This document shows positions 1 to 64,000 of a stretch of DNA of 64,000 nt, piece after piece; the stretch's first letter is position 1, and each line of letters starts with the position of its first letter. The notes below the pieces were generated by a model that saw nothing but the letters and a program-made list of their open reading frames with translations, was not told where the DNA came from and did no database searches. The stretch spans positions 1 to 64,000 of the IMG/VR virus record IMGVR_UViG_3300020470_003428; one strand, 5' to 3'. Both the position numbers and the translations under genes were made by a program. The stretch is from a virus.

Positions 1-61
1 TGCTGGTTTTGAAATCCTTAATAAGGACTTCATAACTGTTGCTTACTCATTCGTATATTGA
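1..61 (+). CDS. 3' end of upstream gene, possibly major capsid protein (partial)
   Basis: Frame from nt 2 reads AGFEILNKDFITVAYSFVY-TGA, followed by GGAGG and the next ATG; capsid identity inferred from position only. Confidence 0.4.
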   Translation, partial: AGFEILNKDFITVAYSFVY

Positions 62-75
62 GGAGGTAACTAACA

Positions 76-711
76 ATGGCAAAACGTATTTATCCCGGTA
101 ACTGGGTAACTCAACTCAGTAGTTATCAAGGTCAGCCAGTTGTGGCTGTCCCAGGTCGTCAGTATTTCCAGAAAGTTGGATATGCATTAGTTGACGGCAC
201 AGGTGGCACAGAATTTTCTGTGACCATTCCTAGTCCTGATATGAGACAGGACGATAAGGTTCGTGCAAACATCACTAGCCTTGTTCTCCCTGCAGGTGCA
301 AGCGTCTACAACGTTGGTATTCGTGTGCCTGACATGAGGAAGGACAAAGCAGTTGGTAGTGCAACTTCTGGACTTGTTGGTACTAACACTGACACCATTG
401 CAGTTAAGCCTGCAGCTGGTGACGCTGCTGACACAATCAGCACAACAGTAGTTTCTACTCCAACACTTGCAGTTGCTAACACAACTATTGCTCCTACATC
501 TGCACAGAAAAGTGTAGTTACAGCGGCAATTTTGGCTGGATCAGAGACTCTTAAGGTCTATGTTCGCAACGCAGCTGGTAATGCAGCAGGTAGTAATCTA
601 TCTTCTACTGCAGCTGGTGGTACTCCAATCATTGTTGAAGTTTCATACTTCGTCGATGACGATGTTCCAGATGTTGAGTCAACATTCATTCCTTATATAA
701 CTGAGACCTAA
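76..711 (+). CDS. putative virion/capsid decoration protein
   Basis: GGAGG RBS; Thr/Ala/Val-rich 211 aa; followed by terminator. Confidence 0.55.
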   Translation: MAKRIYPGNWVTQLSSYQGQPVVAVPGRQYFQKVGYALVDGTGGTEFSVTIPSPDMRQDDKVRANITSLVLPAGASVYNVGIRVPDMRKDKAVGSATSGLVGTNTDTIAVKPAAGDAADTISTTVVSTPTLAVANTTIAPTSAQKSVVTAAILAGSETLKVYVRNAAGNAAGSNLSSTAAGGTPIIVEVSYFVDDDVPDVESTFIPYITET

Positions 712-733
712 ACCAGGTTTCTCACTACAATAT

Positions 734-760
734 GGGCATCTCAAAAGGATGCCCTTTTTT
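734..760 (+). terminator. intrinsic terminator
   Basis: GGGCATC-tcaaaag-GATGCCC + TTTTTT. Confidence 0.8.
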
Positions 761-766
761 ATTGAC

Positions 767-1198
767 ATGTCGTTGTATCAAAATCAAAAAAATGGACAAA
801 TTGTAGAGTTTATTGGCCACCATGATAAAGATTGGGCAATGGTCAAGAATTCTGCAGGAGTTGTTCAGTACGTCGCTTTAGATGATCTCGTTTCCTACGA
901 ACCTAACAAAGGCAGGACAGGAGAGAAAATAGAACCTCAGTCTGCTGAAAAATCCAAAGACGAGGACAAGATTCCTGAGACTGCAATCCCAGTTGACACG
1001 AGATTAAACATTAATGTTGCAACTGCTGAAGGAATTGCTAAGTCTGTTAAAGGTATTGGGTATGCCACAGCAAAGAAAATTCTTGAACTTAGAATGTCTC
1101 TCCCCGGTGAGAAATTTAAGAACCTTGATCAACTCAGAAAGATTAGTCGAGTTGATTGGGATCAAGTTATAAAGGATGATTTAATTTACGTTGCTTAG
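767..1198 (+). CDS. helix-hairpin-helix domain protein
   Basis: LNINVATAEGIAKSVKGIGYATAKKI...KFKNLDQL is a ComEA-type HhH motif; start moved to ATG 767 because 749 lies inside the terminator. Confidence 0.75.
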   Translation: MSLYQNQKNGQIVEFIGHHDKDWAMVKNSAGVVQYVALDDLVSYEPNKGRTGEKIEPQSAEKSKDEDKIPETAIPVDTRLNINVATAEGIAKSVKGIGYATAKKILELRMSLPGEKFKNLDQLRKISRVDWDQVIKDDLIYVA

Positions 1199-1226
1199 AA
1201 TAGAACGAAAGGCTTTTGTTTAGCGA

Positions 1227-1712
1227 TTGGAATTAAACGACTACGATAAGAGCCGTTGCAGGTTTCACCTCGGCTACAACGTCGGTGCAAATTTACCTGC
1301 TGGAGATATAGCCCGTCTCGAAGAGGCGATGGCTCGTATTCCAGACAGTTATTTTTACACTCGTGTTATTGAACATTTAACTCGTTGCGATAAGGCTTAT
1401 AAGCTTTCTCAAGTTTTCAGAGTTGAAACTCAGCCACAGCCAAGTCGAATCGAACGGATCACAGGTGACACAGATCGTGCCATCTATCAATCTGATCCTA
1501 TTAAGGCTGATAAGGATTACAGAGAAATCTACTTAAGAGAAGTAGATCGATTAGCAGAAACTTTATATGTTGCTAATTACCGCAGAGATGAGGTTCGTCG
1601 ATATGCATTCGACAGGTCTGGAGGAGAGTTTATTATGTCTGTAAAAGGCCCAGCAGATACTGCTGTAGGGACGAGAGTTTCTCAGGCCGTTGGTTCTATG
1701 AATTGGAGGTAA
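1227..1712 (+). CDS. phage protein, putative head-completion/adaptor
   Basis: 161-aa ORF, TTG start, in structural block; function from position only. Confidence 0.45.
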   Translation: MELNDYDKSRCRFHLGYNVGANLPAGDIARLEEAMARIPDSYFYTRVIEHLTRCDKAYKLSQVFRVETQPQPSRIERITGDTDRAIYQSDPIKADKDYREIYLREVDRLAETLYVANYRRDEVRRYAFDRSGGEFIMSVKGPADTAVGTRVSQAVGSMNWR

Positions 1713-1715
1713 CCC

Positions 1716-2468
1716 ATGGCTAGAAAAGCATCAAACAAAGGTCAAGCATATCCTGGGCAATTTCCAGAATACACAGCAACCACTGTCAATAACTCTGTAG
1801 GCAGTTTCCCAGGACAAAAATGGGAACCTGTTGTGTTAAATCAAAAAGGAAAAGGCAAAAACGAGAAGGTTAAAGAGATGGGGATGAATGCTGGAATGAA
1901 AGCGCATGAGTTTGGCAAGATTAACCAACCTGCTCAAGATGCATTTTCTCAAATAGGAAATGAGATGACAGTAGCTCCTCAATCTGTTCCAAATAAAACA
2001 CTTAACAAGTCAGGCAATGTTAATACCTTCTTAAGTGCAGTTAAAGCAGAATTTAATGATCAAAGCAAAGCTACTGCTTCTGTAAAAGATTACAAATTTG
2101 GAGCTCAAATATCTGCTTTAGGTGTGAACCCTGCAGCAAATGCAAGTGAAGTTGGTTTCTCGGTAGGCAATGATCCATTGAGGTCAGGATTTAACAGGAC
2201 AACTGCTATGGGAGTTGTTCCTACTAGAAATCAAAAACCAGCATCAACGGATATTGATGTATTTCAAAACCCAACCAGTGCTCAGGTAAATGTCAACAGC
2301 GCAGGAGTTCAGATGGCTCAGAATAGCAACCCTGGCTCTAGTCCTAACCCTGCTGATAGAAGTCAGCTAACAGGGGAGGGAGGTATGAAAGTTCAGGCTA
2401 CTCCTAGCTTTACTGATTCCTTTGTGGCAAATGTGAGTCAGCAACTTAGTAGCACACCGTTAACATGA
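1716..2468 (+). CDS. hypothetical low-complexity protein
   Basis: 250-aa Asn/Gln/Ser-rich ORF tightly packed with neighbours. Confidence 0.6.
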   Translation: MARKASNKGQAYPGQFPEYTATTVNNSVGSFPGQKWEPVVLNQKGKGKNEKVKEMGMNAGMKAHEFGKINQPAQDAFSQIGNEMTVAPQSVPNKTLNKSGNVNTFLSAVKAEFNDQSKATASVKDYKFGAQISALGVNPAANASEVGFSVGNDPLRSGFNRTTAMGVVPTRNQKPASTDIDVFQNPTSAQVNVNSAGVQMAQNSNPGSSPNPADRSQLTGEGGMKVQATPSFTDSFVANVSQQLSSTPLT

Positions 2469-2692
2469 GCACTCCTCAATTCAAAGGCTTTGATAAACCG
2501 AAAATGAAAGGCTCATATTTTGATCCTCCTCCTGTTCCGTTATTTTCTGGCCAACCCACAAGTCCTCGAAGTACTGAATCTCGAGGATTAAATACTGCAC
2601 TAGGATTAATGCATAGTGGACCTCAGCGAGACATTCCGGCTGGGGAACCAGGAAGTCATCAAGGATGGGCTCCTGCTGGTCCAGGAATGTAG
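2465..2692 (+). CDS. hypothetical Pro/Gly-rich protein
   Basis: 75 aa, start at the upstream stop. Confidence 0.5.
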   Translation: MSTPQFKGFDKPKMKGSYFDPPPVPLFSGQPTSPRSTESRGLNTALGLMHSGPQRDIPAGEPGSHQGWAPAGPGM

Positions 2693-2732
2693 GCATAGAA
2701 AGCCTATAAAATTAATTAAGACGAGGTTTTAA

Positions 2733-3254
2733 ATGGCAACCAGCAGTTCAAACAAGATGCCGCTTTTGGTCGACAGACCATTGCATTCGTTCGCAACACT
2801 TGGTGCGACGGCGGCTTTAACATCAGCAACTAACTTGAACACACCTGCTCCAGCGGGATGTGTCTTACTAGTCGATTGTTCCGCTAATGACGGAGCCGTG
2901 ATTGATAGCTTATCAATCATTTGCAATGAAGCGACGACAACCACTTCCAATGTCATAGCATTTTTAAGTACAGCTACGACAGCAGCAAATATTACAACAG
3001 CGAACACTGTTGCAGTGGCGACGGGTACTATTGGATCTACCGCTATGGGGGATCGAACCAATATTTCTTTACCTCCTTTGACAGTACCAGTTCCTAACCT
3101 CGGGGGAACAACTGGTGCTAGTGAAACAGATAAGAAAAATACTGGGTTATATGTCCCATCAGGAGCGTTGTTATATGTCGGTTTAGATGTCGTACTAAGT
3201 GTTCCTAGTGCTGCAACTGTTGTTCACGTTTTAGCTCAAGGAGGATTCTTCTAA
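2733..3254 (+). CDS. putative virion structural protein
   Basis: GAGG RBS; Ala/Thr/Val-rich, beta-type 173 aa. Confidence 0.55.
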   Translation: MATSSSNKMPLLVDRPLHSFATLGATAALTSATNLNTPAPAGCVLLVDCSANDGAVIDSLSIICNEATTTTSNVIAFLSTATTAANITTANTVAVATGTIGSTAMGDRTNISLPPLTVPVPNLGGTTGASETDKKNTGLYVPSGALLYVGLDVVLSVPSAATVVHVLAQGGFF

Positions 3255-5350
3255 TGCCATCAGCCGCTAGTACATCTTCTTTCTTAGACAATCTCTATCA
3301 ATCCAAATTTGGTCGAGCACCTGATGCTGGCGGTAAGGCTTATTGGGCAAAGCAACTAAATTCAGGAAAGTTAACTACCGATCAAGTATCTAAAAGTTTT
3401 GATGCTTCTCAAGAAGCGAAAGATCGAGCAGCTAAGAATATTGCGCCTGGGGTAAAAGATACTTCTAGTTTTAAAAAAGCAGCAGCAGCAGTTGCAGCTA
3501 AAACAGCTTCTTCAACACCTGCAGCTTCTTCAACACCTGCTGCGACAGTTACTACTACGGCGAATACTAGTAGTGCAAATTCTGGCGGAGGTAGTACAAG
3601 TTCTGGTGGTGGTGGTGGAAATGTAACAATCACCGCTAACAATTCAAGCGGTGGAGGTGGATCTTCTAGTGGAGGTGGATCCTCTTCCGGTGGAGGTGGA
3701 TCTTCCTCTGGTGGTGGTGGTGGTGGTGGGTCTTCCACTCCAAGCACAAGAGAACAGGTAGAAAATTTATACAAAGAAATCTTACATCGAGGATCCGATC
3801 AAGGTGGAAGTGATTATTGGACCAAAGAAATTGAATCCGGTAGGCAAACGATTGACCAAGTGCGAGGACATATTGAAGCTAGTCCCGAGGCTGCAAAAGT
3901 TGGAGAGAATTTAAATTTCCTAGAAAATCTTTATAAGACCGATCTAGATAGAACCGAATCTCCCGACGCAGATGTAACTGACAGTGTCTTAGATACGGGT
4001 GGAAAAGAATATTGGATGAAAGCATTGGCTACAGGTTCTAGCCAAGAAGATGTGGCGAGAGCAGTGCGTCATTCAAACGAATTTGAAACCGCTGCTACTG
4101 ATTGGATTAAAGATACGTATAGCGATGTACTTGGACGTGAATATGGATACAAAGGCGAAGTTAATGAATTCGGGGATGGCGACCATCGGATGGATGACGA
4201 GGCAGGAGAAATTAGCGGAATGGATTATTGGCTAAACCACTTGAGAAGTGGAGATAGCCGTGACGACGTCAGGAATATGATTGCCAATACGGACGAAGGT
4301 TGGATACAGCAAATGTATCTAGAACATTTAGATCGTAGTGCAGGAGCAGAAGGAAGAACTTACTGGGGTGATGATTTAAAGGCGGGAGCAACGAGGGAGG
4401 AAGTCCTCGCTAACATTAAACGCTCAGCAGAGTACCAATGCAAGAGCTCTGGAGGAGCTTGGGATGGTGCAAGTAGAAGTTGCGGAACCCAGCCAACCCC
4501 TTGCCCTGAAGGTCAAACAAGAGACTCTGCAGGAAACTGTCAACCAAATGAGACACCTTGTCCTTCAGGTCAGACAAGAAATTCTGCTGGTGCATGCGTT
4601 CCAGAAGAAACACCTTGCCCCTCAGGACAAACTCGTAATGCAGCAGGTGTCTGTGAAGTAGACGATGTCACATGTCCTACTGGTCAGACAAAAGATGCTA
4701 ACGGTAATTGCATTAATACTCCTATTGTTTGTGGTACTGGTCAAAAATTAAACGCAGCAGGAACAGGTTGTGTTCCTGATAATCCTGATCCTATTGTGTG
4801 TGGCGCTGGCCAAAAACCAAACGCAGCAGGGACAGGTTGTATTCCTGATGACGGAGGTAACGGAGGTAACGGAGACAATGGTAACGGAGACAATGGTAAC
4901 GGCGACACAGGAACTTGGTCTGGACCAGGAGAAGATTCTGACCCAATAGACGACCCTTCAGGCGCTTATTCAAAAGAGAATCCTACTCAGTCATACGACA
5001 ACAAGAAAGCAGAATACGCACAATTATATGCTCACACTTTGCAAGACAAAGCAAATTTAGAGGGTCAGAATTACAAGCAGCTTCAAAGAGAATTGCAGGG
5101 TTATATTGACGCTCAAAGAGATGACGAAACTTCGAGATTAAGAAGTGGTATCACAATTGGAGGTAATCAAGCAAGTCAAAGACCTAGTAATTTAAAGAGT
5201 GGCTCTCCTAGCTATGGCAGTAAGTCCAGTGATAGAGGTTTGATTACTAGTGGACCAAAGTATAAGGATGACAGACCTTATGCCCCTAGAGGAATGAAGA
5301 AAGGTTCTCCTATCTCTAGTTCTTACTTCGCAATGGCTGAGAGGTTCTAG
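3254..5350 (+). CDS. multi-DUF4214-like domain protein with Gly/Ser linker and Cys-rich repeats
   Basis: About five LY...GR..D.(E/G)G..YW units; six C-x-x-G-Q...C repeats; GNGDN repeats. Confidence 0.7.
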   Translation: MPSAASTSSFLDNLYQSKFGRAPDAGGKAYWAKQLNSGKLTTDQVSKSFDASQEAKDRAAKNIAPGVKDTSSFKKAAAAVAAKTASSTPAASSTPAATVTTTANTSSANSGGGSTSSGGGGGNVTITANNSSGGGGSSSGGGSSSGGGGSSSGGGGGGGSSTPSTREQVENLYKEILHRGSDQGGSDYWTKEIESGRQTIDQVRGHIEASPEAAKVGENLNFLENLYKTDLDRTESPDADVTDSVLDTGGKEYWMKALATGSSQEDVARAVRHSNEFETAATDWIKDTYSDVLGREYGYKGEVNEFGDGDHRMDDEAGEISGMDYWLNHLRSGDSRDDVRNMIANTDEGWIQQMYLEHLDRSAGAEGRTYWGDDLKAGATREEVLANIKRSAEYQCKSSGGAWDGASRSCGTQPTPCPEGQTRDSAGNCQPNETPCPSGQTRNSAGACVPEETPCPSGQTRNAAGVCEVDDVTCPTGQTKDANGNCINTPIVCGTGQKLNAAGTGCVPDNPDPIVCGAGQKPNAAGTGCIPDDGGNGGNGDNGNGDNGNGDTGTWSGPGEDSDPIDDPSGAYSKENPTQSYDNKKAEYAQLYAHTLQDKANLEGQNYKQLQRELQGYIDAQRDDETSRLRSGITIGGNQASQRPSNLKSGSPSYGSKSSDRGLITSGPKYKDDRPYAPRGMKKGSPISSSYFAMAERF
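3587..3735 (+). repeat. Gly/Ser-coding low-complexity tandem repeat
   Basis: GGTGGAGGTGGATC(T/C)TC units encoding SSGGG. Confidence 0.75.
4495..4845 (+). repeat. Cys-rich ~19-21 aa coding repeats (x6)
   Basis: CPEGQTRDSAGNC / CPSGQTRNSAGAC / CPSGQTRNAAGVC / CPTGQTKDANGNC / CGTGQKLNAAGTGC / CGAGQKPNAAGTGC. Confidence 0.8.
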
Positions 5351-5352
5351 TA

Positions 5353-6759
5353 ATGGGTAAAGGATTGGGGGCGGCTTCCTTGGGTGGCGGCTTTGGTCTC
5401 CAACCGATTACTCGTGGCTTAAGATCTAAAGCAAAAGGCTTATATCCTACTAAGACGACAGGGGCAGGGGAATATGGAACAATCGTTTTTCCTACTGTTC
5501 TAGAAAACTACAATCGCACGACAGATTACAAGCGTTGGCAATTAGGTCAAGCATATTATTACGGCACAGGTCGATCATGGGATGATGTTGCTTTGTACAG
5601 CAATACTCGTTTTTCTACAGGAGCCGTTAGTGGTGTGTCTAAAGATATTGTCACGATGTTTCCTAGTAAAACCAGTCCTGAAAGAACATGGTATGTAGGA
5701 CTAAGAACAAGGGGAAGTATCATATTGCCTCAACCTCTCAATGCATCAGCAATTAGTACTTTCACTTCTGATCCTGATCCTGCAAACCATCGATTAGTTT
5801 ATGACGTTAGTGGAGTATTAACTGCAACGCAAGTTGGCATCTTTAATGTTTTTATAGGAGATCAATTCGAAGACACGGCTAGCGGTCCTAACTATCCAGA
5901 CGATGTTGTAGAAAAGCCAGAAGGAAGTATTGCTCTAACTCTTTTAGAAGCTAACGCAGGTGCATTAACTTTAACGTTTGATTTATCAAAAGCGTTTACT
6001 CGTGTTCGGAAAAATAATACGTTGTATTGGAAACAAATAGATTACGATCCTGCTTCTCCCCCTGAGTGGAACACTAGTGGTCGCCATTTATGTTCTTCTC
6101 ATAAGTTGTTTTGTTGTTGTCCTGATCATCTAGGAGGCGCCTTAGCAAATTTAGAATTTCCGAAAGAATCAGGAGGAATGGACAGCTTCCCTTTACCCAA
6201 CGCTAGTCGTACTGTTTTTTCTAAATGGGAAAAAGAAGGTGCAGGTTATTACAGACAATGGAGAAGCCTACCTCAACGTATTGACGAAAGAAGAGAATGC
6301 AAGCATATGCATGCAATGAGGTGGGAGTGTGGTTGTCCTTGGTATGAACCTAATGATTATCCAATCAATGAAGATGAATTTAGCACTTTTAGTAATCAAT
6401 TAGAACGTGATTTTGGAGATGAAGTTTATTCTGAATACAATGCACGACATCGGATCAATTACGACCGATACATTCTCTCGTTAGCAGAAGTTGTTGGTAT
6501 TAACTTATTCCCTGGGGGAGATGTTCGAAACAATATTCGACCTTCATCATTGCCTATGCTATGGAATGATCCTACTGAACCTGAAATTAGTTGGTGTCGA
6601 CAAAATGATTGGTGGCTAAAAAGAGGCTCTCAGCAAATGAGAATTTTCAATAGTACTACTCAACAATTCGAATCGACTGTTACACAAGGAGGAATCGAAT
6701 TCCCAATGATTGAATCTGTGAAAGGTGGTTCAGCCAATGCTCCAGTCATTATCAAGTAA
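5353..6759 (+). CDS. phage protein with SWIM-type Zn-finger-like motif
   Basis: FCCCPD...ECKHMHA fits CxC...CxH. Confidence 0.55.
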   Translation: MGKGLGAASLGGGFGLQPITRGLRSKAKGLYPTKTTGAGEYGTIVFPTVLENYNRTTDYKRWQLGQAYYYGTGRSWDDVALYSNTRFSTGAVSGVSKDIVTMFPSKTSPERTWYVGLRTRGSIILPQPLNASAISTFTSDPDPANHRLVYDVSGVLTATQVGIFNVFIGDQFEDTASGPNYPDDVVEKPEGSIALTLLEANAGALTLTFDLSKAFTRVRKNNTLYWKQIDYDPASPPEWNTSGRHLCSSHKLFCCCPDHLGGALANLEFPKESGGMDSFPLPNASRTVFSKWEKEGAGYYRQWRSLPQRIDERRECKHMHAMRWECGCPWYEPNDYPINEDEFSTFSNQLERDFGDEVYSEYNARHRINYDRYILSLAEVVGINLFPGGDVRNNIRPSSLPMLWNDPTEPEISWCRQNDWWLKRGSQQMRIFNSTTQQFESTVTQGGIEFPMIESVKGGSANAPVIIK

Positions 6760-6768
6760 AATCAAACT

Positions 6769-7296
6769 ATGGCGTATTACCCAGAAAATACTGGTGGCAT
6801 TATCGCCGCTATTAATGCCTGCATACTTGCAGCGGGAGGTACAGTGACCAGTTATAACAACAATACTGGTGGAATTATTCAAGCATTGCTTGCTTTGCAA
6901 ACAGCAATAGCAGGAATGGGAGGAGGCTCTGCTGTTGAAATAGAACTCACAGCAGGAGAGGTCTTAGCAAAAGGAGATGCTGTTTATATTGACAGCAATG
7001 GGAAGTTGATGAAAGCTATACAAGACAGCACAAGAGACATAGCCACAGTTGCAGGGGTCATAAAAGATGATGTTGCAATGGACTCTTTAGCTAAATTAGT
7101 GTTCGCAGGAAAAATAGACTTAACAGGCTGGGGAGGTGCTGCTTTAACTCCTGGAGATAGATATTTTTTAGATGGTTCAGGTGGTTTAAGTCAGACTCCA
7201 ACTTCAACTGCGGGAGAATATGTAGTGTTAGTAGGCGAGGCTTTAGATGCTAATACTCTCGCATTAAATATTGATACCCCTGTCTTACTAAGCTGA
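6769..7296 (+). CDS. putative virion protein (cement/tail-associated type)
   Basis: AGEVLAKGDAVYID...LTPGDRYFLD...VLVGEAL pattern common in phage structural proteins. Confidence 0.55.
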   Translation: MAYYPENTGGIIAAINACILAAGGTVTSYNNNTGGIIQALLALQTAIAGMGGGSAVEIELTAGEVLAKGDAVYIDSNGKLMKAIQDSTRDIATVAGVIKDDVAMDSLAKLVFAGKIDLTGWGGAALTPGDRYFLDGSGGLSQTPTSTAGEYVVLVGEALDANTLALNIDTPVLLS

Positions 7297-7925
7297 TGGC
7301 AATTCGCAATCCAATTGTCTATGTAAATGGCTATCCAGAAGAGTTAGCCAACTCTGATCGATTGAATGGTGTAGGAAAGAGTACAGTTTCAGCAACTGCT
7401 CCTTCTAATCCAGAAGAAGGCGATATTTGGCTAGATACAAACGGAGATATTCTAAAGATCTACAAGAGTGGAGCATGGACAGAACCAACAGAAGACTTAT
7501 CCACTGCTGTAGTTGCGGGGTCAGCCCCATCGAGTCCTAGTAATGGATTACTTTGGTTCGATACAACCACTGATCAATTAAAAATTTACGAGGGATCTTC
7601 TAGTAGCTGGAAATTAGCAGAATCTCAAACTTATATTTCAGGTAGCACTCCTAGCTCTGCTTTAGCAGGAGAATTTTGGTGGGATACAACAAACACCAGA
7701 TTAAAAATTTACACAGGCAGTGCTTGGGTTGAAATTGGACATAAAACTTTTAGTAGTGCTGCAGCACCTACATCTGGAATGGTTGAAGGTGATTGGTGGT
7801 ATAACTCAACATCGGGAGCCTTTAGTATGTATATAGCAGGATCCATTAACGCTTGGACTGTCGTGAGTAGCGGTGGTGGAAGCGGTGGAGGAGGATCTGT
7901 TAACGACATCCTTGCGTATGGTTAA
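7296..7925 (+). CDS. tail/tail-fibre-associated repeat protein
   Basis: Four APSxP.xG.xW.DT repeats. Confidence 0.65.
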   Translation: MAIRNPIVYVNGYPEELANSDRLNGVGKSTVSATAPSNPEEGDIWLDTNGDILKIYKSGAWTEPTEDLSTAVVAGSAPSSPSNGLLWFDTTTDQLKIYEGSSSSWKLAESQTYISGSTPSSALAGEFWWDTTNTRLKIYTGSAWVEIGHKTFSSAAAPTSGMVEGDWWYNSTSGAFSMYIAGSINAWTVVSSGGGSGGGGSVNDILAYG

Positions 7926-8305
7926 TGGCAACGTTTAAGAAGTTTAATCTACCTTTTGGTTCGGCTACTTATCCAAGTAGTGGAGCGACAAATATTTATA
8001 CACACCCTGGTTCTACTGACAAGGCAAGTGTGATTGTAGGATTATCCGTTTCCAACACAAGCAGTTTTGACCTTCCATGTGATGTTTGGCTTAAGAAAGG
8101 AGGTACATCATTACCTCATTACTTAGCTAAAGAGAGGACAATCAAAGCTGGCGAAACAATTCAATTGATCGATAGCGGTCAAAAGGTTGTTTTAGAATAT
8201 GCATCATCAAATGCAGACGCTCTATGGGCGAATGCTCCTACAGTAGATGGAAGTAGTACTACAACCTTTAGCTGTTGGTTATCTATTTATGAGGACGTTA
8301 ACTAA
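7925..8305 (+). CDS. putative tail-associated protein
   Basis: IYT.P...VIVGLSVSN beta-sandwich type; TAATG coupling. Confidence 0.55.
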   Translation: MATFKKFNLPFGSATYPSSGATNIYTHPGSTDKASVIVGLSVSNTSSFDLPCDVWLKKGGTSLPHYLAKERTIKAGETIQLIDSGQKVVLEYASSNADALWANAPTVDGSSTTTFSCWLSIYEDVN

Positions 8306-8595
8306 TGAGCCTTGATTCAATTAGTCTCGTCAAAGAAGTCGAGACTCCCGCAACCGTCGAATTCAAAGAACCCACAGGCAAAATTGCTTATGGTTTCTTA
8401 TTTAATCGTTTGACAGGTTCTTTAGACGTTCTACGTCATGAAGACGGATCCTTTGTGAAGATGGAGGATAATATTAATAATATAATTAGTGATGATGACT
8501 ATACCACAGTTGTATGGTCGAACAAGCTTCTCAACTTTAGTTGGGCGGCACCAAGTACAAACTACACAGGACACTTACAGGTTGAAATCGTATGA
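8305..8595 (+). CDS. hypothetical virion protein
   Basis: 96 aa, coupled starts and stops. Confidence 0.5.
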   Translation: MSLDSISLVKEVETPATVEFKEPTGKIAYGFLFNRLTGSLDVLRHEDGSFVKMEDNINNIISDDDYTTVVWSNKLLNFSWAAPSTNYTGHLQVEIV

Positions 8596-10055
8596 GCACT
8601 GTTATTGATCTCGGTAAACTACGATTTCTATTTCGTGGTGACTATAACAACGGTACTAGCTATGAGCTAAATGATGTTGTCACCTACGGTGGTAACTCCT
8701 ATGCCTACATAAACGTTACAACTGCCTCTGGGAACAATCCAGACAATACAACCTACTGGTCTTTAATGACTAGAGGTTTAACACTTAGAGGTGATTGGGA
8801 TTCAGCAACTCAATATGTTGCAGGCGATATCATCAAGCTCAATGGAATTCTTTATAAGGCTAAAGCGACCACAACAAATCATGAGCCGCCTAATGCTACA
8901 TATTGGGAAGAGTTCGTAGCAGGATTTAACTATACCGGTAATTGGAGCTCAGCAACTGCATACAAGAAAAACGATGTCGCCATGCAAAATGGCGTCAATT
9001 ATATTTGTATCCTTGCTCATACCAATCAAGATCCACCTAACGGTACCTATTGGAATGAATTTGCAGCAGGTTACAACGATACCGGTGATTGGAATAATGC
9101 AACAGCCTATCAAGTTAATGACTTAGCTACTCTTAGCGGAATTATTTACAAATGTAAGGCTGATAATACAAACCAAGAGCCACCTAATAGTACTTATTGG
9201 GATGTCTTTAGTATTGGTTTTACTTATACAGGAGCGTACAACAATGCAACAGCTTATAAAATTAATGACATTGTTTTAAATAGCAGTGTTACATACCGCT
9301 GTACGGCTGCAAGTACTGGTAATGAGCCTCCTAATGCAAGTTACTGGGAAGCATTTGCTTCAGGTTTTGAGTTTAAAGGAGCTTACAACGGTGCAACTGC
9401 ATACAAGCTAAACGATATTGCGACAGTTAATGGCATTCAATACCGTTGCAAAGCAGCTAGCACAGGGAATGAGCCTCCTAATGGTACTTATTGGGAAGTT
9501 TTTTCTGAAGGGTACAAACATATAGGTAATTGGCTAGTTGGTACTAATTACAAGCTGAATGACATCGTTAAACACGGTGGAGCTCAATACAGAGCCAAGC
9601 AAGCAAACGTAGGACAAGAGCCTCCAAGTGCTGCTAATTGGGATGTTTTTGTTGAGGGTGTTAATTTTGTAGGTGCATGGGCGGCAACAACTGCTTATAA
9701 CGTGGGTGATGTTGTTTTCCATCAAGGACAACAATACAAGTGTTTAATAGATAACACTTCTAGTTCTAGTTTCTTATCTGATTATGTTACTGATAGCAAG
9801 TGGGAGAGGTTCACGACAGGAACCTTCTATAGGGGTGGCTATGCTGATGCAACTGAATACTTTAAAAATGATCTAGTAACAACTGGTAGCTCTCCAAACT
9901 TAAACCTATATATCAATATCAACGATCATACTTCTAATGGCGCAGCGATAACAGATGCAACAGAAGTAGCTAATTGGATGGTTCTTATAGCAGGACAATG
10001 GCAGGCGACAACTGATGTTACTATGCGTTCGTTCTTCTATGGCATTATGAACTGA
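8592..10055 (+). CDS. carbohydrate-binding-module-like (CBM5/12-type) repeat virion protein
   Basis: About 9 ~49-aa repeats G.W..AT.Y...D.V...G..Y.C....N.EPPN..YW. Confidence 0.75.
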   Translation: MSTVIDLGKLRFLFRGDYNNGTSYELNDVVTYGGNSYAYINVTTASGNNPDNTTYWSLMTRGLTLRGDWDSATQYVAGDIIKLNGILYKAKATTTNHEPPNATYWEEFVAGFNYTGNWSSATAYKKNDVAMQNGVNYICILAHTNQDPPNGTYWNEFAAGYNDTGDWNNATAYQVNDLATLSGIIYKCKADNTNQEPPNSTYWDVFSIGFTYTGAYNNATAYKINDIVLNSSVTYRCTAASTGNEPPNASYWEAFASGFEFKGAYNGATAYKLNDIATVNGIQYRCKAASTGNEPPNGTYWEVFSEGYKHIGNWLVGTNYKLNDIVKHGGAQYRAKQANVGQEPPSAANWDVFVEGVNFVGAWAATTAYNVGDVVFHQGQQYKCLIDNTSSSSFLSDYVTDSKWERFTTGTFYRGGYADATEYFKNDLVTTGSSPNLNLYININDHTSNGAAITDATEVANWMVLIAGQWQATTDVTMRSFFYGIMN

Positions 10056-10216
10056 TGCCTTTATTTAAAAGGTTGCAGAAGAAAATAGCCAAGCAAGAAA
10101 CACTTGCTAATTTTATAGACGAAAAAAATAAGCAATCAACACGACGTCGCTTGAAGGCACGAGCTAAACTACGAATACGTGTAGAAAAGAATGGCGACTT
10201 CGGAATTGGTCCTTAG
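10055..10216 (+). CDS. small basic protein (53 aa, not in ORF track)
   Basis: MPLFKRLQKKIAKQETLANFIDEKNKQSTRRRLKARAKLRIRVEKNGDFGIGP; TGATG coupling. Confidence 0.5.
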   Translation: MPLFKRLQKKIAKQETLANFIDEKNKQSTRRRLKARAKLRIRVEKNGDFGIGP

Positions 10217-10283
10217 TTATTCCTATCTACTCTATACTTGTTAATGACAGGGTATTACCTACCCGAAACTTTGAATAGTACAC

Positions 10284-10625
10284 ATGGCCTCTGGAATTAA
10301 GGGTACCAACAAACCTGCTAGTGGAAGTTCATCCTTTGATTACTCAACAACGCCTTTATTTACCGCAAGTGCTACTACTACGGTAATTCTGTCAGCGTGT
10401 AATCAGAACTCTACTTCCGATACAATCCGTATTTGCATCGCTCCTGGTTCAGATTCTGCAACCTCTGGAACGATTAGTGCTGGTTATTACTTGGAATATG
10501 ATTACCCACTAGCTGGAAACACAGCAATAGAAAGAACGGGAATCACAATGGAAGCAAGTAGCCGTATGTGGGTCGGCAGCGGTGGCGGAAATGTTTCCTT
10601 CGTGGCCTACGGCCTAGAATCGTAA
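10284..10625 (+). CDS. putative tail-associated protein
   Basis: YYLEYD..L.....ERTGI....VSFVAYG.E motif seen in cyanophage virion proteins. Confidence 0.6.
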   Translation: MASGIKGTNKPASGSSSFDYSTTPLFTASATTTVILSACNQNSTSDTIRICIAPGSDSATSGTISAGYYLEYDYPLAGNTAIERTGITMEASSRMWVGSGGGNVSFVAYGLES

Positions 10626-10634
10626 GAGGTAAAA

Positions 10635-10964
10635 ATGGGACGTAAACTTTCTTTCTCAGGTGCCGTACCTGACGCAAAAAGGGATTGGGTAACCAAGACC
10701 AGTGCTTATACAGCTGTTTCAGGCGATGCTCTACTTTTAGATTCTTCAGGAGGAGCGTTTACTGTCACATTGCCAGCTTCTCCTCAAGCAGACGATTACG
10801 TCGATTTTGCTGATGGTGCAGGAAGCTTAGGCACTAATAACGTCACGATTGCTCGTAACAGTGAAAATATTTGTGGCACTGCAGACGACTTAGAATGTGA
10901 TTTAAAGAACGTGGGTTGGACCATGGTTTACAAAGACTCAACACAAGGCTGGAGGATTGCTTAA
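10635..10964 (+). CDS. tail-fibre N-terminal-type protein
   Basis: KTSAYTAVSGD..L.DSSGGAFTVTLPASP...GW motif. Confidence 0.65.
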   Translation: MGRKLSFSGAVPDAKRDWVTKTSAYTAVSGDALLLDSSGGAFTVTLPASPQADDYVDFADGAGSLGTNNVTIARNSENICGTADDLECDLKNVGWTMVYKDSTQGWRIA

Positions 10965-12577
10965 TGGCTACTTTATTATCAGCATTAATCGGATCAAGCG
11001 CTTCGTCGACAGGAGAAGACAATCGCGAATTTAAGAACTTCCAAGATTGGTACGGTTACTATGCTGGAGGACAAAGTAACACCTTCAACTTTGCCACTCC
11101 TCAGTCAACTAGAGACCCTGGTAACACCTCAGGAGGAACAGGTACTGGTGCGCAAAACAGAAGAGCACCTGACAACACAACATTTAACTGGGATGTTCCT
11201 AATGGTGTAACAAAAGTAAGAATCACTTGCCTAGGTGGTGGTGGTGGTGGTGGTCACTATCGCTCGCATTATCATGGTGACTCTGGTGGTTCTGGTGGAG
11301 CTTTTGGTAGTGGAGAATTTAACGTTACAGCTGGTGAGACTTTACAAATTTTTGTAGGACGTGGTGGATGGGGTCGCTATCAAGATGCTGGTTGGGCTGG
11401 CTCAGGACAGACTACTAGTGTGCAGGCTGCAAGTGGTAGTGGTGGATCTGGTCATATCAACGTACAAGCTGGAGGTGGTGGTGGTGGATATCATCAAAGC
11501 AATGTTCAAGGGCCTGGTTCTGCAACTGTAAACGGAAGCGACCTAATAAGTGGTACGAACATTGCCTACACAGGCGGTCGTGGTGGCTACGGTTCTCCTA
11601 ACGGTTTTGGATGGGGTCCAGAGGGTTACCCAACAGGTGGTGGCGGATCATGTGCTAGCTATAAAAGAGATGGTTATAGAGGAGGCAACGGAGATAATGG
11701 AGGCTACGGATATGGTGGAGCCGGTGGTGGTGGAATAGGAGGAGAAGGTGGAAATGTTTCCGGTAATAACAGCCCTAGTAACGTTGAATTTTGGGGCGCA
11801 GGAGGTGGTGGATCAAATGGCACTGGTGTGAATGGCTACCCAAGTGGTGGTGGATCAACCTACGACCCTAAGGGAGGCGACGGTGCTTCAGGAGTCTCTG
11901 CAGGAGGTGGCGGTGGCTACACAGGACAAGGTGAGAAAAACGTCGCAGGAACAAACAGCGGTCAAAAGGTATACACGGGCTATAGTAGTGCTGATTGGTA
12001 TTACTACGGTTCTGGAAGCCGTTATGGAGATGGTGTAGGCACTAGCTATGGTGGAACAGGCGGCGGTGGTAGTAGCAGCCAGTACGAGCAGAGCTTTGGT
12101 GGAGGCGGTGGTGGTGGTACCACAAGCTATCCAAACGCTAAGACATTTAATGGAATCTTAGGAAGACTATTTGGCGGAGGAGGATGCGGAGCTCCTAGAA
12201 ACGACAACAACTTCGGAAATACTTGCCACAGTGCTGGAAATGGAGGTGCCGGTGCAGGCGGTGGTGGCGCTGCAAGCGAAGAAAACCAAAGCCGCAACGA
12301 TTACCAAAACATGGCTAACTACTGTACATTTAGTACAACTGATTTGGCTTGGTACGTTAACGACAATAGATTAACGGATAACGGCTACAGGATTAATGGT
12401 AACGGAGGTCATGGCGGCGCATTAGGCGGCGGTGGCGGTGGTAACTCCCAGAATGGAGCGATGGGAGGCAACGGTGGAATTGGTGCTGGTGGTGGCGGTG
12501 CAACCGGTCATTACAACCCAAGTTCTAATGGTCAGGCTGGTGCGGGTGGCCCAGGCTACGTTCTCATCGAATGGTAA
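10964..12577 (+). CDS. glycine-rich tail fibre/receptor-binding protein
   Basis: W.VPNGVTKVRITCLGGGGGGG and C-terminal GGPGYVLIEW; start at TAATG 10964. Confidence 0.75.
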   Translation: MATLLSALIGSSASSTGEDNREFKNFQDWYGYYAGGQSNTFNFATPQSTRDPGNTSGGTGTGAQNRRAPDNTTFNWDVPNGVTKVRITCLGGGGGGGHYRSHYHGDSGGSGGAFGSGEFNVTAGETLQIFVGRGGWGRYQDAGWAGSGQTTSVQAASGSGGSGHINVQAGGGGGGYHQSNVQGPGSATVNGSDLISGTNIAYTGGRGGYGSPNGFGWGPEGYPTGGGGSCASYKRDGYRGGNGDNGGYGYGGAGGGGIGGEGGNVSGNNSPSNVEFWGAGGGGSNGTGVNGYPSGGGSTYDPKGGDGASGVSAGGGGGYTGQGEKNVAGTNSGQKVYTGYSSADWYYYGSGSRYGDGVGTSYGGTGGGGSSSQYEQSFGGGGGGGTTSYPNAKTFNGILGRLFGGGGCGAPRNDNNFGNTCHSAGNGGAGAGGGGAASEENQSRNDYQNMANYCTFSTTDLAWYVNDNRLTDNGYRINGNGGHGGALGGGGGGNSQNGAMGGNGGIGAGGGGATGHYNPSSNGQAGAGGPGYVLIEW

Positions 12578-12608
12578 TAGAATAAAAGTAAATTAATTAA
12601 ACAGACAC

Positions 12609-12863
12609 ATGGCACCTTGGGCTCGAATTGCAGATTTACCAACCAAAGCGGGAGGAACCGCTAAAGGGGTAAAAGAAATCCGTGGCGACGGAGGCGAAAT
12701 GATGGGCGCTGATTGGGTGGAATGCGATGACACCGTCGTCGAATGGGCTTCTTACGACGAGTCTTCTAAGACTTTTGGAGCATTAGTGTGGGACACATCA
12801 ACCGACACTAGCGCTCCAGAAGATGGGGAGAAGTACGCAACTGAATTTAAAGGCGTAGGATAA
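12609..12863 (+). CDS. small acidic protein, possible tail-fibre accessory
   Basis: 84 aa directly after the Gly-rich fibre. Confidence 0.45.
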   Translation: MAPWARIADLPTKAGGTAKGVKEIRGDGGEMMGADWVECDDTVVEWASYDESSKTFGALVWDTSTDTSAPEDGEKYATEFKGVG

Positions 12864-12915
12864 ACCTAGATTTATATAGTATTGTCGTTACACTATCTGT
12901 AATGGATATTATGTA

Positions 12916-13740
12916 ATGTCAGAAAAAATAAGTCCTGAGACAGAAACGACTACCAAGGAAGGGCAGTATGGGGTAGCTGATAATACCTTGAAAATGGAGG
13001 ATTTTGGCTCTCCTAGAGAGTATGACTTAGCAGCAGAATATGGAACCTATAGAAAAGATATCTTTGCAACACCTATATACGTGGGAGAAGATGCTGATCA
13101 TGCATCCCTAACTGATAAATATTTAAAGAAAGGTTATGAATTGTTTGACAGATTAGAGGAAGCTGGGACGGTTTCAGATGGTTGGTCGAAAGGTGAAACT
13201 ACCTCGTCTACCAAAATTAAAGATACAAAAGGAGTTACAAGTTTTTTTAATGGAAATTTAGCCCCTGATCCTGAGTGGGCTGAATTTAATGAATATATTT
13301 TAGGGATGGCTTTGACCATGCTAAAAGATACTGTTCCTGAAAAACTACTGCATGGTTTTACGATTGCTAATAGTTGGTTAACCTTATATCCCAATGGTGC
13401 TTATGTCCCAGAACATATTCATTCATGCTTTGAAGTTAGCGGTGTTTATTATCTAAAAGCGCAAGGAGAGCAAAAATCTGGAATGATTAGTTTTAAAGAT
13501 CCATCATGGGTTGCTAAAACAATGAATATTTGGGGTCAAGGTAGCAGGATATTCCCTGGTCCTTCTACTGTTATGGAATTTGCCGTGAAATCTGGAATGA
13601 TGGTACTATTTCCTTCTTGGTTGCCACATTCAACAATGCCAAATGAATCAGGAGAGGATCGTATGATTTATAGTTTTAACTTGATTACTGATAATGCAAG
13701 ATTAAGATTGGTTCATAATCATGGTCATTTAAATCGATAA
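12916..13740 (+). CDS. 2OG-Fe(II) oxygenase (TIGR02466-like)
   Basis: EHIH...SGVYY...FPSWLPH...RMIYSFN. Confidence 0.85.
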   Translation: MSEKISPETETTTKEGQYGVADNTLKMEDFGSPREYDLAAEYGTYRKDIFATPIYVGEDADHASLTDKYLKKGYELFDRLEEAGTVSDGWSKGETTSSTKIKDTKGVTSFFNGNLAPDPEWAEFNEYILGMALTMLKDTVPEKLLHGFTIANSWLTLYPNGAYVPEHIHSCFEVSGVYYLKAQGEQKSGMISFKDPSWVAKTMNIWGQGSRIFPGPSTVMEFAVKSGMMVLFPSWLPHSTMPNESGEDRMIYSFNLITDNARLRLVHNHGHLNR

Positions 13741-14372
13741 TGCTTGGAGATTATTACGTTTTAAAAGGTGTTTTAAATAAGAAAGAATGCCAAGATGTCA
13801 TTGATCATTACGATCCAAAATGTAAAGCTTCTCGTGTTGGAGGTGATGATAGTGCGGGAACAGGAAAATTAAGGAGTAATAAACGAAATTCTAAAAATGC
13901 ATGGGTCATCCCTGAGGAGTTAGAAGAGGAAGGAATGCTAGGTGTAGCTATAGCAGTTAAGAAAATGGTGAGAACTTATTTAGAAGTGTCACGGGATATT
14001 TTTAGGACTCCTATCGATCACTTGGAAACGCCTCAGTTTACAAAATACGAGGAACAAGATCATTATCAATGGCATATAGATGCAGGTATTGATCATTCTT
14101 CTTTTCGAGATGTATCTGCCACGATGTTGTTATCTCAAGTTGATGAGGATTTTACTGGTGGAATGTTGAAGTTTTTTCCTCATCCATCATCAAAGCATTA
14201 TTTTGATCGAGGTGATATGATTCTTTTTTCTTCGAATTACGCTCATCGAGTTTGCCGTGTAACTTCCGGCACAAGGTATTCTATTGTCTTATGGGGAGGC
14301 AGAGAACAACCTAGCAAAGTCCAGCGCAATAAAGATTTGGAAGAGGAAGGTGGTTGGGGGTTGGCTAATTAA
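13740..14372 (+). CDS. 2OG-Fe(II) oxygenase (prolyl-4-hydroxylase-like)
   Basis: YQWHID...FTGG.L...HRVCRVTSGTRYS. Confidence 0.85.
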   Translation: MLGDYYVLKGVLNKKECQDVIDHYDPKCKASRVGGDDSAGTGKLRSNKRNSKNAWVIPEELEEEGMLGVAIAVKKMVRTYLEVSRDIFRTPIDHLETPQFTKYEEQDHYQWHIDAGIDHSSFRDVSATMLLSQVDEDFTGGMLKFFPHPSSKHYFDRGDMILFSSNYAHRVCRVTSGTRYSIVLWGGREQPSKVQRNKDLEEEGGWGLAN

Positions 14373-15013
14373 TGGATGTAGGTCATTTACCATTATTTGC
14401 ATCTAATGTTTTCTATTTAAAAGCAGATCACATAGATGTTGAACCTATCAAGAAGATTGATAGTGGGTTCGTTAAAGCAGCCCAATACACTGGCGAGGAT
14501 GTAGGGGTTATTGATACAAGTCGACCAAATTACAGAGTCTTAGATTCAATCCCTGAAACAAAAGAGGCTTTATTAGAAATCTTCAAGAGAATTAATCACG
14601 ATTTACTGAGATATGATAATGATTGGGCAATTTCCACTTCTTGGCTAACAGTTACTGAAAAAGGTTGTGATGGTCAATTACATAACCATCGCAATTGTTT
14701 TTATAGTGGTATTTTTTATTTTGATCATTACGAAGAAGAAGGAATGTCTTCTTTAGAAATAATGACACCACTGCAATACCACGGTGGTTACCAATTAAAA
14801 AGATTGAATGATGAGTTTGGACCTCCTATAACCGTCGCTGATCAATGGGAAATTCCACCGGAACATAAGAAGTTAATTTTATTTCCTAGTTATTTGGTTC
14901 ATAAAATAGGAAAACAAAAAGCAGATAAACCTAGGTATTCGTTAGCCTTTAATATTGTTCCCATAGCTCCTTATGGTGTTGCAGATTCACAAGCACTTGA
15001 TTTGTCTAAGTAG
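14372..15013 (+). CDS. 2OG-Fe(II) oxygenase (TIGR02466-like)
   Basis: HNHRN.FYSGIFY...FPSYLVH...RYSLAFN. Confidence 0.85.
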   Translation: MDVGHLPLFASNVFYLKADHIDVEPIKKIDSGFVKAAQYTGEDVGVIDTSRPNYRVLDSIPETKEALLEIFKRINHDLLRYDNDWAISTSWLTVTEKGCDGQLHNHRNCFYSGIFYFDHYEEEGMSSLEIMTPLQYHGGYQLKRLNDEFGPPITVADQWEIPPEHKKLILFPSYLVHKIGKQKADKPRYSLAFNIVPIAPYGVADSQALDLSK

Positions 15014-15045
15014 CATAGCTATTGTCTAGAAACATTAGGAGCACC

Positions 15046-15345
15046 ATGGAAGACACGATGACCCCTTTGCAAAGGGTAAGAAACAATCAGAATAGATCTG
15101 ACTATATGAGCTATCTATATGATCTATATCGAAGAGATGATGCGCCCATACCTCTTAGAAATACTTATACAGGATTAGCCGAACTACATGCTAAACATTT
15201 AGGTAAAAGAGAAATTGATCGCCAAGTGGAGTTATGGCATGACGAGAAACATCAGGGTCAGATTCGTGCATATGATGCAGCAAATCCTGTACGTCTTGAT
15301 TTCAATCCTATACAACCTAATGATGAAACTGAGACATCCGATTAG
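15046..15345 (+). CDS. hypothetical cyanophage protein
   Basis: ORF; ATG 15046 follows AGGAG. Confidence 0.55.
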   Translation: MEDTMTPLQRVRNNQNRSDYMSYLYDLYRRDDAPIPLRNTYTGLAELHAKHLGKREIDRQVELWHDEKHQGQIRAYDAANPVRLDFNPIQPNDETETSD

Positions 15346-15529
15346 TACTCCACAACAAAAGGTAACTGCTGTTGTAGCTACAAGAGATTTCCTTTTACGT
15401 CTAACGAATGTAAAAGAGACGCCACGCATTCCGAGAGAAGTACGTCGGGAAGCTAAAACATTGCTCAGACACTATCCTTTGATATCAGAGTTGAAGCCTA
15501 TCCTGGAAAAGGAACTGTCACAAACCTAA
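15320..15529 (+). CDS. BPSL0761-like small protein
   Basis: TP.Q...A...TRDFLLRL....TPRIPREVRREA..LLRHYP. Confidence 0.6.
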   Translation: MMKLRHPISTPQQKVTAVVATRDFLLRLTNVKETPRIPREVRREAKTLLRHYPLISELKPILEKELSQT

Positions 15530-15586
15530 TAAAATTGTTACAAATTATGTATAAGATGAGAACTGTTATTTAAAATAATCAGTTCT

Positions 15587-15958
15587 GTGTTAAAGACTGC
15601 ATACGCTGCTTCTGCACTTGCTTTAGTGCTAGCTCCAGCAACATTTGCTGGCCCTTATCTCAATGTCGAAACTAATGCTAGTTGGACAGATAAGAAATAT
15701 ACAAACGCTACTACTGACGTTCACGTTGGTTATGCAGGTGCTAATGATACTGGTAAGGTTTCTTACTACGTACAAGGTGGTCCAGCATTCGTAGCTGTTA
15801 AGGATCAAGATACTGAGACTCGTCTTTCAGGAAAAGCTGGTGGAAGTATTGCTATCACTGAAGCTACTGATGTTTATGGTGAAGTTTCTTTCCTTACAGG
15901 AGAAGAGAAAGAAGATTTCGGTACAGGTGGAAAGGTAGGAGTTAAGTACAGCTTCTAG
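15587..15958 (+). CDS. small outer-membrane beta-barrel protein (picocyanobacterial type)
   Basis: Signal peptide, AGPYLNVETNA, alternating beta strands, C-terminal KVGVKYSF. Confidence 0.75.
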   Translation: MLKTAYAASALALVLAPATFAGPYLNVETNASWTDKKYTNATTDVHVGYAGANDTGKVSYYVQGGPAFVAVKDQDTETRLSGKAGGSIAITEATDVYGEVSFLTGEEKEDFGTGGKVGVKYSF

Positions 15959-16025
15959 TCGTAATCAGGATACTAAGACTTATTACTATATAGAATAGGT
16001 AATGAGTCTTAGTCCCTATTCATAA

Positions 16026-16745
16026 ATGCAAAGTAGGCTTAAAAACCTCTACGATGAACGCCAAAGGATGGCGGGTAGAGATGCACAACTTTTAGCGCTG
16101 CTAGCTGCTTCTATGACTGGAGGTGTAGGAGCTTTAGGAACTGCTGATTTGGTTTTAGGTGATAAGAAAGCTTGGAATTCAGGCGAGATTCCTTTGAACG
16201 CAATGATCAGCCTGATACCGGCTTTATCTGGAGGTGTCGGATATGGAGCATATACATTAGCAGACCCCATATTGAGGGAACAGTTTTTGAATTTCATGAG
16301 CAAGGATGTAGCTCATGATGCAGGACAAGTTATGGGTCGACAACCATTCAGAAGAGCAGATGGTACTACGGGCAATATTGATTTCCCCTTGGGAGTATAT
16401 GAGTATGACTATGATGCTGCTCCTTTCAAGAGTCAGAAAGTTCAAATGAAAGATGGTGTTGCAGTTGGTCCGGGAGTATCACCTAAGAGAGAGGCAGAAG
16501 CAAAGAAAGTTTTAGCTGACATATATGAGGCAGCGCAGAAACAGGGAGGGGCAACAGTTGACCCAGTTAATGATTATAAGATGAGCAATACTGCTGTTCT
16601 AAATAGAAGGCATAGGAACAGGATGGCTGCCACTGCATTAGCGACCTTACTAGGAGGCGGTTTTGCTGTTAATCAACTAAACAAAAACGACAATATGGAT
16701 GTCTTAGGCGATATCAAACGCCAAGCTCTACTTGCTCACTCTTAA
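16026..16745 (+). CDS. hypothetical protein with hydrophobic segments
   Basis: 239-aa ORF. Confidence 0.6.
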   Translation: MQSRLKNLYDERQRMAGRDAQLLALLAASMTGGVGALGTADLVLGDKKAWNSGEIPLNAMISLIPALSGGVGYGAYTLADPILREQFLNFMSKDVAHDAGQVMGRQPFRRADGTTGNIDFPLGVYEYDYDAAPFKSQKVQMKDGVAVGPGVSPKREAEAKKVLADIYEAAQKQGGATVDPVNDYKMSNTAVLNRRHRNRMAATALATLLGGGFAVNQLNKNDNMDVLGDIKRQALLAHS

Positions 16746-16750
16746 TTACC

Positions 16751-17113
16751 ATGGAACTCGCTGGCAAAAAACTGGGACTTACCCCAACAACTGTTGGAGA
16801 TATTGCCCAAGCAACACAAGAAGGGAAATCTGAGGAGAACGTCAACATGTTCACTCAGATAATGAAAACCCTGAGTTCTATTGTTGGACCTAGAGAAGGT
16901 GAATTCAATACTGGAACAGGCATTCAACCAGAAGGAATGCATCCTTATCAAAAGGAACTCTTATTGCAAAGACAGATGGAGGAAGCGAGAGAGGAGGCTA
17001 AGAAGCAAAAGCAAAAAGAATTGGCGCCAGGAATAAGTGATCTTCTTTATAGAGGTGACACAGGATTAAGAAAAATCCATCCTTTCTATTCAGGTGAGGG
17101 CTGGGGACCTTAA
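16751..17113 (+). CDS. hypothetical protein
   Basis: 120-aa ORF. Confidence 0.55.
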   Translation: MELAGKKLGLTPTTVGDIAQATQEGKSEENVNMFTQIMKTLSSIVGPREGEFNTGTGIQPEGMHPYQKELLLQRQMEEAREEAKKQKQKELAPGISDLLYRGDTGLRKIHPFYSGEGWGP

Positions 17114-18294
17114 TGCCTAAGCGGATTAGCAAAGAAGAATTTGATGCTCGCTTTGGAAAGAGAAGATTTTCCGAGCAAGAGTTGTTTGAAAGAGGATTGT
17201 CGACAGATCCTAACGGTCAAGTTCGTCCCACTGCTGAAGTATTTAACGATCTCTTTATTGATGGCGTTAACCGTTTAGGCCTAAGTCATCCAGAAGCTAA
17301 AGCAAGAGCGAATAGGTATTTTGGACGTAATACAGATCCTCTAAGCCATACGCAAGCAGGACCAGAATTACAGTCTTTAGTTACGAAAGCTCAGGCTAGT
17401 CCACCTCCTCCGGCGGATATTCTAAATGCTCCAGCAAGTCCTGCGGCACAAAGAGTTAGGACTGAAGCTCAGTTAGACGATAGTGCTTTGAGGGATATTT
17501 CTGATGATTTTCGTAGTATGTTTGGTGAAGTAAATGCTGATTTTTCTAATGTAGGCCCTGACAAGAGAGATTGGATTAGGGCTAAACAGATCGCAGACAA
17601 TATAGATTCTTATCAATATTCTTTAAATAACGTTTCTGCATTTGGAGGTAGTTCCAAGCCTTATCCTTTGTCACCTCAAGACAGCCAATTTGTTTCTGAT
17701 TTCTTCAAGAAACAGATGATATATGACGACGGGGCTGGCACTAATGTTTATGGGCGTGAAGGTGACGCAGAAGCTACTCGTCAATTCTATGATTTGCTTT
17801 ATGACTTGGAAGTCGGTTCTGGAAAGAATGCAAAGACAAGAAGACAGATTAGTGACGAATTAGATGCTAAACGCTTTGCAGAAGAAGAAGCATTGTTTGC
17901 CGCAGAACAAGCTGCTAAAGCAACTCCAGTTCAGAAACAAGTTACAGATGATATATGGTCAGACAATTCATCTATAGATCCTAGGAATATTCCTGTCACG
18001 CCAGATTCTGTATCAAGAACTGATCTATGGGGTGGAGGAAGTGTACCTCCTGATCAGGTTTCTCCTAGTTCTAGGCAGCCATATATTTATCCTGAGGATT
18101 TACAATTAGCAGTTCGAATGCTTAATGAAGCTAAAGAAACTAAATCACCCACGGGTAATCGAATGAGTATGAAGTTTTCGCCTGAATTAATAGCTGCCTT
18201 ACTGGTTCCCTCTGCTGTAGTATCACCTCTAGTTCTTGATGAGATAGGACAACCGAAACCAAAAGATGAAAAAGCCTTACAAAAAACTTATTAA
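17113..18294 (+). CDS. hypothetical protein with C-terminal hydrophobic segment
   Basis: 393-aa ORF, TAATG coupling. Confidence 0.6.
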   Translation: MPKRISKEEFDARFGKRRFSEQELFERGLSTDPNGQVRPTAEVFNDLFIDGVNRLGLSHPEAKARANRYFGRNTDPLSHTQAGPELQSLVTKAQASPPPPADILNAPASPAAQRVRTEAQLDDSALRDISDDFRSMFGEVNADFSNVGPDKRDWIRAKQIADNIDSYQYSLNNVSAFGGSSKPYPLSPQDSQFVSDFFKKQMIYDDGAGTNVYGREGDAEATRQFYDLLYDLEVGSGKNAKTRRQISDELDAKRFAEEEALFAAEQAAKATPVQKQVTDDIWSDNSSIDPRNIPVTPDSVSRTDLWGGGSVPPDQVSPSSRQPYIYPEDLQLAVRMLNEAKETKSPTGNRMSMKFSPELIAALLVPSAVVSPLVLDEIGQPKPKDEKALQKTY

Positions 18295-18391
18295 ACTAAG
18301 CAAAAAAGCCGAGCAATGTTCTACTAGAGAAGAAGCTCAACTTCTCATTAAAAAAGCCAGTAAATGGCATAAAAAATTACAATCAATTTAA
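18266..18391 (+). CDS. small basic cyanophage-type protein (41 aa, not in track)
   Basis: MKKPYKKLIKLSKKAEQCSTREEAQLLIKKASKWHKKLQSI; coupled to next ORF. Confidence 0.5.
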   Translation: MKKPYKKLIKLSKKAEQCSTREEAQLLIKKASKWHKKLQSI

Positions 18392-18564
18392 TGAATTTTT
18401 ACAGTGATCCAGCAGCTTTTCAGCTTGCTATTCTATTTCCGTTTATCCCATTAATTTGCGTAGGAATTGTTACTTTCGCTTTAGGCTATGACATGCGTGA
18501 TGATAATGATGATGATGATGATGATAGAGGTACTTTAGTTCCTGTAATGTATCCTGCGTCTTAA
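18391..18564 (+). CDS. small membrane protein with poly-Asp tail (57 aa, not in track)
   Basis: TM segment, then poly-Asp and RGTLVPV, a pattern of picocyanobacterial/cyanophage small proteins. Confidence 0.6.
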   Translation: MNFYSDPAAFQLAILFPFIPLICVGIVTFALGYDMRDDNDDDDDDRGTLVPVMYPAS

Positions 18565-18710
18565 TCGTCAACAGGTTTAAAAACTTCTACGAAGGCATGA
18601 CATTTAGGACATGTCAGGATTGTTACGATAGACCATTCATCCATTAGATTCGGATCAACTGTTTTGTCTGGGCCGCGATCAAGAGGAGTATTGCAATAAA
18701 GACAGTTCAT
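18561..18710 (-). CDS. small CxxC...CxxC zinc-ribbon protein (49 aa, not in track)
   Basis: MNCLYCNTPL...SIVTILTCPKCHAFVEVF. Confidence 0.65.
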   Translation of the reverse strand: MNCLYCNTPLDRGPDKTVDPNLMDEWSIVTILTCPKCHAFVEVFKPVDD

Positions 18711-18751
18711 ATTTTAAAAAGCCTAATATTAATGTAGCGGTTTAAAATTAC

Positions 18752-19192
18752 ATGGCTACTGAAGAAGTAATTCAGGAAGAACCTAAGAAAAGTATTTTCC
18801 AAAAAATAAAGGAAAAGATAGATGATAAGGAAGAACAGTTTGAATACATCTCAGTCGCAGTAAGGCTTCTCGTGGTTTTCTGGTCCGGAGCCCTGGTGAC
18901 CTTAAATTATTTGCCAAAGATTCCTGGCCTAACGTCAGGGGAAAAACAGGATATAACTTTTCCGGCTTCTCTCCTGGCTTCGTCGCTTGCAAGTTTTGGC
19001 CTGGAGAAGAGTGCTAAAAAGAAAGGCGATGGAACATATGATGTTAATTCAGAGGATAAGCCATTAAGTAAGAAAGAAATGTTGGCTTTAATGTCAAACC
19101 AAGGCGGTGGCTTCCAGACAATTCGTGTAGAGACTCCGATTAAGATATTAGGTGCAGACGTTGTTGATTCTTCCAAAAAGGTTAAGTCATGA
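18752..19192 (+). CDS. cyanophage membrane protein
   Basis: Two TM segments then AKKKGDGT, as in cyanomyophage conserved proteins. Confidence 0.65.
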   Translation: MATEEVIQEEPKKSIFQKIKEKIDDKEEQFEYISVAVRLLVVFWSGALVTLNYLPKIPGLTSGEKQDITFPASLLASSLASFGLEKSAKKKGDGTYDVNSEDKPLSKKEMLALMSNQGGGFQTIRVETPIKILGADVVDSSKKVKS

Positions 19193-19401
19193 CTTGCGAG
19201 AACCATTCGAATGTAGACGCCTCTCAGGAGACCCGCCTGACAGTGCAAGCTCTCAAAATCGAAAGATTGGAAGAGAAGCAAGAGGAGTTACGTGAACGCC
19301 TCAAGGTTGTAGAGAAGTGGGTTATCGGGGCTGCAGCAGTATTGGCAGCCGGGGTGACTTTAATAGGGTTCGCTACGAATATATCGAAAGCATATTTATG
19401 A
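19189..19401 (+). CDS. coiled-coil + TM small protein
   Basis: KIERLEEKQEELRERL..VEKW + hydrophobic tail. Confidence 0.6.
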   Translation: MTCENHSNVDASQETRLTVQALKIERLEEKQEELRERLKVVEKWVIGAAAVLAAGVTLIGFATNISKAYL

Positions 19402-19586
19402 TCGAAAAAACGGTAGATCCACAATTAGTATTTGTTATAGGTAGTTTAGTAACCATTCTTTTGGGTGCTATTAGCTACGGAATTTATTTAACTCTTGGAA
19501 GTGGATCTAAAGATTTAAGAGATCCTATTGATGAACACGCCAAGATGCACGAGTTGGGTATAGCTCACGGACATCGTAAAAAATAA
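19398..19586 (+). CDS. psbN: PsbN-like protein
   Basis: TM helix + YGIYLTLGSGSKDLRDPIDEH (PsbN FGPPSKxLxDPFxEHE consensus); ATGA overlap at 19398. Confidence 0.7.
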   Translation: MIEKTVDPQLVFVIGSLVTILLGAISYGIYLTLGSGSKDLRDPIDEHAKMHELGIAHGHRKK

Positions 19587-19622
19587 TTACCTACTATAAG
19601 TAGAGACGTCTAAATTTTTCCC

Positions 19623-20153
19623 ATGAAGCGCGTAGTGTTACCAGCGCTGTTGCTCACATCTCTTGCAGCGCCTGCGATGGCAGATATAACGCATAGTCTG
19701 AGTTCTTCGGTTCAATTGACCGTGGATGGGGCCAGTTCAGTGGCGACCAGGGTGCCAAGTACATATAGCGTGTCGGGTACAAATATAAAAGTTGGCACTG
19801 GTAATAGCGACGTATTTGGAGGTTTGACCGCTGGATCGGCTACTGCTGCACCGACAATGAAGGCCGGTACCTACGATTTGAATGTCTCCGGAAATCAATT
19901 CAGCTTTTCAGAAAGTTGGCTCCAAGGGGACGCCATACCTGCTATTAATGCAGGTTCGACTGTGTCAACCACAACCGGTCAGGTACAGTCCATTCCGGCG
20001 TTTGGCTCGACTACAACATTTGCCGGTGGAACAAAAGGTACGTTGGCCGGTGGAGTCTCAAGTTTATCCGGTGGAACAGTTACTTCGCTAACCGCCGGTG
20101 GCGCCGGTACTACCGCTATTGGACAATTCATATCTACTCTTAACGTGAAGTAG
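19623..20153 (+). CDS. exported cyanophage protein
   Basis: Signal peptide + ADITHSLSSSVQLTVD, as in a conserved cyanomyophage cluster. Confidence 0.65.
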   Translation: MKRVVLPALLLTSLAAPAMADITHSLSSSVQLTVDGASSVATRVPSTYSVSGTNIKVGTGNSDVFGGLTAGSATAAPTMKAGTYDLNVSGNQFSFSESWLQGDAIPAINAGSTVSTTTGQVQSIPAFGSTTTFAGGTKGTLAGGVSSLSGGTVTSLTAGGAGTTAIGQFISTLNVK

Positions 20154-20205
20154 ATGGGCAATGTTTTCAGTATCCGTGAGACCGGTTGCCCCGATTGTTG
20201 GCGCA

Positions 20206-20646
20206 ATGTGGAAATTAAAGTTTGCTGTACTTGCGGTGGTTGCTCTTGTCACACCTGCAAATGCGGTCCCAGTAGTACCGAATTTTTCATCCGGCCAGCT
20301 TACTCAGACTACGACATCGCGGTCTGTGATATCTGAGTCGATAGTCTCGGAAGATTTTGCGACAGGCTGGCAATACACTGTGTCCGGTACAGGGATTTCT
20401 TTAGATGGTGCATCTATCGAACCATCTGCCATAATCAATACAAATACAACTGCCGCGTCAGGAATAACTACAAAATGGACAGGCTTAGACGTGAACAACA
20501 AGCCAAATTGGACGCTGACTCAGCCCGGGGGTTCGTTCCAATTTCAATCCAGTTACTCCGGACCCGGACTCCAGAATCGCACGACCATAACGAGGACCAT
20601 AGAAACGGACACAACGATAGAATCGGTTTCCGTATTTTCTCAGTAA
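20206..20646 (+). CDS. exported cyanophage protein
   Basis: Signal peptide from ATG 20206 + AVPVVPNF...SGPGL motif. Confidence 0.65.
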   Translation: MWKLKFAVLAVVALVTPANAVPVVPNFSSGQLTQTTTSRSVISESIVSEDFATGWQYTVSGTGISLDGASIEPSAIINTNTTAASGITTKWTGLDVNNKPNWTLTQPGGSFQFQSSYSGPGLQNRTTITRTIETDTTIESVSVFSQ

Positions 20647-20669
20647 TACCAAGGGTTCTTAGCATTTTA

Positions 20670-21488
20670 ATGCTATTTCCTTTTTGTCCTGTCGTCAAGG
20701 CAAGTGACGTGGGAGGAATATCTGCTACCTCTAATCCGGTCGCTAATTCATCCGGTCAAGCGAATGTCAATGCATACCAAGTGTTGACAGGAAACTTCAT
20801 GCAGTCAGGTTTTACCAATGGTGTTGTTTGCCAGTCTGAGACATTAACAATATCTCCTTACGTGGGTCGTTCTGCAAATATTAAAGAACCTTTTTTCGAA
20901 ACTTACGAAGATCCGGTATACGATGTTCGAGATTTAGATGGTGATGGTGCTCCTGATAATCCTGGAGATATTTTGTGGTACAAAACAGTACAAACCCTGC
21001 AGAAAGATAACTACTCCTTAAACATGGGAATAACGGCTCAATGGAGTCGGCCACTCGATAAGGAGATGATGTCTCTTTGCAAGGACGCTGCTGCGACTGA
21101 AATAGCCTTAAGAAAAGCAACATTAAATTTACGGGTTTTAGACTACGAAATTTCTCGGCTCAAGCATTGCGGAAATTTAGCGAAGGAGGGCATAGTATGG
21201 GATCCGACCAGTAAATACAAGGTCATCTGCGAGGATGTCCTCTTAACGAATCCTCCCGGAGTGTTATTAAATCACAGTCATTCAATTGATCCTATTACTT
21301 TCGATTCTTCCTCTGTTCAGTCATCCTCTCTCGAACAGACAGAATCTTCTCAGGCTTCTTCAGAATCTTCTTTAGAACAGTCTTCGTCACTTTCTTCGCC
21401 AGAGGCTTCACAATCTTCATTAGATACTGTTGGAGAGGTTGGCCCACTAGGGCCACCCCTAGAGTTGCGCCTACAGCTATCGAAGTAG
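20670..21488 (+). CDS. exported cyanophage protein with Ser-rich tail
   Basis: VGGISATSNPVANSSG...KDNYSLNMGI...RLKHCG; start probably ~20670. Confidence 0.6.
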   Translation: MLFPFCPVVKASDVGGISATSNPVANSSGQANVNAYQVLTGNFMQSGFTNGVVCQSETLTISPYVGRSANIKEPFFETYEDPVYDVRDLDGDGAPDNPGDILWYKTVQTLQKDNYSLNMGITAQWSRPLDKEMMSLCKDAAATEIALRKATLNLRVLDYEISRLKHCGNLAKEGIVWDPTSKYKVICEDVLLTNPPGVLLNHSHSIDPITFDSSSVQSSSLEQTESSQASSESSLEQSSSLSSPEASQSSLDTVGEVGPLGPPLELRLQLSK

Positions 21489-22107
21489 TATTCAGGACGG
21501 TTGCAGGAGGGGGCGTGTAGTTATTGATGACATTGAGCAAAGCAATATCTTCGTACAACGTAATACATTCGCCTTCAGAGTTTTTCTCGTAGCCTTTTAC
21601 AATCTTCGTACCATACTTACCGTATGCTCCCGGCGGGGGACTTCCTGGTCTGGGACAGGGGAGATCAATGTCAATAGGCTTAATAGCGTTAACATCGAGA
21701 CCAGGAAGATCAGAGACTTGACTTGCTCCCTCTGTATTGGATTCATCTGTTTCACTTTCGTTATCCTTGGATTTTGTATTTCCTAAACCACTAACGGCTC
21801 CCAAGTTAGGAGTATTCTCCATGGGAATAACTACTAATTCTTTGCTTGGATCAAACTCAGGGGGATTGAAGGAGGGCATACCTGGCCCTGTACATAGCGT
21901 GAGAGTTCCTTGAGGATCGTCTTCTATTAGTTTGTTATTACCTTGTGTCTCTCTAGCTTCAACACAACCAGGCATCTCTACGGTTGGGAAGCCTATCTGC
22001 AGAGTCACAGGAGGGGCTTGAGGAATGCTTAAAGGTAAATCAATCGCCCATGTCGGTACCTGTGGAACGTATATCTCCCTGACGCCTATCCGAGGGACTG
22101 AACCCAC
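21295..22107 (-). CDS. cyanophage membrane protein
   Basis: PPVTLQIGFP.VEMPGCVEA motif, TM segment, Lys-rich C-terminus. Confidence 0.65.
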   Translation of the reverse strand: MGSVPRIGVREIYVPQVPTWAIDLPLSIPQAPPVTLQIGFPTVEMPGCVEARETQGNNKLIEDDPQGTLTLCTGPGMPSFNPPEFDPSKELVVIPMENTPNLGAVSGLGNTKSKDNESETDESNTEGASQVSDLPGLDVNAIKPIDIDLPCPRPGSPPPGAYGKYGTKIVKGYEKNSEGECITLYEDIALLNVINNYTPPPATVLNTTSIAVGATLGVALVGQPLQQYLMKIVKPLAKKVTKTVLKKILKKPEKILSVRERMTEQRKNRK

Positions 22108-22112
22108 TGATC

Positions 22113-22379
22113 TTACTTGTTAACTGGCAGAACGCCCCCAGTGGTACTAGGAATAGATAGAAAACTGCTAGTGCCACCAGAAGCACTACCACCGAGGCCA
22201 GGTAATGCACTCTTGATTTGAGATTCGACCAAAGGTCCGACTTGTTCAATTAATGCCTTCTTTAATTGTTCTTGAGTTGCTGGAGCTTTGAGGTAAAAAT
22301 AGGCTGCAATAGTTCCACCAACAAGGCTACCTGATAACGCTAAGCTTGCTGCTGCGAGAATAGTGGGAAGGTTTTTCAT
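22113..22379 (-). CDS. small membrane protein
   Basis: N-terminal TM + PSTTGGVLP. Confidence 0.6.
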   Translation of the reverse strand: MKNLPTILAAASLALSGSLVGGTIAAYFYLKAPATQEQLKKALIEQVGPLVESQIKSALPGLGGSASGGTSSFLSIPSTTGGVLPVNK

Positions 22380-22479
22380 GGTTATTTAGGTGCCACTTCT
22401 AATCTTAGGCACTTTTCAGTAGTGAATGCAGGAAAATATAGATTTTATTTTTTAATCTTGGTGTAACCGAAAATTACGA

Positions 22480-22989
22480 TTGACACCAGAACACTGGGGT
22501 TCATACGTGTTTAACCTTGTAGACCTGTCTAAAGGTGCTGCACGAAAAAGGTTTAAACAATCTATTAAAGACGAATGGAGGTGTTGTGCCTATTGCGGAA
22601 TTGATGATTCTCTTCTGACTATCGACCACTTGAAACCTAAAAAACATGGTGGAGATAGTTGCAGGAGAAACCTTGTACCTGCCTGTCGATGCTGTAATAC
22701 CAATAAAGGATCTCTCATGGATTGGCGTCTTTGGTACCAACAACAAGTATTCTTTTCTAAAGTTAGAGAAAACAGAATTTTGGAATGGATGAAACCAAGA
22801 CCAATGGAGAATCTTGAATTATGGTATGTAAAAAGGGAGGAGCATGAGAGACGATCTAACTCAAGAACAGCAGTTCATGCTTCAACGTATAACGTTGGAA
22901 ATCAAGGATTACTCGAAAGAGGAACTTATAGAAGCATTGCTAAGCTGCTGGGAGGCACGATTCAGGCAGAAGCAAATCTTTCTTGCTAG
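22480..22989 (+). CDS. HNH endonuclease
   Basis: CAYCG...LTIDHLKPKKHGG...NLVPACRCCNTNKG. Confidence 0.85.
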   Translation: MTPEHWGSYVFNLVDLSKGAARKRFKQSIKDEWRCCAYCGIDDSLLTIDHLKPKKHGGDSCRRNLVPACRCCNTNKGSLMDWRLWYQQQVFFSKVRENRILEWMKPRPMENLELWYVKREEHERRSNSRTAVHASTYNVGNQGLLERGTYRSIAKLLGGTIQAEANLSC

Positions 22990-23185
22990 TAGTCAAGATG
23001 CTGGATTTTCTTTCGCATTTAATGATGGTGTAGCTGTCATGCCAGAAGCTGCTGTTAAAGAATTTGAACAGTCCCATGGCTACAAACCAACATGGGAAGA
23101 CGCGGAAGACTACATGGAATCGATTGCAGAGGAGGCTTGTATGGAGCTAGACATGGAAGCTATTGTTCTTGAACCTGAAGAATAA
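22844..23185 (+). CDS. NblA-like protein with acidic C-terminal extension
   Basis: LTQEQQF.......IKDYSKEELIEALL resembles NblA LSLEQQF...V..MS.EQ....L; GGGAGGAG RBS. Confidence 0.5.
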   Translation: MRDDLTQEQQFMLQRITLEIKDYSKEELIEALLSCWEARFRQKQIFLASSQDAGFSFAFNDGVAVMPEAAVKEFEQSHGYKPTWEDAEDYMESIAEEACMELDMEAIVLEPEE

Positions 23186-23219
23186 CTCGTTACACTAATA
23201 TTCAGATACGTATTTTTTA

Positions 23220-23603
23220 ATGGAAACCCTCATAGCAGGAGCAGCAGCAGTTTTAGTGGGGATTTTTTCCGGTAGAGTAATTACCTTGAAACAAGGGGAG
23301 AAAAAGGGAGTAGCTTTTCATGAACACAATGAGTTACTTCAAAGGGTTTCAGATATTGAGCAAGTCATACCAGGGCTAATTCCTCGTACTGAAGTGCAAG
23401 ATGCTATTAACAAGGTTCCTCCTTTGGTCATGGATGCTGTTAGAACGGAGATTAATAGTATTGGCTTATCGATGAATCAGAGACCTGCTCCTTCAGTTGG
23501 TTTAGGAGGAGTTGATCTTGCTCAAGTTAGGGCTGACACGGAGAAGATGAAACAGTTGAATGACATGCTTAAGAACTTCGAACAGGCTCAAGGTAATGGC
23601 TAA
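23220..23603 (+). CDS. membrane-anchored hypothetical protein
   Basis: N-terminal TM, 127 aa. Confidence 0.55.
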   Translation: METLIAGAAAVLVGIFSGRVITLKQGEKKGVAFHEHNELLQRVSDIEQVIPGLIPRTEVQDAINKVPPLVMDAVRTEINSIGLSMNQRPAPSVGLGGVDLAQVRADTEKMKQLNDMLKNFEQAQGNG

Positions 23604-24315
23604 ACTTTTTGAGACATATTATCTAGATACTAAAACTGCTGACGATATAGAGGCATGGGTCTTAAAGAAAAATACTCCCTTGAATTGGAGTTTCAACGAT
23701 AATGTTGCTTATGATTATCATCATCTACAAGAAACTAAAAAGAAATGGGGACATGAATTGAACTTTGAAGAGAACACATGGTTTTGTCCTGGGTTTTCTT
23801 GTCGCTTAATTCACCAAGGATCAGAACATCCTAATTTTTGGTTACCTGGTTGTATGAAGAATCTACAAATTCCCAAACTAAAGTCATTACTAGATAGTAA
23901 ATATACAGCATTAAATATATGGAGAATGCAACTTTGGATATATCCTTCTGTTAGTCAGGAAGCATTTAATCAGCCTCATAGTCCTCACATAGATATTTCT
24001 ACTCGTAAAGGTCGTAAGAATGGAAGAAGAATAACTAAAGATGAAACAGGAGAAGGGAATATAGTCCTCTTATATTACATTAATGATGCTGATGGTGATA
24101 ATTTCTTTTACAAGGTCAAAGATGAATATATAGATCACCCTTCGTTAGATGATGATCAAATGTATCATCCTGACCTACTAGACATAGTGCATACGGAGAC
24201 TCCTGAAAAAGGCAAATTATTAGTGATGGATGGCGACGTAATTCATGCTAGTTCCTCCCCTTCTAAAGGAATAAGGTCAACATTAAATATCAATTTACTA
24301 CCTAAACGTGATTGA
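23596..24315 (+). CDS. 2OG-Fe(II) oxygenase-like protein
   Basis: PHID...LLYYINDADGD...HASSSP...R..LNIN. Confidence 0.75.
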   Translation: MAKLFETYYLDTKTADDIEAWVLKKNTPLNWSFNDNVAYDYHHLQETKKKWGHELNFEENTWFCPGFSCRLIHQGSEHPNFWLPGCMKNLQIPKLKSLLDSKYTALNIWRMQLWIYPSVSQEAFNQPHSPHIDISTRKGRKNGRRITKDETGEGNIVLLYYINDADGDNFFYKVKDEYIDHPSLDDDQMYHPDLLDIVHTETPEKGKLLVMDGDVIHASSSPSKGIRSTLNINLLPKRD

Positions 24316-24877
24316 GTTACCTTTCTTACATAATTTTTTCTACACTGATATACCTAGTAATAAAGATGAATTATTGCATGAAATAGAAAATAGCGAGTTA
24401 GATAAAAACCAAGATTTCTCATGGAATACTTTTTGCTCATTAAAGTTAGAACGACTTGATTTAGATAAAAAAATAGAATTATTTTATCCTTCTTTATCCA
24501 AGTTCTTTAAAGAATTAGATATTGAAGGTCGGAATGTTAAACTTCGATTATGTGGTATGTGGAAAAATACATATAGCAAACATGCTTTTCAAGAAATTCA
24601 TGATCATTGTCCTCATCATTTTTCAGGTGTTTTATTTTTAACGGATGAACAACCTGGTGATAGTAGATTTTATTTTGTAAATAAACATGGAAGCGAGATT
24701 CCGCAGGGTTGGCGAAAACTTAGAAAAAATCAAAATATTCTTCATGCGGGTAGGTATTGGGTAAAAGCTGAACGAGGTCGAATTATATTCTTTCCTTCTT
24801 ATTTAATGCATGGTGTTACGGAACATCAATCAGATAAACCTAGGCAGACAGTATCCTTTAATTTTGATTTCCTTTAA
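24308..24877 (+). CDS. 2OG-Fe(II) oxygenase (TIGR02466-like)
   Basis: QEIHDH...FSGV...FPSYLMHGV...RQTVSFN. Confidence 0.85.
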   Translation: MIELPFLHNFFYTDIPSNKDELLHEIENSELDKNQDFSWNTFCSLKLERLDLDKKIELFYPSLSKFFKELDIEGRNVKLRLCGMWKNTYSKHAFQEIHDHCPHHFSGVLFLTDEQPGDSRFYFVNKHGSEIPQGWRKLRKNQNILHAGRYWVKAERGRIIFFPSYLMHGVTEHQSDKPRQTVSFNFDFL

Positions 24878-25521
24878 GTTGGGTTATAAAAACTACACCA
24901 CCCAGTTGCAATATATTTTTCTCCTTTATTAGGAGTGACTCCTTTGTGGGGATGAGTCCAATAAGCAGGCCAAATCACAACACGTCCTTCCTTAGGTTGA
25001 ATAGTTGTAGCTTGATGGGGAAATTCTGTTCCCGATTGTGCATCATTTAAATAAATCATCCAAACCAGCATACGATCTCCAGCTAGTGCGTGATCTTCTG
25101 CAGTTAATGAATTTAGGTCTAATTCCTGATTATTAATATTTTTCCATCTAGAAACATGTTCACAATGTAAGCCGCTGTATCCTTGGCCTTCTGAATAATA
25201 TTGAATGTTATACCAAGATCTCAAACACCATGAGGCTAATTGATCTAGAAATGGATAAGTGATTTTATATCGCCCAATAGCCTCAACAACAGTCGGTAAA
25301 AGAATTGTATTGAACTGACGAAATGGTGTATATGGTATTTCATTATCAATTTCAGAAAAATCGACATTAAAATCTATCGATTTCTTGGATTCTGTATCTC
25401 TCGAATACATGAAACGCTGTTTGTCTTTATCTTTTAATTGTTTGAAGTATTGAATGACTGATTGGCAAGAATTTGAATCTAATAAATCATCATAAATTTC
25501 AATAAAGGATACATCAGTCAT
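24874..25521 (-). CDS. 2OG-Fe(II) oxygenase
   Basis: HCE...WMIYLND...WPAYWTHPHKG...KYIATGW. Confidence 0.85.
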   Translation of the reverse strand: MTDVSFIEIYDDLLDSNSCQSVIQYFKQLKDKDKQRFMYSRDTESKKSIDFNVDFSEIDNEIPYTPFRQFNTILLPTVVEAIGRYKITYPFLDQLASWCLRSWYNIQYYSEGQGYSGLHCEHVSRWKNINNQELDLNSLTAEDHALAGDRMLVWMIYLNDAQSGTEFPHQATTIQPKEGRVVIWPAYWTHPHKGVTPNKGEKYIATGWCSFYNPT

Positions 25522-26686
25522 TTTGTTTTAATTCTTCTGTCATTCCTTTGTGCCAATATTTTAAACCAGATAGAGCCCAAGGACCGTATCTAAAACTTGC
25601 AGGATTAGTCGCTTCAGCAATTTTGACATCTTCTAATGTTTTGTTTGCAATAAACTCAAAGGCATCATGAAACAAAGGCTCATGTATTGATAGATCCTTT
25701 GCATACTTCCAAAATGGAGTGTCATATTTAGAACCAAATTTATAGTGCCAAAGGATAAAAGTTTCCACCTGTTTAATATGTTGTTTGATATCTATGGAAG
25801 CATGATGAGCAGCCCAACCTTTGTTGCCAATGAACTGATATGAATACCTAGCCCATGTTTGATAAGTTGAAATAGATGTGGATTCCATTGGTTCTAAAAA
25901 GAACAAACGATTCCCATTAAGAATGATTCGATTATTGATAACAGGTTGTTTAGCTACATAGTTCTTAAATGTCAAATGATCAGTGATTTTAACGTTAAAA
26001 TTTTTGGTGAAATTTTTTTCAGCATCTTCCCGCGAGGTTATTTCCTTGTTATATAAATATCCAATAGACCTGTCATATGATGGTGATTCTTCATGAGTTG
26101 GAATAATAAATGTCCAACCATCCTCTGTTGCTATGTGTTTGGTATATGGATCATTTATTTTAGACTCAGGCTTACCTAAGACAACCGCATTAACAGGGTT
26201 AATCAATTCATCGTAATCGTCAAAATTTGAAGGTCTCCCCCTGCAGTCAATAATATAATCTGCGTCTACTTCATCTAAATTATTAATTGCTTTTTCAACA
26301 ACTTTAAAAGTATTAGATGATAAAACATATCGTTGCATTTCCGCAGGACAAAAATGTACTGCAATTTGATTACCAGGGAAAGGATGAAAAACATCTTTAT
26401 TAATCTTGCCCCAATCCTGATATAAGATTCCTAACTTAGGAGTGGCATGAATAGCATTGGAGTAATAATTAAATTCTTCCTCTAAAGCACTCCAAAGTAA
26501 TTGAGGCTGTTGAGGAAATGTTGCCTGACCTACTTTTTCAGTCTCAGTATGAGGATCATGAATCAGTTCAATTTCGTCAATCCCTCTGCCATTGCCTCTC
26601 CATTTATCCATCTTGGATTGCCAAGAATACTCCAAAGCTGAGAAGCATCCTGCATTACCAGCCCCAACGATAGAAACTTTAGTCAT
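25514..26686 (-). CDS. flavin-dependent tryptophan halogenase-like protein
   Basis: GAGNAG Rossmann motif, GWTFIIP, GNRLFFLEPMEST, TPFW. Confidence 0.75.
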   Translation of the reverse strand: MTKVSIVGAGNAGCFSALEYSWQSKMDKWRGNGRGIDEIELIHDPHTETEKVGQATFPQQPQLLWSALEEEFNYYSNAIHATPKLGILYQDWGKINKDVFHPFPGNQIAVHFCPAEMQRYVLSSNTFKVVEKAINNLDEVDADYIIDCRGRPSNFDDYDELINPVNAVVLGKPESKINDPYTKHIATEDGWTFIIPTHEESPSYDRSIGYLYNKEITSREDAEKNFTKNFNVKITDHLTFKNYVAKQPVINNRIILNGNRLFFLEPMESTSISTYQTWARYSYQFIGNKGWAAHHASIDIKQHIKQVETFILWHYKFGSKYDTPFWKYAKDLSIHEPLFHDAFEFIANKTLEDVKIAEATNPASFRYGPWALSGLKYWHKGMTEELKQND

Positions 26687-26765
26687 CGACGTACCTTTTT
26701 AATAGTGAGATATAAATTGGAATACGCAGCAATTACCAATAAGACTAATAGAAAAGTATTAACTG

Positions 26766-27086
26766 TCATCTGCCATCTCCTTTAGTAAAGGCTTCCTCAT
26801 CGGGACCGGTGAATCTGTCGTCAGTTCCCCATCCATTTCTTTGGTATTCCATGAGAAAGAGGAGGCAGCATCCGGCGTGGGCAAGGTGGGAGTATCCTGT
26901 CTCTGGGTCATTATCCTCTCCTCTCCACCAGGCAAAGAGGTGTCTACATAACGCGGCAAAGTAACGCCCCCACTCAGTTCCCCTACACCAGTTATTAGAG
27001 CTATACTTTCGAGCACCGTAGCCGAGAACGTCAGCGATGTCTCCAACAGCTTGCCAAGGGACGAGATCAAAACGAGTCTTTTCCAT
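26766..27086 (-). CDS. dATP/dGTP diphosphohydrolase domain protein (DUF5664)
   Basis: KTRFDLVP...VLGYGARKY..NNW..G...DPETG.SHLAHA. Confidence 0.85.
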   Translation of the reverse strand: MEKTRFDLVPWQAVGDIADVLGYGARKYSSNNWCRGTEWGRYFAALCRHLFAWWRGEDNDPETGYSHLAHAGCCLLFLMEYQRNGWGTDDRFTGPDEEAFTKGDGR

Positions 27087-27137
27087 TTATAGTTCTATTT
27101 TGCCTAGGATAGAAAATGAAGCAAGTTCTATCAAGTT

Positions 27138-27428
27138 TTGAAAGGTAATTCGAGTTCTCCTTACAGGTGGGGACCTAAAAGTAAGTCAGGATTAGTACGG
27201 CAATACCTGGCCAAAGCTAGAAACTTTAATGCAAAAGCGCAACATTATGGTGGTAGTACTGGAGGAAGAAAAAGTATTGATCAAGGATCAGGAATATCCG
27301 TATTAAATAGACGTTCTGCAGAGCAAGCAGCTAAGAAAAAAGTATTTGAGCAAGAGGTCAAGCCTTTCAGTGCAGGAAAAGCTGCATGGGATGTTAAAAA
27401 AGAATTATATAAAGACTTAGGCACTTAG
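27138..27428 (+). CDS. basic hypothetical protein
   Basis: 96-aa ORF, TTG start. Confidence 0.4.
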   Translation: MKGNSSSPYRWGPKSKSGLVRQYLAKARNFNAKAQHYGGSTGGRKSIDQGSGISVLNRRSAEQAAKKKVFEQEVKPFSAGKAAWDVKKELYKDLGT

Positions 27429-27856
27429 TTAATTGCTTGAGCCTCCACTAATCTTGAAGTAAGTTTAGTTAACTGCAAACGATTACCTCTTCTCGTTTTG
27501 TTGTAATGCAGTAAGTCTTCAGAAGAAAAATCGGCAACCATAAAACGACAAGTCTTACCTGAATTCCATCTATCGTCTGCATCCGTAGGATCCCACCATA
27601 GAACAAATTCAAAGGGAGGCTCCATTGTGCCTTTATAGCCGGGTAGTGATTGATGGAATTTGTGAAGTCTCCCTGCTAATTCTGTGATGTTGGAAAAATT
27701 CTCTAGTGTTAATAATTTCCTCTGAGCTTCATCTATAGGTAATGCATCTTTCCATGTAATCCATGAGTCGTAAACAATTGCTCTAATTGTTAGATAGGTC
27801 TTACCATCCGGCGCCTGGAATTTGTCAGGCGGATTATCGAATATTTGATTATCCAT
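27425..27856 (-). CDS. hypothetical protein
   Basis: ORF 27425-27967; likely start ATG ~27856 (MDNQIF) just after the upstream stop. Confidence 0.55.
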   Translation of the reverse strand: MDNQIFDNPPDKFQAPDGKTYLTIRAIVYDSWITWKDALPIDEAQRKLLTLENFSNITELAGRLHKFHQSLPGYKGTMEPPFEFVLWWDPTDADDRWNSGKTCRFMVADFSSEDLLHYNKTRRGNRLQLTKLTSRLVEAQAIN

Positions 27857-27857
27857 G

Positions 27858-28502
27858 TCAAGAATGGAAGTCATACGCTTTACGACAGGTAATCTGATAC
27901 GATTTTTCCCAATCGTTTTCGCCGCTATATTCGTTGAAAACAATCCGCCCCATTGGATGAAAAACATTATGGAAACGAGATAATCCTGTTTGAAATTGAT
28001 CGTGTTGGACTGGCGGCAAATAAATAATTGCCGACCAATCAGATGGAGAAACGCTTCTAAATGTATCTAATTCATCGTCATACCACATTGGACGTAGTCT
28101 TCTAAATGGAATGCAGATCGGAAAGTCCCAAATCCAAGGAGCACGAATGATTGCCTCGTTATGGGCAATCCAAATCACAGCGTGGTCTATATGACCTTTT
28201 CTATATTCCTTTAATGTTTTATTCAGCAGTCGTCGTGTTAAGGCTGCTCCTGTTGGGGCTCCTACAAAAACTCTTCTAGAAGAACTATGAACATCATCTG
28301 TATACCAATCTTTGCGGATAATATCTTCTAAGGATTCTTGCTCTCGGTTGTAATAGCGAGATGCTCCAATCAACCGATTGAGATCAGGTGATGAATAAGG
28401 GTCGAGATCAATAGAACCTAGAACAGATTTAGCCCCGGCAACGACATCAGCTGGTGGCGCTAAATCACACTTGTCTGGATGATGACGAATCTTATCGCTC
28501 AT
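27858..28502 (-). CDS. phage N6-adenine methyltransferase-like protein, catalytic motif degenerate
   Basis: VLGSIDLDPYS, W...VFV, FPICIP..RL present; expected NPPY reads GAPT. Confidence 0.6.
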   Translation of the reverse strand: MSDKIRHHPDKCDLAPPADVVAGAKSVLGSIDLDPYSSPDLNRLIGASRYYNREQESLEDIIRKDWYTDDVHSSSRRVFVGAPTGAALTRRLLNKTLKEYRKGHIDHAVIWIAHNEAIIRAPWIWDFPICIPFRRLRPMWYDDELDTFRSVSPSDWSAIIYLPPVQHDQFQTGLSRFHNVFHPMGRIVFNEYSGENDWEKSYQITCRKAYDFHS

Positions 28503-28504
28503 CC

Positions 28505-28975
28505 TTACAAGTCATTCATTAATTTTGCAATTCTCCCTGCTGGATTGTCTCGCGGTAATGTCGTACAAGAAGCACCAGATTTATCTATCAAAATGAGACA
28601 TATCTCTTCTTTAGGATTAGCACCCTTGATTGTTTTTAATGCATCTTTGCAAAACTCTACGACTGTTGAATCATTATTTCTTTCCGCATCTTTTAAATCC
28701 TCTGACATCATGAATTCATTAATATAATTAGATCTGTCTGGGTGGCCTTTTTCAGCTATTAAATTTAAAATAATTGCTCCTGCTCCGAGATAGCTATAGG
28801 CACGATCATATCTATCTATCATGTCAGCCATGATCGCTTCGCAAATTCTGATATTTAATTCCTTAGAAGCTTCTTTATTACCTTCAGGAACTTTCTTGTC
28901 TATTAATTCTGGAAAAAACTTAACAAGAAATTCGGCTGGTTGAGGTCTCGCCACGAAAGTAAGTACGTTGAACAT
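28505..28975 (-). CDS. hypothetical protein
   Basis: 156-aa ORF, start uncertain. Confidence 0.55.
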   Translation of the reverse strand: MFNVLTFVARPQPAEFLVKFFPELIDKKVPEGNKEASKELNIRICEAIMADMIDRYDRAYSYLGAGAIILNLIAEKGHPDRSNYINEFMMSEDLKDAERNNDSTVVEFCKDALKTIKGANPKEEICLILIDKSGASCTTLPRDNPAGRIAKLMNDL

Positions 28976-29114
28976 CTATTAACAAAGAGTCGCAACGTTC
29001 TTCTGCGTCTTGAGCTAAAGGTATTAAGTGCTCGAACTCTTTGTCTACAGATATCGAATCAACTAACTGACTGAGATAATCATGCAGTTCAGCGACGTCA
29101 ATAACAAGATCCAT
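28920..29114 (-). CDS. hypothetical protein
   Basis: 64 aa, TAATG coupling. Confidence 0.45.
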   Translation of the reverse strand: MDLVIDVAELHDYLSQLVDSISVDKEFEHLIPLAQDAEERCDSLLIDVQRTYFRGETSTSRISC

Positions 29115-29884
29115 TAGACTCTTAATTCGGTTTTAGAACGTTGGCTGTTAGACCACCATGCATACACTTCAGGAACCCAATTAGCAACATGATCAGCAAT
29201 TAGATCTGTCAAGCTCTTTGTTTCGTAAGACTTATTAGGTCTAGAACAGCTATCGAGTAAACGTAGCCATGCACGAAGACTACCTGAAGCTGTAACATTC
29301 TGCAACATACACATCGTTAATAACTGCTGTGCTTGTACTGCACTCGCTCCTGCTTCTCGTTGACAGTTGTAGTCAATAGCGGAAGAATAAGCAGAAGCAA
29401 GTTGGTTTTGTTCATCCTCTTCGCTCCAAGGATGTCGATTGCCAGTGTAGTCTGGATAATTCCCAGGGGTTCGAGAGTGGAAAAGTTTTTCTAGAGGATA
29501 ATCTTTTTCGTGAACACATAATCTTGTATCTTCTGCCGCTTCATATAAGGGTTGAAAGCTAAATGTAATATCATTTCTTTCAGTACATAACTCGTGTAAT
29601 GTACTATGATCTGCTCTTATATATAGAGATAAATAAGGATGTTCAAGAGAGGAAAAAGATCCCCAAGAAGGATGAGTCTGACTTGTATTGCGAAAATGAC
29701 TCGTTAAAAGGTTGCCACAAGTATCTTCTGCAAAAGCATCCTCTTGAACATCTTCTTGCTTTTCTATGTTATTAATAAAGTCGCCATGCTTATTCATATA
29801 TAAAGCCGTATACATTAAACGTTGAGGCATTTCCGTCCCTGCAACTTTTTGCACCTCGTAGGCTTGTATGGCTGACTTGGTCAA
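29114..29884 (-). CDS. ThyX-like protein, degenerate active site
   Basis: SSLEH, HSTLHELCTERNDITFSFQ (R-x-HR...S motif lost), SLRAWLRLLD, WVPEVYAWW. Confidence 0.6.
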   Translation of the reverse strand: MTKSAIQAYEVQKVAGTEMPQRLMYTALYMNKHGDFINNIEKQEDVQEDAFAEDTCGNLLTSHFRNTSQTHPSWGSFSSLEHPYLSLYIRADHSTLHELCTERNDITFSFQPLYEAAEDTRLCVHEKDYPLEKLFHSRTPGNYPDYTGNRHPWSEEDEQNQLASAYSSAIDYNCQREAGASAVQAQQLLTMCMLQNVTASGSLRAWLRLLDSCSRPNKSYETKSLTDLIADHVANWVPEVYAWWSNSQRSKTELRV

Positions 29885-29966
29885 AATACTCAGTATCTCT
29901 TGGCAAAGAGTATCACCATGCCATTGTTAGGCAAGCCATCTTGAGCTTTTCGATTGTTAAGTTTTA

Positions 29967-30785
29967 TTAATCGTCGTCGTCGTCGTCGCCGTACACTTTG
30001 CTGTGGAAATAATCAAACATCTCCTTGGGATCCATGTAATCAGGAATGTTTAATTTATTACCAATAACTTTACCGTAGTCATCACGTTCATATGTTCTGC
30101 CTTGGTGATAATTTAATGCTGCGCCAGTTTCTAATACTCCCCTATCTATATATGCCTTGTTCTGAGGCAAGCCACGCATATAAAAATGATCGGTCATACG
30201 ATTACCTGCACTTGCTGCAGCATCTATACCGTCATTAACTTCATACTCAGGAAGAGTAGGAGAAAAATTATTCCAATCAATATCTTGCCAATTAGGCCCT
30301 GGCGTTGGAGTTGGAGTTGGAGTAGGGGTAGGGGTTGGAGTAGGGGTAGGAGTAGGAGTCGGGGTAGGAGTGGGAGAAGTATTACGTTGTTTCCATTCGT
30401 CTGAACGTCTGATATTTGCTAAGACGTCATCTCTAGTCGCTCCTTGTTTAAGGTCGTTCATCCAATAAGACCGGCCTTCATCTCTTAATCCTCGGCCTAA
30501 TTCACTTTTATAAGTATCTTGAAGCCACTTTTCGTCACTCAACCCTATGTCTCTTTCTATATCTGCTTTTGAAGTTCCGCTACGATAAGCATCACCCCAG
30601 TAATTAAGACCTTCTTCCCCGACATCTCTCCCAAGATCTCTCTGATAGACGCTACGCAACCAAGAACTGGTTGCTGGATCTTTCTTCCATGCGTCTGTTC
30701 TTTCTATTGCGGATTGCTGGTTACTTAATATACCTGAAGCAGCCTTTGATATTGCGTTATTTAATATCCCAGGAGAGAACAACAT
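29967..30785 (-). CDS. tandem DUF4214-like protein with PT linker
   Basis: Two Y...LGR....EG..YW units; ~12 PT repeats; poly-Asp end. Confidence 0.7.
   Translation of the reverse strand: MLFSPGILNNAISKAASGILSNQQSAIERTDAWKKDPATSSWLRSVYQRDLGRDVGEEGLNYWGDAYRSGTSKADIERDIGLSDEKWLQDTYKSELGRGLRDEGRSYWMNDLKQGATRDDVLANIRRSDEWKQRNTSPTPTPTPTPTPTPTPTPTPTPTPTPGPNWQDIDWNNFSPTLPEYEVNDGIDAAASAGNRMTDHFYMRGLPQNKAYIDRGVLETGAALNYHQGRTYERDDYGKVIGNKLNIPDYMDPKEMFDYFHSKVYGDDDDDD
30299..30378 (-). repeat. Pro-Thr hexamer tandem repeat
   Basis: + strand GG(A/G)GT(A/T) repeats. Confidence 0.8.
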
Positions 30786-30824
30786 TTGGACTGTACGAAT
30801 TATCTAATCTTTATTTTAAACGAG

Positions 30825-31112
30825 TTACTTGTTCAACTCTGCGTAAACAGCGTCCTTGCTAATGCATGTTCCGTTTTTATGAGAATAAAAACCACCTTTC
30901 TGAGCACAAGCATACTCTGGAGAAAGCATGATATTAGACAACACTTCTGTTCTAGTTGCGCCTCCTCTGAGATCTGCACCCCAATATTCAAGACCTTCTG
31001 TGCATACGTCTCTACCAAGATGCTTGGTATACATAGCTTGTAGCCATTTTGCGTTCTCAGGATCTTTATCCCAAGCAATAGTTCGAGCGTCTTTTTCTGC
31101 TGTGATGGTCAT
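30825..31112 (-). CDS. single DUF4214-like protein with Cys motif
   Basis: MYTKHLGRDVCTEGLEYWGADLRGGATRTEVL...SPEYAC...C. Confidence 0.7.
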   Translation of the reverse strand: MTITAEKDARTIAWDKDPENAKWLQAMYTKHLGRDVCTEGLEYWGADLRGGATRTEVLSNIMLSPEYACAQKGGFYSHKNGTCISKDAVYAELNK

Positions 31113-31154
31113 AGCAATATTTCAATGTGTTACAAGACTAGCTCGAAATCTTGA

Positions 31155-31679
31155 CTATGAAAGGAATGAATCAGTATCGTCCCACATCGAGGCGATCAAA
31201 CTATTAGCTAATTTACTGCTTTCTTGTGGTTTATTATGCAGGAAATCGACGAATCGTCCGGATTTATAGCGGTTGCCATATTGATTAGAAGTGACAAAAG
31301 GAATTGAACCCATCTGTTCTGCTGGAGTTAAATCAACACCTAGTCTTCTTCCTAGCGGATTCCAAGTATCTTCGAAGTGTCCTCCGTATCCTCCGACTTT
31401 TGGTTCAGGAATTGTAGATGATCCAGATGGGTCGTCTGGATCTACTGGAACGACAGGAGTTACTGGATCAGGTCTTTGTGCTAAGCCGCGACGGTATCCG
31501 TCATACTCAGGACTTCTTCTGATATTGGCTATCACTTGTTCACGGGTTTGACCTCTCTCATGAACGTCATCAGTCCAATATTTACGTCCTTCAGCGCCTA
31601 GTTCTCTTCCTAGTTCATCTCTGTATACACCTTCTAACCAAGCTTCAGTTCGAGCCCTCGCATCATCAGTGGCTGACAT
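31155..31679 (-). CDS. DUF4214-like protein
   Basis: VYRDELGRELGAEGRKYW...TREQVIANIRRSPEY. Confidence 0.7.
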   Translation of the reverse strand: MSATDDARARTEAWLEGVYRDELGRELGAEGRKYWTDDVHERGQTREQVIANIRRSPEYDGYRRGLAQRPDPVTPVVPVDPDDPSGSSTIPEPKVGGYGGHFEDTWNPLGRRLGVDLTPAEQMGSIPFVTSNQYGNRYKSGRFVDFLHNKPQESSKLANSLIASMWDDTDSFLS

Positions 31680-31718
31680 TATCGACTTAAAATTAACACT
31701 AGTTATATCTTAGTTGAT

Positions 31719-32393
31719 CTAAGGTTGTTGCTTTTCTTTGACGGCTGTGGGACTGAGTGGACCATTTGCTGCTAATCGGAAATCAATCCACATTCGATTA
31801 GCTGCTTGAATTTTTTTAAATCGTTTAGGATCTTTGTCGTGAGTTGTTTCGAGAAATAATTGAGTCTCATGAGTCAACTTATTAGACGAGAATTCTAAGT
31901 CAACTGTTTGTAAATGACGGTTATGAAAGAAATGAGGAACTCCTTTTACTCTGAGGTGTAATGGGTTACAGCAATTATTGTCACCACAAACTGCTTTAAT
32001 AGGTAGTCTTCCTATATCTCCCCAAGTAAACCATGCTGCAACTCTAGGAGCAGAATACTGTCTACCAGAACCCCAGTGTCTTGGCATAGGAAAATAACTA
32101 GAGTTTGACCGGGAATGGAATTTACCCCTCCATGGCCAACATTCTTCTGGGCCTCTTATTTCAACGAACGACCAAAATTCCAAGAATCTACGTCTATATT
32201 TTTTCTCGATCTTGTGAACATCTAAGGATAATCTTCCTTCAGTAAGAGAACTAATACACCTGACGCAAGCATGACTATCTGTGTAGCGAGGTATTAATCC
32301 ATCCTTAGAGCCGATGGAATGTTCACAGTGGAAACATATAGGACCTCCTTCTGTTTTGGAATGCAACTTAGGAGGAATAGCCCATTGAGACAT
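31719..32393 (-). CDS. HNH-endonuclease-like protein with N-terminal Zn finger
   Basis: CFHC...CVRC; FWSFV....EECWPWRG; CGDNNCCNPLHL (first His absent). Confidence 0.65.
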   Translation of the reverse strand: MSQWAIPPKLHSKTEGGPICFHCEHSIGSKDGLIPRYTDSHACVRCISSLTEGRLSLDVHKIEKKYRRRFLEFWSFVEIRGPEECWPWRGKFHSRSNSSYFPMPRHWGSGRQYSAPRVAAWFTWGDIGRLPIKAVCGDNNCCNPLHLRVKGVPHFFHNRHLQTVDLEFSSNKLTHETQLFLETTHDKDPKRFKKIQAANRMWIDFRLAANGPLSPTAVKEKQQP

Positions 32394-32620
32394 TACTTTA
32401 AATGAAGAGGAAAACCAGTTGGTGGTTTAAACTTACCGCCTAATTTCACTAATTGCTGTGCAAGAGGTTTGAGTTTCGTTTGGACTTCAGGCCATAACTC
32501 CTTACGAGTACTACCTTCTATAGCTACTGGAACTAATTTGTTGTAAGGACTGCTAATAACGAATCCATTGCGGCCATCATTAATATTCTTAACACGATGT
32601 CCTATTTTGAGGTCTTTCAT
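32393..32620 (-). CDS. small SH3/KOW-like hypothetical protein
   Basis: LKIGHRVK...G.V. Confidence 0.5.
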   Translation of the reverse strand: MKDLKIGHRVKNINDGRNGFVISSPYNKLVPVAIEGSTRKELWPEVQTKLKPLAQQLVKLGGKFKPPTGFPLHLK

Positions 32621-32659
32621 GGTATAAGACGAATCTATATACCCGCTACAGTAGCTTAA

Positions 32660-33151
32660 TTATTCTTCTGTATCGTCTATTTCTCCATCAAAGGGAATAC
32701 GATGCACTGCAATACCTGCTTCTACACACATTTCCCTGGCTTTATCAAATGATTCTTGCCATCGATAAGGCTCTACAAAATCAGGAACAATAATTTGAGC
32801 AATATCTGCTTGAATTAAAACTGCAGCACATTGACTGCAAGTCATTAAAGGCCAAACATACATTGTCGCACCTGCTAAACAAACTCCATTTCGCGCTGCA
32901 AATGAAACACAATTCATCTCTGCATGTACTGTCATAGCAAGACGAGTATCTCGATTCTTTAACCTAGAGTCTGAGTCAGTTATCCCACTAGGTAGTCCGT
33001 TATAACCCTGCACTAAAATACGTCTATCTCTAACAGCAACTGCTCCGACTTTAGTACTAGGATCTTTCGACCAACCCGCGAACATCCTTGCGGCGTGTAG
33101 GAATCTTTGATCCCAATTCTTTGGAGTTCGTGGTGCTTTAAGAGATGTCAT
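32660..33151 (-). CDS. dCMP deaminase
   Basis: SKDPSTKVGAV, GYNG, HAEMN, TCSQC. Confidence 0.9.
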   Translation of the reverse strand: MTSLKAPRTPKNWDQRFLHAARMFAGWSKDPSTKVGAVAVRDRRILVQGYNGLPSGITDSDSRLKNRDTRLAMTVHAEMNCVSFAARNGVCLAGATMYVWPLMTCSQCAAVLIQADIAQIIVPDFVEPYRWQESFDKAREMCVEAGIAVHRIPFDGEIDDTEE

Positions 33152-33180
33152 AGAATAAAGATGTAAAGGAGGTATTTGAT

Positions 33181-33396
33181 TTGTTGGAAGTCACCGCCAT
33201 TATCGGAATAGCCTCAGCTGGAGCCTTGTGGAGGATGGCTTTCACTTGGGGAAGTATGAAGACAGGGATGGAAGCAATTTTAAGAGAAGTTAAGTTATTA
33301 AGAACTGAACTATCTAAGGATATAGTAATGTTAAAAGAAGATGTCAAGGATCATGAAATGAGACTTAGACAACTAGAAAATTCCAAACGCAGATGA
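33181..33396 (+). CDS. TM + coiled-coil small protein
   Basis: AAAGGAGG RBS; DHEMRLRQLE. Confidence 0.6.
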   Translation: MLEVTAIIGIASAGALWRMAFTWGSMKTGMEAILREVKLLRTELSKDIVMLKEDVKDHEMRLRQLENSKRR

Positions 33397-33399
33397 ACT

Positions 33400-33612
33400 G
33401 TGGACTGGGACGCAGAACTTAAAAACGAACAATGTGAAAGTATGCTCACTGTTTATCAAGATCACATTGAAGAATTACAAAAAGAAATCAAAGAGAAAGA
33501 AGTGCATATTAAATTCCTAGAGCAACAATTAGAGTATAAAACTATGGGTCCACCTGACACAGAACCTGTTGATACTCAAACTTTTCTTTCTATTGGCCGC
33601 AACCTGCTGTAA
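33400..33612 (+). CDS. coiled-coil small protein
   Basis: MLTVYQDHIEELQKE...IKFLEQQLEYKTMG. Confidence 0.6.
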   Translation: MDWDAELKNEQCESMLTVYQDHIEELQKEIKEKEVHIKFLEQQLEYKTMGPPDTEPVDTQTFLSIGRNLL

Positions 33613-33892
33613 CATCAGCGCCTGAACCTATTTCGTCTTCTTCTAATCGGCCCGGTCTCCACCCACTTTGCCAAATACTTTTAGATTTTTCGTTAAGTTG
33701 ATCGGGAGTCTTGTCCCACTTATGAAGCGCCATGATAATACTATCTCGAATATCTTCACTATTAGGTACGCCGCTATAACGAATGAGGATTCGAGATGCA
33801 TTGGTGATATCGTCATTAGTTAGATTTTCTAGGTCTTTAGATGCTAATCTATCCGCGATTTCTTTGTCTGTCTCGTAAAGTGGACTAGGCAT
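33590..33892 (-). CDS. DUF3288-like cyanobacterial protein
   Basis: PLYETDK...ASRILIRY...LN.K...IW..GWRP. Confidence 0.7.
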   Translation of the reverse strand: MPSPLYETDKEIADRLASKDLENLTNDDITNASRILIRYSGVPNSEDIRDSIIMALHKWDKTPDQLNEKSKSIWQSGWRPGRLEEDEIGSGADVTAGCGQ

Positions 33893-34208
33893 GGTGCCAG
33901 GGTGCCAAGGGTGACAGTGCTACTATAAACTTTTTTTGAGTTTATCTTTCTTATTTAATTAAATATCTACAAAATCGTCACATATTTCAATACTAAGTGT
34001 TTTAAAAAGTGAACAACTTTCTATTTTTCTAATAAAGGTTTTCTAGAAGGGTGTCACCTATGGCCCCATTTATGAGACTCATTCGAGCAGAAGAGATATA
34101 AACAACAAGACCCTGGCACCTAAGTACCAGAGTCCTAATAAAAAAGACCACTGATTAAGTTATGTCAGCAGTCTTGGTGTGAGATTAATTTATCTAGTCT
34201 CGAGAATC
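33893..34208. other. candidate replication origin
   Basis: Non-coding, directly downstream of the primase-helicase; GGTGCCA(G) direct repeats, inverted CCCTGGCACC copy, AT-rich core. Confidence 0.4.
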
Positions 34209-36557
34209 TCAGTTTGGACCAAGCCAGATTCTTTGACTTTTACCATTTCTTTTGATTCTCTTCGGTTTGTAACCTAATCTTTTTAAGCAGTCAGTTACTG
34301 GTGTTGTCATTTGATGTTGTTGAGCAACATTGACATCGACCCATGTGAACAGATCTGCAAGGATGACGTAAGATTGGCCTTGATAGTAGCCACTGCTATT
34401 GGTCTCTAACGCACGAGTAACCAAGGCGTCAATAGGGTTATCTCGTGTGAATGAATCTTGATAGTCAGCAATATAGCTGAGCTCGTAACTGGAAAAGACA
34501 TGAACAGGATCGTCTAGGTAAGCCTTATATGCTGCAGCCCATATTGAATCACGATCTTTCTTCAGCCTATCTAAGTCAATAATTTTTAACGCAGGATTCT
34601 CTTTCGAAGGTACTTTGCCTTCTACGATGATCGGCATAAACCTACGATTTCCTGTTGGATCACATAGGAAGTCTGAGTTATTTGTAGCAGCAGCTAAGAC
34701 GAAGGCACGAGGATAAGATTTCTCATTCTCATACTTGCGAGCAGATCTATCGACAGAGACAGAAACTAGGTTCTTTAATTCTTCCGAGTACTTTCGTTTG
34801 CAGTAACGTTCAAACTCATCCATGACAACGATGAATCCTGCATGCAAAGCGTGGGGTTTTTCCTTTAGGTATTCAATCCCCTGCTGCATAGTGACTACCC
34901 AAGGGTAGGTACCAGGGTCATCTAATGATGGTGGAGTTAAGTATTGGAAGAAGGTTGTTTTACCGCAATTTTGGTTGCCGATTAAAATTGGCATCCAGTC
35001 ATGGCGACATCCCGGAGCTAAAACTCTGGCTACCGCACCAATCAGGAAACGTTTGATGATAACATCTGCCAGTAAATTTCCGCAAGGCATGACAGGATTT
35101 TGCATGTCATCCTTTGGTACACCTAGGATCTCAGAGGCAATTCTATCAAAGTAAGTACAAGGACTAGCACTAGCTGCGCATCTTTCTAAGTAGGATTTTA
35201 CGGGGTGGAATCTATTCTCATACCCAATAACTCCTGCTAAATCAAAAACTAGGGTTTTAGGAAAGACCTGTCTTTGACCTCTAGAAATATAGACATAAGC
35301 TTGAGATATATCGTGTATTTCTCTTGGTTGTTGCTCTGGACCATAAACCAACTGTTGGCTCATGCAATTCAATCGCAAGCCGTTGTAATGACTATCAAGT
35401 AGATCTTTAATTCGTTCAACTAAGTCCTCGTTATTACTATTGTTATTTCCTCTTGAGCGAGGAGTATTCGGAGGTTCTTCATGATCAAAGGTGGCGACTT
35501 CAGCCGGTTCATTATTATCATCTGGCTTATCTATAACTGCTATTTGTGTCCAAGGTTTATTCTCATCAAACAAACCTTGAGCTTGTTCAATAGGTTCTAC
35601 AATATCTGGTTCACCGAGAAAATCCTCATGGTCATACCCTGCAAAAGCATCTCCATGGACTCCTAATTTAAAAGATCCTGAGTTACCTTTTAGTTCGGGA
35701 GGTAAAGACTGCCTCCAGCCGGGTTGTTGGGTATCGGCAGCCCAAAAGATGGTTGCCAACGATTTACCACGCCATCCATAGAAGAATTTTTCGCTGGTTT
35801 GAGATTTATTTTTTCCTTTTCCGTGGTGTCCTCTAGATGCCCATTCTGACCAACAGGAGAATAAAGCTTCTCCTCCAGTACTGGCTGCTCTGGTGATACT
35901 ACAGAATTGGTCTCTATCACCATCGGAAGTAGGATCCAACACATGCTCGAGACAATAAGCAGCAAGGTTAATTGAATGTTCATCAACATCGGCTGATTGG
36001 GAGTGATAAGTCGTCCGTTGATGTGCTGCGTGTGCTACCGCATCATCTATGAAAGATTCAGGCAATACTGCTTTCGGTTGCCAAACAGGGTGTTGAGCAC
36101 GACTATTACCGTAGAAAATCCTGCAACGGTCAGAACAATTAGCGTCACCTCCTAAAGATTTGATCAGGAGTGATGTGATTGATTGGTATAGTTCTCCATC
36201 GCTAATCCTATGAGGAAGTTGAAATACAACTCTAAAGCGATGCTTATCTGCCTTAGGATTATGGCTTGCAGAGGTATACACCCATGCTGCCAAGCTAGAT
36301 AAGGAATGTTTAGCGAATTGTTCTAATGTTAAACCGTTATCAATGTCGACGACGACAAGATCAGCGTGGTCGAAGGCTGCGCTATTCCTGTGGTCGGACA
36401 CCATCGCTGCAGGAATAAAGGCTCCGCCATGTGAAATATGATCCTTTAAATCAAATATCGTACCTGATTTCCTTTGCCAATTCTTACCAAAGGCTGGTGA
36501 CCATACACTTGGCTTGTCTTTTATTGTGGGATGAATACTGAATTCAATCTTTCGCAC
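34209..36557 (-). CDS. primase-helicase (primase + PriCT-like + VapE/VirE ATPase)
   Basis: VVVDID, YTSASH, RFRVVF; GNQNCGKT Walker A; MDEFE; FLCDPTGNRRF. Confidence 0.9.
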   Translation of the reverse strand: MRKIEFSIHPTIKDKPSVWSPAFGKNWQRKSGTIFDLKDHISHGGAFIPAAMVSDHRNSAAFDHADLVVVDIDNGLTLEQFAKHSLSSLAAWVYTSASHNPKADKHRFRVVFQLPHRISDGELYQSITSLLIKSLGGDANCSDRCRIFYGNSRAQHPVWQPKAVLPESFIDDAVAHAAHQRTTYHSQSADVDEHSINLAAYCLEHVLDPTSDGDRDQFCSITRAASTGGEALFSCWSEWASRGHHGKGKNKSQTSEKFFYGWRGKSLATIFWAADTQQPGWRQSLPPELKGNSGSFKLGVHGDAFAGYDHEDFLGEPDIVEPIEQAQGLFDENKPWTQIAVIDKPDDNNEPAEVATFDHEEPPNTPRSRGNNNSNNEDLVERIKDLLDSHYNGLRLNCMSQQLVYGPEQQPREIHDISQAYVYISRGQRQVFPKTLVFDLAGVIGYENRFHPVKSYLERCAASASPCTYFDRIASEILGVPKDDMQNPVMPCGNLLADVIIKRFLIGAVARVLAPGCRHDWMPILIGNQNCGKTTFFQYLTPPSLDDPGTYPWVVTMQQGIEYLKEKPHALHAGFIVVMDEFERYCKRKYSEELKNLVSVSVDRSARKYENEKSYPRAFVLAAATNNSDFLCDPTGNRRFMPIIVEGKVPSKENPALKIIDLDRLKKDRDSIWAAAYKAYLDDPVHVFSSYELSYIADYQDSFTRDNPIDALVTRALETNSSGYYQGQSYVILADLFTWVDVNVAQQHQMTTPVTDCLKRLGYKPKRIKRNGKSQRIWLGPN

Positions 36558-36729
36558 AGGGTTCTACCTCTCTTAAATGATTTTGAGCTTCTATTAGGTC
36601 GTTACAAAAACGACATGATCCGAGATAACAAGCTAAGTGACGAACAAACGTAGATTTTCCGCCTGTTAACGGATAGGTATGGATCGTTCCCCCTAGTGGA
36701 GTTGTCAGAATTAGTTCTGGCTTGGGCAT
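36544..36729 (-). CDS. hypothetical protein
   Basis: ATG 36729 (MPKPELILTTPLGG). Confidence 0.5.
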   Translation of the reverse strand: MPKPELILTTPLGGTIHTYPLTGGKSTFVRHLACYLGSCRFCNDLIEAQNHLREVEPCAKD

Positions 36730-36832
36730 CGGGGTTTCACAATTTAGTACACGCATATGGAGTATGCCGATTATTCTGACGAATTGCAAATTTACTCTTT
36801 TATTCTAAAATCTATTCAAAGTATCTTTTCCC

Positions 36833-37420
36833 ATGCCGTTGACAACTAATAATTGGTTGCAAAAGACAGCAGTGATTGCAGTAGCCGGCACCTTTGGTCT
36901 ATCTCACTTATGGATGATTAGTTTAATCGCTAACAAAGAAGGTGGGCTGCCGAAGTTTAATCTACCTGTCGGTCCATATAGTCAATACACAATTGATGCT
37001 AGTAAGGAAGGCTACAGGATTACCCATCGGATGAATGATCCGAAGGTGATGGAGATGCGTAAGGATATCGTTGTCCCTCAAGGAGGGTTGTTCGGTAGCA
37101 AGAAAGATAAGAAAATTTTCCAGCTTGAGCAGTACACCATGGAGGGCCATCAGCATTTGGTAGGTCCAGGTATCTTTCAAGCTCAAGAAGGAGGAGACGG
37201 AAAACTTACCGAAAAACAAATCGCCTGTCTCAAGAAAGCCGGATCCGGAGCAGGAGTTGGGGCTGCGGTTGGCGCTGCGGCAGCTTCTGAGTATATCGCT
37301 CCTTCCGTTTCTTCCATACCTATTATCGGTTGGGTTGCATCTGGCTTTGCTACTGCTTTCGGAGCTAAGAAAGGGGGTGAAGTAGGAGAAAATCTGGCTG
37401 AGTGGTACCATGACTGCTAG
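36833..37420 (+). CDS. glycine-zipper membrane protein (cyanophage type)
   Basis: N-terminal TM; GAGVGAAVGAAA...SIPIIGWVASG. Confidence 0.7.
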   Translation: MPLTTNNWLQKTAVIAVAGTFGLSHLWMISLIANKEGGLPKFNLPVGPYSQYTIDASKEGYRITHRMNDPKVMEMRKDIVVPQGGLFGSKKDKKIFQLEQYTMEGHQHLVGPGIFQAQEGGDGKLTEKQIACLKKAGSGAGVGAAVGAAAASEYIAPSVSSIPIIGWVASGFATAFGAKKGGEVGENLAEWYHDC

Positions 37421-37940
37421 GGTTGAGAGTCTATTTGGCATTCCGTTATGGGTCTTAGAAGGAGATTTACTAGAAGGTAGTTTGGAATGGGCATTGGATT
37501 TTAAGAGAAAAAATCCTGATGGTGCTCAAATGACAAACCAAGGGGGATATCACAGTCGGGATATGCAAGACGAGTTCCCTTTCTTTGATCACTTGAAATC
37601 AAGAATCGAGACATTACCTAGATGCAAGGTTGTTTCTGCTTGGATCAATGTTAACGGTCAAGGACATTCCAATAGTATTCATACACATCCTCTAACGGAT
37701 ATTGCGTTGGTGTGGTATTTAACGAACAACCAAAACGCCTTGAGACTTGTAGATCCTTTGGGAGGAATGAAGCATAAATTATTGCGAGCTTTGGACTATA
37801 CAAACATGGATGATACGAACCTAGTCCGAGCTACTGCAGGGGATATGGTGGCTTTCCCAGGATTCATTCCTCATTTGGTTGAGCCTAATAAAGAGGAAAC
37901 CGAACGTGTGTCAATTGCTATAAATCTAGTATGTCCATAA
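37410..37940 (+). CDS. 2OG-Fe(II) oxygenase (TIGR02466-like)
   Basis: WININ-like WINVN, HTHP, FPGFIPH.VEPN...RVSIAIN. Confidence 0.85.
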   Translation: MTARVESLFGIPLWVLEGDLLEGSLEWALDFKRKNPDGAQMTNQGGYHSRDMQDEFPFFDHLKSRIETLPRCKVVSAWINVNGQGHSNSIHTHPLTDIALVWYLTNNQNALRLVDPLGGMKHKLLRALDYTNMDDTNLVRATAGDMVAFPGFIPHLVEPNKEETERVSIAINLVCP

Positions 37941-38019
37941 CGATTGTTGATGGACGGTATAAGACTAAGTAATATTACCTAGTGGCTATACTTAGCTTGT
38001 AATCTTTTCTTTAGATTTA

Positions 38020-38205
38020 ATGACTACGACTACTGAGTACGGCAAGCAAAACATGTTTGCCAAGGAAGTAGCTCCTCATGTTACAGAGGCTGGATCTTAT
38101 TCAGAGCAATCAGAATTACTTAACGGTCGTCTTGCAATGATCGGCTTTGTTGCTGCTCTTGGTGCTTACGTTACTACTGGTCAACTCATCCCTGGCATCT
38201 TTTAG
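38020..38205 (+). CDS. hli: high-light-inducible protein
   Basis: ELLNGRLAMIGFVAALGAYVTTGQLIPGIF; N-terminal GKQNMFAKE. Confidence 0.95.
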   Translation: MTTTTEYGKQNMFAKEVAPHVTEAGSYSEQSELLNGRLAMIGFVAALGAYVTTGQLIPGIF

Positions 38206-38952
38206 AATTTGTTTAGCTAGTCGTTCTTCTTCTTTTATTTCTTGATAACGACGAACTTTTTGAAGCCATTTTGTTTGGAACTTCGCTAATTCGTTGGCAT
38301 TTAATATAAAACTTTGGTCCATCTCTGGTGTAGACACAATGATTTCAGCACAGCTGACGTTGACTCCCAAAGTTTCCTTGCATGCCTGAGCATAAGCAGC
38401 TAACTGCATTGCACATTTATTGAACTTATTCCATCCAGTAAATAAGCTTCTATTAGAACTATTAGAAGAAGGATAGTAGCGACAATAAGGTTGATTAGAT
38501 GTTTTAAAGTCTCCAATAATCACTGTGTCATTACGGATTCCTAGTAAATCAGGACACCCGCAATACATATATTTATGACTCCAAACTCTACTGATTCCGT
38601 CCTCGCCTGTACAGAATTTCCATTCTGGTCTTAAGGGCATTTCACTCCAGATAAATTCATCGTATTTATCTAAGTGTTTACTTATTCCCTCCCAAAATGG
38701 TTGGTATTCTTTTTCTATTGTTATTTCTTTCCCTCGAATATAGTCCTCGCAGGCTTGGTGTACCGCTGAACCTCGCTTGGCTGCGGCTGCGGCACCGTTC
38801 GGATTCTTGATTTGCCAGTTCAGCAGAGCTTTCTTGCTCTTTTCTGATGATGTTTTTCCGAGGATAGTTGTTACGGATGGATATGCTTTATCTGCTTGAT
38901 CTGTTGCATAATGACGTTCGCCGTCTATCTCAAATCGAGTCGGCGCAGTCAT
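38116..38952 (-). CDS. PD-(D/E)XK exonuclease (Cas4/lambda-exo-like)
   Basis: YPSVTTIL, RGSAVH, G.PD, IGDFKTS, QLAAY. Confidence 0.85.
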   Translation of the reverse strand: MTAPTRFEIDGERHYATDQADKAYPSVTTILGKTSSEKSKKALLNWQIKNPNGAAAAAKRGSAVHQACEDYIRGKEITIEKEYQPFWEGISKHLDKYDEFIWSEMPLRPEWKFCTGEDGISRVWSHKYMYCGCPDLLGIRNDTVIIGDFKTSNQPYCRYYPSSNSSNRSLFTGWNKFNKCAMQLAAYAQACKETLGVNVSCAEIIVSTPEMDQSFILNANELAKFQTKWLQKVRRYQEIKEEERLAKQILKDARDELTSSNVSTKSSNKADHCKTTVK

Positions 38953-39007
38953 AAACAGTTACATTATTTCTTCTAATGTAACAATTTATTGAGTTTTGTC
39001 ACAAAAT

Positions 39008-39243
39008 TGGGGGCTTGGCTCTTCAGTGTCCTTGTAACCAGCCTATGAAAAGAGGCTCCCATTAAACCCCTTCGGCACTACTGGTTAACCTCGATGGGTC
39101 CCTGATCTGGTAAGACTAATTCTTGAAAGAAGCAAGATTACCGTCCTGCTAGAACCAACCACATAGCCCGAGTAGTTGCTTTCTCAAATTAAGGGAGAAC
39201 ACTTAATGGCGGCAATCATGCAAAACCTCCGAAGGAAGCCCCT
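39008..39243 (-). ncRNA. candidate ~235-nt structured ncRNA
   Basis: No ORF of 60 aa or more; terminal stem GGGGCTT/AAGCCCC; internal helices TTAAG/CTTAA, GGTAA/TTACC, TAACCAG/CTGGTTA, AGCCT/AGGCT, CCCAT/ATGGG. Confidence 0.55.
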
Positions 39244-39247
39244 ATAA

Positions 39248-39637
39248 TTACTCTGCCGTATTTTCCTTAGAATTCAAGAACTCTAACGCATTACTTAATA
39301 TATCCTTTTGTTGCTGTTGTTCTTGGTAGGCAGAATACTCTTCTGTCACCTGAGAAGACAAGTGAACCATTCCTTTTAATATCTCTTCAATTCCTCTCAC
39401 ATTATCTAACTTACGTGCCAATGCTGGTCCTGCTAGCAATAGATATGCCAATGTTGCAGTGTCTGGTATGTACCCATTAAAACTGACTCCACCAGAGGTG
39501 AAGCCATTGACTAGATAACGTAAATCTTCTGTTGCTTTAGCTATAAGTCTTAAGTACTCACCATTGTGCTTTGTCTCTTGGAGAATGTCTGTTAGCAGTT
39601 GGTGGTCGTTCTTCTCTGTCTGTTTCTTTGTAGTCAT
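39248..39637 (-). CDS. hypothetical protein
   Basis: ATG 39637 (MTTKKQ). Confidence 0.55.
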   Translation of the reverse strand: MTTKKQTEKNDHQLLTDILQETKHNGEYLRLIAKATEDLRYLVNGFTSGGVSFNGYIPDTATLAYLLLAGPALARKLDNVRGIEEILKGMVHLSSQVTEEYSAYQEQQQQKDILSNALEFLNSKENTAE

Positions 39638-39818
39638 GAATAATTGTGCCTTGGAAAACGTTTGCAAATTGAAGTGCAGCCCTATCTACTGAGCTTAGTT
39701 GTTTCCAAGCTTTATTACATTCTGCTTGCCCGTATTGATCGATAATACGCTTGACATCCCTACCGCAAGTTGCCTCACGGAGGGAATCAAGTGCTATTGA
39801 ATATTCAGACCCAGTCAC
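39558..39818 (-). CDS. hypothetical protein
   Basis: 86-aa ORF in operon. Confidence 0.5.
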   Translation of the reverse strand: MTGSEYSIALDSLREATCGRDVKRIIDQYGQAECNKAWKQLSSVDRAALQFANVFQGTIIHDYKETDREERPPTANRHSPRDKAQW

Positions 39819-40554
39819 TGCCGATACTTTCCTCGGTAGTTTTCTTGCCTATTTCATGGTCTGCACCTAGTTCATCTCTGTGAGTAGGAGGCAGTCCTCT
39901 AGTTGTCGCCTCTGCTGGCTTACCAGCAAAAGGATCTGCGTTGTCATATAGAGCAGGTAGATACCATTTATCTTTGATTTCTGCCCATTTTTTAGCGACG
40001 GCATTTCTGACAGGCGCTTTCAGGGGAGCAGGAGTTAATGTATAAACAGTGTCTGTACCTGATCCTTTTCGAGCTAACTTCATCATGAAGTTGTAGACAC
40101 CATCGTCGTTCGCCTCGTAAGAATCCATAGACAGGATTTCTTCTAAGGCTGTACGTAGTCCTCGAGTATTGAACTCGATAATGGCAAAGTCTTTCTTCTC
40201 TTTGATATAGCCAATAAAGCTAAGAATTTGCTTTGGCTTATCTAAGTCATCTTCCGTATGAGATCCATATTCAACTTTACGTTTAAATTTAGCCTCATAG
40301 TTTAAGCCGATATCCTCCTTATAGTCTTTTGGATAACCCTCAGAGAAAGGAGTCGTATGTGGTTGACCATCATTTTTAAAATACTTATAGCCACTAATGA
40401 CATGACCAGTATCAAAACCACCGCAGACGATTATTTCATGAGAATCGCCATCTTTTAATTGTTTACCAGGTGAGTAGAAGCGATCAGTTTCTTCCTGTGT
40501 AAAAGTGTTTGCTGTGTCTGTAGCAAACTTATGATCTGGAGGAAAGAATCCCAT
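39805..40554 (-). CDS. putative ssDNA-binding protein (gp32-like)
   Basis: KLARKGSGTDTVYTLTP motif, acidic tail, replication context. Confidence 0.5.
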   Translation of the reverse strand: MGFFPPDHKFATDTANTFTQEETDRFYSPGKQLKDGDSHEIIVCGGFDTGHVISGYKYFKNDGQPHTTPFSEGYPKDYKEDIGLNYEAKFKRKVEYGSHTEDDLDKPKQILSFIGYIKEKKDFAIIEFNTRGLRTALEEILSMDSYEANDDGVYNFMMKLARKGSGTDTVYTLTPAPLKAPVRNAVAKKWAEIKDKWYLPALYDNADPFAGKPAEATTRGLPPTHRDELGADHEIGKKTTEESIGSDWV

Positions 40555-40557
40555 AAT

Positions 40558-41247
40558 TTATTTCCAAGAGTTAGAGGTTGGCATGTCACCAGGATCGTCG
40601 TCACCCATAAACGCAGAGGGCTCATATCCTGATGCGGAAGTATCTTTAGCTGGATCTTGAGCTCCAGAACCTCCTTTTGTTCTTTCGTGAATGCGGATAC
40701 GTCGGCATTTCACTTCCGTATAGATTTTTCCTTTCGAATCTTTTTGAGGAGTGAGCATACCTAATACTTCAGCTAAGCTTCCCTTTGGATAATCAAGGAT
40801 TCGTTCCTTCCAATTACCGTATCCTCTTACTCGATACCAGTCAGTGTGTTGAGTACCTGCAACATATCTGTTGACTGCGACACTTCTACTAGCGCTTTTC
40901 TCTGCTGCTCTTCCATCCTTAGAAAAGCGTCCAACAAACATTGCTTCGTTGATGAACTGGTCTGGGTTGGCATTACAGATAGTACTAATGGTGATGATGG
41001 GTATGCCATCATGTTCTGTCTCTTTTTCTCCTAAAGCTAGAGCACCAACAACAAGAATATTCTCATCTGGCTTTTTCGCTTGAAATTTAGAAGCGGGACC
41101 GGAACTGTTTTTCAAAGCTGCTCGAAGGATAACCGCCATCGGTTCAGGAGTGCTTGCAACAGCAGGAGCTTCTAAATACTCCTGTCCATTAATGACGACC
41201 TGAGTGGGTATTGATCCTAGAGCAACCGTAAGAATTGCTGTAGACAA
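40558..41247 (-). CDS. ssb: single-stranded DNA-binding (OB-fold) protein
   Basis: NEAMFVGR...VAVNR...TDWYRVRGYG...KGSLAEVLG; acidic tail. Confidence 0.65.
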   Translation of the reverse strand: MSTAILTVALGSIPTQVVINGQEYLEAPAVASTPEPMAVILRAALKNSSGPASKFQAKKPDENILVVGALALGEKETEHDGIPIITISTICNANPDQFINEAMFVGRFSKDGRAAEKSASRSVAVNRYVAGTQHTDWYRVRGYGNWKERILDYPKGSLAEVLGMLTPQKDSKGKIYTEVKCRRIRIHERTKGGSGAQDPAKDTSASGYEPSAFMGDDDPGDMPTSNSWK

Positions 41248-41306
41248 ACTTCTTCATAGTGTGGGCAATTCAGAATAACGCTGCTCGTAGCGGATGCAAG
41301 TTTTAT

Positions 41307-41945
41307 TTATACCATCTGTGGTGTTGCACCTTCGTGAGCATAATTCCTTAGCCATTGAGGAATAGGTGGAATCGGCTCTGCTGTCTGAGGCATAACAAGT
41401 ACGACTATTTCTCCAGAGCTTTCTTCTATTCTCATTGGACCACCATTAAACGAACTAAGGATTACAGAAGCATTGAGTGTACTCAATCCTTTAATTGCTC
41501 GTTGAATGTAAGAGATGTTGTATCGACCAGCTGTTGCAGATACGGACTGTGCATCTAATCGATCCCAATGATCTAAACAATCTTTCAAAGCTTTGGCTAA
41601 GTTCGGAGAATTGACTGAACTGCGATTGATTGGAATTTCTTTTGTTTCTGAAGTGGTCTTCCTATATGTCGTGACCTTTGCAATATCGTTTTCAATTACC
41701 AAAGTTCTAGTAGCTGTTTTAACTCCACGAGAGGCTTTTATCAGTTCTGAATTTGGTAGTAGATTAATTGTTTCATCGCCTTCTCCTGCTGGATCAAAGG
41801 CTAAGCAGGCTACGTTTCCTTTATCTGTAGAAGCTAGGAAGACTCCTCCTCTCTCATGAGGTGTTAATTCAACGGCTTGGTAGGGAGCATAAGTGCCTGT
41901 AAATTCAGACGCTATGGCAAGCAGTGCCGAATTGCAACTGAGCAT
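41307..41945 (-). CDS. possible beta-clamp-like protein
   Basis: ASTD.G, YN.SYI, VVLVMP patterns; replication context. Confidence 0.4.
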   Translation of the reverse strand: MLSCNSALLAIASEFTGTYAPYQAVELTPHERGGVFLASTDKGNVACLAFDPAGEGDETINLLPNSELIKASRGVKTATRTLVIENDIAKVTTYRKTTSETKEIPINRSSVNSPNLAKALKDCLDHWDRLDAQSVSATAGRYNISYIQRAIKGLSTLNASVILSSFNGGPMRIEESSGEIVVLVMPQTAEPIPPIPQWLRNYAHEGATPQMV

Positions 41946-42180
41946 TTTCTGATGTCTCGGCTAAATTGACTGTCCCAGCAAGATTAACTAAATTTCCCAC
42001 CCATTGCCATTGCCATATACTATAATCTTCGTCTAATAAGTGATTCGCCATATCAAACTCCTCTTGAGATATGAGTGGTCTCCAATGCATATCTAGGCAC
42101 TTCTTGTTCTGCCTGTCGATCAGAACTGCTCTTCTCATTCCTTCCATTTTCTTTTTTCGCGGAATTACATCATATATCAA
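41905..42180 (-). CDS. hypothetical protein
   Basis: ORF, start uncertain. Confidence 0.45.
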   Translation of the reverse strand: MIYDVIPRKKKMEGMRRAVLIDRQNKKCLDMHWRPLISQEEFDMANHLLDEDYSIWQWQWVGNLVNLAGTVNLAETSENAQLQFGTACHSV

Positions 42181-42257
42181 ATGGTTAAGAAACGAAACAA
42201 TTCTTAATTGAAAAATTATTACAATCAGGCAGAATAAGGAGAACGCTGAGGTTTTTC

Positions 42258-42506
42258 GTGAGTCAAGAATACAAGCAAATTAAATCGTATACTTATTATT
42301 TGTTTTGGGGTGCTGCGACTATTGCAGTTGTTGTAGGACAAATGCAAATATCGAAAGGTCTTTACGCTTTAAGTGAGAGCATCGAAAGATCTGCTTGGCA
42401 GTTGAGACCAGAACCAAGATTTTCCCCTGTCCCAATACCTTCAGAACCAGAGCCTTACATAGAACCTATCTATATAGAACCCTATCCAGATATCAGTAAT
42501 TACTAG
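42258..42506 (+). CDS. small membrane protein
   Basis: QIKS..YYLFWGAATIAVVVGQ cyanophage motif. Confidence 0.6.
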   Translation: MSQEYKQIKSYTYYLFWGAATIAVVVGQMQISKGLYALSESIERSAWQLRPEPRFSPVPIPSEPEPYIEPIYIEPYPDISNY

Positions 42507-42536
42507 AATAAGAAGGTTATCAATGCTTACTGTTAG

Positions 42537-43007
42537 ATGTCCAATATATTAGATCGAATAGGTGGTTGGACTGGAATTGACGCAGCCTCTATAGAAGATT
42601 ACGCCCTCAGAGAAGCAGCTAAACAAGCAGGGGTTAGTTATGACGGTCGTACCTTTAGTAGGAGAGCAGGTGAGAATCCACAGGTTAATCAGCTTATGAA
42701 TAGTATGCAAAATCAGACCGGCACTCTGATAGATCAAGGCCAAACAGCTGATGGAATTAACCCAAGTCAACAGAAGAATGTTGTTCCTTGGAATTTCAGT
42801 GTTGATGCTGACAGTTCAGGGGTGCAAAATTTAGGAGTGAATTTTAGCCCTAATGATCAATTCAATGTCTCTGGAAATTTAGACACGCAATATGGGGGAT
42901 TAGGTGTACAAGGCAGCTACCAACCTAATAAGAACGTAAAGATTGATTTTAATTACGACACTAGACAAGGACCAGGTATATACGGTGGTGGAAATTTTAC
43001 GTTCTAA
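42537..43007 (+). CDS. hypothetical protein with beta-hairpin-rich C-terminus
   Basis: Alternating strands ending in GNFTF. Confidence 0.55.
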   Translation: MSNILDRIGGWTGIDAASIEDYALREAAKQAGVSYDGRTFSRRAGENPQVNQLMNSMQNQTGTLIDQGQTADGINPSQQKNVVPWNFSVDADSSGVQNLGVNFSPNDQFNVSGNLDTQYGGLGVQGSYQPNKNVKIDFNYDTRQGPGIYGGGNFTF

Positions 43008-43044
43008 ATCGTTAAATTTTGTAAAACCGTATCAAGGTGATACA

Positions 43045-43071
43045 GTATCGGTTGATACCGTTTGTTAGGAT
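43045..43071 (+). promoter_or_regulatory. NtcA-type box overlapping a sigma70 promoter
   Basis: GTA-TCGGTTGA-TAC (GTA-N8-TAC) 43045-43058; -10 TAGGAT 43066-43071; second GTA-N9-TAC at 43029-43043. Confidence 0.6.
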
Positions 43072-43080
43072 GAAGATATA

Positions 43081-43135
43081 ATCGTCGGACCTTATAGGTT
43101 GCAATCACCAGCACCATACGACGGGGGTGTTGTTA
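43081..43135 (+). promoter_or_regulatory. glutamine-II (Downstream-peptide)-like riboswitch
   Basis: P1 CGTCG/CGACG, hairpin ACC-ttata-GGT, TGCAA linker, pseudoknot CAGCACC/GGTGTTG; directly 5' of a DUF4278-type ORF. Confidence 0.6.
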
Positions 43136-43147
43136 TGGAGAAAAACC

Positions 43148-43252
43148 ATGGCTACAGCAACAGCTACAAAACCTGCACAGAAGTCTGTCACTTTAACTTA
43201 TAGAGGAGTTGCATATAAGCAGCAGCCTTTAACTTGCGTTAGAGGAAGCTAG
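43148..43252 (+). CDS. DUF4278-like peptide (34 aa, not in track)
   Basis: MATATATKPAQKSVTLTYRGVAYKQQPLTCVRGS; LTYRGVxY motif; GGAG RBS. Confidence 0.8.
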   Translation: MATATATKPAQKSVTLTYRGVAYKQQPLTCVRGS

Positions 43253-43253
43253 T

Positions 43254-43343
43254 ATGACAGAACTTCTATTAATTCGTAGGCGTTTACTTAGAGCAAGACG
43301 CCTACATGATGCACAGGTTATGGCATGTGTACCTCATCGTTAG
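43254..43343 (+). CDS. Arg-rich peptide, DUF4278/IF-associated type (29 aa, not in track)
   Basis: MTELLLIRRRLLRARRLHDAQVMACVPHR; GAGGA RBS. Confidence 0.55.
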   Translation: MTELLLIRRRLLRARRLHDAQVMACVPHR

Positions 43344-43543
43344 ATTAATTTCTTATCTAACAGAATCGACTCAAGGATGGACGCCCACCGTTGGATTGTC
43401 CATCCTTTTCTTATGGTGCGATAAGTAAGTTTATTAAGGTGATTAGCTGTCTCAACAGCAACCTCAATATTTTCTGTATCCCTTAGTCTTGCCCAACAAG
43501 AGACCAAGTCTTTCGCTGAGCCTTGCAGATATAATTCATTCAT
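43340..43543 (-). CDS. hypothetical protein
   Basis: 67 aa, ATGA coupling. Confidence 0.5.
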   Translation of the reverse strand: MNELYLQGSAKDLVSCWARLRDTENIEVAVETANHLNKLTYRTIRKGWTIQRWASILESILLDKKLI

Positions 43544-44073
43544 TTCTTGGCATTCATCCAGTGATCAGTCTTATTTAATTCATGCTTGCAGATGTTAGGA
43601 GCAATTTCCTCTAAGTGTCCTCCCTTATATTTATCAGGTTCAACAACAGTACAGAAGGTCATAACTCCAGCATCATTTTGTTCATCATCTTGAGATGCAA
43701 TAGCCCATATATCTTTATGAGGATTAGGTGTGGATCCTATAGATAGTCTTAGTGCCAAGGTGGAATTAGTCCAATGACCACATTCTTCTTCATCTAAATA
43801 TTTAACCGCAGTGATAGTCCTGCCTAGAAGTTGTTCTCTAAACCTATTAGCCCATGCTTGCCCGAAGGGAAGTTTTCTTGGTTTCCTTTTCGCGGTTTCC
43901 TTTTGCTTTGCTATTTTCTTTTGAAGTTTTTCTGCTTTAGCCACTGATTGTTTGACGTCACTAGAGACTTTCCATTGAGAGTCTTCCTGAGCTCGACGTT
44001 GTCTAGCTAGAAACTCATCGACTTCTTTTTGATTTTCAAGAGGAGTTTTTGTGTTTGAAGTTGTCACTTTCAT
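43540..44073 (-). CDS. hypothetical protein
   Basis: LLGRTITAVKY...SQDDEQNDAG motif; ATG 44073. Confidence 0.6.
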   Translation of the reverse strand: MKVTTSNTKTPLENQKEVDEFLARQRRAQEDSQWKVSSDVKQSVAKAEKLQKKIAKQKETAKRKPRKLPFGQAWANRFREQLLGRTITAVKYLDEEECGHWTNSTLALRLSIGSTPNPHKDIWAIASQDDEQNDAGVMTFCTVVEPDKYKGGHLEEIAPNICKHELNKTDHWMNAKK

Positions 44074-45109
44074 AGTGGGGATAAGTGGATAAGTGTTTAA
44101 TTCGTTGTAGAGGTACAGCAGCACAAGCCGGAACTATGGTATTTCCGAGTGCTTTTAAACGAGATATCCGATTGGATAACCCATCATCTCCTCTACGAAG
44201 TGTGGGTTCAGATACGTACTCTCGCCACTGCGGGTCAAGGCGTCTGGAAGTTGGCGGGGTCTGCCACCTGATCGATCCTGGAAACCTTGGCCTGATCTGC
44301 CCTTCCAATCCCGAGCGCATGGGGTTGGCAGGCTGTTCGTCAAGACGACCGCCGAACCAGCTAGCCTTCTTTTTTGGTGAGCCTTCTCGTAATTCAGGTT
44401 GGGACCCGAGTCCTTGTGGTCTCTCGCTGTCGGAGTTGGTAGAGGTGGATTCCTCATCTCCTTCAGTTCCTCGAAGAGTTGAATTGCTTCTGGGTTGACT
44501 GCCTCCCTGAGATTGGAGAGTTGTGTCCTGCCTGGTCTCGTCTCTGTCACTTGCTTGATCATGGATTCCTTGCTCCTTAGAGGGAGGGAGTCCATTGTGT
44601 TTGGGGTAGGCAATGATCCAGATACGTTCTCTTTTATGACAGGCTCCCACATCTCTAGCTGAAACAATCGACCATTCAGCATCGTACCCTGCTTTGGCAA
44701 TTTGAAAGAGAATTTCTTGGAAGGTTTCCCCTTGCTGGTGCGAGATAAGATTTCTAACGTTTTCAAGTAAGACGAATCGAGGTCGAATGAGCCTAACCAA
44801 TCGCATGACTTCGTAGAAAAGACCGCTGCGAGTTCCTGCTCCAATACCCTTCTGCGAACCAGCCACGGACAAATCTTGGCAAGGAAATCCGGCTGTAAGT
44901 AAGTCGTACTCTCCTTGGTATGATTGGAATGTGGTGATGTCATTGTGTATAGGAATGTTAGGAAAATTCTTCTTTAAAACTGATTGACAATAAGGATCGA
45001 TTTCAATGAATTGTTTAGTTTCAAATCCACCGACTAGTCTTTCAGCTGCATAAGAGAATCCTCCTATGCCAGCAAAGGCGTCTAATAGTTTCAACTTACA
45101 TTGGTTCAT
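44036..45109 (-). CDS. DNA cytosine-5 methyltransferase (alpha-type frame)
   Basis: FAGIGG (I), GFPCQD (IV), ENV (VI), HKRERIW (VIII), RLKALGN (X). Confidence 0.9.
   Translation of the reverse strand: MNQCKLKLLDAFAGIGGFSYAAERLVGGFETKQFIEIDPYCQSVLKKNFPNIPIHNDITTFQSYQGEYDLLTAGFPCQDLSVAGSQKGIGAGTRSGLFYEVMRLVRLIRPRFVLLENVRNLISHQQGETFQEILFQIAKAGYDAEWSIVSARDVGACHKRERIWIIAYPKHNGLPPSKEQGIHDQASDRDETRQDTTLQSQGGSQPRSNSTLRGTEGDEESTSTNSDSERPQGLGSQPELREGSPKKKASWFGGRLDEQPANPMRSGLEGQIRPRFPGSIRWQTPPTSRRLDPQWREYVSEPTLRRGDDGLSNRISRLKALGNTIVPACAAVPLQRIKHLSTYPHYESDNFKHKNSS
44155..44943 (-). CDS. alternative-frame C5-MTase beta-type polypeptide
   Basis: Three LPTP repeats (two with ARD.K) and motif-IX-like LNPHFVEEMMGYPIGY; nested in the MTase gene; true start uncertain. 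Confidence 0.6.
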   Translation of the reverse strand: MTSPHSNHTKESTTYLQPDFLAKICPWLVRRRVLEQELAAVFSTKSCDWLGSFDLDSSYLKTLEILSRTSKGKPSKKFSFKLPKQGTMLNGRLFQLEMWEPVIKENVSGSLPTPNTMDSLPLRSKESMIKQVTETRPGRTQLSNLREAVNPEAIQLFEELKEMRNPPLPTPTARDHKDSGPNLNYEKAHQKRRLAGSAVVLTNSLPTPCARDWKGRSGQGFQDRSGGRPRQLPDALTRSGESTYLNPHFVEEMMGYPIGYLV

Positions 45110-45377
45110 CGTCGGTAACAGCGCACCAAGCCATTTGAAAATCTATTAACCATTGTCGCTGATCTTTTGAAAGATACAAGTCATCCATGTGATCAACTAA
45201 TTCATCTTCAGGAATACCAGCCCAACCTTTTATGTCGGTTGTGAGTGGGCTGATATCTTTATTAAGAAGATCATCACAGCACCAATTAGGTAGTGATTGT
45301 TCTTTACAGAATTTCTCGAGTTGCTCGGATAAGCAGACTCGAAATTCTTTAATAGGAGTAACAGTAGTTTTAGTCAT
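45096..45377 (-). CDS. hypothetical protein
   Basis: ATG 45377 (MTKTTV). Confidence 0.5.
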   Translation of the reverse strand: MTKTTVTPIKEFRVCLSEQLEKFCKEQSLPNWCCDDLLNKDISPLTTDIKGWAGIPEDELVDHMDDLYLSKDQRQWLIDFQMAWCAVTDDEPM

Positions 45378-45540
45378 ACTCTTTGACCTTATGAACAACG
45401 GATGAATCGTAATCGGTGTAATCATCGTAGTGATCTACACCATCTTCATTAACTATCCTGAGAGCTTCCTTTTTACAGGATGCTTCTATGTTGTAGTCAA
45501 GATAACGATTCATAACGCAAGTGATTTTGTAGTTAGGCAT
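45370..45540 (-). CDS. small DpnD/PcfM-like protein (56 aa, not in track)
   Basis: MPNYKITC...YNIEASCKKEAL; TAATG coupling. Confidence 0.5.
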   Translation of the reverse strand: MPNYKITCVMNRYLDYNIEASCKKEALRIVNEDGVDHYDDYTDYDSSVVHKVKEYD

Positions 45541-45755
45541 TACGTGTAAGATGCAGCGTCGCTTTCGGAATCATAAGATTCGTCTCCATCAGGATCCTCG
45601 ATCTTATCTATACCGAGAAAGTTGCTGGTTGAATCAACACGGTCGAGATATTCGAACTCTGATTCATCCATTTGTTCAACATCTTCAAGACTGTTAGCCT
45701 TGACATGAACGGTATAGCTGGTTTTCTCAGAGCAAGTGACGTGAAAAATAGGCAT
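45540..45755 (-). CDS. small DpnD/PcfM-like protein
   Basis: MPIFHVTCSE...VHVKANSLEDV. Confidence 0.55.
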   Translation of the reverse strand: MPIFHVTCSEKTSYTVHVKANSLEDVEQMDESEFEYLDRVDSTSNFLGIDKIEDPDGDESYDSESDAASYT

Positions 45756-45997
45756 TAGGTTTTCTCCTTTTTGTGAATAAAGAGTGTGTTGTCAATTAAT
45801 TCAGCTAATAAATCTTTGTCATCAGCTTCTATTAACTCTTTCAGTTGATCGGGAGTTTTCTTAGCGTAGTGTTCTATAAGCATTTCGGTATGTTCTGCTT
45901 GTAGTTGCTTGGTGTCCATTCGATCAACTTCTATTTCAGAGAATTGTTCGACAAGTGTTCCCATTTGTTCTGGGGTTAAATCATGAATCGTTGTCAC
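45755..45997 (-). CDS. hypothetical protein
   Basis: VDRMDTKQL...ELIE motif; coupled. Confidence 0.55.
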   Translation of the reverse strand: MTTIHDLTPEQMGTLVEQFSEIEVDRMDTKQLQAEHTEMLIEHYAKKTPDQLKELIEADDKDLLAELIDNTLFIHKKEKT

Positions 45998-46164
45998 TAG
46001 ACTTCCTCTACTTCGTGAACATAGTAATCATCGCTATCAAATTCCTCCCAACTTAAGTTGTCGTTTCTCATTTCTTTAGCTTTTTCCTTGCTAACAGCTT
46101 GTACTGTTGTTGAGTAGTTAGTAATTCGAGAGGCATGGAGGCGATACCATTTAAGTTCAGTCAT
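45997..46164 (-). CDS. small DpnD/PcfM-like protein (55 aa, not in track)
   Basis: MTELKWYRL...TVQAVSKEKAKE...VHEVEEV. Confidence 0.5.
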   Translation of the reverse strand: MTELKWYRLHASRITNYSTTVQAVSKEKAKEMRNDNLSWEEFDSDDYYVHEVEEV

Positions 46165-46519
46165 TGTTCTTCGTCATGAATTTGGTGTACAACATTTTGG
46201 CTGGTCTAGACGCCCAGCGTGGAGTACGAAGACATTCGATGTAATGATCCAAGGTTGGAACAAAACCGAGATCTTCTGTAATGTGTTGCTCAAGGATGAG
46301 AGAGGTAGGTACTTTTCTTCCTTTGGAATTAGTGAAGGTGTCGCCAAACAAGGCAACACCATCTGCTATTCCTTGGGTGTGATGACACAACATCCTATGA
46401 AGGATCTTGCTTGTACCTGTACGTCCTCTATCCATCCACTTATGTAGTGGTGCATAATCTTCTGGTTCACCACCAAAAGCTTTAGCAGAACTAACACAGT
46501 GATAGTGGTAGTGGGACAT
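46157..46519 (-). CDS. DUF6915-like protein
   Basis: H..SSAK.FGG.PEDY..LH.WMD...HR...HH..G...EQH..EDLG.VP. Confidence 0.75.
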   Translation of the reverse strand: MSHYHYHCVSSAKAFGGEPEDYAPLHKWMDRGRTGTSKILHRMLCHHTQGIADGVALFGDTFTNSKGRKVPTSLILEQHITEDLGFVPTLDHYIECLRTPRWASRPAKMLYTKFMTKNND

Positions 46520-47088
46520 TAGAACATCTCCACCTCATGTCTTTCAGTGGTGATTACATTGTTCTCGTGATCACAGGTACACTTCCATTGACCTAGATCG
46601 TTGTGATCTTTTTTGATATCAATTTCACCTTGACCTCCTTCATTGTTATGAAAACCAGGAGAAACATCTTGTGTTATCCACCATCCCGCTTCTGATACGT
46701 GCTTATAGATCAGATCGTCGCTTGATATATTAATAACTTTGCCTTTTCTGTCATAGAATTCAACATCTTCAACTTGGCCGTCATCTCCTTGACCTTCATA
46801 TCGGATATTAATAGCATCCAATTCAGGGTGGACAAGACTGATTGCATTCAAGGCATGCTGAAAAGCTTGCATCTTTCTCATGAACAAGTCATGTTCCCAT
46901 GCTTGTGACTGAGCCCAAAAATTGTTCCAATCTCCTTCCATTTCAGGAAATCTAGGCTTCTTTCTTCCTACGATATTTGCTGAGTTTTCATGTTTAAAAT
47001 ATTCATCAAGACGTTCAAAGTATTCAGCGAGTGATTCGTCGCGATTCTTTTTAAAGTCCAATGGGACTACTGTGGTGGAATTTGACAT
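46519..47088 (-). CDS. DUF6878-like protein
   Basis: IRYEGQGDDGQVED...GFHNNEGGQGEI. Confidence 0.7.
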   Translation of the reverse strand: MSNSTTVVPLDFKKNRDESLAEYFERLDEYFKHENSANIVGRKKPRFPEMEGDWNNFWAQSQAWEHDLFMRKMQAFQHALNAISLVHPELDAINIRYEGQGDDGQVEDVEFYDRKGKVINISSDDLIYKHVSEAGWWITQDVSPGFHNNEGGQGEIDIKKDHNDLGQWKCTCDHENNVITTERHEVEMF

Positions 47089-47090
47089 GG

Positions 47091-47732
47091 TTAGTGATAT
47101 AGAAGAGCAAAGGGTTGGTCTATAGGACCGTAAGCAAGATCATCTTTCTTATCAATAGGAAGATTAAGCTTGGCAGCTTCTTCCTCTGAGCGAACGACTC
47201 TTGCATTTCGTGGAAAATCAACAGGGTTGATTAAGTGATCGAAGCGACCTCCCCAACTAGCAGAGAGTCTGTAGTTGTCAGGTCTTTTGACATCCAAGAA
47301 TAAAGGTAAATTCTTGGTGTAAGAGTAATGAATCAGATGATTAATCTCTTTAGAAGTATTAAAAATTGCATCACGGAGTTTAACCGAGTCGCAATCACCT
47401 GAAACAAACCATCTCACTTTCTCAGCTTTTTTGAAGCCTTTATGGGTAGAGATGGATATGACCATGAGGTCAGTAAGATCTGTAAGAGTTAGAGAATCTA
47501 TAAGATCTTTGTTATGCCAACGAGCCTTACGGACATTGGGATAACGAGCTTCCATACGTGCTGCATAGCAGTCATATAAAAGGTTGGCAGCTTTAGTGAG
47601 CTTGCCTGTCTCTCTGTCAGAAATAACGTGACAGTGCTTAGCACCAGGACAGCAATGGCCAGCTGGTGTGCTAAAGGTGAGGATGGTGTCGGCAAGCTTG
47701 AGGTTACCTGCCCCAAGCTTTAATAGATCCAT
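47091..47732 (-). CDS. GP88-like protein
   Basis: GNLKL..FSTPAG..CPGA..C...CYA, RW.VSGD, YSYTK; start at ATG 47732 next to the repeat motif. Confidence 0.7.
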   Translation of the reverse strand: MDLLKLGAGNLKLADTILTFSTPAGHCCPGAKHCHVISDRETGKLTKAANLLYDCYAARMEARYPNVRKARWHNKDLIDSLTLTDLTDLMVISISTHKGFKKAEKVRWFVSGDCDSVKLRDAIFNTSKEINHLIHYSYTKNLPLFLDVKRPDNYRLSASWGGRFDHLINPVDFPRNARVVRSEEEAAKLNLPIDKKDDLAYGPIDQPFALLYH

Positions 47733-47792
47733 AAAAGTACTGATGAAAAGATCCAACAAAAAATCCCTCTGCGCCCACCAACGCAAAGGGAT
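47733..47792 (-). promoter_or_regulatory. cassette element copy (hairpin/U-tract + CTTTTCATCAGTAC)
   Basis: ATCCCTTTGCG...CGCAGAGGGAT TTTTT GTTGGATCTTTTCATCAGTACTTTT ATG. Confidence 0.8.
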
Positions 47793-47895
47793 CTTAAGCC
47801 TGGGCTTACGTGAGATGATATGAATTAATGCTTCTCTATCACTGGATTCATACCATACCCTTTCTGTCTCACGGCCAGAAAAGGTTACATGAATC

Positions 47896-48078
47896 TTAGT
47901 CCATTGAATCTAAGCTGTTATGGAATCTGATCTTCTTTGTTGGCGTATCAAATTCTGCTATAAATTCATTAATCCTTTCAATCATTGCGATTGTGGATGG
48001 AGTGGTGGGGATCTTAGATAAAACGTCATCTCGGAGAGAGACTAATTCGTTTCTAGTTACTTCAATGGAACGGTGCAT
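47896..48078 (-). CDS. hypothetical protein
   Basis: 60-aa ORF. Confidence 0.45.
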   Translation of the reverse strand: MHRSIEVTRNELVSLRDDVLSKIPTTPSTIAMIERINEFIAEFDTPTKKIRFHNSLDSMD

Positions 48079-48129
48079 TGTGCGGATGTGGGATAGATGT
48101 TGCAGATTGGTTGAACAGAAGTCACAGAC

Positions 48130-48312
48130 TTAGCTGCTTCTTCTATTAGTTTTAGGAAGTTTTGCCGATGATCGGATGTCAATTGTGTCAATGTTTCCAT
48201 CAGGAAATAGGGGTTGTCCGTCTGTATTTAATTGGTATCTAAGGGAACGCTTATAGCTGCCTTCCCTTAGTCTATATTTTTGACTGTATGTTTTACGTTT
48301 ATGCTTGCCCAT
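48130..48312 (-). CDS. basic hypothetical protein
   Basis: 60-aa ORF. Confidence 0.4.
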   Translation of the reverse strand: MGKHKRKTYSQKYRLREGSYKRSLRYQLNTDGQPLFPDGNIDTIDIRSSAKLPKTNRRSS

Positions 48313-48553
48313 TATCAGGTATTAGCATCGCTTGCGCTACTGGAGTGGGTTCTGATTTACCTTCGAACATCACGTAGTACCCTGGGTGAGTACGTCCGTT
48401 AGTGTATTTCAGATCTTTTCTGCCACAGATAACACCCTTCTTGGTGCGAAGGGTTCCATTGCGGTCAGGTTTAAGCACTTTGTCTCCTAATTTGAACTTG
48501 GCTCCTTCAGTCTTATTAGACCTCTTCTTGAGCTTGTAATTAGTGTCCGGCAT
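48299..48553 (-). CDS. SH3/KOW-like hypothetical protein
   Basis: KFKLGDKV...GVI...YYVMF; likely ATG 48553. Confidence 0.5.
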   Translation of the reverse strand: MPDTNYKLKKRSNKTEGAKFKLGDKVLKPDRNGTLRTKKGVICGRKDLKYTNGRTHPGYYVMFEGKSEPTPVAQAMLIPDNGQA

Positions 48554-49619
48554 AGAATTTAACTTTCGGATGGTCAAGCAAGTGGTTAGTAAAGCTAGCA
48601 TTTAATCTGGCTATTGGGCCATCAAGCTGCTGAGCAAATCTTGCTTCGTCCCCATTTTTAACGTGTTTTGTGTGACTTGTAAATTGGGTGACTGCAGAAT
48701 GAACACTAAACATATTGTTTTGTCTTGTTTCCAGTTCGCTTCCTATGAGATCTCCTTTGAAGATCCTTTCTAATTGATTCAAGAACTTACTCTTGATCGG
48801 AGAGTTAGGGAACTGAAGGGCATGGCCTCTGTCTTCCTCTGGAATCATATCTTGGAAAAATTCACGCATTAACACAACACCTTCTTCTTGAGAACATGGT
48901 GTATTAATCATGCGGATTTTGTCTTTGATATATTGTTCGCCAGTGGTGATAGCAGCATCCATTGCTTGTTCTACGTCGATAATGTCACGCTTTTGCCTAT
49001 GACTTACTCTTGTGTCTGACCCTTGTACTCGACGTGTCATCCCATTGTCACAAACCAATTCATTTGCATAAACAGTTGCTCTCATGGATTGAGCCTTGAG
49101 ATAGTTGATGGTGTACATCAAAAAGAAGTCGGTAGTATCACCAACTTTTCTTAACTCAGGAGGATTAAGGTTGGTCATCTTAGAAAAGAAGTACAAGACT
49201 TTCTGTTCTGGCAACCAACCAATACCATCAAGGGTAATGTCGGGTTTGTTCTCTATGGATTTCTTGTACCAATTCAATGCGTCTACTGGATTAACAATGA
49301 ATCTTTTATCTGAGAATTGACCTAACTTATCTCCAGTATTGCTTTGATACCAATGGACTACGTTAGGATATTCTTTATCAAAATTTCTAGAGTAAAGAGT
49401 TTCAGGCTCTACCGTCCAGTTACAACCAATTGATTTCAATTGTTCTTCTGTTGTTTGCCAATCTCTACACTCTGATTTATATCCTTGGAAGAACTTAGCG
49501 TCTTCTCGAGTTAACTTACCGGGGACAAATACAGTTGAACCTGGGTCATCAATTTCTTTTGTACAGATACCTGCCGTTGTTTGAGAACGAGGCATAGCTT
49601 GGGTGGGAGTAATAGTCAT
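48540..49619 (-). CDS. DUF932-like protein
   Basis: NWTV, ELVCDNGM, RVSH, SAVTQFTSH. Confidence 0.7.
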   Translation of the reverse strand: MTITPTQAMPRSQTTAGICTKEIDDPGSTVFVPGKLTREDAKFFQGYKSECRDWQTTEEQLKSIGCNWTVEPETLYSRNFDKEYPNVVHWYQSNTGDKLGQFSDKRFIVNPVDALNWYKKSIENKPDITLDGIGWLPEQKVLYFFSKMTNLNPPELRKVGDTTDFFLMYTINYLKAQSMRATVYANELVCDNGMTRRVQGSDTRVSHRQKRDIIDVEQAMDAAITTGEQYIKDKIRMINTPCSQEEGVVLMREFFQDMIPEEDRGHALQFPNSPIKSKFLNQLERIFKGDLIGSELETRQNNMFSVHSAVTQFTSHTKHVKNGDEARFAQQLDGPIARLNASFTNHLLDHPKVKFYAGH

Positions 49620-49631
49620 TGAAGGATAGGG

Positions 49632-49865
49632 TTAAGGACTTCTGAGTGCTAGATCTGTTGCAATATCTTCAACAATGATCTCAATAGCGGTGAGATCTCT
49701 GCGAAGAGAAGGATCTAATTTGGGTTTAATCTTACGTAACTTCCCAAGTATGAAAGTTACGTTGTCTTTTGTATTAAGAGGTGGTTGATTCTCCTGTTCT
49801 TGAACTCGCTTCAATAAGAGTTTGTTCTGCCTGAACTTCGTCAAGTCTGTTATCTTGCTCATCAT
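49632..49865 (-). CDS. hypothetical protein
   Basis: 77-aa ORF. Confidence 0.45.
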   Translation of the reverse strand: MMSKITDLTKFRQNKLLLKRVQEQENQPPLNTKDNVTFILGKLRKIKPKLDPSLRRDLTAIEIIVEDIATDLALRSP

Positions 49866-50499
49866 TTACACCTATTAATTGTGAGAAAGGAAGAGGTTGA
49901 TCTAGTTTTCTACAAAGTTCGCAGACTCTATCTTCAAACAACAGTGGATCACGAGTGAATGCAGTACCCTGCACTGGTCTGTTATCCGTGTTGAAGATAT
50001 TGGCAAAGATGCCACCTTTGGATCCTCTAGATGTGTATATCGTGCCGTAAATATCCCAGAGGTCAAGATTGTTTGTTATGTGGTAGTCGATAATCGACTC
50101 TAAGTCTCCTAACAGGGTTGCAGGTGCGCATTGTATGAGCTTTTTACCTGTATCAGGGTTAACTAGGCCTCCACATCTCATCTTGAGAATACCTGTGACA
50201 ACTTCATCTGTTCGCTCAAGATCAGGAAGGATATTGAACGTTTGAAAAATGAAGTTTAAATAAGGTGTCTTTTGCCCTTTGCTGAAGTGATGGCTGACTC
50301 TAAGGACAGGCTTGCTCCAGAAGACAAGACCTTCGTTTTTCTCTAGCGTGAACGCTGGATTGTCAGGAGTCTGACCATAACCATAGATACAGCCGGATCC
50401 ATTAATACCCATGACTACAGTGTTAGTCTCGGGTTTGAACTGTCTAGTAGTGTCAACTACAGCAGTATCAGTGGTGAGAGAACTCGTGTTAGAACTCAT
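49774..50499 (-). CDS. hypothetical protein
   Basis: ATG 50499 (MSSNTS) downstream of a motif copy. Confidence 0.55.
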   Translation of the reverse strand: MSSNTSSLTTDTAVVDTTRQFKPETNTVVMGINGSGCIYGYGQTPDNPAFTLEKNEGLVFWSKPVLRVSHHFSKGQKTPYLNFIFQTFNILPDLERTDEVVTGILKMRCGGLVNPDTGKKLIQCAPATLLGDLESIIDYHITNNLDLWDIYGTIYTSRGSKGGIFANIFNTDNRPVQGTAFTRDPLLFEDRVCELCRKLDQPLPFSQLIGVNDEQDNRLDEVQAEQTLIEASSRTGESTTS

Positions 50500-50518
50500 A
50501 AAACAAAAGCAACAACAT

Positions 50519-50550
50519 AAAACGTACTGATGAACAGCCGCACAAAAAGC
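50519..50550 (-). promoter_or_regulatory. cassette motif copy (no clear hairpin)
   Basis: + strand GTACTGATGAA at 50524. Confidence 0.65.
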
Positions 50551-50582
50551 TCTCCTAAGATAGGAATAATCGCATCTTTCAG

Positions 50583-51110
50583 ATGGAACTACATAACGCT
50601 CCTGTACCAGAATCTCCAGACCAACCAAAGTTGGCACTAATGGTGCAAGGAGAATCTTACGAAGATAAAGTGGGAGCTATTGGAGAGAAGTTGGTTTTAT
50701 TAGCTGCGTTTGCCAAAGAATTACAGACACAATCTCACCTTATTCATTTCAACTACGAAGGATCTAATTTCCTTGCAGTGCATCAGTTCTTAAAGGATCA
50801 GTATGAATTACATACAGAGCAATTTGATACCTTAGGCGAGTTGGTGAGGACTCTTAATTATTGGATGCCTATGTGTTCTAAAGGATTAAAAGAATCGTTA
50901 GGTCCTTGCTTCAAGCATTGCGATTGCTACGAGGGAAATGCAATGCTGGCTACGTATTATAGAAATCTAGAATCATTCTCTAGCATGGTCAAGATGGTTG
51001 AACCAGCTGCTCAAGAAACACAGCATTACGATATTGCTAATTATCTAGGCGAATTGATTGGTCAGATATGGAAAACTTGCTGGATGGTTAAAGCTACTCT
51101 GAAGAATTAG
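50583..51110 (+). CDS. Dps/ferritin-like protein
   Basis: HFNYEGSNFLAVHQFL..QYE......DTLGE..R; WMVKA. Confidence 0.8.
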   Translation: MELHNAPVPESPDQPKLALMVQGESYEDKVGAIGEKLVLLAAFAKELQTQSHLIHFNYEGSNFLAVHQFLKDQYELHTEQFDTLGELVRTLNYWMPMCSKGLKESLGPCFKHCDCYEGNAMLATYYRNLESFSSMVKMVEPAAQETQHYDIANYLGELIGQIWKTCWMVKATLKN

Positions 51111-51417
51111 AGCCATCGAAATCTTCTATTGCTTGTTCAAAATCACTTGCTGTGAGTTCAGCTGGTTTATCAGATGGCAACGTATGAATCACAGGTGGTT
51201 TACTACTAGTAATATTTTCTTCTTCTTCGGTATTGCATAGCCATTTAACAATAGTGACAGGAAAGGTTAGAGACTGTTCTTCTCTACCTCTGACTTCTAG
51301 CATTATTTTGGATGTCAGCCATCCTATTAATGCTTCCTTAGTAGCGAATGTATCTAATTCTTCCGACTTAGGACCAGAAACGCCTTGTCTTACTGCGTAT
51401 ACTTGTTGAAGGGGCAT
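51094..51417 (-). CDS. hypothetical protein
   Basis: 107-aa ORF. Confidence 0.5.
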   Translation of the reverse strand: MPLQQVYAVRQGVSGPKSEELDTFATKEALIGWLTSKIMLEVRGREEQSLTFPVTIVKWLCNTEEEENITSSKPPVIHTLPSDKPAELTASDFEQAIEDFDGSNSSE

Positions 51418-51446
51418 AGCCTTGTTTGATCTGACAATATATTAGT

Positions 51447-51635
51447 TCAACTGTAGTCATATGTCGGTAGAACTTGCCACACATCTGCTGAGCCTCTTTT
51501 GCAGGCTGGAATAGTTTTCAGAAATCTTTCCATGGCTGTATGAGACGTACATCCATACGCTAAGAAATGGAAGGGAAACGACTCCCCTGGCGGTCGGTAT
51601 CGAACTTGCCAGTCACCTAAGTATGTGTGTTGCAT
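51447..51635 (-). CDS. hypothetical protein
   Basis: 62-aa ORF. Confidence 0.4.
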   Translation of the reverse strand: MQHTYLGDWQVRYRPPGESFPFHFLAYGCTSHTAMERFLKTIPACKRGSADVWQVLPTYDYS

Positions 51636-51636
51636 A

Positions 51637-51792
51637 TCAGTAAGATGGAACGTCTAAAAAAGCTTCGTCTTTACAATCGCTAGAGCAGGTTTGGTCGTTG
51701 AGAGCGCATTCAGATAAGCATTCAAAGTATTGATCTATTTCATCTAGTTGAGTCGCGTCTTTAGGTAGGAGAGTGGGTGAAATGGTCTTCAT
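51637..51792 (-). CDS. small Cys-rich protein (CxxxC...CxxxC)
   Basis: GGGAGG RBS before MKTISP; DQYFECLSEC...CSSDC resembles a picocyanobacterial small-protein family. Confidence 0.55.
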   Translation of the reverse strand: MKTISPTLLPKDATQLDEIDQYFECLSECALNDQTCSSDCKDEAFLDVPSY

Positions 51793-52053
51793 GTTGGTGC
51801 CTCCCTGCGTGTCTGTGTTTGGCTTTTCTCTGGATACCATAGAGAATAATAAACCAGGAAAAGAATCCTAATAAGTCTAAGAAAGTCATAAAAATAATTC
51901 CAGTAGTGAAAACAATAGTCTGCTAGTATTACCTGCCTCGGGGAATTAAAGTGATATTTTTAACTGCACTTCCTTTCGTCCACTTGATTCTCACCCTGTG
52001 AGCAGGGAACTTGTAGGATAATTTAACCCATTGGATGAAGCGTTTGAAATGTT

Positions 52054-52287
52054 TCATAAATCTATAAGTTCTTTAATGAGTAGATATTCTGTCTGGGCAT
52101 TACGCCAAGGAATTAGTTTGGCATGTCCTCCTGCTCCTTTCTTGAAAGAATAAGAGAGGACTCGACTGCCTGATCTTTTCCATGCGTAACAATCCCTTTG
52201 GTCTTTAGAGCAAACAGAAATAGTTTTACCTAGTTCTAGCTCTAAGAGAACACTTTTGCGAAGATGATCATCGTTGTTCTTCTTCAT
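52054..52287 (-). CDS. hypothetical protein
   Basis: 77-aa ORF. Confidence 0.45.
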   Translation of the reverse strand: MKKNNDDHLRKSVLLELELGKTISVCSKDQRDCYAWKRSGSRVLSYSFKKGAGGHAKLIPWRNAQTEYLLIKELIDL

Positions 52288-52510
52288 TTTCTTTGCGTTC
52301 CTCCTCGAAGAAATGTTCTAAGGCAGGATCTCCTATGCAATGTTGAATGTTATAGGAGTCCAAGGTATAAGGAGGTGGATAGTCGCTTTTGATAGGCCAT
52401 TCCACCTCCGGAGAGATAGTGATCTCTTCTGGTAATGGCTCAATAGAACTGTCTGCAATCTTTCCATCCTTAATAGTGAGAATGATTTTGTAATCTTGCA
52501 TCGTATTCAA
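52268..52510 (-). CDS. hypothetical protein
   Basis: 80-aa ORF. Confidence 0.45.
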   Translation of the reverse strand: MNTMQDYKIILTIKDGKIADSSIEPLPEEITISPEVEWPIKSDYPPPYTLDSYNIQHCIGDPALEHFFEEERKENEEEQR

Positions 52511-52532
52511 TACCTATTGAGACATATATTAG

Positions 52533-53192
52533 TTATGTATCAGCCTCTTGGCTAAATTGTCGTTGCCTTCTGATTTGGCCGTTAGCAATAAAGTCTTTAC
52601 CACTGTTAATGGCACAGGAGACAACGGATCTTTGAATATGGTCGACTGTGAAAGCAGGTTTGCATCCTAAGCGTTTAGCAGCATAAAGCATGCCATCGCA
52701 TAGTTGCTCAATCATGTACTTAAAGTCTGGGTCCAACTGTCCAAAAGAGTCAGTGGTATTGATACCATCTGCTCCGTAGTTGTCTGGGTAACCTTCAAAT
52801 CCAGCTTCTTGCCAGTCTGTTGAAATGAACGTAGAGTCGTCTTCCATTTTCGTGTTGCTTGCTTGTTGCTCGTCGCTAAAAAGGAGTACGTCGACGCCGA
52901 GGTCACGGTCGTATTGGATTCTTGTTGTGTAATGGTTTCCTTCGATTGGAGTTCCATCTGTGCTGAATGGCTCTCCTTTCTTGAATAACTCAGCGACTCT
53001 TTCTCGTGCTGATGCAGGGAACGCGACTGTTGCATGGACAGGTGCTCCGTTCCTTCCTCTGACGAGGTAGTCGAACCTAACGAACCAATATCCTGCGTGT
53101 GCAGGTTTTGATTTGACGCAGGCTGATGGGACTCCTGTGAATTTGTGGAAGGACTTGTAAGGTGTTTTGGCTTTCGTAGGGGTGGTAACCAT
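52533..53192 (-). CDS. hypothetical protein
   Basis: 219-aa ORF with globular composition. Confidence 0.6.
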   Translation of the reverse strand: MVTTPTKAKTPYKSFHKFTGVPSACVKSKPAHAGYWFVRFDYLVRGRNGAPVHATVAFPASARERVAELFKKGEPFSTDGTPIEGNHYTTRIQYDRDLGVDVLLFSDEQQASNTKMEDDSTFISTDWQEAGFEGYPDNYGADGINTTDSFGQLDPDFKYMIEQLCDGMLYAAKRLGCKPAFTVDHIQRSVVSCAINSGKDFIANGQIRRQRQFSQEADT

Positions 53193-53395
53193 TTGACTGA
53201 ATAGGTGGGTGGGATGAAATGGGTAACGATAGCTTCTATGTCTCGAAGACAGAAAACAATAGAGTCTCCTTGTCTGGAGGAGTTGCCTCCGACAAATACA
53301 TCAGTCCATAGGAAAGCTAACGCTTCTTGCGTAACAGGAGTAAGGAAAACTTCACTAGCTCCTTTACGTGTTGAGACTAAGAAGTCATGTGTCAT
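52712..53395 (-). CDS. hypothetical protein (first ~70 aa credible, remainder overlaps the next gene)
   Basis: ATGA-coupled to gp157-like gene. Confidence 0.4.
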   Translation of the reverse strand: MTHDFLVSTRKGASEVFLTPVTQEALAFLWTDVFVGGNSSRQGDSIVFCLRDIEAIVTHFIPPTYSVKWLPPLRKPKHLTSPSTNSQESHQPASNQNLHTQDIGSLGSTTSSEEGTEHLSMQQSRSLHQHEKESLSYSRKESHSAQMELQSKETITQQESNTTVTSASTYSFLATSNKQATRKWKTTLRSFQQTGKKLDLKVTQTTTEQMVSIPLTLLDSWTQTLST

Positions 53396-54054
53396 TCGAA
53401 TCTAAAAGCTCGACGATTGTGCATCTTAACTCCTTGGAATTGAACTCCATGTTTAAGGTGGTCTTTGATGGCTGATTTCTTAATAGAAACAGATACTTCT
53501 TTACAATCAAGAGGTATTTCTTCCCAATCGATATTGTCGTAGTCGATATCAATGACATTAGAAACCATCTTGGACTTCATCTCGAAGCTTGGAAAGCTGT
53601 ATTTAGTTTCGTTCGGATGTAAGACGCTCATAACATCTAGGATCCTTTCCTCTATTTGATCAGCCTTGCGTTGAGCTTCCGAAGCTAAAGCATTTAGTCT
53701 CTTGACTTCTTGCTTACGTGCTTGCACCAAGGAGAGATATTTCTGCCTGAGGTGAAGGATACGATCAGCTTCTTGTTCGAACTGTTCAGACTTACTTAAA
53801 TACTCCTGAATGCTCTGATATAATTCATCTCTTTCTTCGTCTGTTTCTACATCTGCAAGTGAATCTATTAAGATCTCAATCGGACTTAAAGATCCTTTGC
53901 TTTGAATGTCGAGGTCGAAGGATGAAATCTGGGACTTTAGTTGGTTGGAGATCCCCTTCGCAGAGGTCACCGGAGTAGAGGGCGAGGCAGTAGTTACCTG
54001 CGTCTTCTGTTGTGTCGAAGCTTTCGACCCATTGGAGGTTGGTTTTGTGGTCAT
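53392..54054 (-). CDS. siphovirus Gp157-like protein
   Basis: Coiled coil ARKQEVKRL..L; IP.D......IKKSAIKDHLK.G. Confidence 0.7.
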   Translation of the reverse strand: MTTKPTSNGSKASTQQKTQVTTASPSTPVTSAKGISNQLKSQISSFDLDIQSKGSLSPIEILIDSLADVETDEERDELYQSIQEYLSKSEQFEQEADRILHLRQKYLSLVQARKQEVKRLNALASEAQRKADQIEERILDVMSVLHPNETKYSFPSFEMKSKMVSNVIDIDYDNIDWEEIPLDCKEVSVSIKKSAIKDHLKHGVQFQGVKMHNRRAFRFE

Positions 54055-54268
54055 GAATTTGAATCCTTTTGAAATTGTCTCGATAAGGAGTGGCTGTGTA
54101 TCTATCCATGGGTTCTACCGAGTCTTGAGGTAAGTAGGCAGACCAATGAACGTACACGTCTTGCTTTGGGCTGTGGAATATCCTGAAGGGATTCATGTGA
54201 ACTATCAATCGCTTCAAGAAGTTGTTGAATTCCGTCATTGCGGCAATTGATCTTAGAAGCAGAACCAT
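53876..54268 (-). CDS. hypothetical protein
   Basis: 130-aa ORF; 3' end overlaps the next gene. Confidence 0.4.
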   Translation of the reverse strand: MVLLLRSIAAMTEFNNFLKRLIVHMNPFRIFHSPKQDVYVHWSAYLPQDSVEPMDRYTATPYRDNFKRIQIHDHKTNLQWVESFDTTEDAGNYCLALYSGDLCEGDLQPTKVPDFILRPRHSKQRIFKSD

Positions 54269-54313
54269 GTGCTAGCATTTCTAACTTGTAGGTAATTAGA
54301 TGATGCCGAATAA

Positions 54314-54407
54314 AACAAGTTTTGGGTAGTCCTGGTCTTAAGCTTTAGCCAGAAAAGTGGAGCAGACCATCCACAAGATTGGATTGCAGCCAGGACTATC
54401 ACTTGTT
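54314..54407 (-). other. long intergenic stem-loop (possible RNase III site/structured RNA)
   Basis: AACAAGT and TAGTCCTGG pair with CCAGGACTA and ACTTGTT; inner ATCCA/TGGAT hairpin. Confidence 0.55.
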
Positions 54408-54843
54408 ATGCAGCAGCAGTGGCTTGCTTCTTGGCAGTATTATTCTTAGCAATGGCAGCATTGTCAGCGGCTGACTGTTGAACCATCTTTGCTATGTACT
54501 CGCCAGAGATTGTCCAGCCTTGGTAGACTCTAGTTTCGTAGGTCTGACCTGTGGTAGGACATGTGAAGTCTTCTCCTTCTACAACTGGGCATGACATCAG
54601 TTCAGCGACAGAAGTCTTTTTGATGATCTCAGCACAGTCTTCATAGGAAGTTTTGAAAACTCTAGGGATACCTTCGTACTTACCACCGAGTCGGTTAAGT
54701 TGCCATGCGTTGACAGTGGCACCACCTTCTCTGTATCGGTAATACGTAAGGAGACCACCGAAGAACTCTGCAAATGCAGGATCATCTTTGGTGTAGAAAT
54801 TGGGTTTGGTTTTGGTGTTCATTGTGATTGTGAACGTGAACAA
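54406..54843 (-). CDS. hypothetical protein
   Basis: 145-aa ORF (alternative start 54822) after a motif copy. Confidence 0.6.
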   Translation of the reverse strand: MFTFTITMNTKTKPNFYTKDDPAFAEFFGGLLTYYRYREGGATVNAWQLNRLGGKYEGIPRVFKTSYEDCAEIIKKTSVAELMSCPVVEGEDFTCPTTGQTYETRVYQGWTISGEYIAKMVQQSAADNAAIAKNNTAKKQATAAA

Positions 54844-54860
54844 CCCCCATCATCAACACA

Positions 54861-54886
54861 AAAAGTACTGATGAAAAAGGTCAAAT
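54861..54886 (-). promoter_or_regulatory. cassette motif copy (no clear hairpin)
   Basis: + strand AAAAGTACTGATGAAAAAGG. Confidence 0.75.
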
Positions 54887-54939
54887 AAGAAAATGAAACA
54901 ACGTTAAACTATAGAGAGAACGGTTGTTTCATTGAATCG

Positions 54940-55563
54940 ATGGCTGAACAGAGGGTAAGACGTAGAGACATAGCAATGGCTGCTCTACAGGAGAAATTAG
55001 CTGAACTACAGCAGAAGGTTGGAAATATTCCACAAGGTATTACCGATAAAGCTCAGTCATTAGAGCAAATGGTGATAAATCAAGCATCTGATAGGGCTCG
55101 TAACGCTAGAACTCAGCAGATTAGTAATATTTCTGGGGGATATAGGCGTCAAGCAGAGAAAGGAAATGAGCAGATATTCAAATTATTAGCAGCTGCAATA
55201 TTCGAGGAGGCAAATGATGTGACTGTCGCTGCTGTTAAACAACGCATAGGAACACACGGATTAGATTCTGTAGTTCAGGAAGCTGCAAAGAATACAGCTA
55301 GACCAAAATACAGTGTTAATACTGCATATCAATCTGTTAACGAGGCAATTGCTAATGATCCAAATATCAGAAGAGTAGGTGGACCCGTAGCGGCAGCAGC
55401 TGGTGCAGTAGCAGGAACTGGAGCATTAATGGAATGGAATGATCCTGACAGAGGTTTTGCAATCGTAGCTGGACCTAATGTCAATCAGGCAGCGATGCAG
55501 GATATCATAGAATTCCTAGAGAATGGTGATCCTCTAAGAAGAGAGACAGAAACAATCGCATGA
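54940..55563 (+). CDS. hypothetical Ala/Gln-rich protein
   Basis: 207-aa ORF. Confidence 0.6.
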   Translation: MAEQRVRRRDIAMAALQEKLAELQQKVGNIPQGITDKAQSLEQMVINQASDRARNARTQQISNISGGYRRQAEKGNEQIFKLLAAAIFEEANDVTVAAVKQRIGTHGLDSVVQEAAKNTARPKYSVNTAYQSVNEAIANDPNIRRVGGPVAAAAGAVAGTGALMEWNDPDRGFAIVAGPNVNQAAMQDIIEFLENGDPLRRETETIA

Positions 55564-55790
55564 GATTAGCTGGCGACCTATTTGATTTTGATCTGACCGA
55601 GGGTTTAACTGCAGGTAATATTGACAGCCTGAGGCGTGGCTTCAGGGCTGACAAGATGATACCTAGGTCTTTAACTCGTGGTTTCTATGATATTAAAGAT
55701 ATACAGAGGAATGAGATGGCTCCTGAGAATAGCGAGCCTGAATATACATTGACAGGTGCTTACCAGCCTGAAGTCACCTATGGGCTTTAA
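55560..55790 (+). CDS. hypothetical protein
   Basis: ATGA coupling. Confidence 0.5.
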   Translation: MRLAGDLFDFDLTEGLTAGNIDSLRRGFRADKMIPRSLTRGFYDIKDIQRNEMAPENSEPEYTLTGAYQPEVTYGL

Positions 55791-56392
55791 GTCTCGATCT
55801 TATCTCCGTAATAATTAACATTAATCACTGACCTATAAGGTTTATCGGTACAAGTAGCACCTCTATGTGGATATTTGTTGGAGAAGATAATAGCTCTATT
55901 AGCAACAGTATCTATCTTTTGTTCGAAGTTGTCTAAGTCTGGGTGTTGAACATTGGTCCATCCATTACATGTATTTAAATGGATGATGGCAACCATGCAA
56001 TTGTCTCCGTATGCCTCAGGTGGATTTTCGTCATGGTGGTAGGGAGCAGGTATATGCTTTCCTTTTGCACAGTTAAGGTTGACCTTAATTCTGACAGGCA
56101 CTCTGGATTTGAGGGCAAACAGCATAGGAATGAATCTATTGAAATGTTGAGATATATGAAATTCTGGTGAGACAGAGTAATGGTTAGCTACGAATTGAAG
56201 ATTAGCGTCAGGTGGTAAGTCTTTGAAATACTCTATATATCGTTTCTTCTCACTATCTGGCATATTAGGGTCTCCTATACCAGAAATAGTGCTTATCTCC
56301 CAAGGTTGATAGACTTCGCACCAATGGTTAAGTTCGTCGAAGTATTTCTTATCTAGGAAGTTATCAATGATTTGGACGTCTTCTAGTGCCAT
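55787..56392 (-). CDS. 2OG-Fe(II) oxygenase-like protein
   Basis: RIKVNL...YHHD...AIIHLNTCNG.T...ANR..IF....HRG...R.VINVNY. Confidence 0.8.
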   Translation of the reverse strand: MALEDVQIIDNFLDKKYFDELNHWCEVYQPWEISTISGIGDPNMPDSEKKRYIEYFKDLPPDANLQFVANHYSVSPEFHISQHFNRFIPMLFALKSRVPVRIKVNLNCAKGKHIPAPYHHDENPPEAYGDNCMVAIIHLNTCNGWTNVQHPDLDNFEQKIDTVANRAIIFSNKYPHRGATCTDKPYRSVINVNYYGDKIET

Positions 56393-56469
56393 TAGTAATT
56401 TTGATAGACATAGTTAACAATAAGGTAAACGCTGACAACAATAATTGCCAATAATAAGAGGTGAGTCAT
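56392..56469 (-). CDS. 25-aa hydrophobic peptide (not in track)
   Basis: MTHLLLLAIIVVSVYLIVNYVYQNY; TAATG-coupled; preceded by a degenerate motif copy. Confidence 0.5.
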   Translation of the reverse strand: MTHLLLLAIIVVSVYLIVNYVYQNY

Positions 56470-56527
56470 GGGTGCTGATGTAAGAGAGAAAAAAAGCCCT
56501 AACAGTTAGAGCTATTAGGGCAATATA

Positions 56528-56899
56528 TTAGTCCTTGTTTGGGTAGAAGTTGGGGTACTTCTTCTTGCTTATAACGTGATTGTTTATATTACGAGGCACA
56601 CCTCGCTTATCACGGTAGACGCAAATTTCACCATCGTAAAACTCAGCTAGAAATTGAGCTAGTTCTAGTGGTACGTTCCTCATTGCAAAGAGGAGTTTAA
56701 CTATAAGAGGGATAATTGGTCGAGAGGCTGCATTAATAAAACGAGCAAGAAGGTCAAGGATGTTCTTTGCCTTCCGATAGGTTTTCATTGCGAATTCGGA
56801 AAGTCTTGCCATAAGATTAACGCGGTTTGACTCATTTAGCTCTTCATAGTCAATGTCAAGGACTTCTCCAGGGACTTCGGTAGTCAGGATGGAGTTCAT
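56528..56899 (-). CDS. cassette hypothetical protein
   Basis: ATG 4 nt after motif. Confidence 0.6.
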   Translation of the reverse strand: MNSILTTEVPGEVLDIDYEELNESNRVNLMARLSEFAMKTYRKAKNILDLLARFINAASRPIIPLIVKLLFAMRNVPLELAQFLAEFYDGEICVYRDKRGVPRNINNHVISKKKYPNFYPNKD

Positions 56900-56954
56900 A
56901 AAAGTACTGATGAAAAGGTACAAAAAAGCCCCACCTCAAGGGCAGGGCTGGGGT

Positions 56955-57137
56955 TTAAATGTGAGATTCATCAAGAGTGTCGTCAAAGAGCAGTTGGTCG
57001 GCTGCATAGCCTTCAACATCCGGAATCTCGTCAGGTTCATAAATGTTCTCTCCGACAGGGATGCCATCGGAGTTCTTTATGATCTTGTGAGGGTTGGCCT
57101 TCATAGGAAAGCCTTCGAAGCCACGTCGGTCACTCAT
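56955..57137 (-). CDS. small acidic protein
   Basis: TAATG-coupled second gene of a cassette. Confidence 0.5.
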   Translation of the reverse strand: MSDRRGFEGFPMKANPHKIIKNSDGIPVGENIYEPDEIPDVEGYAADQLLFDDTLDESHI

Positions 57138-57436
57138 TAGTTATCCTCGTTGAGGTCTGAGTATTCTGACATAGCCTTCTCTTGTTTGGACTCGAGTTCA
57201 GCCTGACGCTTGGCATAATCAACAAGTTGCATCTTGCTTTGATCGTGAGACCATTTCAAGATGTCATATCTATGGTTGATCTTTTCAAGTAGAGTCTTGT
57301 GAATTCTCTCTAGGCCGGGCTTATTGAAGAGGTGCATAGCATCAAGAAGAGCTAGTGCCTCCTTAACAGTGATCCATCCTAGATCGATATCAAGATCTTC
57401 TACTTTGGGTTCAGGTTGATCGTACTTAGATAGCAT
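57137..57436 (-). CDS. cassette hypothetical protein
   Basis: ATG 3 nt after motif. Confidence 0.6.
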   Translation of the reverse strand: MLSKYDQPEPKVEDLDIDLGWITVKEALALLDAMHLFNKPGLERIHKTLLEKINHRYDILKWSHDQSKMQLVDYAKRQAELESKQEKAMSEYSDLNEDN

Positions 57437-57502
57437 GTCGTACTGATGAAAAGGTACAAAAAAGCCCCATCCAGCATGTGAAAGCTAGACAGGGCTGTTG
57501 GG

Positions 57503-58087
57503 TTAGAAGTCAGCGATAGCAGTATTCTCTTTAGGAGCGCTAGTCAAGACATCGAAGGCAAAAACCTTCTTGCTTGGGTTGTAGCGCAGAGTCTTCTCTT
57601 TCTGACCAGTAGGTTGACCATTGTCATCCAAGATGTCTCTTAGTTCAATGTCTTCCTTCTTTGAGTACCATTCCCAGTAGAGTCTTACAACTGCATATTC
57701 AGTCGTGTCAACCAATTCCATGATTTGGTCTCCTACTGGGTTTGGCTCTGCCTCTGTGCCATTGTTCCAGAAGTCAAACCAGGTTTCCCTGACTTTAACT
57801 TTCTGGTACTTGCCGTCACCCATGAAGATGTCGACTGACTCTCTTACAGGAGCAACAAAGAGGTTAGGAGAGATAACTGTGCCATCTTTCCTAGTACCAG
57901 GTTTTGCATAATTGATCAGACCAACCGTAGTAAAGTCTGCCCTCTGCTTACGGATCTCTAGCTTAGAAAGGGTTGGAGACTGAGCAGCTAATAGCTCCTC
58001 ATATTTATCAGCAACCTCATTCTTTGTGCCAGATGCAATCCTTTGCTTAGGAGTCATTTCTGCAAAAGTGGTAGAAGCGTTAGCCAT
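57503..58087 (-). CDS. cassette hypothetical protein (beta-rich, possibly OB-fold)
   Basis: ATG 58087 (MANAST) 17 nt after motif. Confidence 0.6.
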   Translation of the reverse strand: MANASTTFAEMTPKQRIASGTKNEVADKYEELLAAQSPTLSKLEIRKQRADFTTVGLINYAKPGTRKDGTVISPNLFVAPVRESVDIFMGDGKYQKVKVRETWFDFWNNGTEAEPNPVGDQIMELVDTTEYAVVRLYWEWYSKKEDIELRDILDDNGQPTGQKEKTLRYNPSKKVFAFDVLTSAPKENTAIADF

Positions 58088-58163
58088 AGTACGCAGCACT
58101 AAAAGTACTGATGAAAAGGTACAAAAAAGCCCCCACTCAGAGAAGTTGAGCAGGGGCGTTGGG

Positions 58164-58340
58164 TTAGTCAGTCCAAAAATCGAAGCTACTATCCCAGCCT
58201 TCAGCTGAAATATGTCTATAGGCATCGATACGAGCGTGGGCTCTTTGGGCTGACCCGTCTTCTAAGAATGAAAGCAACGCTGCACGTATAGAATCTTGTG
58301 CGGTGGCAGGCCGACCTTCATATAAAAAACTAGAAGCCAT
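58164..58340 (-). CDS. cassette protein (58 aa, not in track)
   Basis: MASSFLYEGRPAT...WDSSFDFWTD; fills the space between two elements. Confidence 0.6.
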   Translation of the reverse strand: MASSFLYEGRPATAQDSIRAALLSFLEDGSAQRAHARIDAYRHISAEGWDSSFDFWTD

Positions 58341-58422
58341 GGTGGTGAGCAGTACCTAAAACGTACTGATGAAAATGGACAAAAAACCCCCACTCATACA
58401 AAAAATGAGCAGGGGTGTGGGG

Positions 58423-58575
58423 CTAGGCATCATATTCCTCTACGACCTTCTTGATATGTTCAAATTCTCTTTCGATGATCTCTAACTCTGCAGGAGTGAA
58501 TAGAGAATGCATCTCTTCTTTGAACTGAAGGTTGGACTTAGCAATTTCCAAGGAATTAGGCTGACCGTTAAACAT
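58423..58575 (-). CDS. cassette protein (50 aa, not in track)
   Basis: MFNGQPNSLEIAK...KVVEEYDA; fills the space between two elements. Confidence 0.6.
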   Translation of the reverse strand: MFNGQPNSLEIAKSNLQFKEEMHSLFTPAELEIIEREFEHIKKVVEEYDA

Positions 58576-58638
58576 AACGTACTGATGAAAGGGAACGAAA
58601 AACCCCCACTCAGAGAGAAACTGAGCAGGGGTGTTGGG

Positions 58639-58899
58639 TTAGAAAGGGAGATCGTCGTACTGACTTGAGTCTCCTACCTTCGCAGGTAAGGACTCATTCT
58701 CGATTCTTATCAGATTGTCAATAACTGTGTCTTTGATCCTGATCAACTGTTTCTGCGTTAGAACTTGGCTGTGGCCATGCTCAAGCAAATCCATGATCGT
58801 CTCAAAGCGAGACAGGCCGACCTCAGTCCTAGAAGGAGGCTGGGGAGTGGCTTTGAAATCTGCGTAAGGAGAGGAGATTTGTGGCGCTTGTGTCGTCAT
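58639..58899 (-). CDS. cassette protein ending in DDLPF (SSB-tail-like)
   Basis: ATG 58899, 7 nt after motif. Confidence 0.6.
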   Translation of the reverse strand: MTTQAPQISSPYADFKATPQPPSRTEVGLSRFETIMDLLEHGHSQVLTQKQLIRIKDTVIDNLIRIENESLPAKVGDSSQYDDLPF

Positions 58900-58961
58900 C
58901 GTAAAAGTACTGATGAAAAGGGACAAAAATACCCCCACTCAAGCAGAGCAGGGGCAAAACT

Positions 58962-59339
58962 TTAATGCCAAACTAAGCCTTCTTTACATATTTCTAGAAT
59001 CTCAAGGGATCTATCATATGTCAGATCGGCGTTGGCAGAGAGGAGGAGCCTGAGACAGAGCTCGGGATCTTTGGTGGATCCGATGGACTCATCCTCAGGA
59101 ATGAGACTGAGATCAAACTTACCCCATCCGTAAGACAGGAAGTCACGATATTTAGCAATAGGACCACCCTCGACAGCGACATGAAATGCTAAATCAACTT
59201 CGTCGATCTCCATTTTCTCGTAAGCGCAGTCCAAGGCATTCATAAGGATCTGGTAGTAATCGGCAATCCCAGAACGGACGCCGGCTAACTTCTCAAGATC
59301 ACTATCTGAACACTTAGCAGGATAAAGACGCGTACCCAT
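58962..59339 (-). CDS. cassette hypothetical protein
   Basis: MGTRLYP...YGWGKF; ATG 3 nt after motif. Confidence 0.65.
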   Translation of the reverse strand: MGTRLYPAKCSDSDLEKLAGVRSGIADYYQILMNALDCAYEKMEIDEVDLAFHVAVEGGPIAKYRDFLSYGWGKFDLSLIPEDESIGSTKDPELCLRLLLSANADLTYDRSLEILEICKEGLVWH

Positions 59340-59408
59340 AATGTACCGATGAAAAGGAACAAAAAAACCCCACCTAGCGGCGGGGTAGCGCGCAGTAGTA
59401 CGGAACTA

Positions 59409-59564
59409 CTACATGAATACAGGAGCTAAAGGATTGAAGAATCTAGTGACAGACTGACCAACCCAGTACCAACGGATGACAGTGCCTAGGGCTATGCAGA
59501 TGGCGAGATACCAGCCGGTATGCTCCATTGCAAAGTCAACAACGTCATGGAATAAGCGATTCAT
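59409..59564 (-). CDS. cassette small membrane protein
   Basis: ATG 59564, one TM helix. Confidence 0.55.
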   Translation of the reverse strand: MNRLFHDVVDFAMEHTGWYLAICIALGTVIRWYWVGQSVTRFFNPLAPVFM

Positions 59565-59629
59565 GGAATGTACTGATGAAAGGGTACAAAAAACCCCCAC
59601 TTCATAGAAACGAAGCAGGGGATTTAAGG

Positions 59630-59833
59630 TTATGACCACTGTCTAACGACTTGTGGATTACCTTGACCGAAGGCTGTCCTCCACTGCTGAAGCTGGTGGA
59701 AAGCATCCTTTGGGCCAAGATCAGGGACTAACTTGCCTAACCGTCTGCACTTAGCACTCATGATCACACCATGCCTGGAGATGATGGCGAGCTTATTACC
59801 TTGTGCAAAATCGTAGCGAGTTTCAGTAAACAT
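59630..59833 (-). CDS. first cassette protein
   Basis: ATG 6 nt after motif. Confidence 0.55.
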   Translation of the reverse strand: MFTETRYDFAQGNKLAIISRHGVIMSAKCRRLGKLVPDLGPKDAFHQLQQWRTAFGQGNPQVVRQWS

Positions 59834-59860
59834 GAAAATGTACCGATGAAAAGTGACACT

Positions 59861-60610
59861 AACATCGGATTAACATAGTTTTGACATACGTCTACGCTTG
59901 GTAGCCATCAAAGGAACAATAGCTACAAGCGAATGTTATGTGAGAAGAATTGCGTAGCAATTCGAACACAAACATGAGCGACAATAAGGATAGCGAATAG
60001 CGAATATTACTGTGATGAATCACGAAGTGATTTACACATAATATGAGCGTAATGAGCGTTCAAAGGTTCCCCAGTGATGCGTAAACGCAGCAGCTATGTA
60101 GGGTTGTCAAGGGATTTGGCGCACTCGCAAGCGCAAGAGGGAGGCGTGGGATAAACGCGCTATGCATGCGCATATACGCTGGATAACTGTTGCTAACGCA
60201 GAAGACAAAGGGGAACAGGTGAACGCACAAGAGTTGACAAAGGAACGCGTCCCTCAAGCGAGCGATTGATGCGCTAATTAGGAACTAATTACGCACAATT
60301 GCGAGCGCTAATTAACACACACTTAACAGAAACGTTGCGTCGCTTAACATCAGAGCAACATCGGTGCGCTAGAATCGCCCCTTATTTTTTTGTTTACGCG
60401 GTATCGCAACTTGCAGTGGGTGTTTGATGTATAGCGCGGAGAGCAAAAAATTAGCAATTTCTCCCGCGAGGCTATATAGGGAATAACATCGCTTCATAGT
60501 GAAAATTCGCGACGTCAAATTCTGTGAAATTTTTTGTTCCCTATTTCCCGCGAGGCGCTTACCGGCGAAACCCTAGTAATCAGAGCCGATAGACTTGTAA
60601 TACGTGGAAT
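59861..60610. other. non-coding divergent control/terminus region
   Basis: GNA-triloop hairpins, AGCG repeats, CG-rich direct repeats; transcription diverges here. Confidence 0.55.
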
Positions 60611-63550
60611 GTGTATCTGAGTCGAATGAACGCTTGGGAACGGTTAATTAATCTGGATCAAAGCAAGATGCAAGATCCAAAAAATACTTATTTCGGTCAA
60701 AAATATCCCGGGACGACGAACGAAAAAAAGAAAACTATTTTTAATGCCTTGCAAAACGCGGCAGGCTCTTTACCTCAATCGTTATTTCCGCCGATAACCA
60801 TAAATAAACCTGTTGATAATTACCAAATTCCAACTGTTTCTAATACTCAATACTCTCCTGCTAAAAAAATAGCTGCAATCGCCACGAGTCCCGGCGAAAT
60901 GAGGCCTACTGCAAAAGTTGCTTTACCTGTAGGCAAGATTGTTGTCCCAGAAATGCAGCGAATTACGCAAAAGAACGCTACAAACCTGAAAGCAACAGGA
61001 CGTCTTCGCTTAACGACGCCTGCTAAAGGTGATTCTTGGGATTTATCTGGTTTTGATACGTTAAATAAGCAATATGGCAAACGAAATTACGCTGTTACTC
61101 CTATTGGACTAGCTCAGCAACAACAAACTACTAAATGGCCGGCACCACTTTCTAGTAGAAGGGGCGACAGGACAGTACCAGGAGTAAATCTTGCAATTAA
61201 TAAACAAAAAACATTACAAAACAGCGAGCAAAAAGGCAACGAATTAGGAACAACAGAGAGTAGATTCGGTCGCAAAGTTGTACCGCAGTTTGAAAACTAT
61301 GAATATAAAGGTGCTGTTACTGATTCCAGGAAAAAACCTCAAACTTCTTGGTTTAAAAGGAGCAAAGATGATGCCACACCTGGTCGTTGGGACGGCAATC
61401 AGTATATAAAAGCTGTTGAAGATACTGTAGAGCGTAAGGTCTTAACTTCTCCTGCCGGTTCTATCAGCAGTCGGCGAAGTAGAAGTGGTATGCCTGCTCA
61501 AGGACCAACATCATTAAATCCAGAAGCGAGAAAAATTCTAGAAGAATATAGAACTGGAATGCAATATGAAACAGATGTCAGACCAGAAACCAAGGAACAA
61601 TTAAGAGGTGGAGTAAAAGCCGTTAATCCTGCAACTGGAGGAGATTGGACTCAAAACCCAGTTAAAGGCAGAAGAATTCCATATCCATTCGAAAATAACC
61701 CTAATTACGGCAAAGAGGTTGGCGGAACTAACTATGAAGTTGGTGTTGACATGCTTTATAAGACCGGTGATCAAACATATGATGTTCGTCGTGTATACGG
61801 TACGGATGCTGCAGGAGTAAGAACCAAAGATCCTGACGCTCGCTTCTTCAACGAGCAACAAGAGGATAAGCGATTGGGAACAGCCGCAACAGAAGCAATG
61901 GATGCGACTAAAACGCCTCTTATTAGCGGTAAGACTCTTGGGGAGATGAAAGAACAAGGCTTAGCAAGATTGGCAACTCCGGCTGACATGACAGCTACAG
62001 GTCCTAGTGGAAGACTGAAATACGAAAATAAGAGAGGTAAATTGAATATCGGTGGGGTAAGAACTGACTTAAAAGGATTCCTAAGAGGCGCAAAAGATCC
62101 CGATACAGGTAATTATTCTAAAATCCCTGTTTATCTATATCGCGGGGAAAACGAGAAAGATCCTGCAAAAAGACTATATAGACAAGGAGTACCTACTAAT
62201 AGAGATCTAGACGAAATGAGGAGGATATTGGCTGATCCTCGTAGAGAAACTAGCGTCAATCAATTAATAACAAATGCGTCAAGAGAAAGAGGTAAACCAG
62301 TGGAAAGAGGGTTTACTCCTTTCTTGAACAGAGAAGATGTGTATGACAAGGTCGGAGGAATTAGAAAGGGTTATGAAAATCCTATAAAATTCCCTCTTCC
62401 TCCTAAAGGACCACAAAATCCATACGGTGTAACAGAAGCTCAGTTAACGAGAGATTACAGCGAAGCTATAAGGATTCTTCAGACACAACATAGAGCAGAC
62501 AATAAATTCCCGATGACTAGCCAACATTCTTTGGCTGAAAGTTATAGACGTGTTCTTGCAAGTGCTGCAGCAAGTGGCGCAATGGTTGGTGCTCCTAGTC
62601 AGGCGGTTTCAGATTACATGAGATCTTCTAACCTCCAAAGAGTTGTAGAAGCCGGAGGCCGACAGTTAAGACATGCAATGATCCAAGCGAAAGCTCAAGG
62701 TCGGGTATTTAATACAGAGCAATTAATAGCAGCGTCCAACGCTATTGGATCAAGGATAGGAGTGAGTGGTAACGCTATTATCAACGCTGCGACTGCAAAT
62801 GTTGCTATGGGTCCGAACAGAGAAGTCAATCTGTTCCAAGAGCCTTATGGTTACGATCCACTTTTACCGAAGAATCAGCAAGGGCCAACTCCATTCACTA
62901 ATAAGAAACAATTAAGAGACAGAGAAGCTTTAGCGGCCTTACTTTCTCGCGATCAAAATTTATTAGATGATGAAGAAATAGCGTTAAGAGATTCTATTGT
63001 TAGCAAGGTAAGAAATAAGCCTTTAGATGAATCTGAAATTTATGCATTAAGTTACGAAGACAGAGGAACCAGTGAAGATGGGGTAAAAGGGTACAGAGTG
63101 ATAGACGATGATGAATACAGGAAAGCAATCGCTGCAAGTCCTGACCTATATCTAGATGTTGATAATATTGCGAGACGTGCTCCTCAAGCGCCTGTTACTC
63201 AGGATAATTTCCTTAGAACTTCCGTTGGTGGTCCAACAGTCTTGACTACTGGTGACGTCCCTGCTCAAGCCGCCGCACTACGAGCTCGGTACAACGCTGA
63301 TCCTCGCGTAGCTCTTGGACAAGAAGCTCATAATGATTCCCGGGTCTTGCAAGCTGGTGTAGATGGTGCTTCACTAAATGCACCTGCTAAACAAACAGCC
63401 CCTGTTCCTTACATGGATTACAGAAACGTCGCTGCTGCTTTAGGTGCTGGCAACGAAGGAAATATATCTGATGAAGCTTTCCTAAGACAGCGGAGAGCCG
63501 AAGCTATTATCGCCCAAAGAATTGCTGCCAGAAATAGAATGAGAGTATGA
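60611..63550 (+). CDS. large basic hypothetical protein
   Basis: 979-aa ORF, almost Cys-free, no recognised domain. Confidence 0.7.
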   Translation: MYLSRMNAWERLINLDQSKMQDPKNTYFGQKYPGTTNEKKKTIFNALQNAAGSLPQSLFPPITINKPVDNYQIPTVSNTQYSPAKKIAAIATSPGEMRPTAKVALPVGKIVVPEMQRITQKNATNLKATGRLRLTTPAKGDSWDLSGFDTLNKQYGKRNYAVTPIGLAQQQQTTKWPAPLSSRRGDRTVPGVNLAINKQKTLQNSEQKGNELGTTESRFGRKVVPQFENYEYKGAVTDSRKKPQTSWFKRSKDDATPGRWDGNQYIKAVEDTVERKVLTSPAGSISSRRSRSGMPAQGPTSLNPEARKILEEYRTGMQYETDVRPETKEQLRGGVKAVNPATGGDWTQNPVKGRRIPYPFENNPNYGKEVGGTNYEVGVDMLYKTGDQTYDVRRVYGTDAAGVRTKDPDARFFNEQQEDKRLGTAATEAMDATKTPLISGKTLGEMKEQGLARLATPADMTATGPSGRLKYENKRGKLNIGGVRTDLKGFLRGAKDPDTGNYSKIPVYLYRGENEKDPAKRLYRQGVPTNRDLDEMRRILADPRRETSVNQLITNASRERGKPVERGFTPFLNREDVYDKVGGIRKGYENPIKFPLPPKGPQNPYGVTEAQLTRDYSEAIRILQTQHRADNKFPMTSQHSLAESYRRVLASAAASGAMVGAPSQAVSDYMRSSNLQRVVEAGGRQLRHAMIQAKAQGRVFNTEQLIAASNAIGSRIGVSGNAIINAATANVAMGPNREVNLFQEPYGYDPLLPKNQQGPTPFTNKKQLRDREALAALLSRDQNLLDDEEIALRDSIVSKVRNKPLDESEIYALSYEDRGTSEDGVKGYRVIDDDEYRKAIAASPDLYLDVDNIARRAPQAPVTQDNFLRTSVGGPTVLTTGDVPAQAAALRARYNADPRVALGQEAHNDSRVLQAGVDGASLNAPAKQTAPVPYMDYRNVAAALGAGNEGNISDEAFLRQRRAEAIIAQRIAARNRMRV

Positions 63551-63762
63551 AAGAGTATTTAGTTGCCATCACTCCTGAAGACATGAGGAGGCATACTGAA
63601 CAAGGTTATGCACTGTTGGGAGCTATTACAAATGAAAAGGGTTTTGACCCAGTTGCTGTAGTAATGTTATCGACATTGATCTTTAATACTCATACATGGA
63701 TCTTCCACGCATTTGTACTGAAGAACGGAACCGTGCATGGTATAGAATTAAGAGATGAATAA
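63547..63762 (+). CDS. hypothetical protein
   Basis: ATGA coupling. Confidence 0.45.
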   Translation: MKEYLVAITPEDMRRHTEQGYALLGAITNEKGFDPVAVVMLSTLIFNTHTWIFHAFVLKNGTVHGIELRDE

Positions 63763-64000
63763 ATCTTGCGACACCAAAAAAGGTAGTTGTGGTTGCGACA
63801 AATGCAATCATGAGGAAGCCAAAGAAAGGGCTATGACTTACCGAAGAAATAAATCTTAAGTTTCTAGAATAGTTAATATAGATAATGAAAGGTATCCAGT
63901 AAGACGTGGCTTTTAAGTTAAACAGAGATCCTGGATTTACGAGAGATGCTCTCAATGATATTGTTGGTGCTGAGGGTCGTGGAACTTTAGCTGGGTTAGA

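Follow-up and report, generated by a model that had tools for sequence, protein, structure and literature searches.

In T4-type phages, promoter-early stem-loop (PeSL) cassettes have been described (Arbiol et al. 2010, PMC2839356; Comeau et al. 2014, PMC4122927), and both the promoter and terminator activity of their elements and the occurrence of mini-circles were demonstrated experimentally (PMC2839356; PMC4122927). The repeats reported here, known from sequence, belong to an uncultured S-EIV1-like marine cyanophage with a genome of 80,539 bp (80.5 kb), whose probable host is Prochlorococcus; the window analyzed comprises 64,000 nt (positions 1 to 64,000 of IMG/VR record IMGVR_UViG_3300020470_003428). 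They resemble PeSL elements in that a terminator stem-loop lies directly 5' of a (here putative) promoter heading a small gene of unknown function, in the clustering of cassettes in a hypervariable region, in the breaks that insertions, deletions and replacements in close relatives make within the elements, and in the existence of lineage-specific sequence variants. They differ from PeSL elements in having neither the -35/N17/-10 sigma-70 consensus nor a Shine-Dalgarno sequence, in being far more compact (hairpin and ATG lie about 30 nt apart), in their nearly invariant, phage-private core, and in belonging to a lineage and a cyanobacterial host unrelated to the PeSL phages and their hosts. 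We consider it reasonably probable that these repeats are PeSL-like terminator-promoter modules carrying a non-canonical, phage-private putative promoter, with initiation inside the core.

The array spans 47.7–59.85 kb on the minus strand and consists of 12 copies of TTTCATCRGTAC and one degenerate copy; a motif scan recovered exactly the 12 canonical core coordinates listed in the original prediction, which also gave the degenerate site at 56472. When the whole 80,539-bp genome was searched with the 12-mer at 0–1 mismatch, the same 12 sites were the only ones returned, without a copy outside the array. Similarly, CTTTTCATCRGTAC with up to 2 mismatches gave 12 matches, exclusively on the minus strand (shuffle mean 1.09; 12 reached in 0/100 shuffles). 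The elements are as follows:

59840–59853, minus strand: element A, the first array copy, with core CTTTTCATCGGTAC and no GC hairpin; serves the 67-aa gene 59630–59833.
59570–59621, minus strand: element B, terminator hairpin 59594–59621, T-run, core 59570–59583; serves the 51-aa gene 59409–59564.
59343–59386, minus strand: element C, hairpin 59367–59386, core 59343–59356; serves the 125-aa gene 58962–59339.
58907–58956, minus strand: element D, hairpin 58930–58956, core 58907–58920; serves the 86-aa gene 58639–58899.
58579–58632, minus strand: element E, hairpin 58602–58632, core 58579–58592; serves the 50-aa gene 58423–58575.
58363–58416, minus strand: element F, hairpin 58386–58416, core 58363–58376; serves the 58-aa gene 58164–58340.
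58105–58157, minus strand: element G, hairpin 58129–58157, core 58105–58118; serves the 194-aa gene 57503–58087.
57440–57496, minus strand: element H, hairpin 57463–57496, core 57440–57453; serves the 99-aa gene 57137–57436 and the 60-aa ORF 56955–57137.
56904–56949, minus strand: element I, hairpin 56927–56949, core 56904–56917; serves the 123-aa gene 56528–56899.
56472–56521, minus strand: degenerate copy, hairpin 56496–56521, core CATCAGCAC; followed by the 25-aa mini-ORF 56392–56469.
54865–54878, minus strand: element J, at a divergent junction with the plus-strand gene 54940–55563 (distance 62 nt), with an AT-rich stem only; operon head, the first operon gene being the 138-aa gene 54406–54822.
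50524–50537, minus strand: element K, at a divergent junction with the plus-strand Dps-like gene 50583–51110 (distance 46 nt); followed 3' by a 9-codon mini-ORF and then the 241-aa gene 49774–50499.
47737–47790, minus strand: element L, hairpin about 47765–47790, core 47737–47750; operon head, the first gene being GP88-family, 47091–47732.

All 13 copies belong to a single block of genes and share its coding strand, and about 12 small genes are each headed by a stop hairpin and a 12-base signal just before the start codon; judged solely from gene position and content, these cassette genes are presumably early. Both unannotated ORFs that had been proposed to fill gaps between elements (58164–58340 and 58423–58575) exist, and the degenerate copy is genuine, with a terminator before its core and an ATG 2 nt downstream. 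The motif does not occur at operon-internal genes; it follows 10/10 strong terminators and otherwise sits at three points where minus-strand transcription has to restart, namely where the block begins (A) and at the junctions with opposite-strand neighbors (J and K). Strong intrinsic-terminator hairpins lie directly 5' of 10 of the 13 copies (B–I, the degenerate copy and L). Of the terminator-like hits scored on the minus strand between 46.5 and 60.7 kb, the top nine are the hairpins of B–I and the degenerate copy; that of L has a 12-bp stem (dG -29 kcal/mol). The stems contain the U·G/G·U wobble pairs noted earlier, and the sense orientation is the more stable one in 10/12 cases. Copies A, J and K, all at restart points, have no GC-rich hairpin, as had been stated for 59840, 54865 and 50524, but the hairpin is not altogether missing at 54865 (J), which retains an AT-rich stem of 11 bp. 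The motif together with its upstream TG is present in these copies too, in keeping with the view that hairpin and motif are separable modules, and the combination of a strong terminator with a conserved, phage-private signal 3' of it bears out the description of each gene as an insulated expression unit.

Although the core is present as originally described, the conserved unit is longer, since an invariant TG is found 8 nt 5' of CATC, also in copies without a hairpin. Upstream of the core, TTnnTG is kept in 12/12 canonical copies, again including the hairpin-less ones, so that the sequence is constrained both before and after the inferred RNA 5' end. The module signal thus reads TG-N8-CATCRGTAC in this phage and TG-N8-CAnCAGTRC-nTT in general. 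With respect to the sigma-70 consensus, neither a -10 nor a -35 could be placed at the elements, a conserved A at -11 was not found in them, and no conserved -10-like hexamer occurs anywhere in the unit. Further, Prochlorococcus genomes contain 2 motif matches per 1.6–1.9 Mb, without strand bias; the motif is rare there.

The distance from GTAC to the ATG is 3–7 nt in 8 of 12 canonical copies, whereas it is 17–24 nt in F, G and K; in J, the ATG of the 138-aa gene is 42 nt downstream and a GTG mini-ORF begins 5 nt past the core. Leaders accordingly fall into two classes, one of 0–7 nt and one of 13–23 nt with a hairpin that begins at the C of CAGTRC, as in the 22-nt leader of element F (CAGUAC/GUACUG) and the 17-nt, hairpin-forming leader of element G. 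Of 15 long leaders, 13 pair five or more of the six CAGTRC bases (2.9 expected from shuffles), and compensatory change is seen between lineages, CAGUAC/GUACUG in one corresponding to CAGUGC/GCGCUG in another. Contigs of three RNA libraries from two metatranscriptome studies end in the core or at its 3' border, namely at 56909 in element I (on the C of CAGTAC), at 58105 in element G and at 47737 in element L; keeping in mind that these are assembled contigs of low depth and without known strand, 0.11 such ends would be expected (P ~2e-4), and no lower contig end falls in a core. Two other RNA-library contigs cross elements without a break, 59507–59713 at element B and 50375–50573 at element K. 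Because of the leader hairpins and the contig ends, we place the RNA 5' end inside the core. The mRNA is probably not strictly leaderless. The Shine-Dalgarno sequence is indeed absent beside the motif, as had been noted, but this is not distinctive, since GGAG/GAGG precedes just 19 of the 113 other genes of the phage.

Cumulatively, we envisage a full module that fills the interval between one gene's stop codon and the start codon of the gene that follows, in which the G+C-rich hairpin and U-tract would end the upstream transcript and TG-N8-CAnCAGTRC-nTT would act as a compact, phage-private promoter, with initiation within the core, around the CAnC/AGTRC junction. The resulting mRNA would probably carry an unstructured leader of about 8–13 nt, or a 5'-terminal hairpin followed by a 6–10-nt linker, and, having no Shine-Dalgarno sequence, would be translated from the first AUG close to its 5' end. 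Single-subunit phage RNA polymerases (T7, T3, SP6, Syn5) use promoters with about 20 conserved bp at or spanning the start site, which are identical within a genome and altered at a few positions between related phages, and their transcripts often start with a 5' stem-loop. The cyanophage signal is likewise conserved, genome-uniform, lineage-altered and associated with 5' stem-loops, but its sequence is dissimilar to those promoters and the genome has no T7-like RNA polymerase gene (PF00940). The original prediction, that no cognate polymerase or recombinase is recognizable, holds for the window and for the whole genome, in which neither an RNA polymerase nor a sigma factor was detected, a result that speaks against a private promoter for the presumed early genes. 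Crass-like phages inject their own RNA polymerase; we know of none, and detected none, in the S-EIV1 group.

The distribution of the core and the conserved upstream TG favor a promoter over an RNA processing site or an operator. Proximity to the start codon is equally compatible with a translation signal at the RNA level, and the core might bind a ribosome-recruiting or repressor protein in the 5' UTR, or be cut by a sequence-specific endoribonuclease, with unrecognized promoters elsewhere. T4 RegA operators and cleavage by T4 RegB or host RNase E provide parallels; RegB and RegA targets (Shine-Dalgarno sequences of 4 nt or loose AU-rich operators) are likewise short motifs beside start codons in many early mRNAs, but are not tied to transcription-unit heads or terminators. 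Between the core and a start codon there is always either a gap of 0–7 nt or a single hairpin, with mini-ORFs following J, K and the degenerate copy; transcription evidently covers the 3' half of the core, given the compensatory changes in the leader hairpins; the contig ends could be cleavage products; and GP88 orthologues lacking the element have GGAGG instead. We nevertheless regard this explanation as unlikely, because the motif is restricted to transcription-unit heads, little RNA would read through nine strong terminators in succession and be available for processing, a separate promoter at A, J and K would have to fit within 46–62 nt where no sigma-70 consensus is found, and TG-N8, which lies before the inferred 5' end, is kept even in hairpin-less copies.

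A further comparison with relatives, suggested with the original prediction, showed genes gained and lost at elements while the layout was kept and the core changed. In phages whose portal protein is 70–81% identical the exact motif is absent but a homologous element, TG-N8-CAnCAGTRC-ATT, is present, and a search of six genomes for TG-N8-CAnCAGTnC gave 45 occurrences, all of them on the gene strand and none on the opposite one. The core reads CAGCAGTGC in the high-GC genomes G002, G004 and G005, CAnCAGTGC in G001 and CAACAGTGC in L353, being near-uniform within each genome and different between lineages. Upstream of the GP88 homologue the orthologous element preserves the layout with an altered core, and a GGAGG ribosome site replaces it in lineages in which the GP88 gene is operon-internal. 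Such concerted, lineage-specific change is compatible with co-evolution of a DNA-binding protein, and the core could be the operator of a phage repressor or activator that switches the gene class together while host RNA polymerase reads weak flanking signals. Its overlap with the inferred start site, the usual position for a repressor, and the failure to find a polymerase gene agree with this, but we judge it quite improbable: a -10-like hexamer is conserved nowhere in the unit, the core is non-palindromic, and no DNA-binding regulator was recognized among the annotated proteins.

The proposal that the repeats drive PeSL-like cassette shuffling was borne out, as each indel or replacement relative to close relatives breaks at one or more points that fall within an element or on its border. 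Cassette C is deleted in L019, L026, L028 and L030 with the crossover within the element, and cassette E is missing in L019, L023, L026, L029 and L030, while L024 carries at that place a 49-aa ORF without detectable protein similarity to E. The crossover varies by event, falling in the core, the T-run or the 5' arm of the hairpin, and an identical cassette deletion shows at least two distinct crossover points. Single-gene cassettes separated by hairpin-forming repeats that bound their presence, absence and replacement might suggest a dedicated recombination system (integron-attC-like or homing-like) with a secondary link to expression; this is very improbable, given that the genome has no tyrosine or serine recombinase, that variable crossover points are what homologous recombination predicts, and that the hairpins, with their U-tract and strand asymmetry, are terminator-like. 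Under the terminator-promoter reading, homologous recombination between the nearly identical modules of about 60 nt would delete, insert and replace the cassettes.

That the cores are targets of one nearby-encoded trans-acting RNA (a ribozyme or small RNA), as might be read from CUGAUGA, the hammerhead core heptamer, in their reverse complement, is close to refuted by the lack of any Rfam ribozyme match (E up to 1, 46–61 kb) and of any complement of the element of at least 10 nt in non-coding regions, and by CAGCAGTGC in relatives, which has neither CUGAUGA nor an NUH cleavage triplet at a fixed place.

The direct repeats ATGTTAAT/ATGTTAGT precede element A at the head of the array. At the degenerate copy, the 25-aa mini-ORF 56392–56469 adjoins the start of an endonuclease V-like gene (55787–56392).

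Solid evidence stands behind the anatomy and conservation of the element and behind its part in cassette shuffling. With up to two mismatches allowed, CTTTTCATCRGTAC matched 12 times, always on the minus strand (shuffle mean 1.09), and the 12-mer TTTCATCRGTAC with 0–1 mismatch was found in the complete genome at the same 12 places and nowhere else. Every canonical copy of the original prediction, from A at 59840 down to L at 47737, was thus recovered, and the degenerate copy at 56472 was upheld as a thirteenth. Ten of the 13 copies carry a G+C-rich stem of 8–13 bp, with loops of 4–8 nt, followed by a T-run of 5–7 (ΔG −15 to −29 kcal/mol), and these predicted terminators have the make-up of intrinsic ones, namely a G+C-rich stem-loop followed by a U-tract in a strand-asymmetric arrangement. 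When minus-strand sites between 46.5 and 60.7 kb are ranked by likeness to a terminator, the top nine are exactly the hairpins of B–I and of the degenerate copy, and copy L is also preceded by a terminator-like hairpin. The stems include U·G pairs, are mostly weaker on the opposite strand, and vary compensatorily at their inner pairs (CTTCG/TGAAG in B vs. CTCAG/CTGAG in E), as expected from the earlier claim that pairing is kept. Absence of the hairpin, predicted for three copies, is correct for A and K and incorrect for J, where an AT-rich stem is present. TTnnTG is invariant across the aligned copies, the hairpin-less ones included, with TG lying 8 nt upstream of CATC. An ATG opening an ORF follows GTAC by 3–7 nt in eight of the 12 canonical copies and by 17–24 nt in F, G and K; in copy J a GTG mini-ORF comes first, and the main ATG is found 42 nt downstream. 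Synonymous differences that begin at codon 2 in relatives mark these ATGs as real starts.

Minus-strand genes extend from 59.85 kb down to 24.8 kb, with the array at the head of the block. Plus-strand genes, structural genes among them, begin at 60.6 kb, continue across the record end and stop at 24.8 kb. The motif stands after every strong terminator of the minus block and also at the three points where minus-strand transcription must restart: at the first gene (A), at J, 62 nt from the opposite-strand gene 54940–55563, and at K, 46 nt from the Dps-like gene 50583–51110. It is missing from operon-internal genes, including the second gene of cassette H, about ten genes after L and about 12 after J. 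A promoter would be distributed in this way, and a general signal for translation would not. Of ten proteins encoded next to the motif and tested, nine fell into no PHROG or Pfam family, and for most even related genomes offered no homologue. Our preferred reading, which we consider probable, is that the element is a terminator-promoter module resembling the promoter-early stem-loop (PeSL) cassettes of T4-type phages, in which each module would hold a compact, non-sigma-70-like, lineage-private promoter that initiates inside the core, around the junction of CAnC and AGTRC.

The leaders between core and start codon fall into two classes. Short leaders (0–7 nt from core to ATG) have no structure, and long ones (13–23 nt) form a hairpin in which CAGTRC itself is the 5′ arm: at least five of its six bases are paired in 13 of the 15 long leaders, vs. 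2.9 expected from shuffled leaders (P ~3e-8). The 3′ arm tracks the core, being GUACUG here and GCGCUG or GCACU in relatives, and this covariation indicates that the 3′ half of the core is transcribed and that the RNA 5′ end coincides with, or adjoins, the start of the hairpin. Four metatranscriptome runs contain parts of the region, in which stretches without RNA-contig cover are not evidence of silence. Three RNA contigs, drawn from two studies, have an end at 56909 (in I, the C of CAGTAC), 47737 or 58105 (the last core C of L and G, respectively); the expectation for contig ends at cores is only 0.11, and none of the lower ends lies there. This is unlikely to be a k-mer artefact, because the repeats that these copies share should split contigs some 25 nt farther upstream. 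Keeping in mind that the contigs are of low depth and unknown strand, and that two contigs of another run cross elements B and K, we take the RNA ends as a hint only. Together, leader hairpins and contig ends point to an RNA 5′ end around the same CAnC/AGTRC junction, and the AUG would lie 8–13 nt from that end or, in hairpin leaders, beyond the 5′ hairpin and a 6–10-nt linker.

Neither GGAG nor GAGG occurs upstream of the 13 candidate starts checked at the 12 canonical copies. The original statement that a Shine-Dalgarno is lacking therefore holds at the elements and does not set them apart, as only 19 of the 113 other genes of this genome have GGAG/GAGG. Three mini-ORFs stand right after a core and overlap or abut the main gene:

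54782–54859, minus strand, mini-ORF of 25 codons at J
~50490–50519, minus strand, mini-ORF of 9 codons at K
56392–56469, minus strand, mini-ORF of 25 codons at the degenerate copy

Their arrangement fits use of the first 5′-proximal AUG and suggests translational coupling or re-initiation. The core could instead be an RNA-level signal for translation or processing; we think it unlikely, and a signal used in translation generally would not be confined to the heads of transcription units.

In IMG/VR, 131 relatives of the portal protein were found. Five long genomes from this set (portal 70–81% identical) do not contain the exact motif and hold a homologous element composed of a G+C hairpin, T-run, TG, 8 nt, CAnCAGTRC, ATT and ATG. 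Matches to TG-N8-CAnCAGTnC on the gene strand and on the other strand number 9/0 in this genome, 10/0 in G001, 12/0 in G002, 7/0 in G004, 4/0 in G005, 3/0 in G003 and 1/0 in the cultured phage S-EIV1, and they lie mainly in one cluster, the array, per genome. This genome has the core CATCRGTAC, three genomes of 60–62% G+C have CAGCAGTGC, G001 has CAnCAGTGC and the relative's locus L353 has CAACAGTGC. The core is thus near-uniform within a genome and different between lineages, a concerted change of a conserved block that is as expected for co-evolution with a specific reader, i.e. a factor recognising the core. Array genes are mostly unrelated between lineages. The element ahead of a GP88-family gene is orthologous across lineages, with T-run, TG, N8–10, CAnCnnTRC, A/T and ATG kept and the central bases varying. 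Lineages with this element have no GGAGG site at the gene, and in high-GC relatives (L348–L352, ~9900–10001) the GP88-family gene is operon-internal, with a GGAGG ribosome site and no element.

S-EIV1 itself is without the element. Its early region (L020/L021, 39–45 kb, minus strand) has other repeated intergenic blocks before small genes, among them CTGATCCGTCAAAGCGGGT and AAACCCTGGGC...GTAAGTCCCAGGA, each present twice. In G001 (L114, ~49.3–56.0 kb) seven copies of a ~45-nt repeat, GTCGTAATAGAGTTCTACGGCTCCGT, are spread over ~6.6 kb, apparently in opposite-strand coding sequence, and are unrelated to the element. Exact and generalised motif scans of IMG/VR gave, beyond the relatives, mostly single chance matches, and a literature search for the motif strings returned unrelated primers only.

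No sigma-70 consensus was found at any element (19 sites in the region vs. 27 expected by chance), and no TAnnnT is conserved in any register that the start codons would allow. TACnTT/TACCTT was rejected as a −10, since TACnTT lies 0–4 nt from most ATGs and coding evolution begins at codon 2; the original objection that it is too close to the ATG thus stands. TACCTT as −10, TTGTAC as −35 and TG as an extended −10 were likewise discarded, because the A of TACCTT and the A of GTAC are unconserved here and in relatives. By-eye comparison with other known sites showed misfits of spacing or bases for NtcA (GTA-N8-TAC), the cyanobacterial LexA box and the Bacteroidetes TTTG/TAnnTTTG promoter. The general pattern occurs twice per 1.6–1.9 Mb in Prochlorococcus genomes and 24–29 times in Synechococcus genomes, there with no strand bias and never in a T-rich context, so the motif is not a host promoter class. 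The core might also be an operator placed on weak host-type promoters; the lack of a conserved TAnnnT speaks against this, and we rate it as improbable.

The main gap of the promoter model is that no reader was found in the genome, in line with the original remark that a cognate polymerase was not recognisable. Sigma-70 regions 2 and 4 are absent, and T7-like RNA polymerase (PF00940) gave no match at E up to 1, a weak test in that the control genomes cannot give a positive for PF00940. No RNA polymerase family matched the large ORFs or the other proteins scanned, no large ORF has a DFDGD-type motif (only a Ca-binding-like DxDGDG in a 337-aa ORF was seen), and the large proteins without known function had no match among PDB sequences. 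The neighbouring 974/979-aa protein (60611–63550, plus strand), the only ORF above 800 aa, is predicted to be mostly disordered (AlphaFold pLDDT 31.6) and gave nothing in a profile search against PDB sequences. It was rejected as the cognate polymerase, as a protein so variable (34–93% identity) among phages with identical motifs is unlikely to be the reader. The adjoining 1.27 kb (59339–60610, non-coding sequence plus cassettes A and B) is 86–98% identical at the DNA level in relatives, 97–98% in L026 and L030, and identity collapses sharply at the start of the 974/979-aa gene, which suggests that this gene is swapped between lineages. Tentatively, TG-N8-CAnCAGTRC could be the promoter of an unrecognised transcription machinery of the S-EIV1 group, initiating inside the core and with a reader co-evolving by lineage. 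Such machinery could be an RNA polymerase, either encoded by the phage or delivered with the virion, or a sigma-like factor that confers specificity, and its mRNAs would lack a Shine-Dalgarno and have very short or 5′-hairpin leaders.

Loci of relatives were collected from IMG/VR and metagenomes via homologues of the 974-aa protein and DNA pattern scans, and all loci so found have an array with the same motif. Cassettes, each an element with the gene or genes behind it, differ among them as follows.

Cassette content of the array in this genome and in relatives' loci
Window: order A B C D E F G H I J K L
L023, L029: E missing
L026, L030: C and E missing
L028: C missing
L024: a 49-aa ORF at the place of E, with no detectable protein similarity to E
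L030: 226 nt extra at element I
L019, L023, L029: replaced segment upstream of J

By blastn, all these breakpoints lie inside or at the edge of an element. Gene order is therefore not fixed and the motif is kept, as cassette shuffling at the repeats, proposed from the sequence of this phage alone, would have it. The crossover of the C deletion lies in the core in L026 and in the T-run in L030; these differing positions imply at least two events and homologous, not site-specific, recombination. Neither integrase nor resolvase was found in the genome (PF00589 and PF00239 unmatched), in agreement with the earlier failure to recognise a recombinase. A dedicated recombination site, which the breakpoints might call to mind, is accordingly a very improbable function for the repeats.

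PeSLs of T4-type phages show matching indel and replacement behaviour of cassettes (PMC2839356, PMC4122927). The likeness extends to a stem-loop immediately upstream of a promoter (here putative), to a hyperplastic region of small genes mostly without family, and to breakpoints at the elements, exemplified by the deletions of C and E, the segment exchanged upstream of J and the extra sequence at I. In contrast to PeSLs, there is no sigma-70-like early promoter (−35, N17, −10), the start codon at the 3′ end of the element comes without a Shine-Dalgarno, and the phage is S-EIV1-like and not a T4-like myovirus. On these three counts the array falls outside the PeSL family taken strictly, yet the way it works is that of a PeSL. 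Promoters of T7-like single-subunit RNA polymerases comprise a block of about 20 bp that adjoins the start site and changes in concert between related phages; the array has a conserved block with concerted change, and the start site is a putative one. Promoters of N4-type virion RNA polymerases are DNA hairpins with a 5–7-bp stem and a 3-nt loop, used by a giant polymerase, whereas the stems here are of 8–13 bp with loops of 4–8 nt and a T-run, the hairpin is missing at A and K with an AT-rich stem only at J, and the largest ORF is 979 aa. Integron attC cassettes need an integrase and a fixed crossover; here there is no integrase and crossovers vary. Searches against the self-cleaving ribozymes and cis-regulatory RNAs of Rfam 15 gave sub-threshold chance matches only (NsiR1 at 28 bits vs. 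a gathering threshold of 39; L20 leader), the NsiR1 matches being to terminator hairpins B and F (59586–59638 and 58379–58432, minus strand; 28 and 23 bits) and probably reflecting mere terminator likeness. The idea of a hammerhead or trans-acting RNA was rejected, as Rfam gave no ribozyme match and no non-coding region offers 10 nt or more of complementarity to the element, and we give almost no credence to the core as target of a trans-acting RNA.

The S-EIV1 group was reported to be the fourth most abundant group of marine cyanophages, with 3.3% of cyanophage reads (PMC5332604). Promoter-terminator shuffling, described for T4-like phages, operates in an unrelated lineage with a signal, the putative promoter, that is not host-like; new here are the phage lineage, the element and the probable start inside the core. 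To our knowledge the group has a single isolate, and the element is a precise, testable candidate for its early start signal, 20–25 bp long with a defined probable start site and conserved across genomes of 41% to 62% G+C. If a phage-specific factor reads the signal, a new transcription system is within reach, and the elements are potentially useful as compact, insulated expression parts for picocyanobacteria.

The genome record has 80,539 bp, is estimated to be 95% complete, and is covered by the window over bases 1–64000. PHROGs match a large terminase, and the only cultured relative, Synechococcus phage S-EIV1, shares 47% identity in a 745-aa virion (probable portal) protein. The record ends inside psbA, of which 115 N-terminal residues are present (genome 80193–80537, plus strand; 16193–16537 of L009, the remaining part of the genome), probably owing to an assembly break within the gene; the best cellular matches of the fragment are Prochlorococcus D1 proteins (88%). 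From its relatedness to S-EIV1 and the psbA fragment, the phage is a marine cyanophage whose host is probably Prochlorococcus.

Between the array and the plus-strand late block, 59866–60610 comprises ~750 nt of non-coding sequence, partly covered by RNA-library contigs, with a 120-nt block 75% identical to the equivalent G001 region and the repeated motifs AAATAGGGAACAA and CCTCGCGGGA(A/G)A. Direct repeats ATGTTAAT/ATGTTAGT lie just upstream of element A and recur in G001. The region may be the site of a late promoter, an origin or regulator sites. Genes for a MazZ-like protein (26766–27086; dATP/dGTP diphosphohydrolase N-terminal domain PF18909, E 6e-32), a ThyX-like protein (29114–29830) and a dCMP deaminase (32660–33151), all on the minus strand, lie close together and hint at altered nucleotide pools or DNA base modification; PurZ (PF00709) was looked for in the genome and not found, which makes a Z-genome unlikely. 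Finally, a 772-aa protein with a HINT/intein-like domain and DUF4214 repeats is encoded at genome 70375–72693 (plus strand; L009 6375–8693), and its gene contains a tandem coding repeat, GAGCCAAGACC..., in six copies at 71263–71404.
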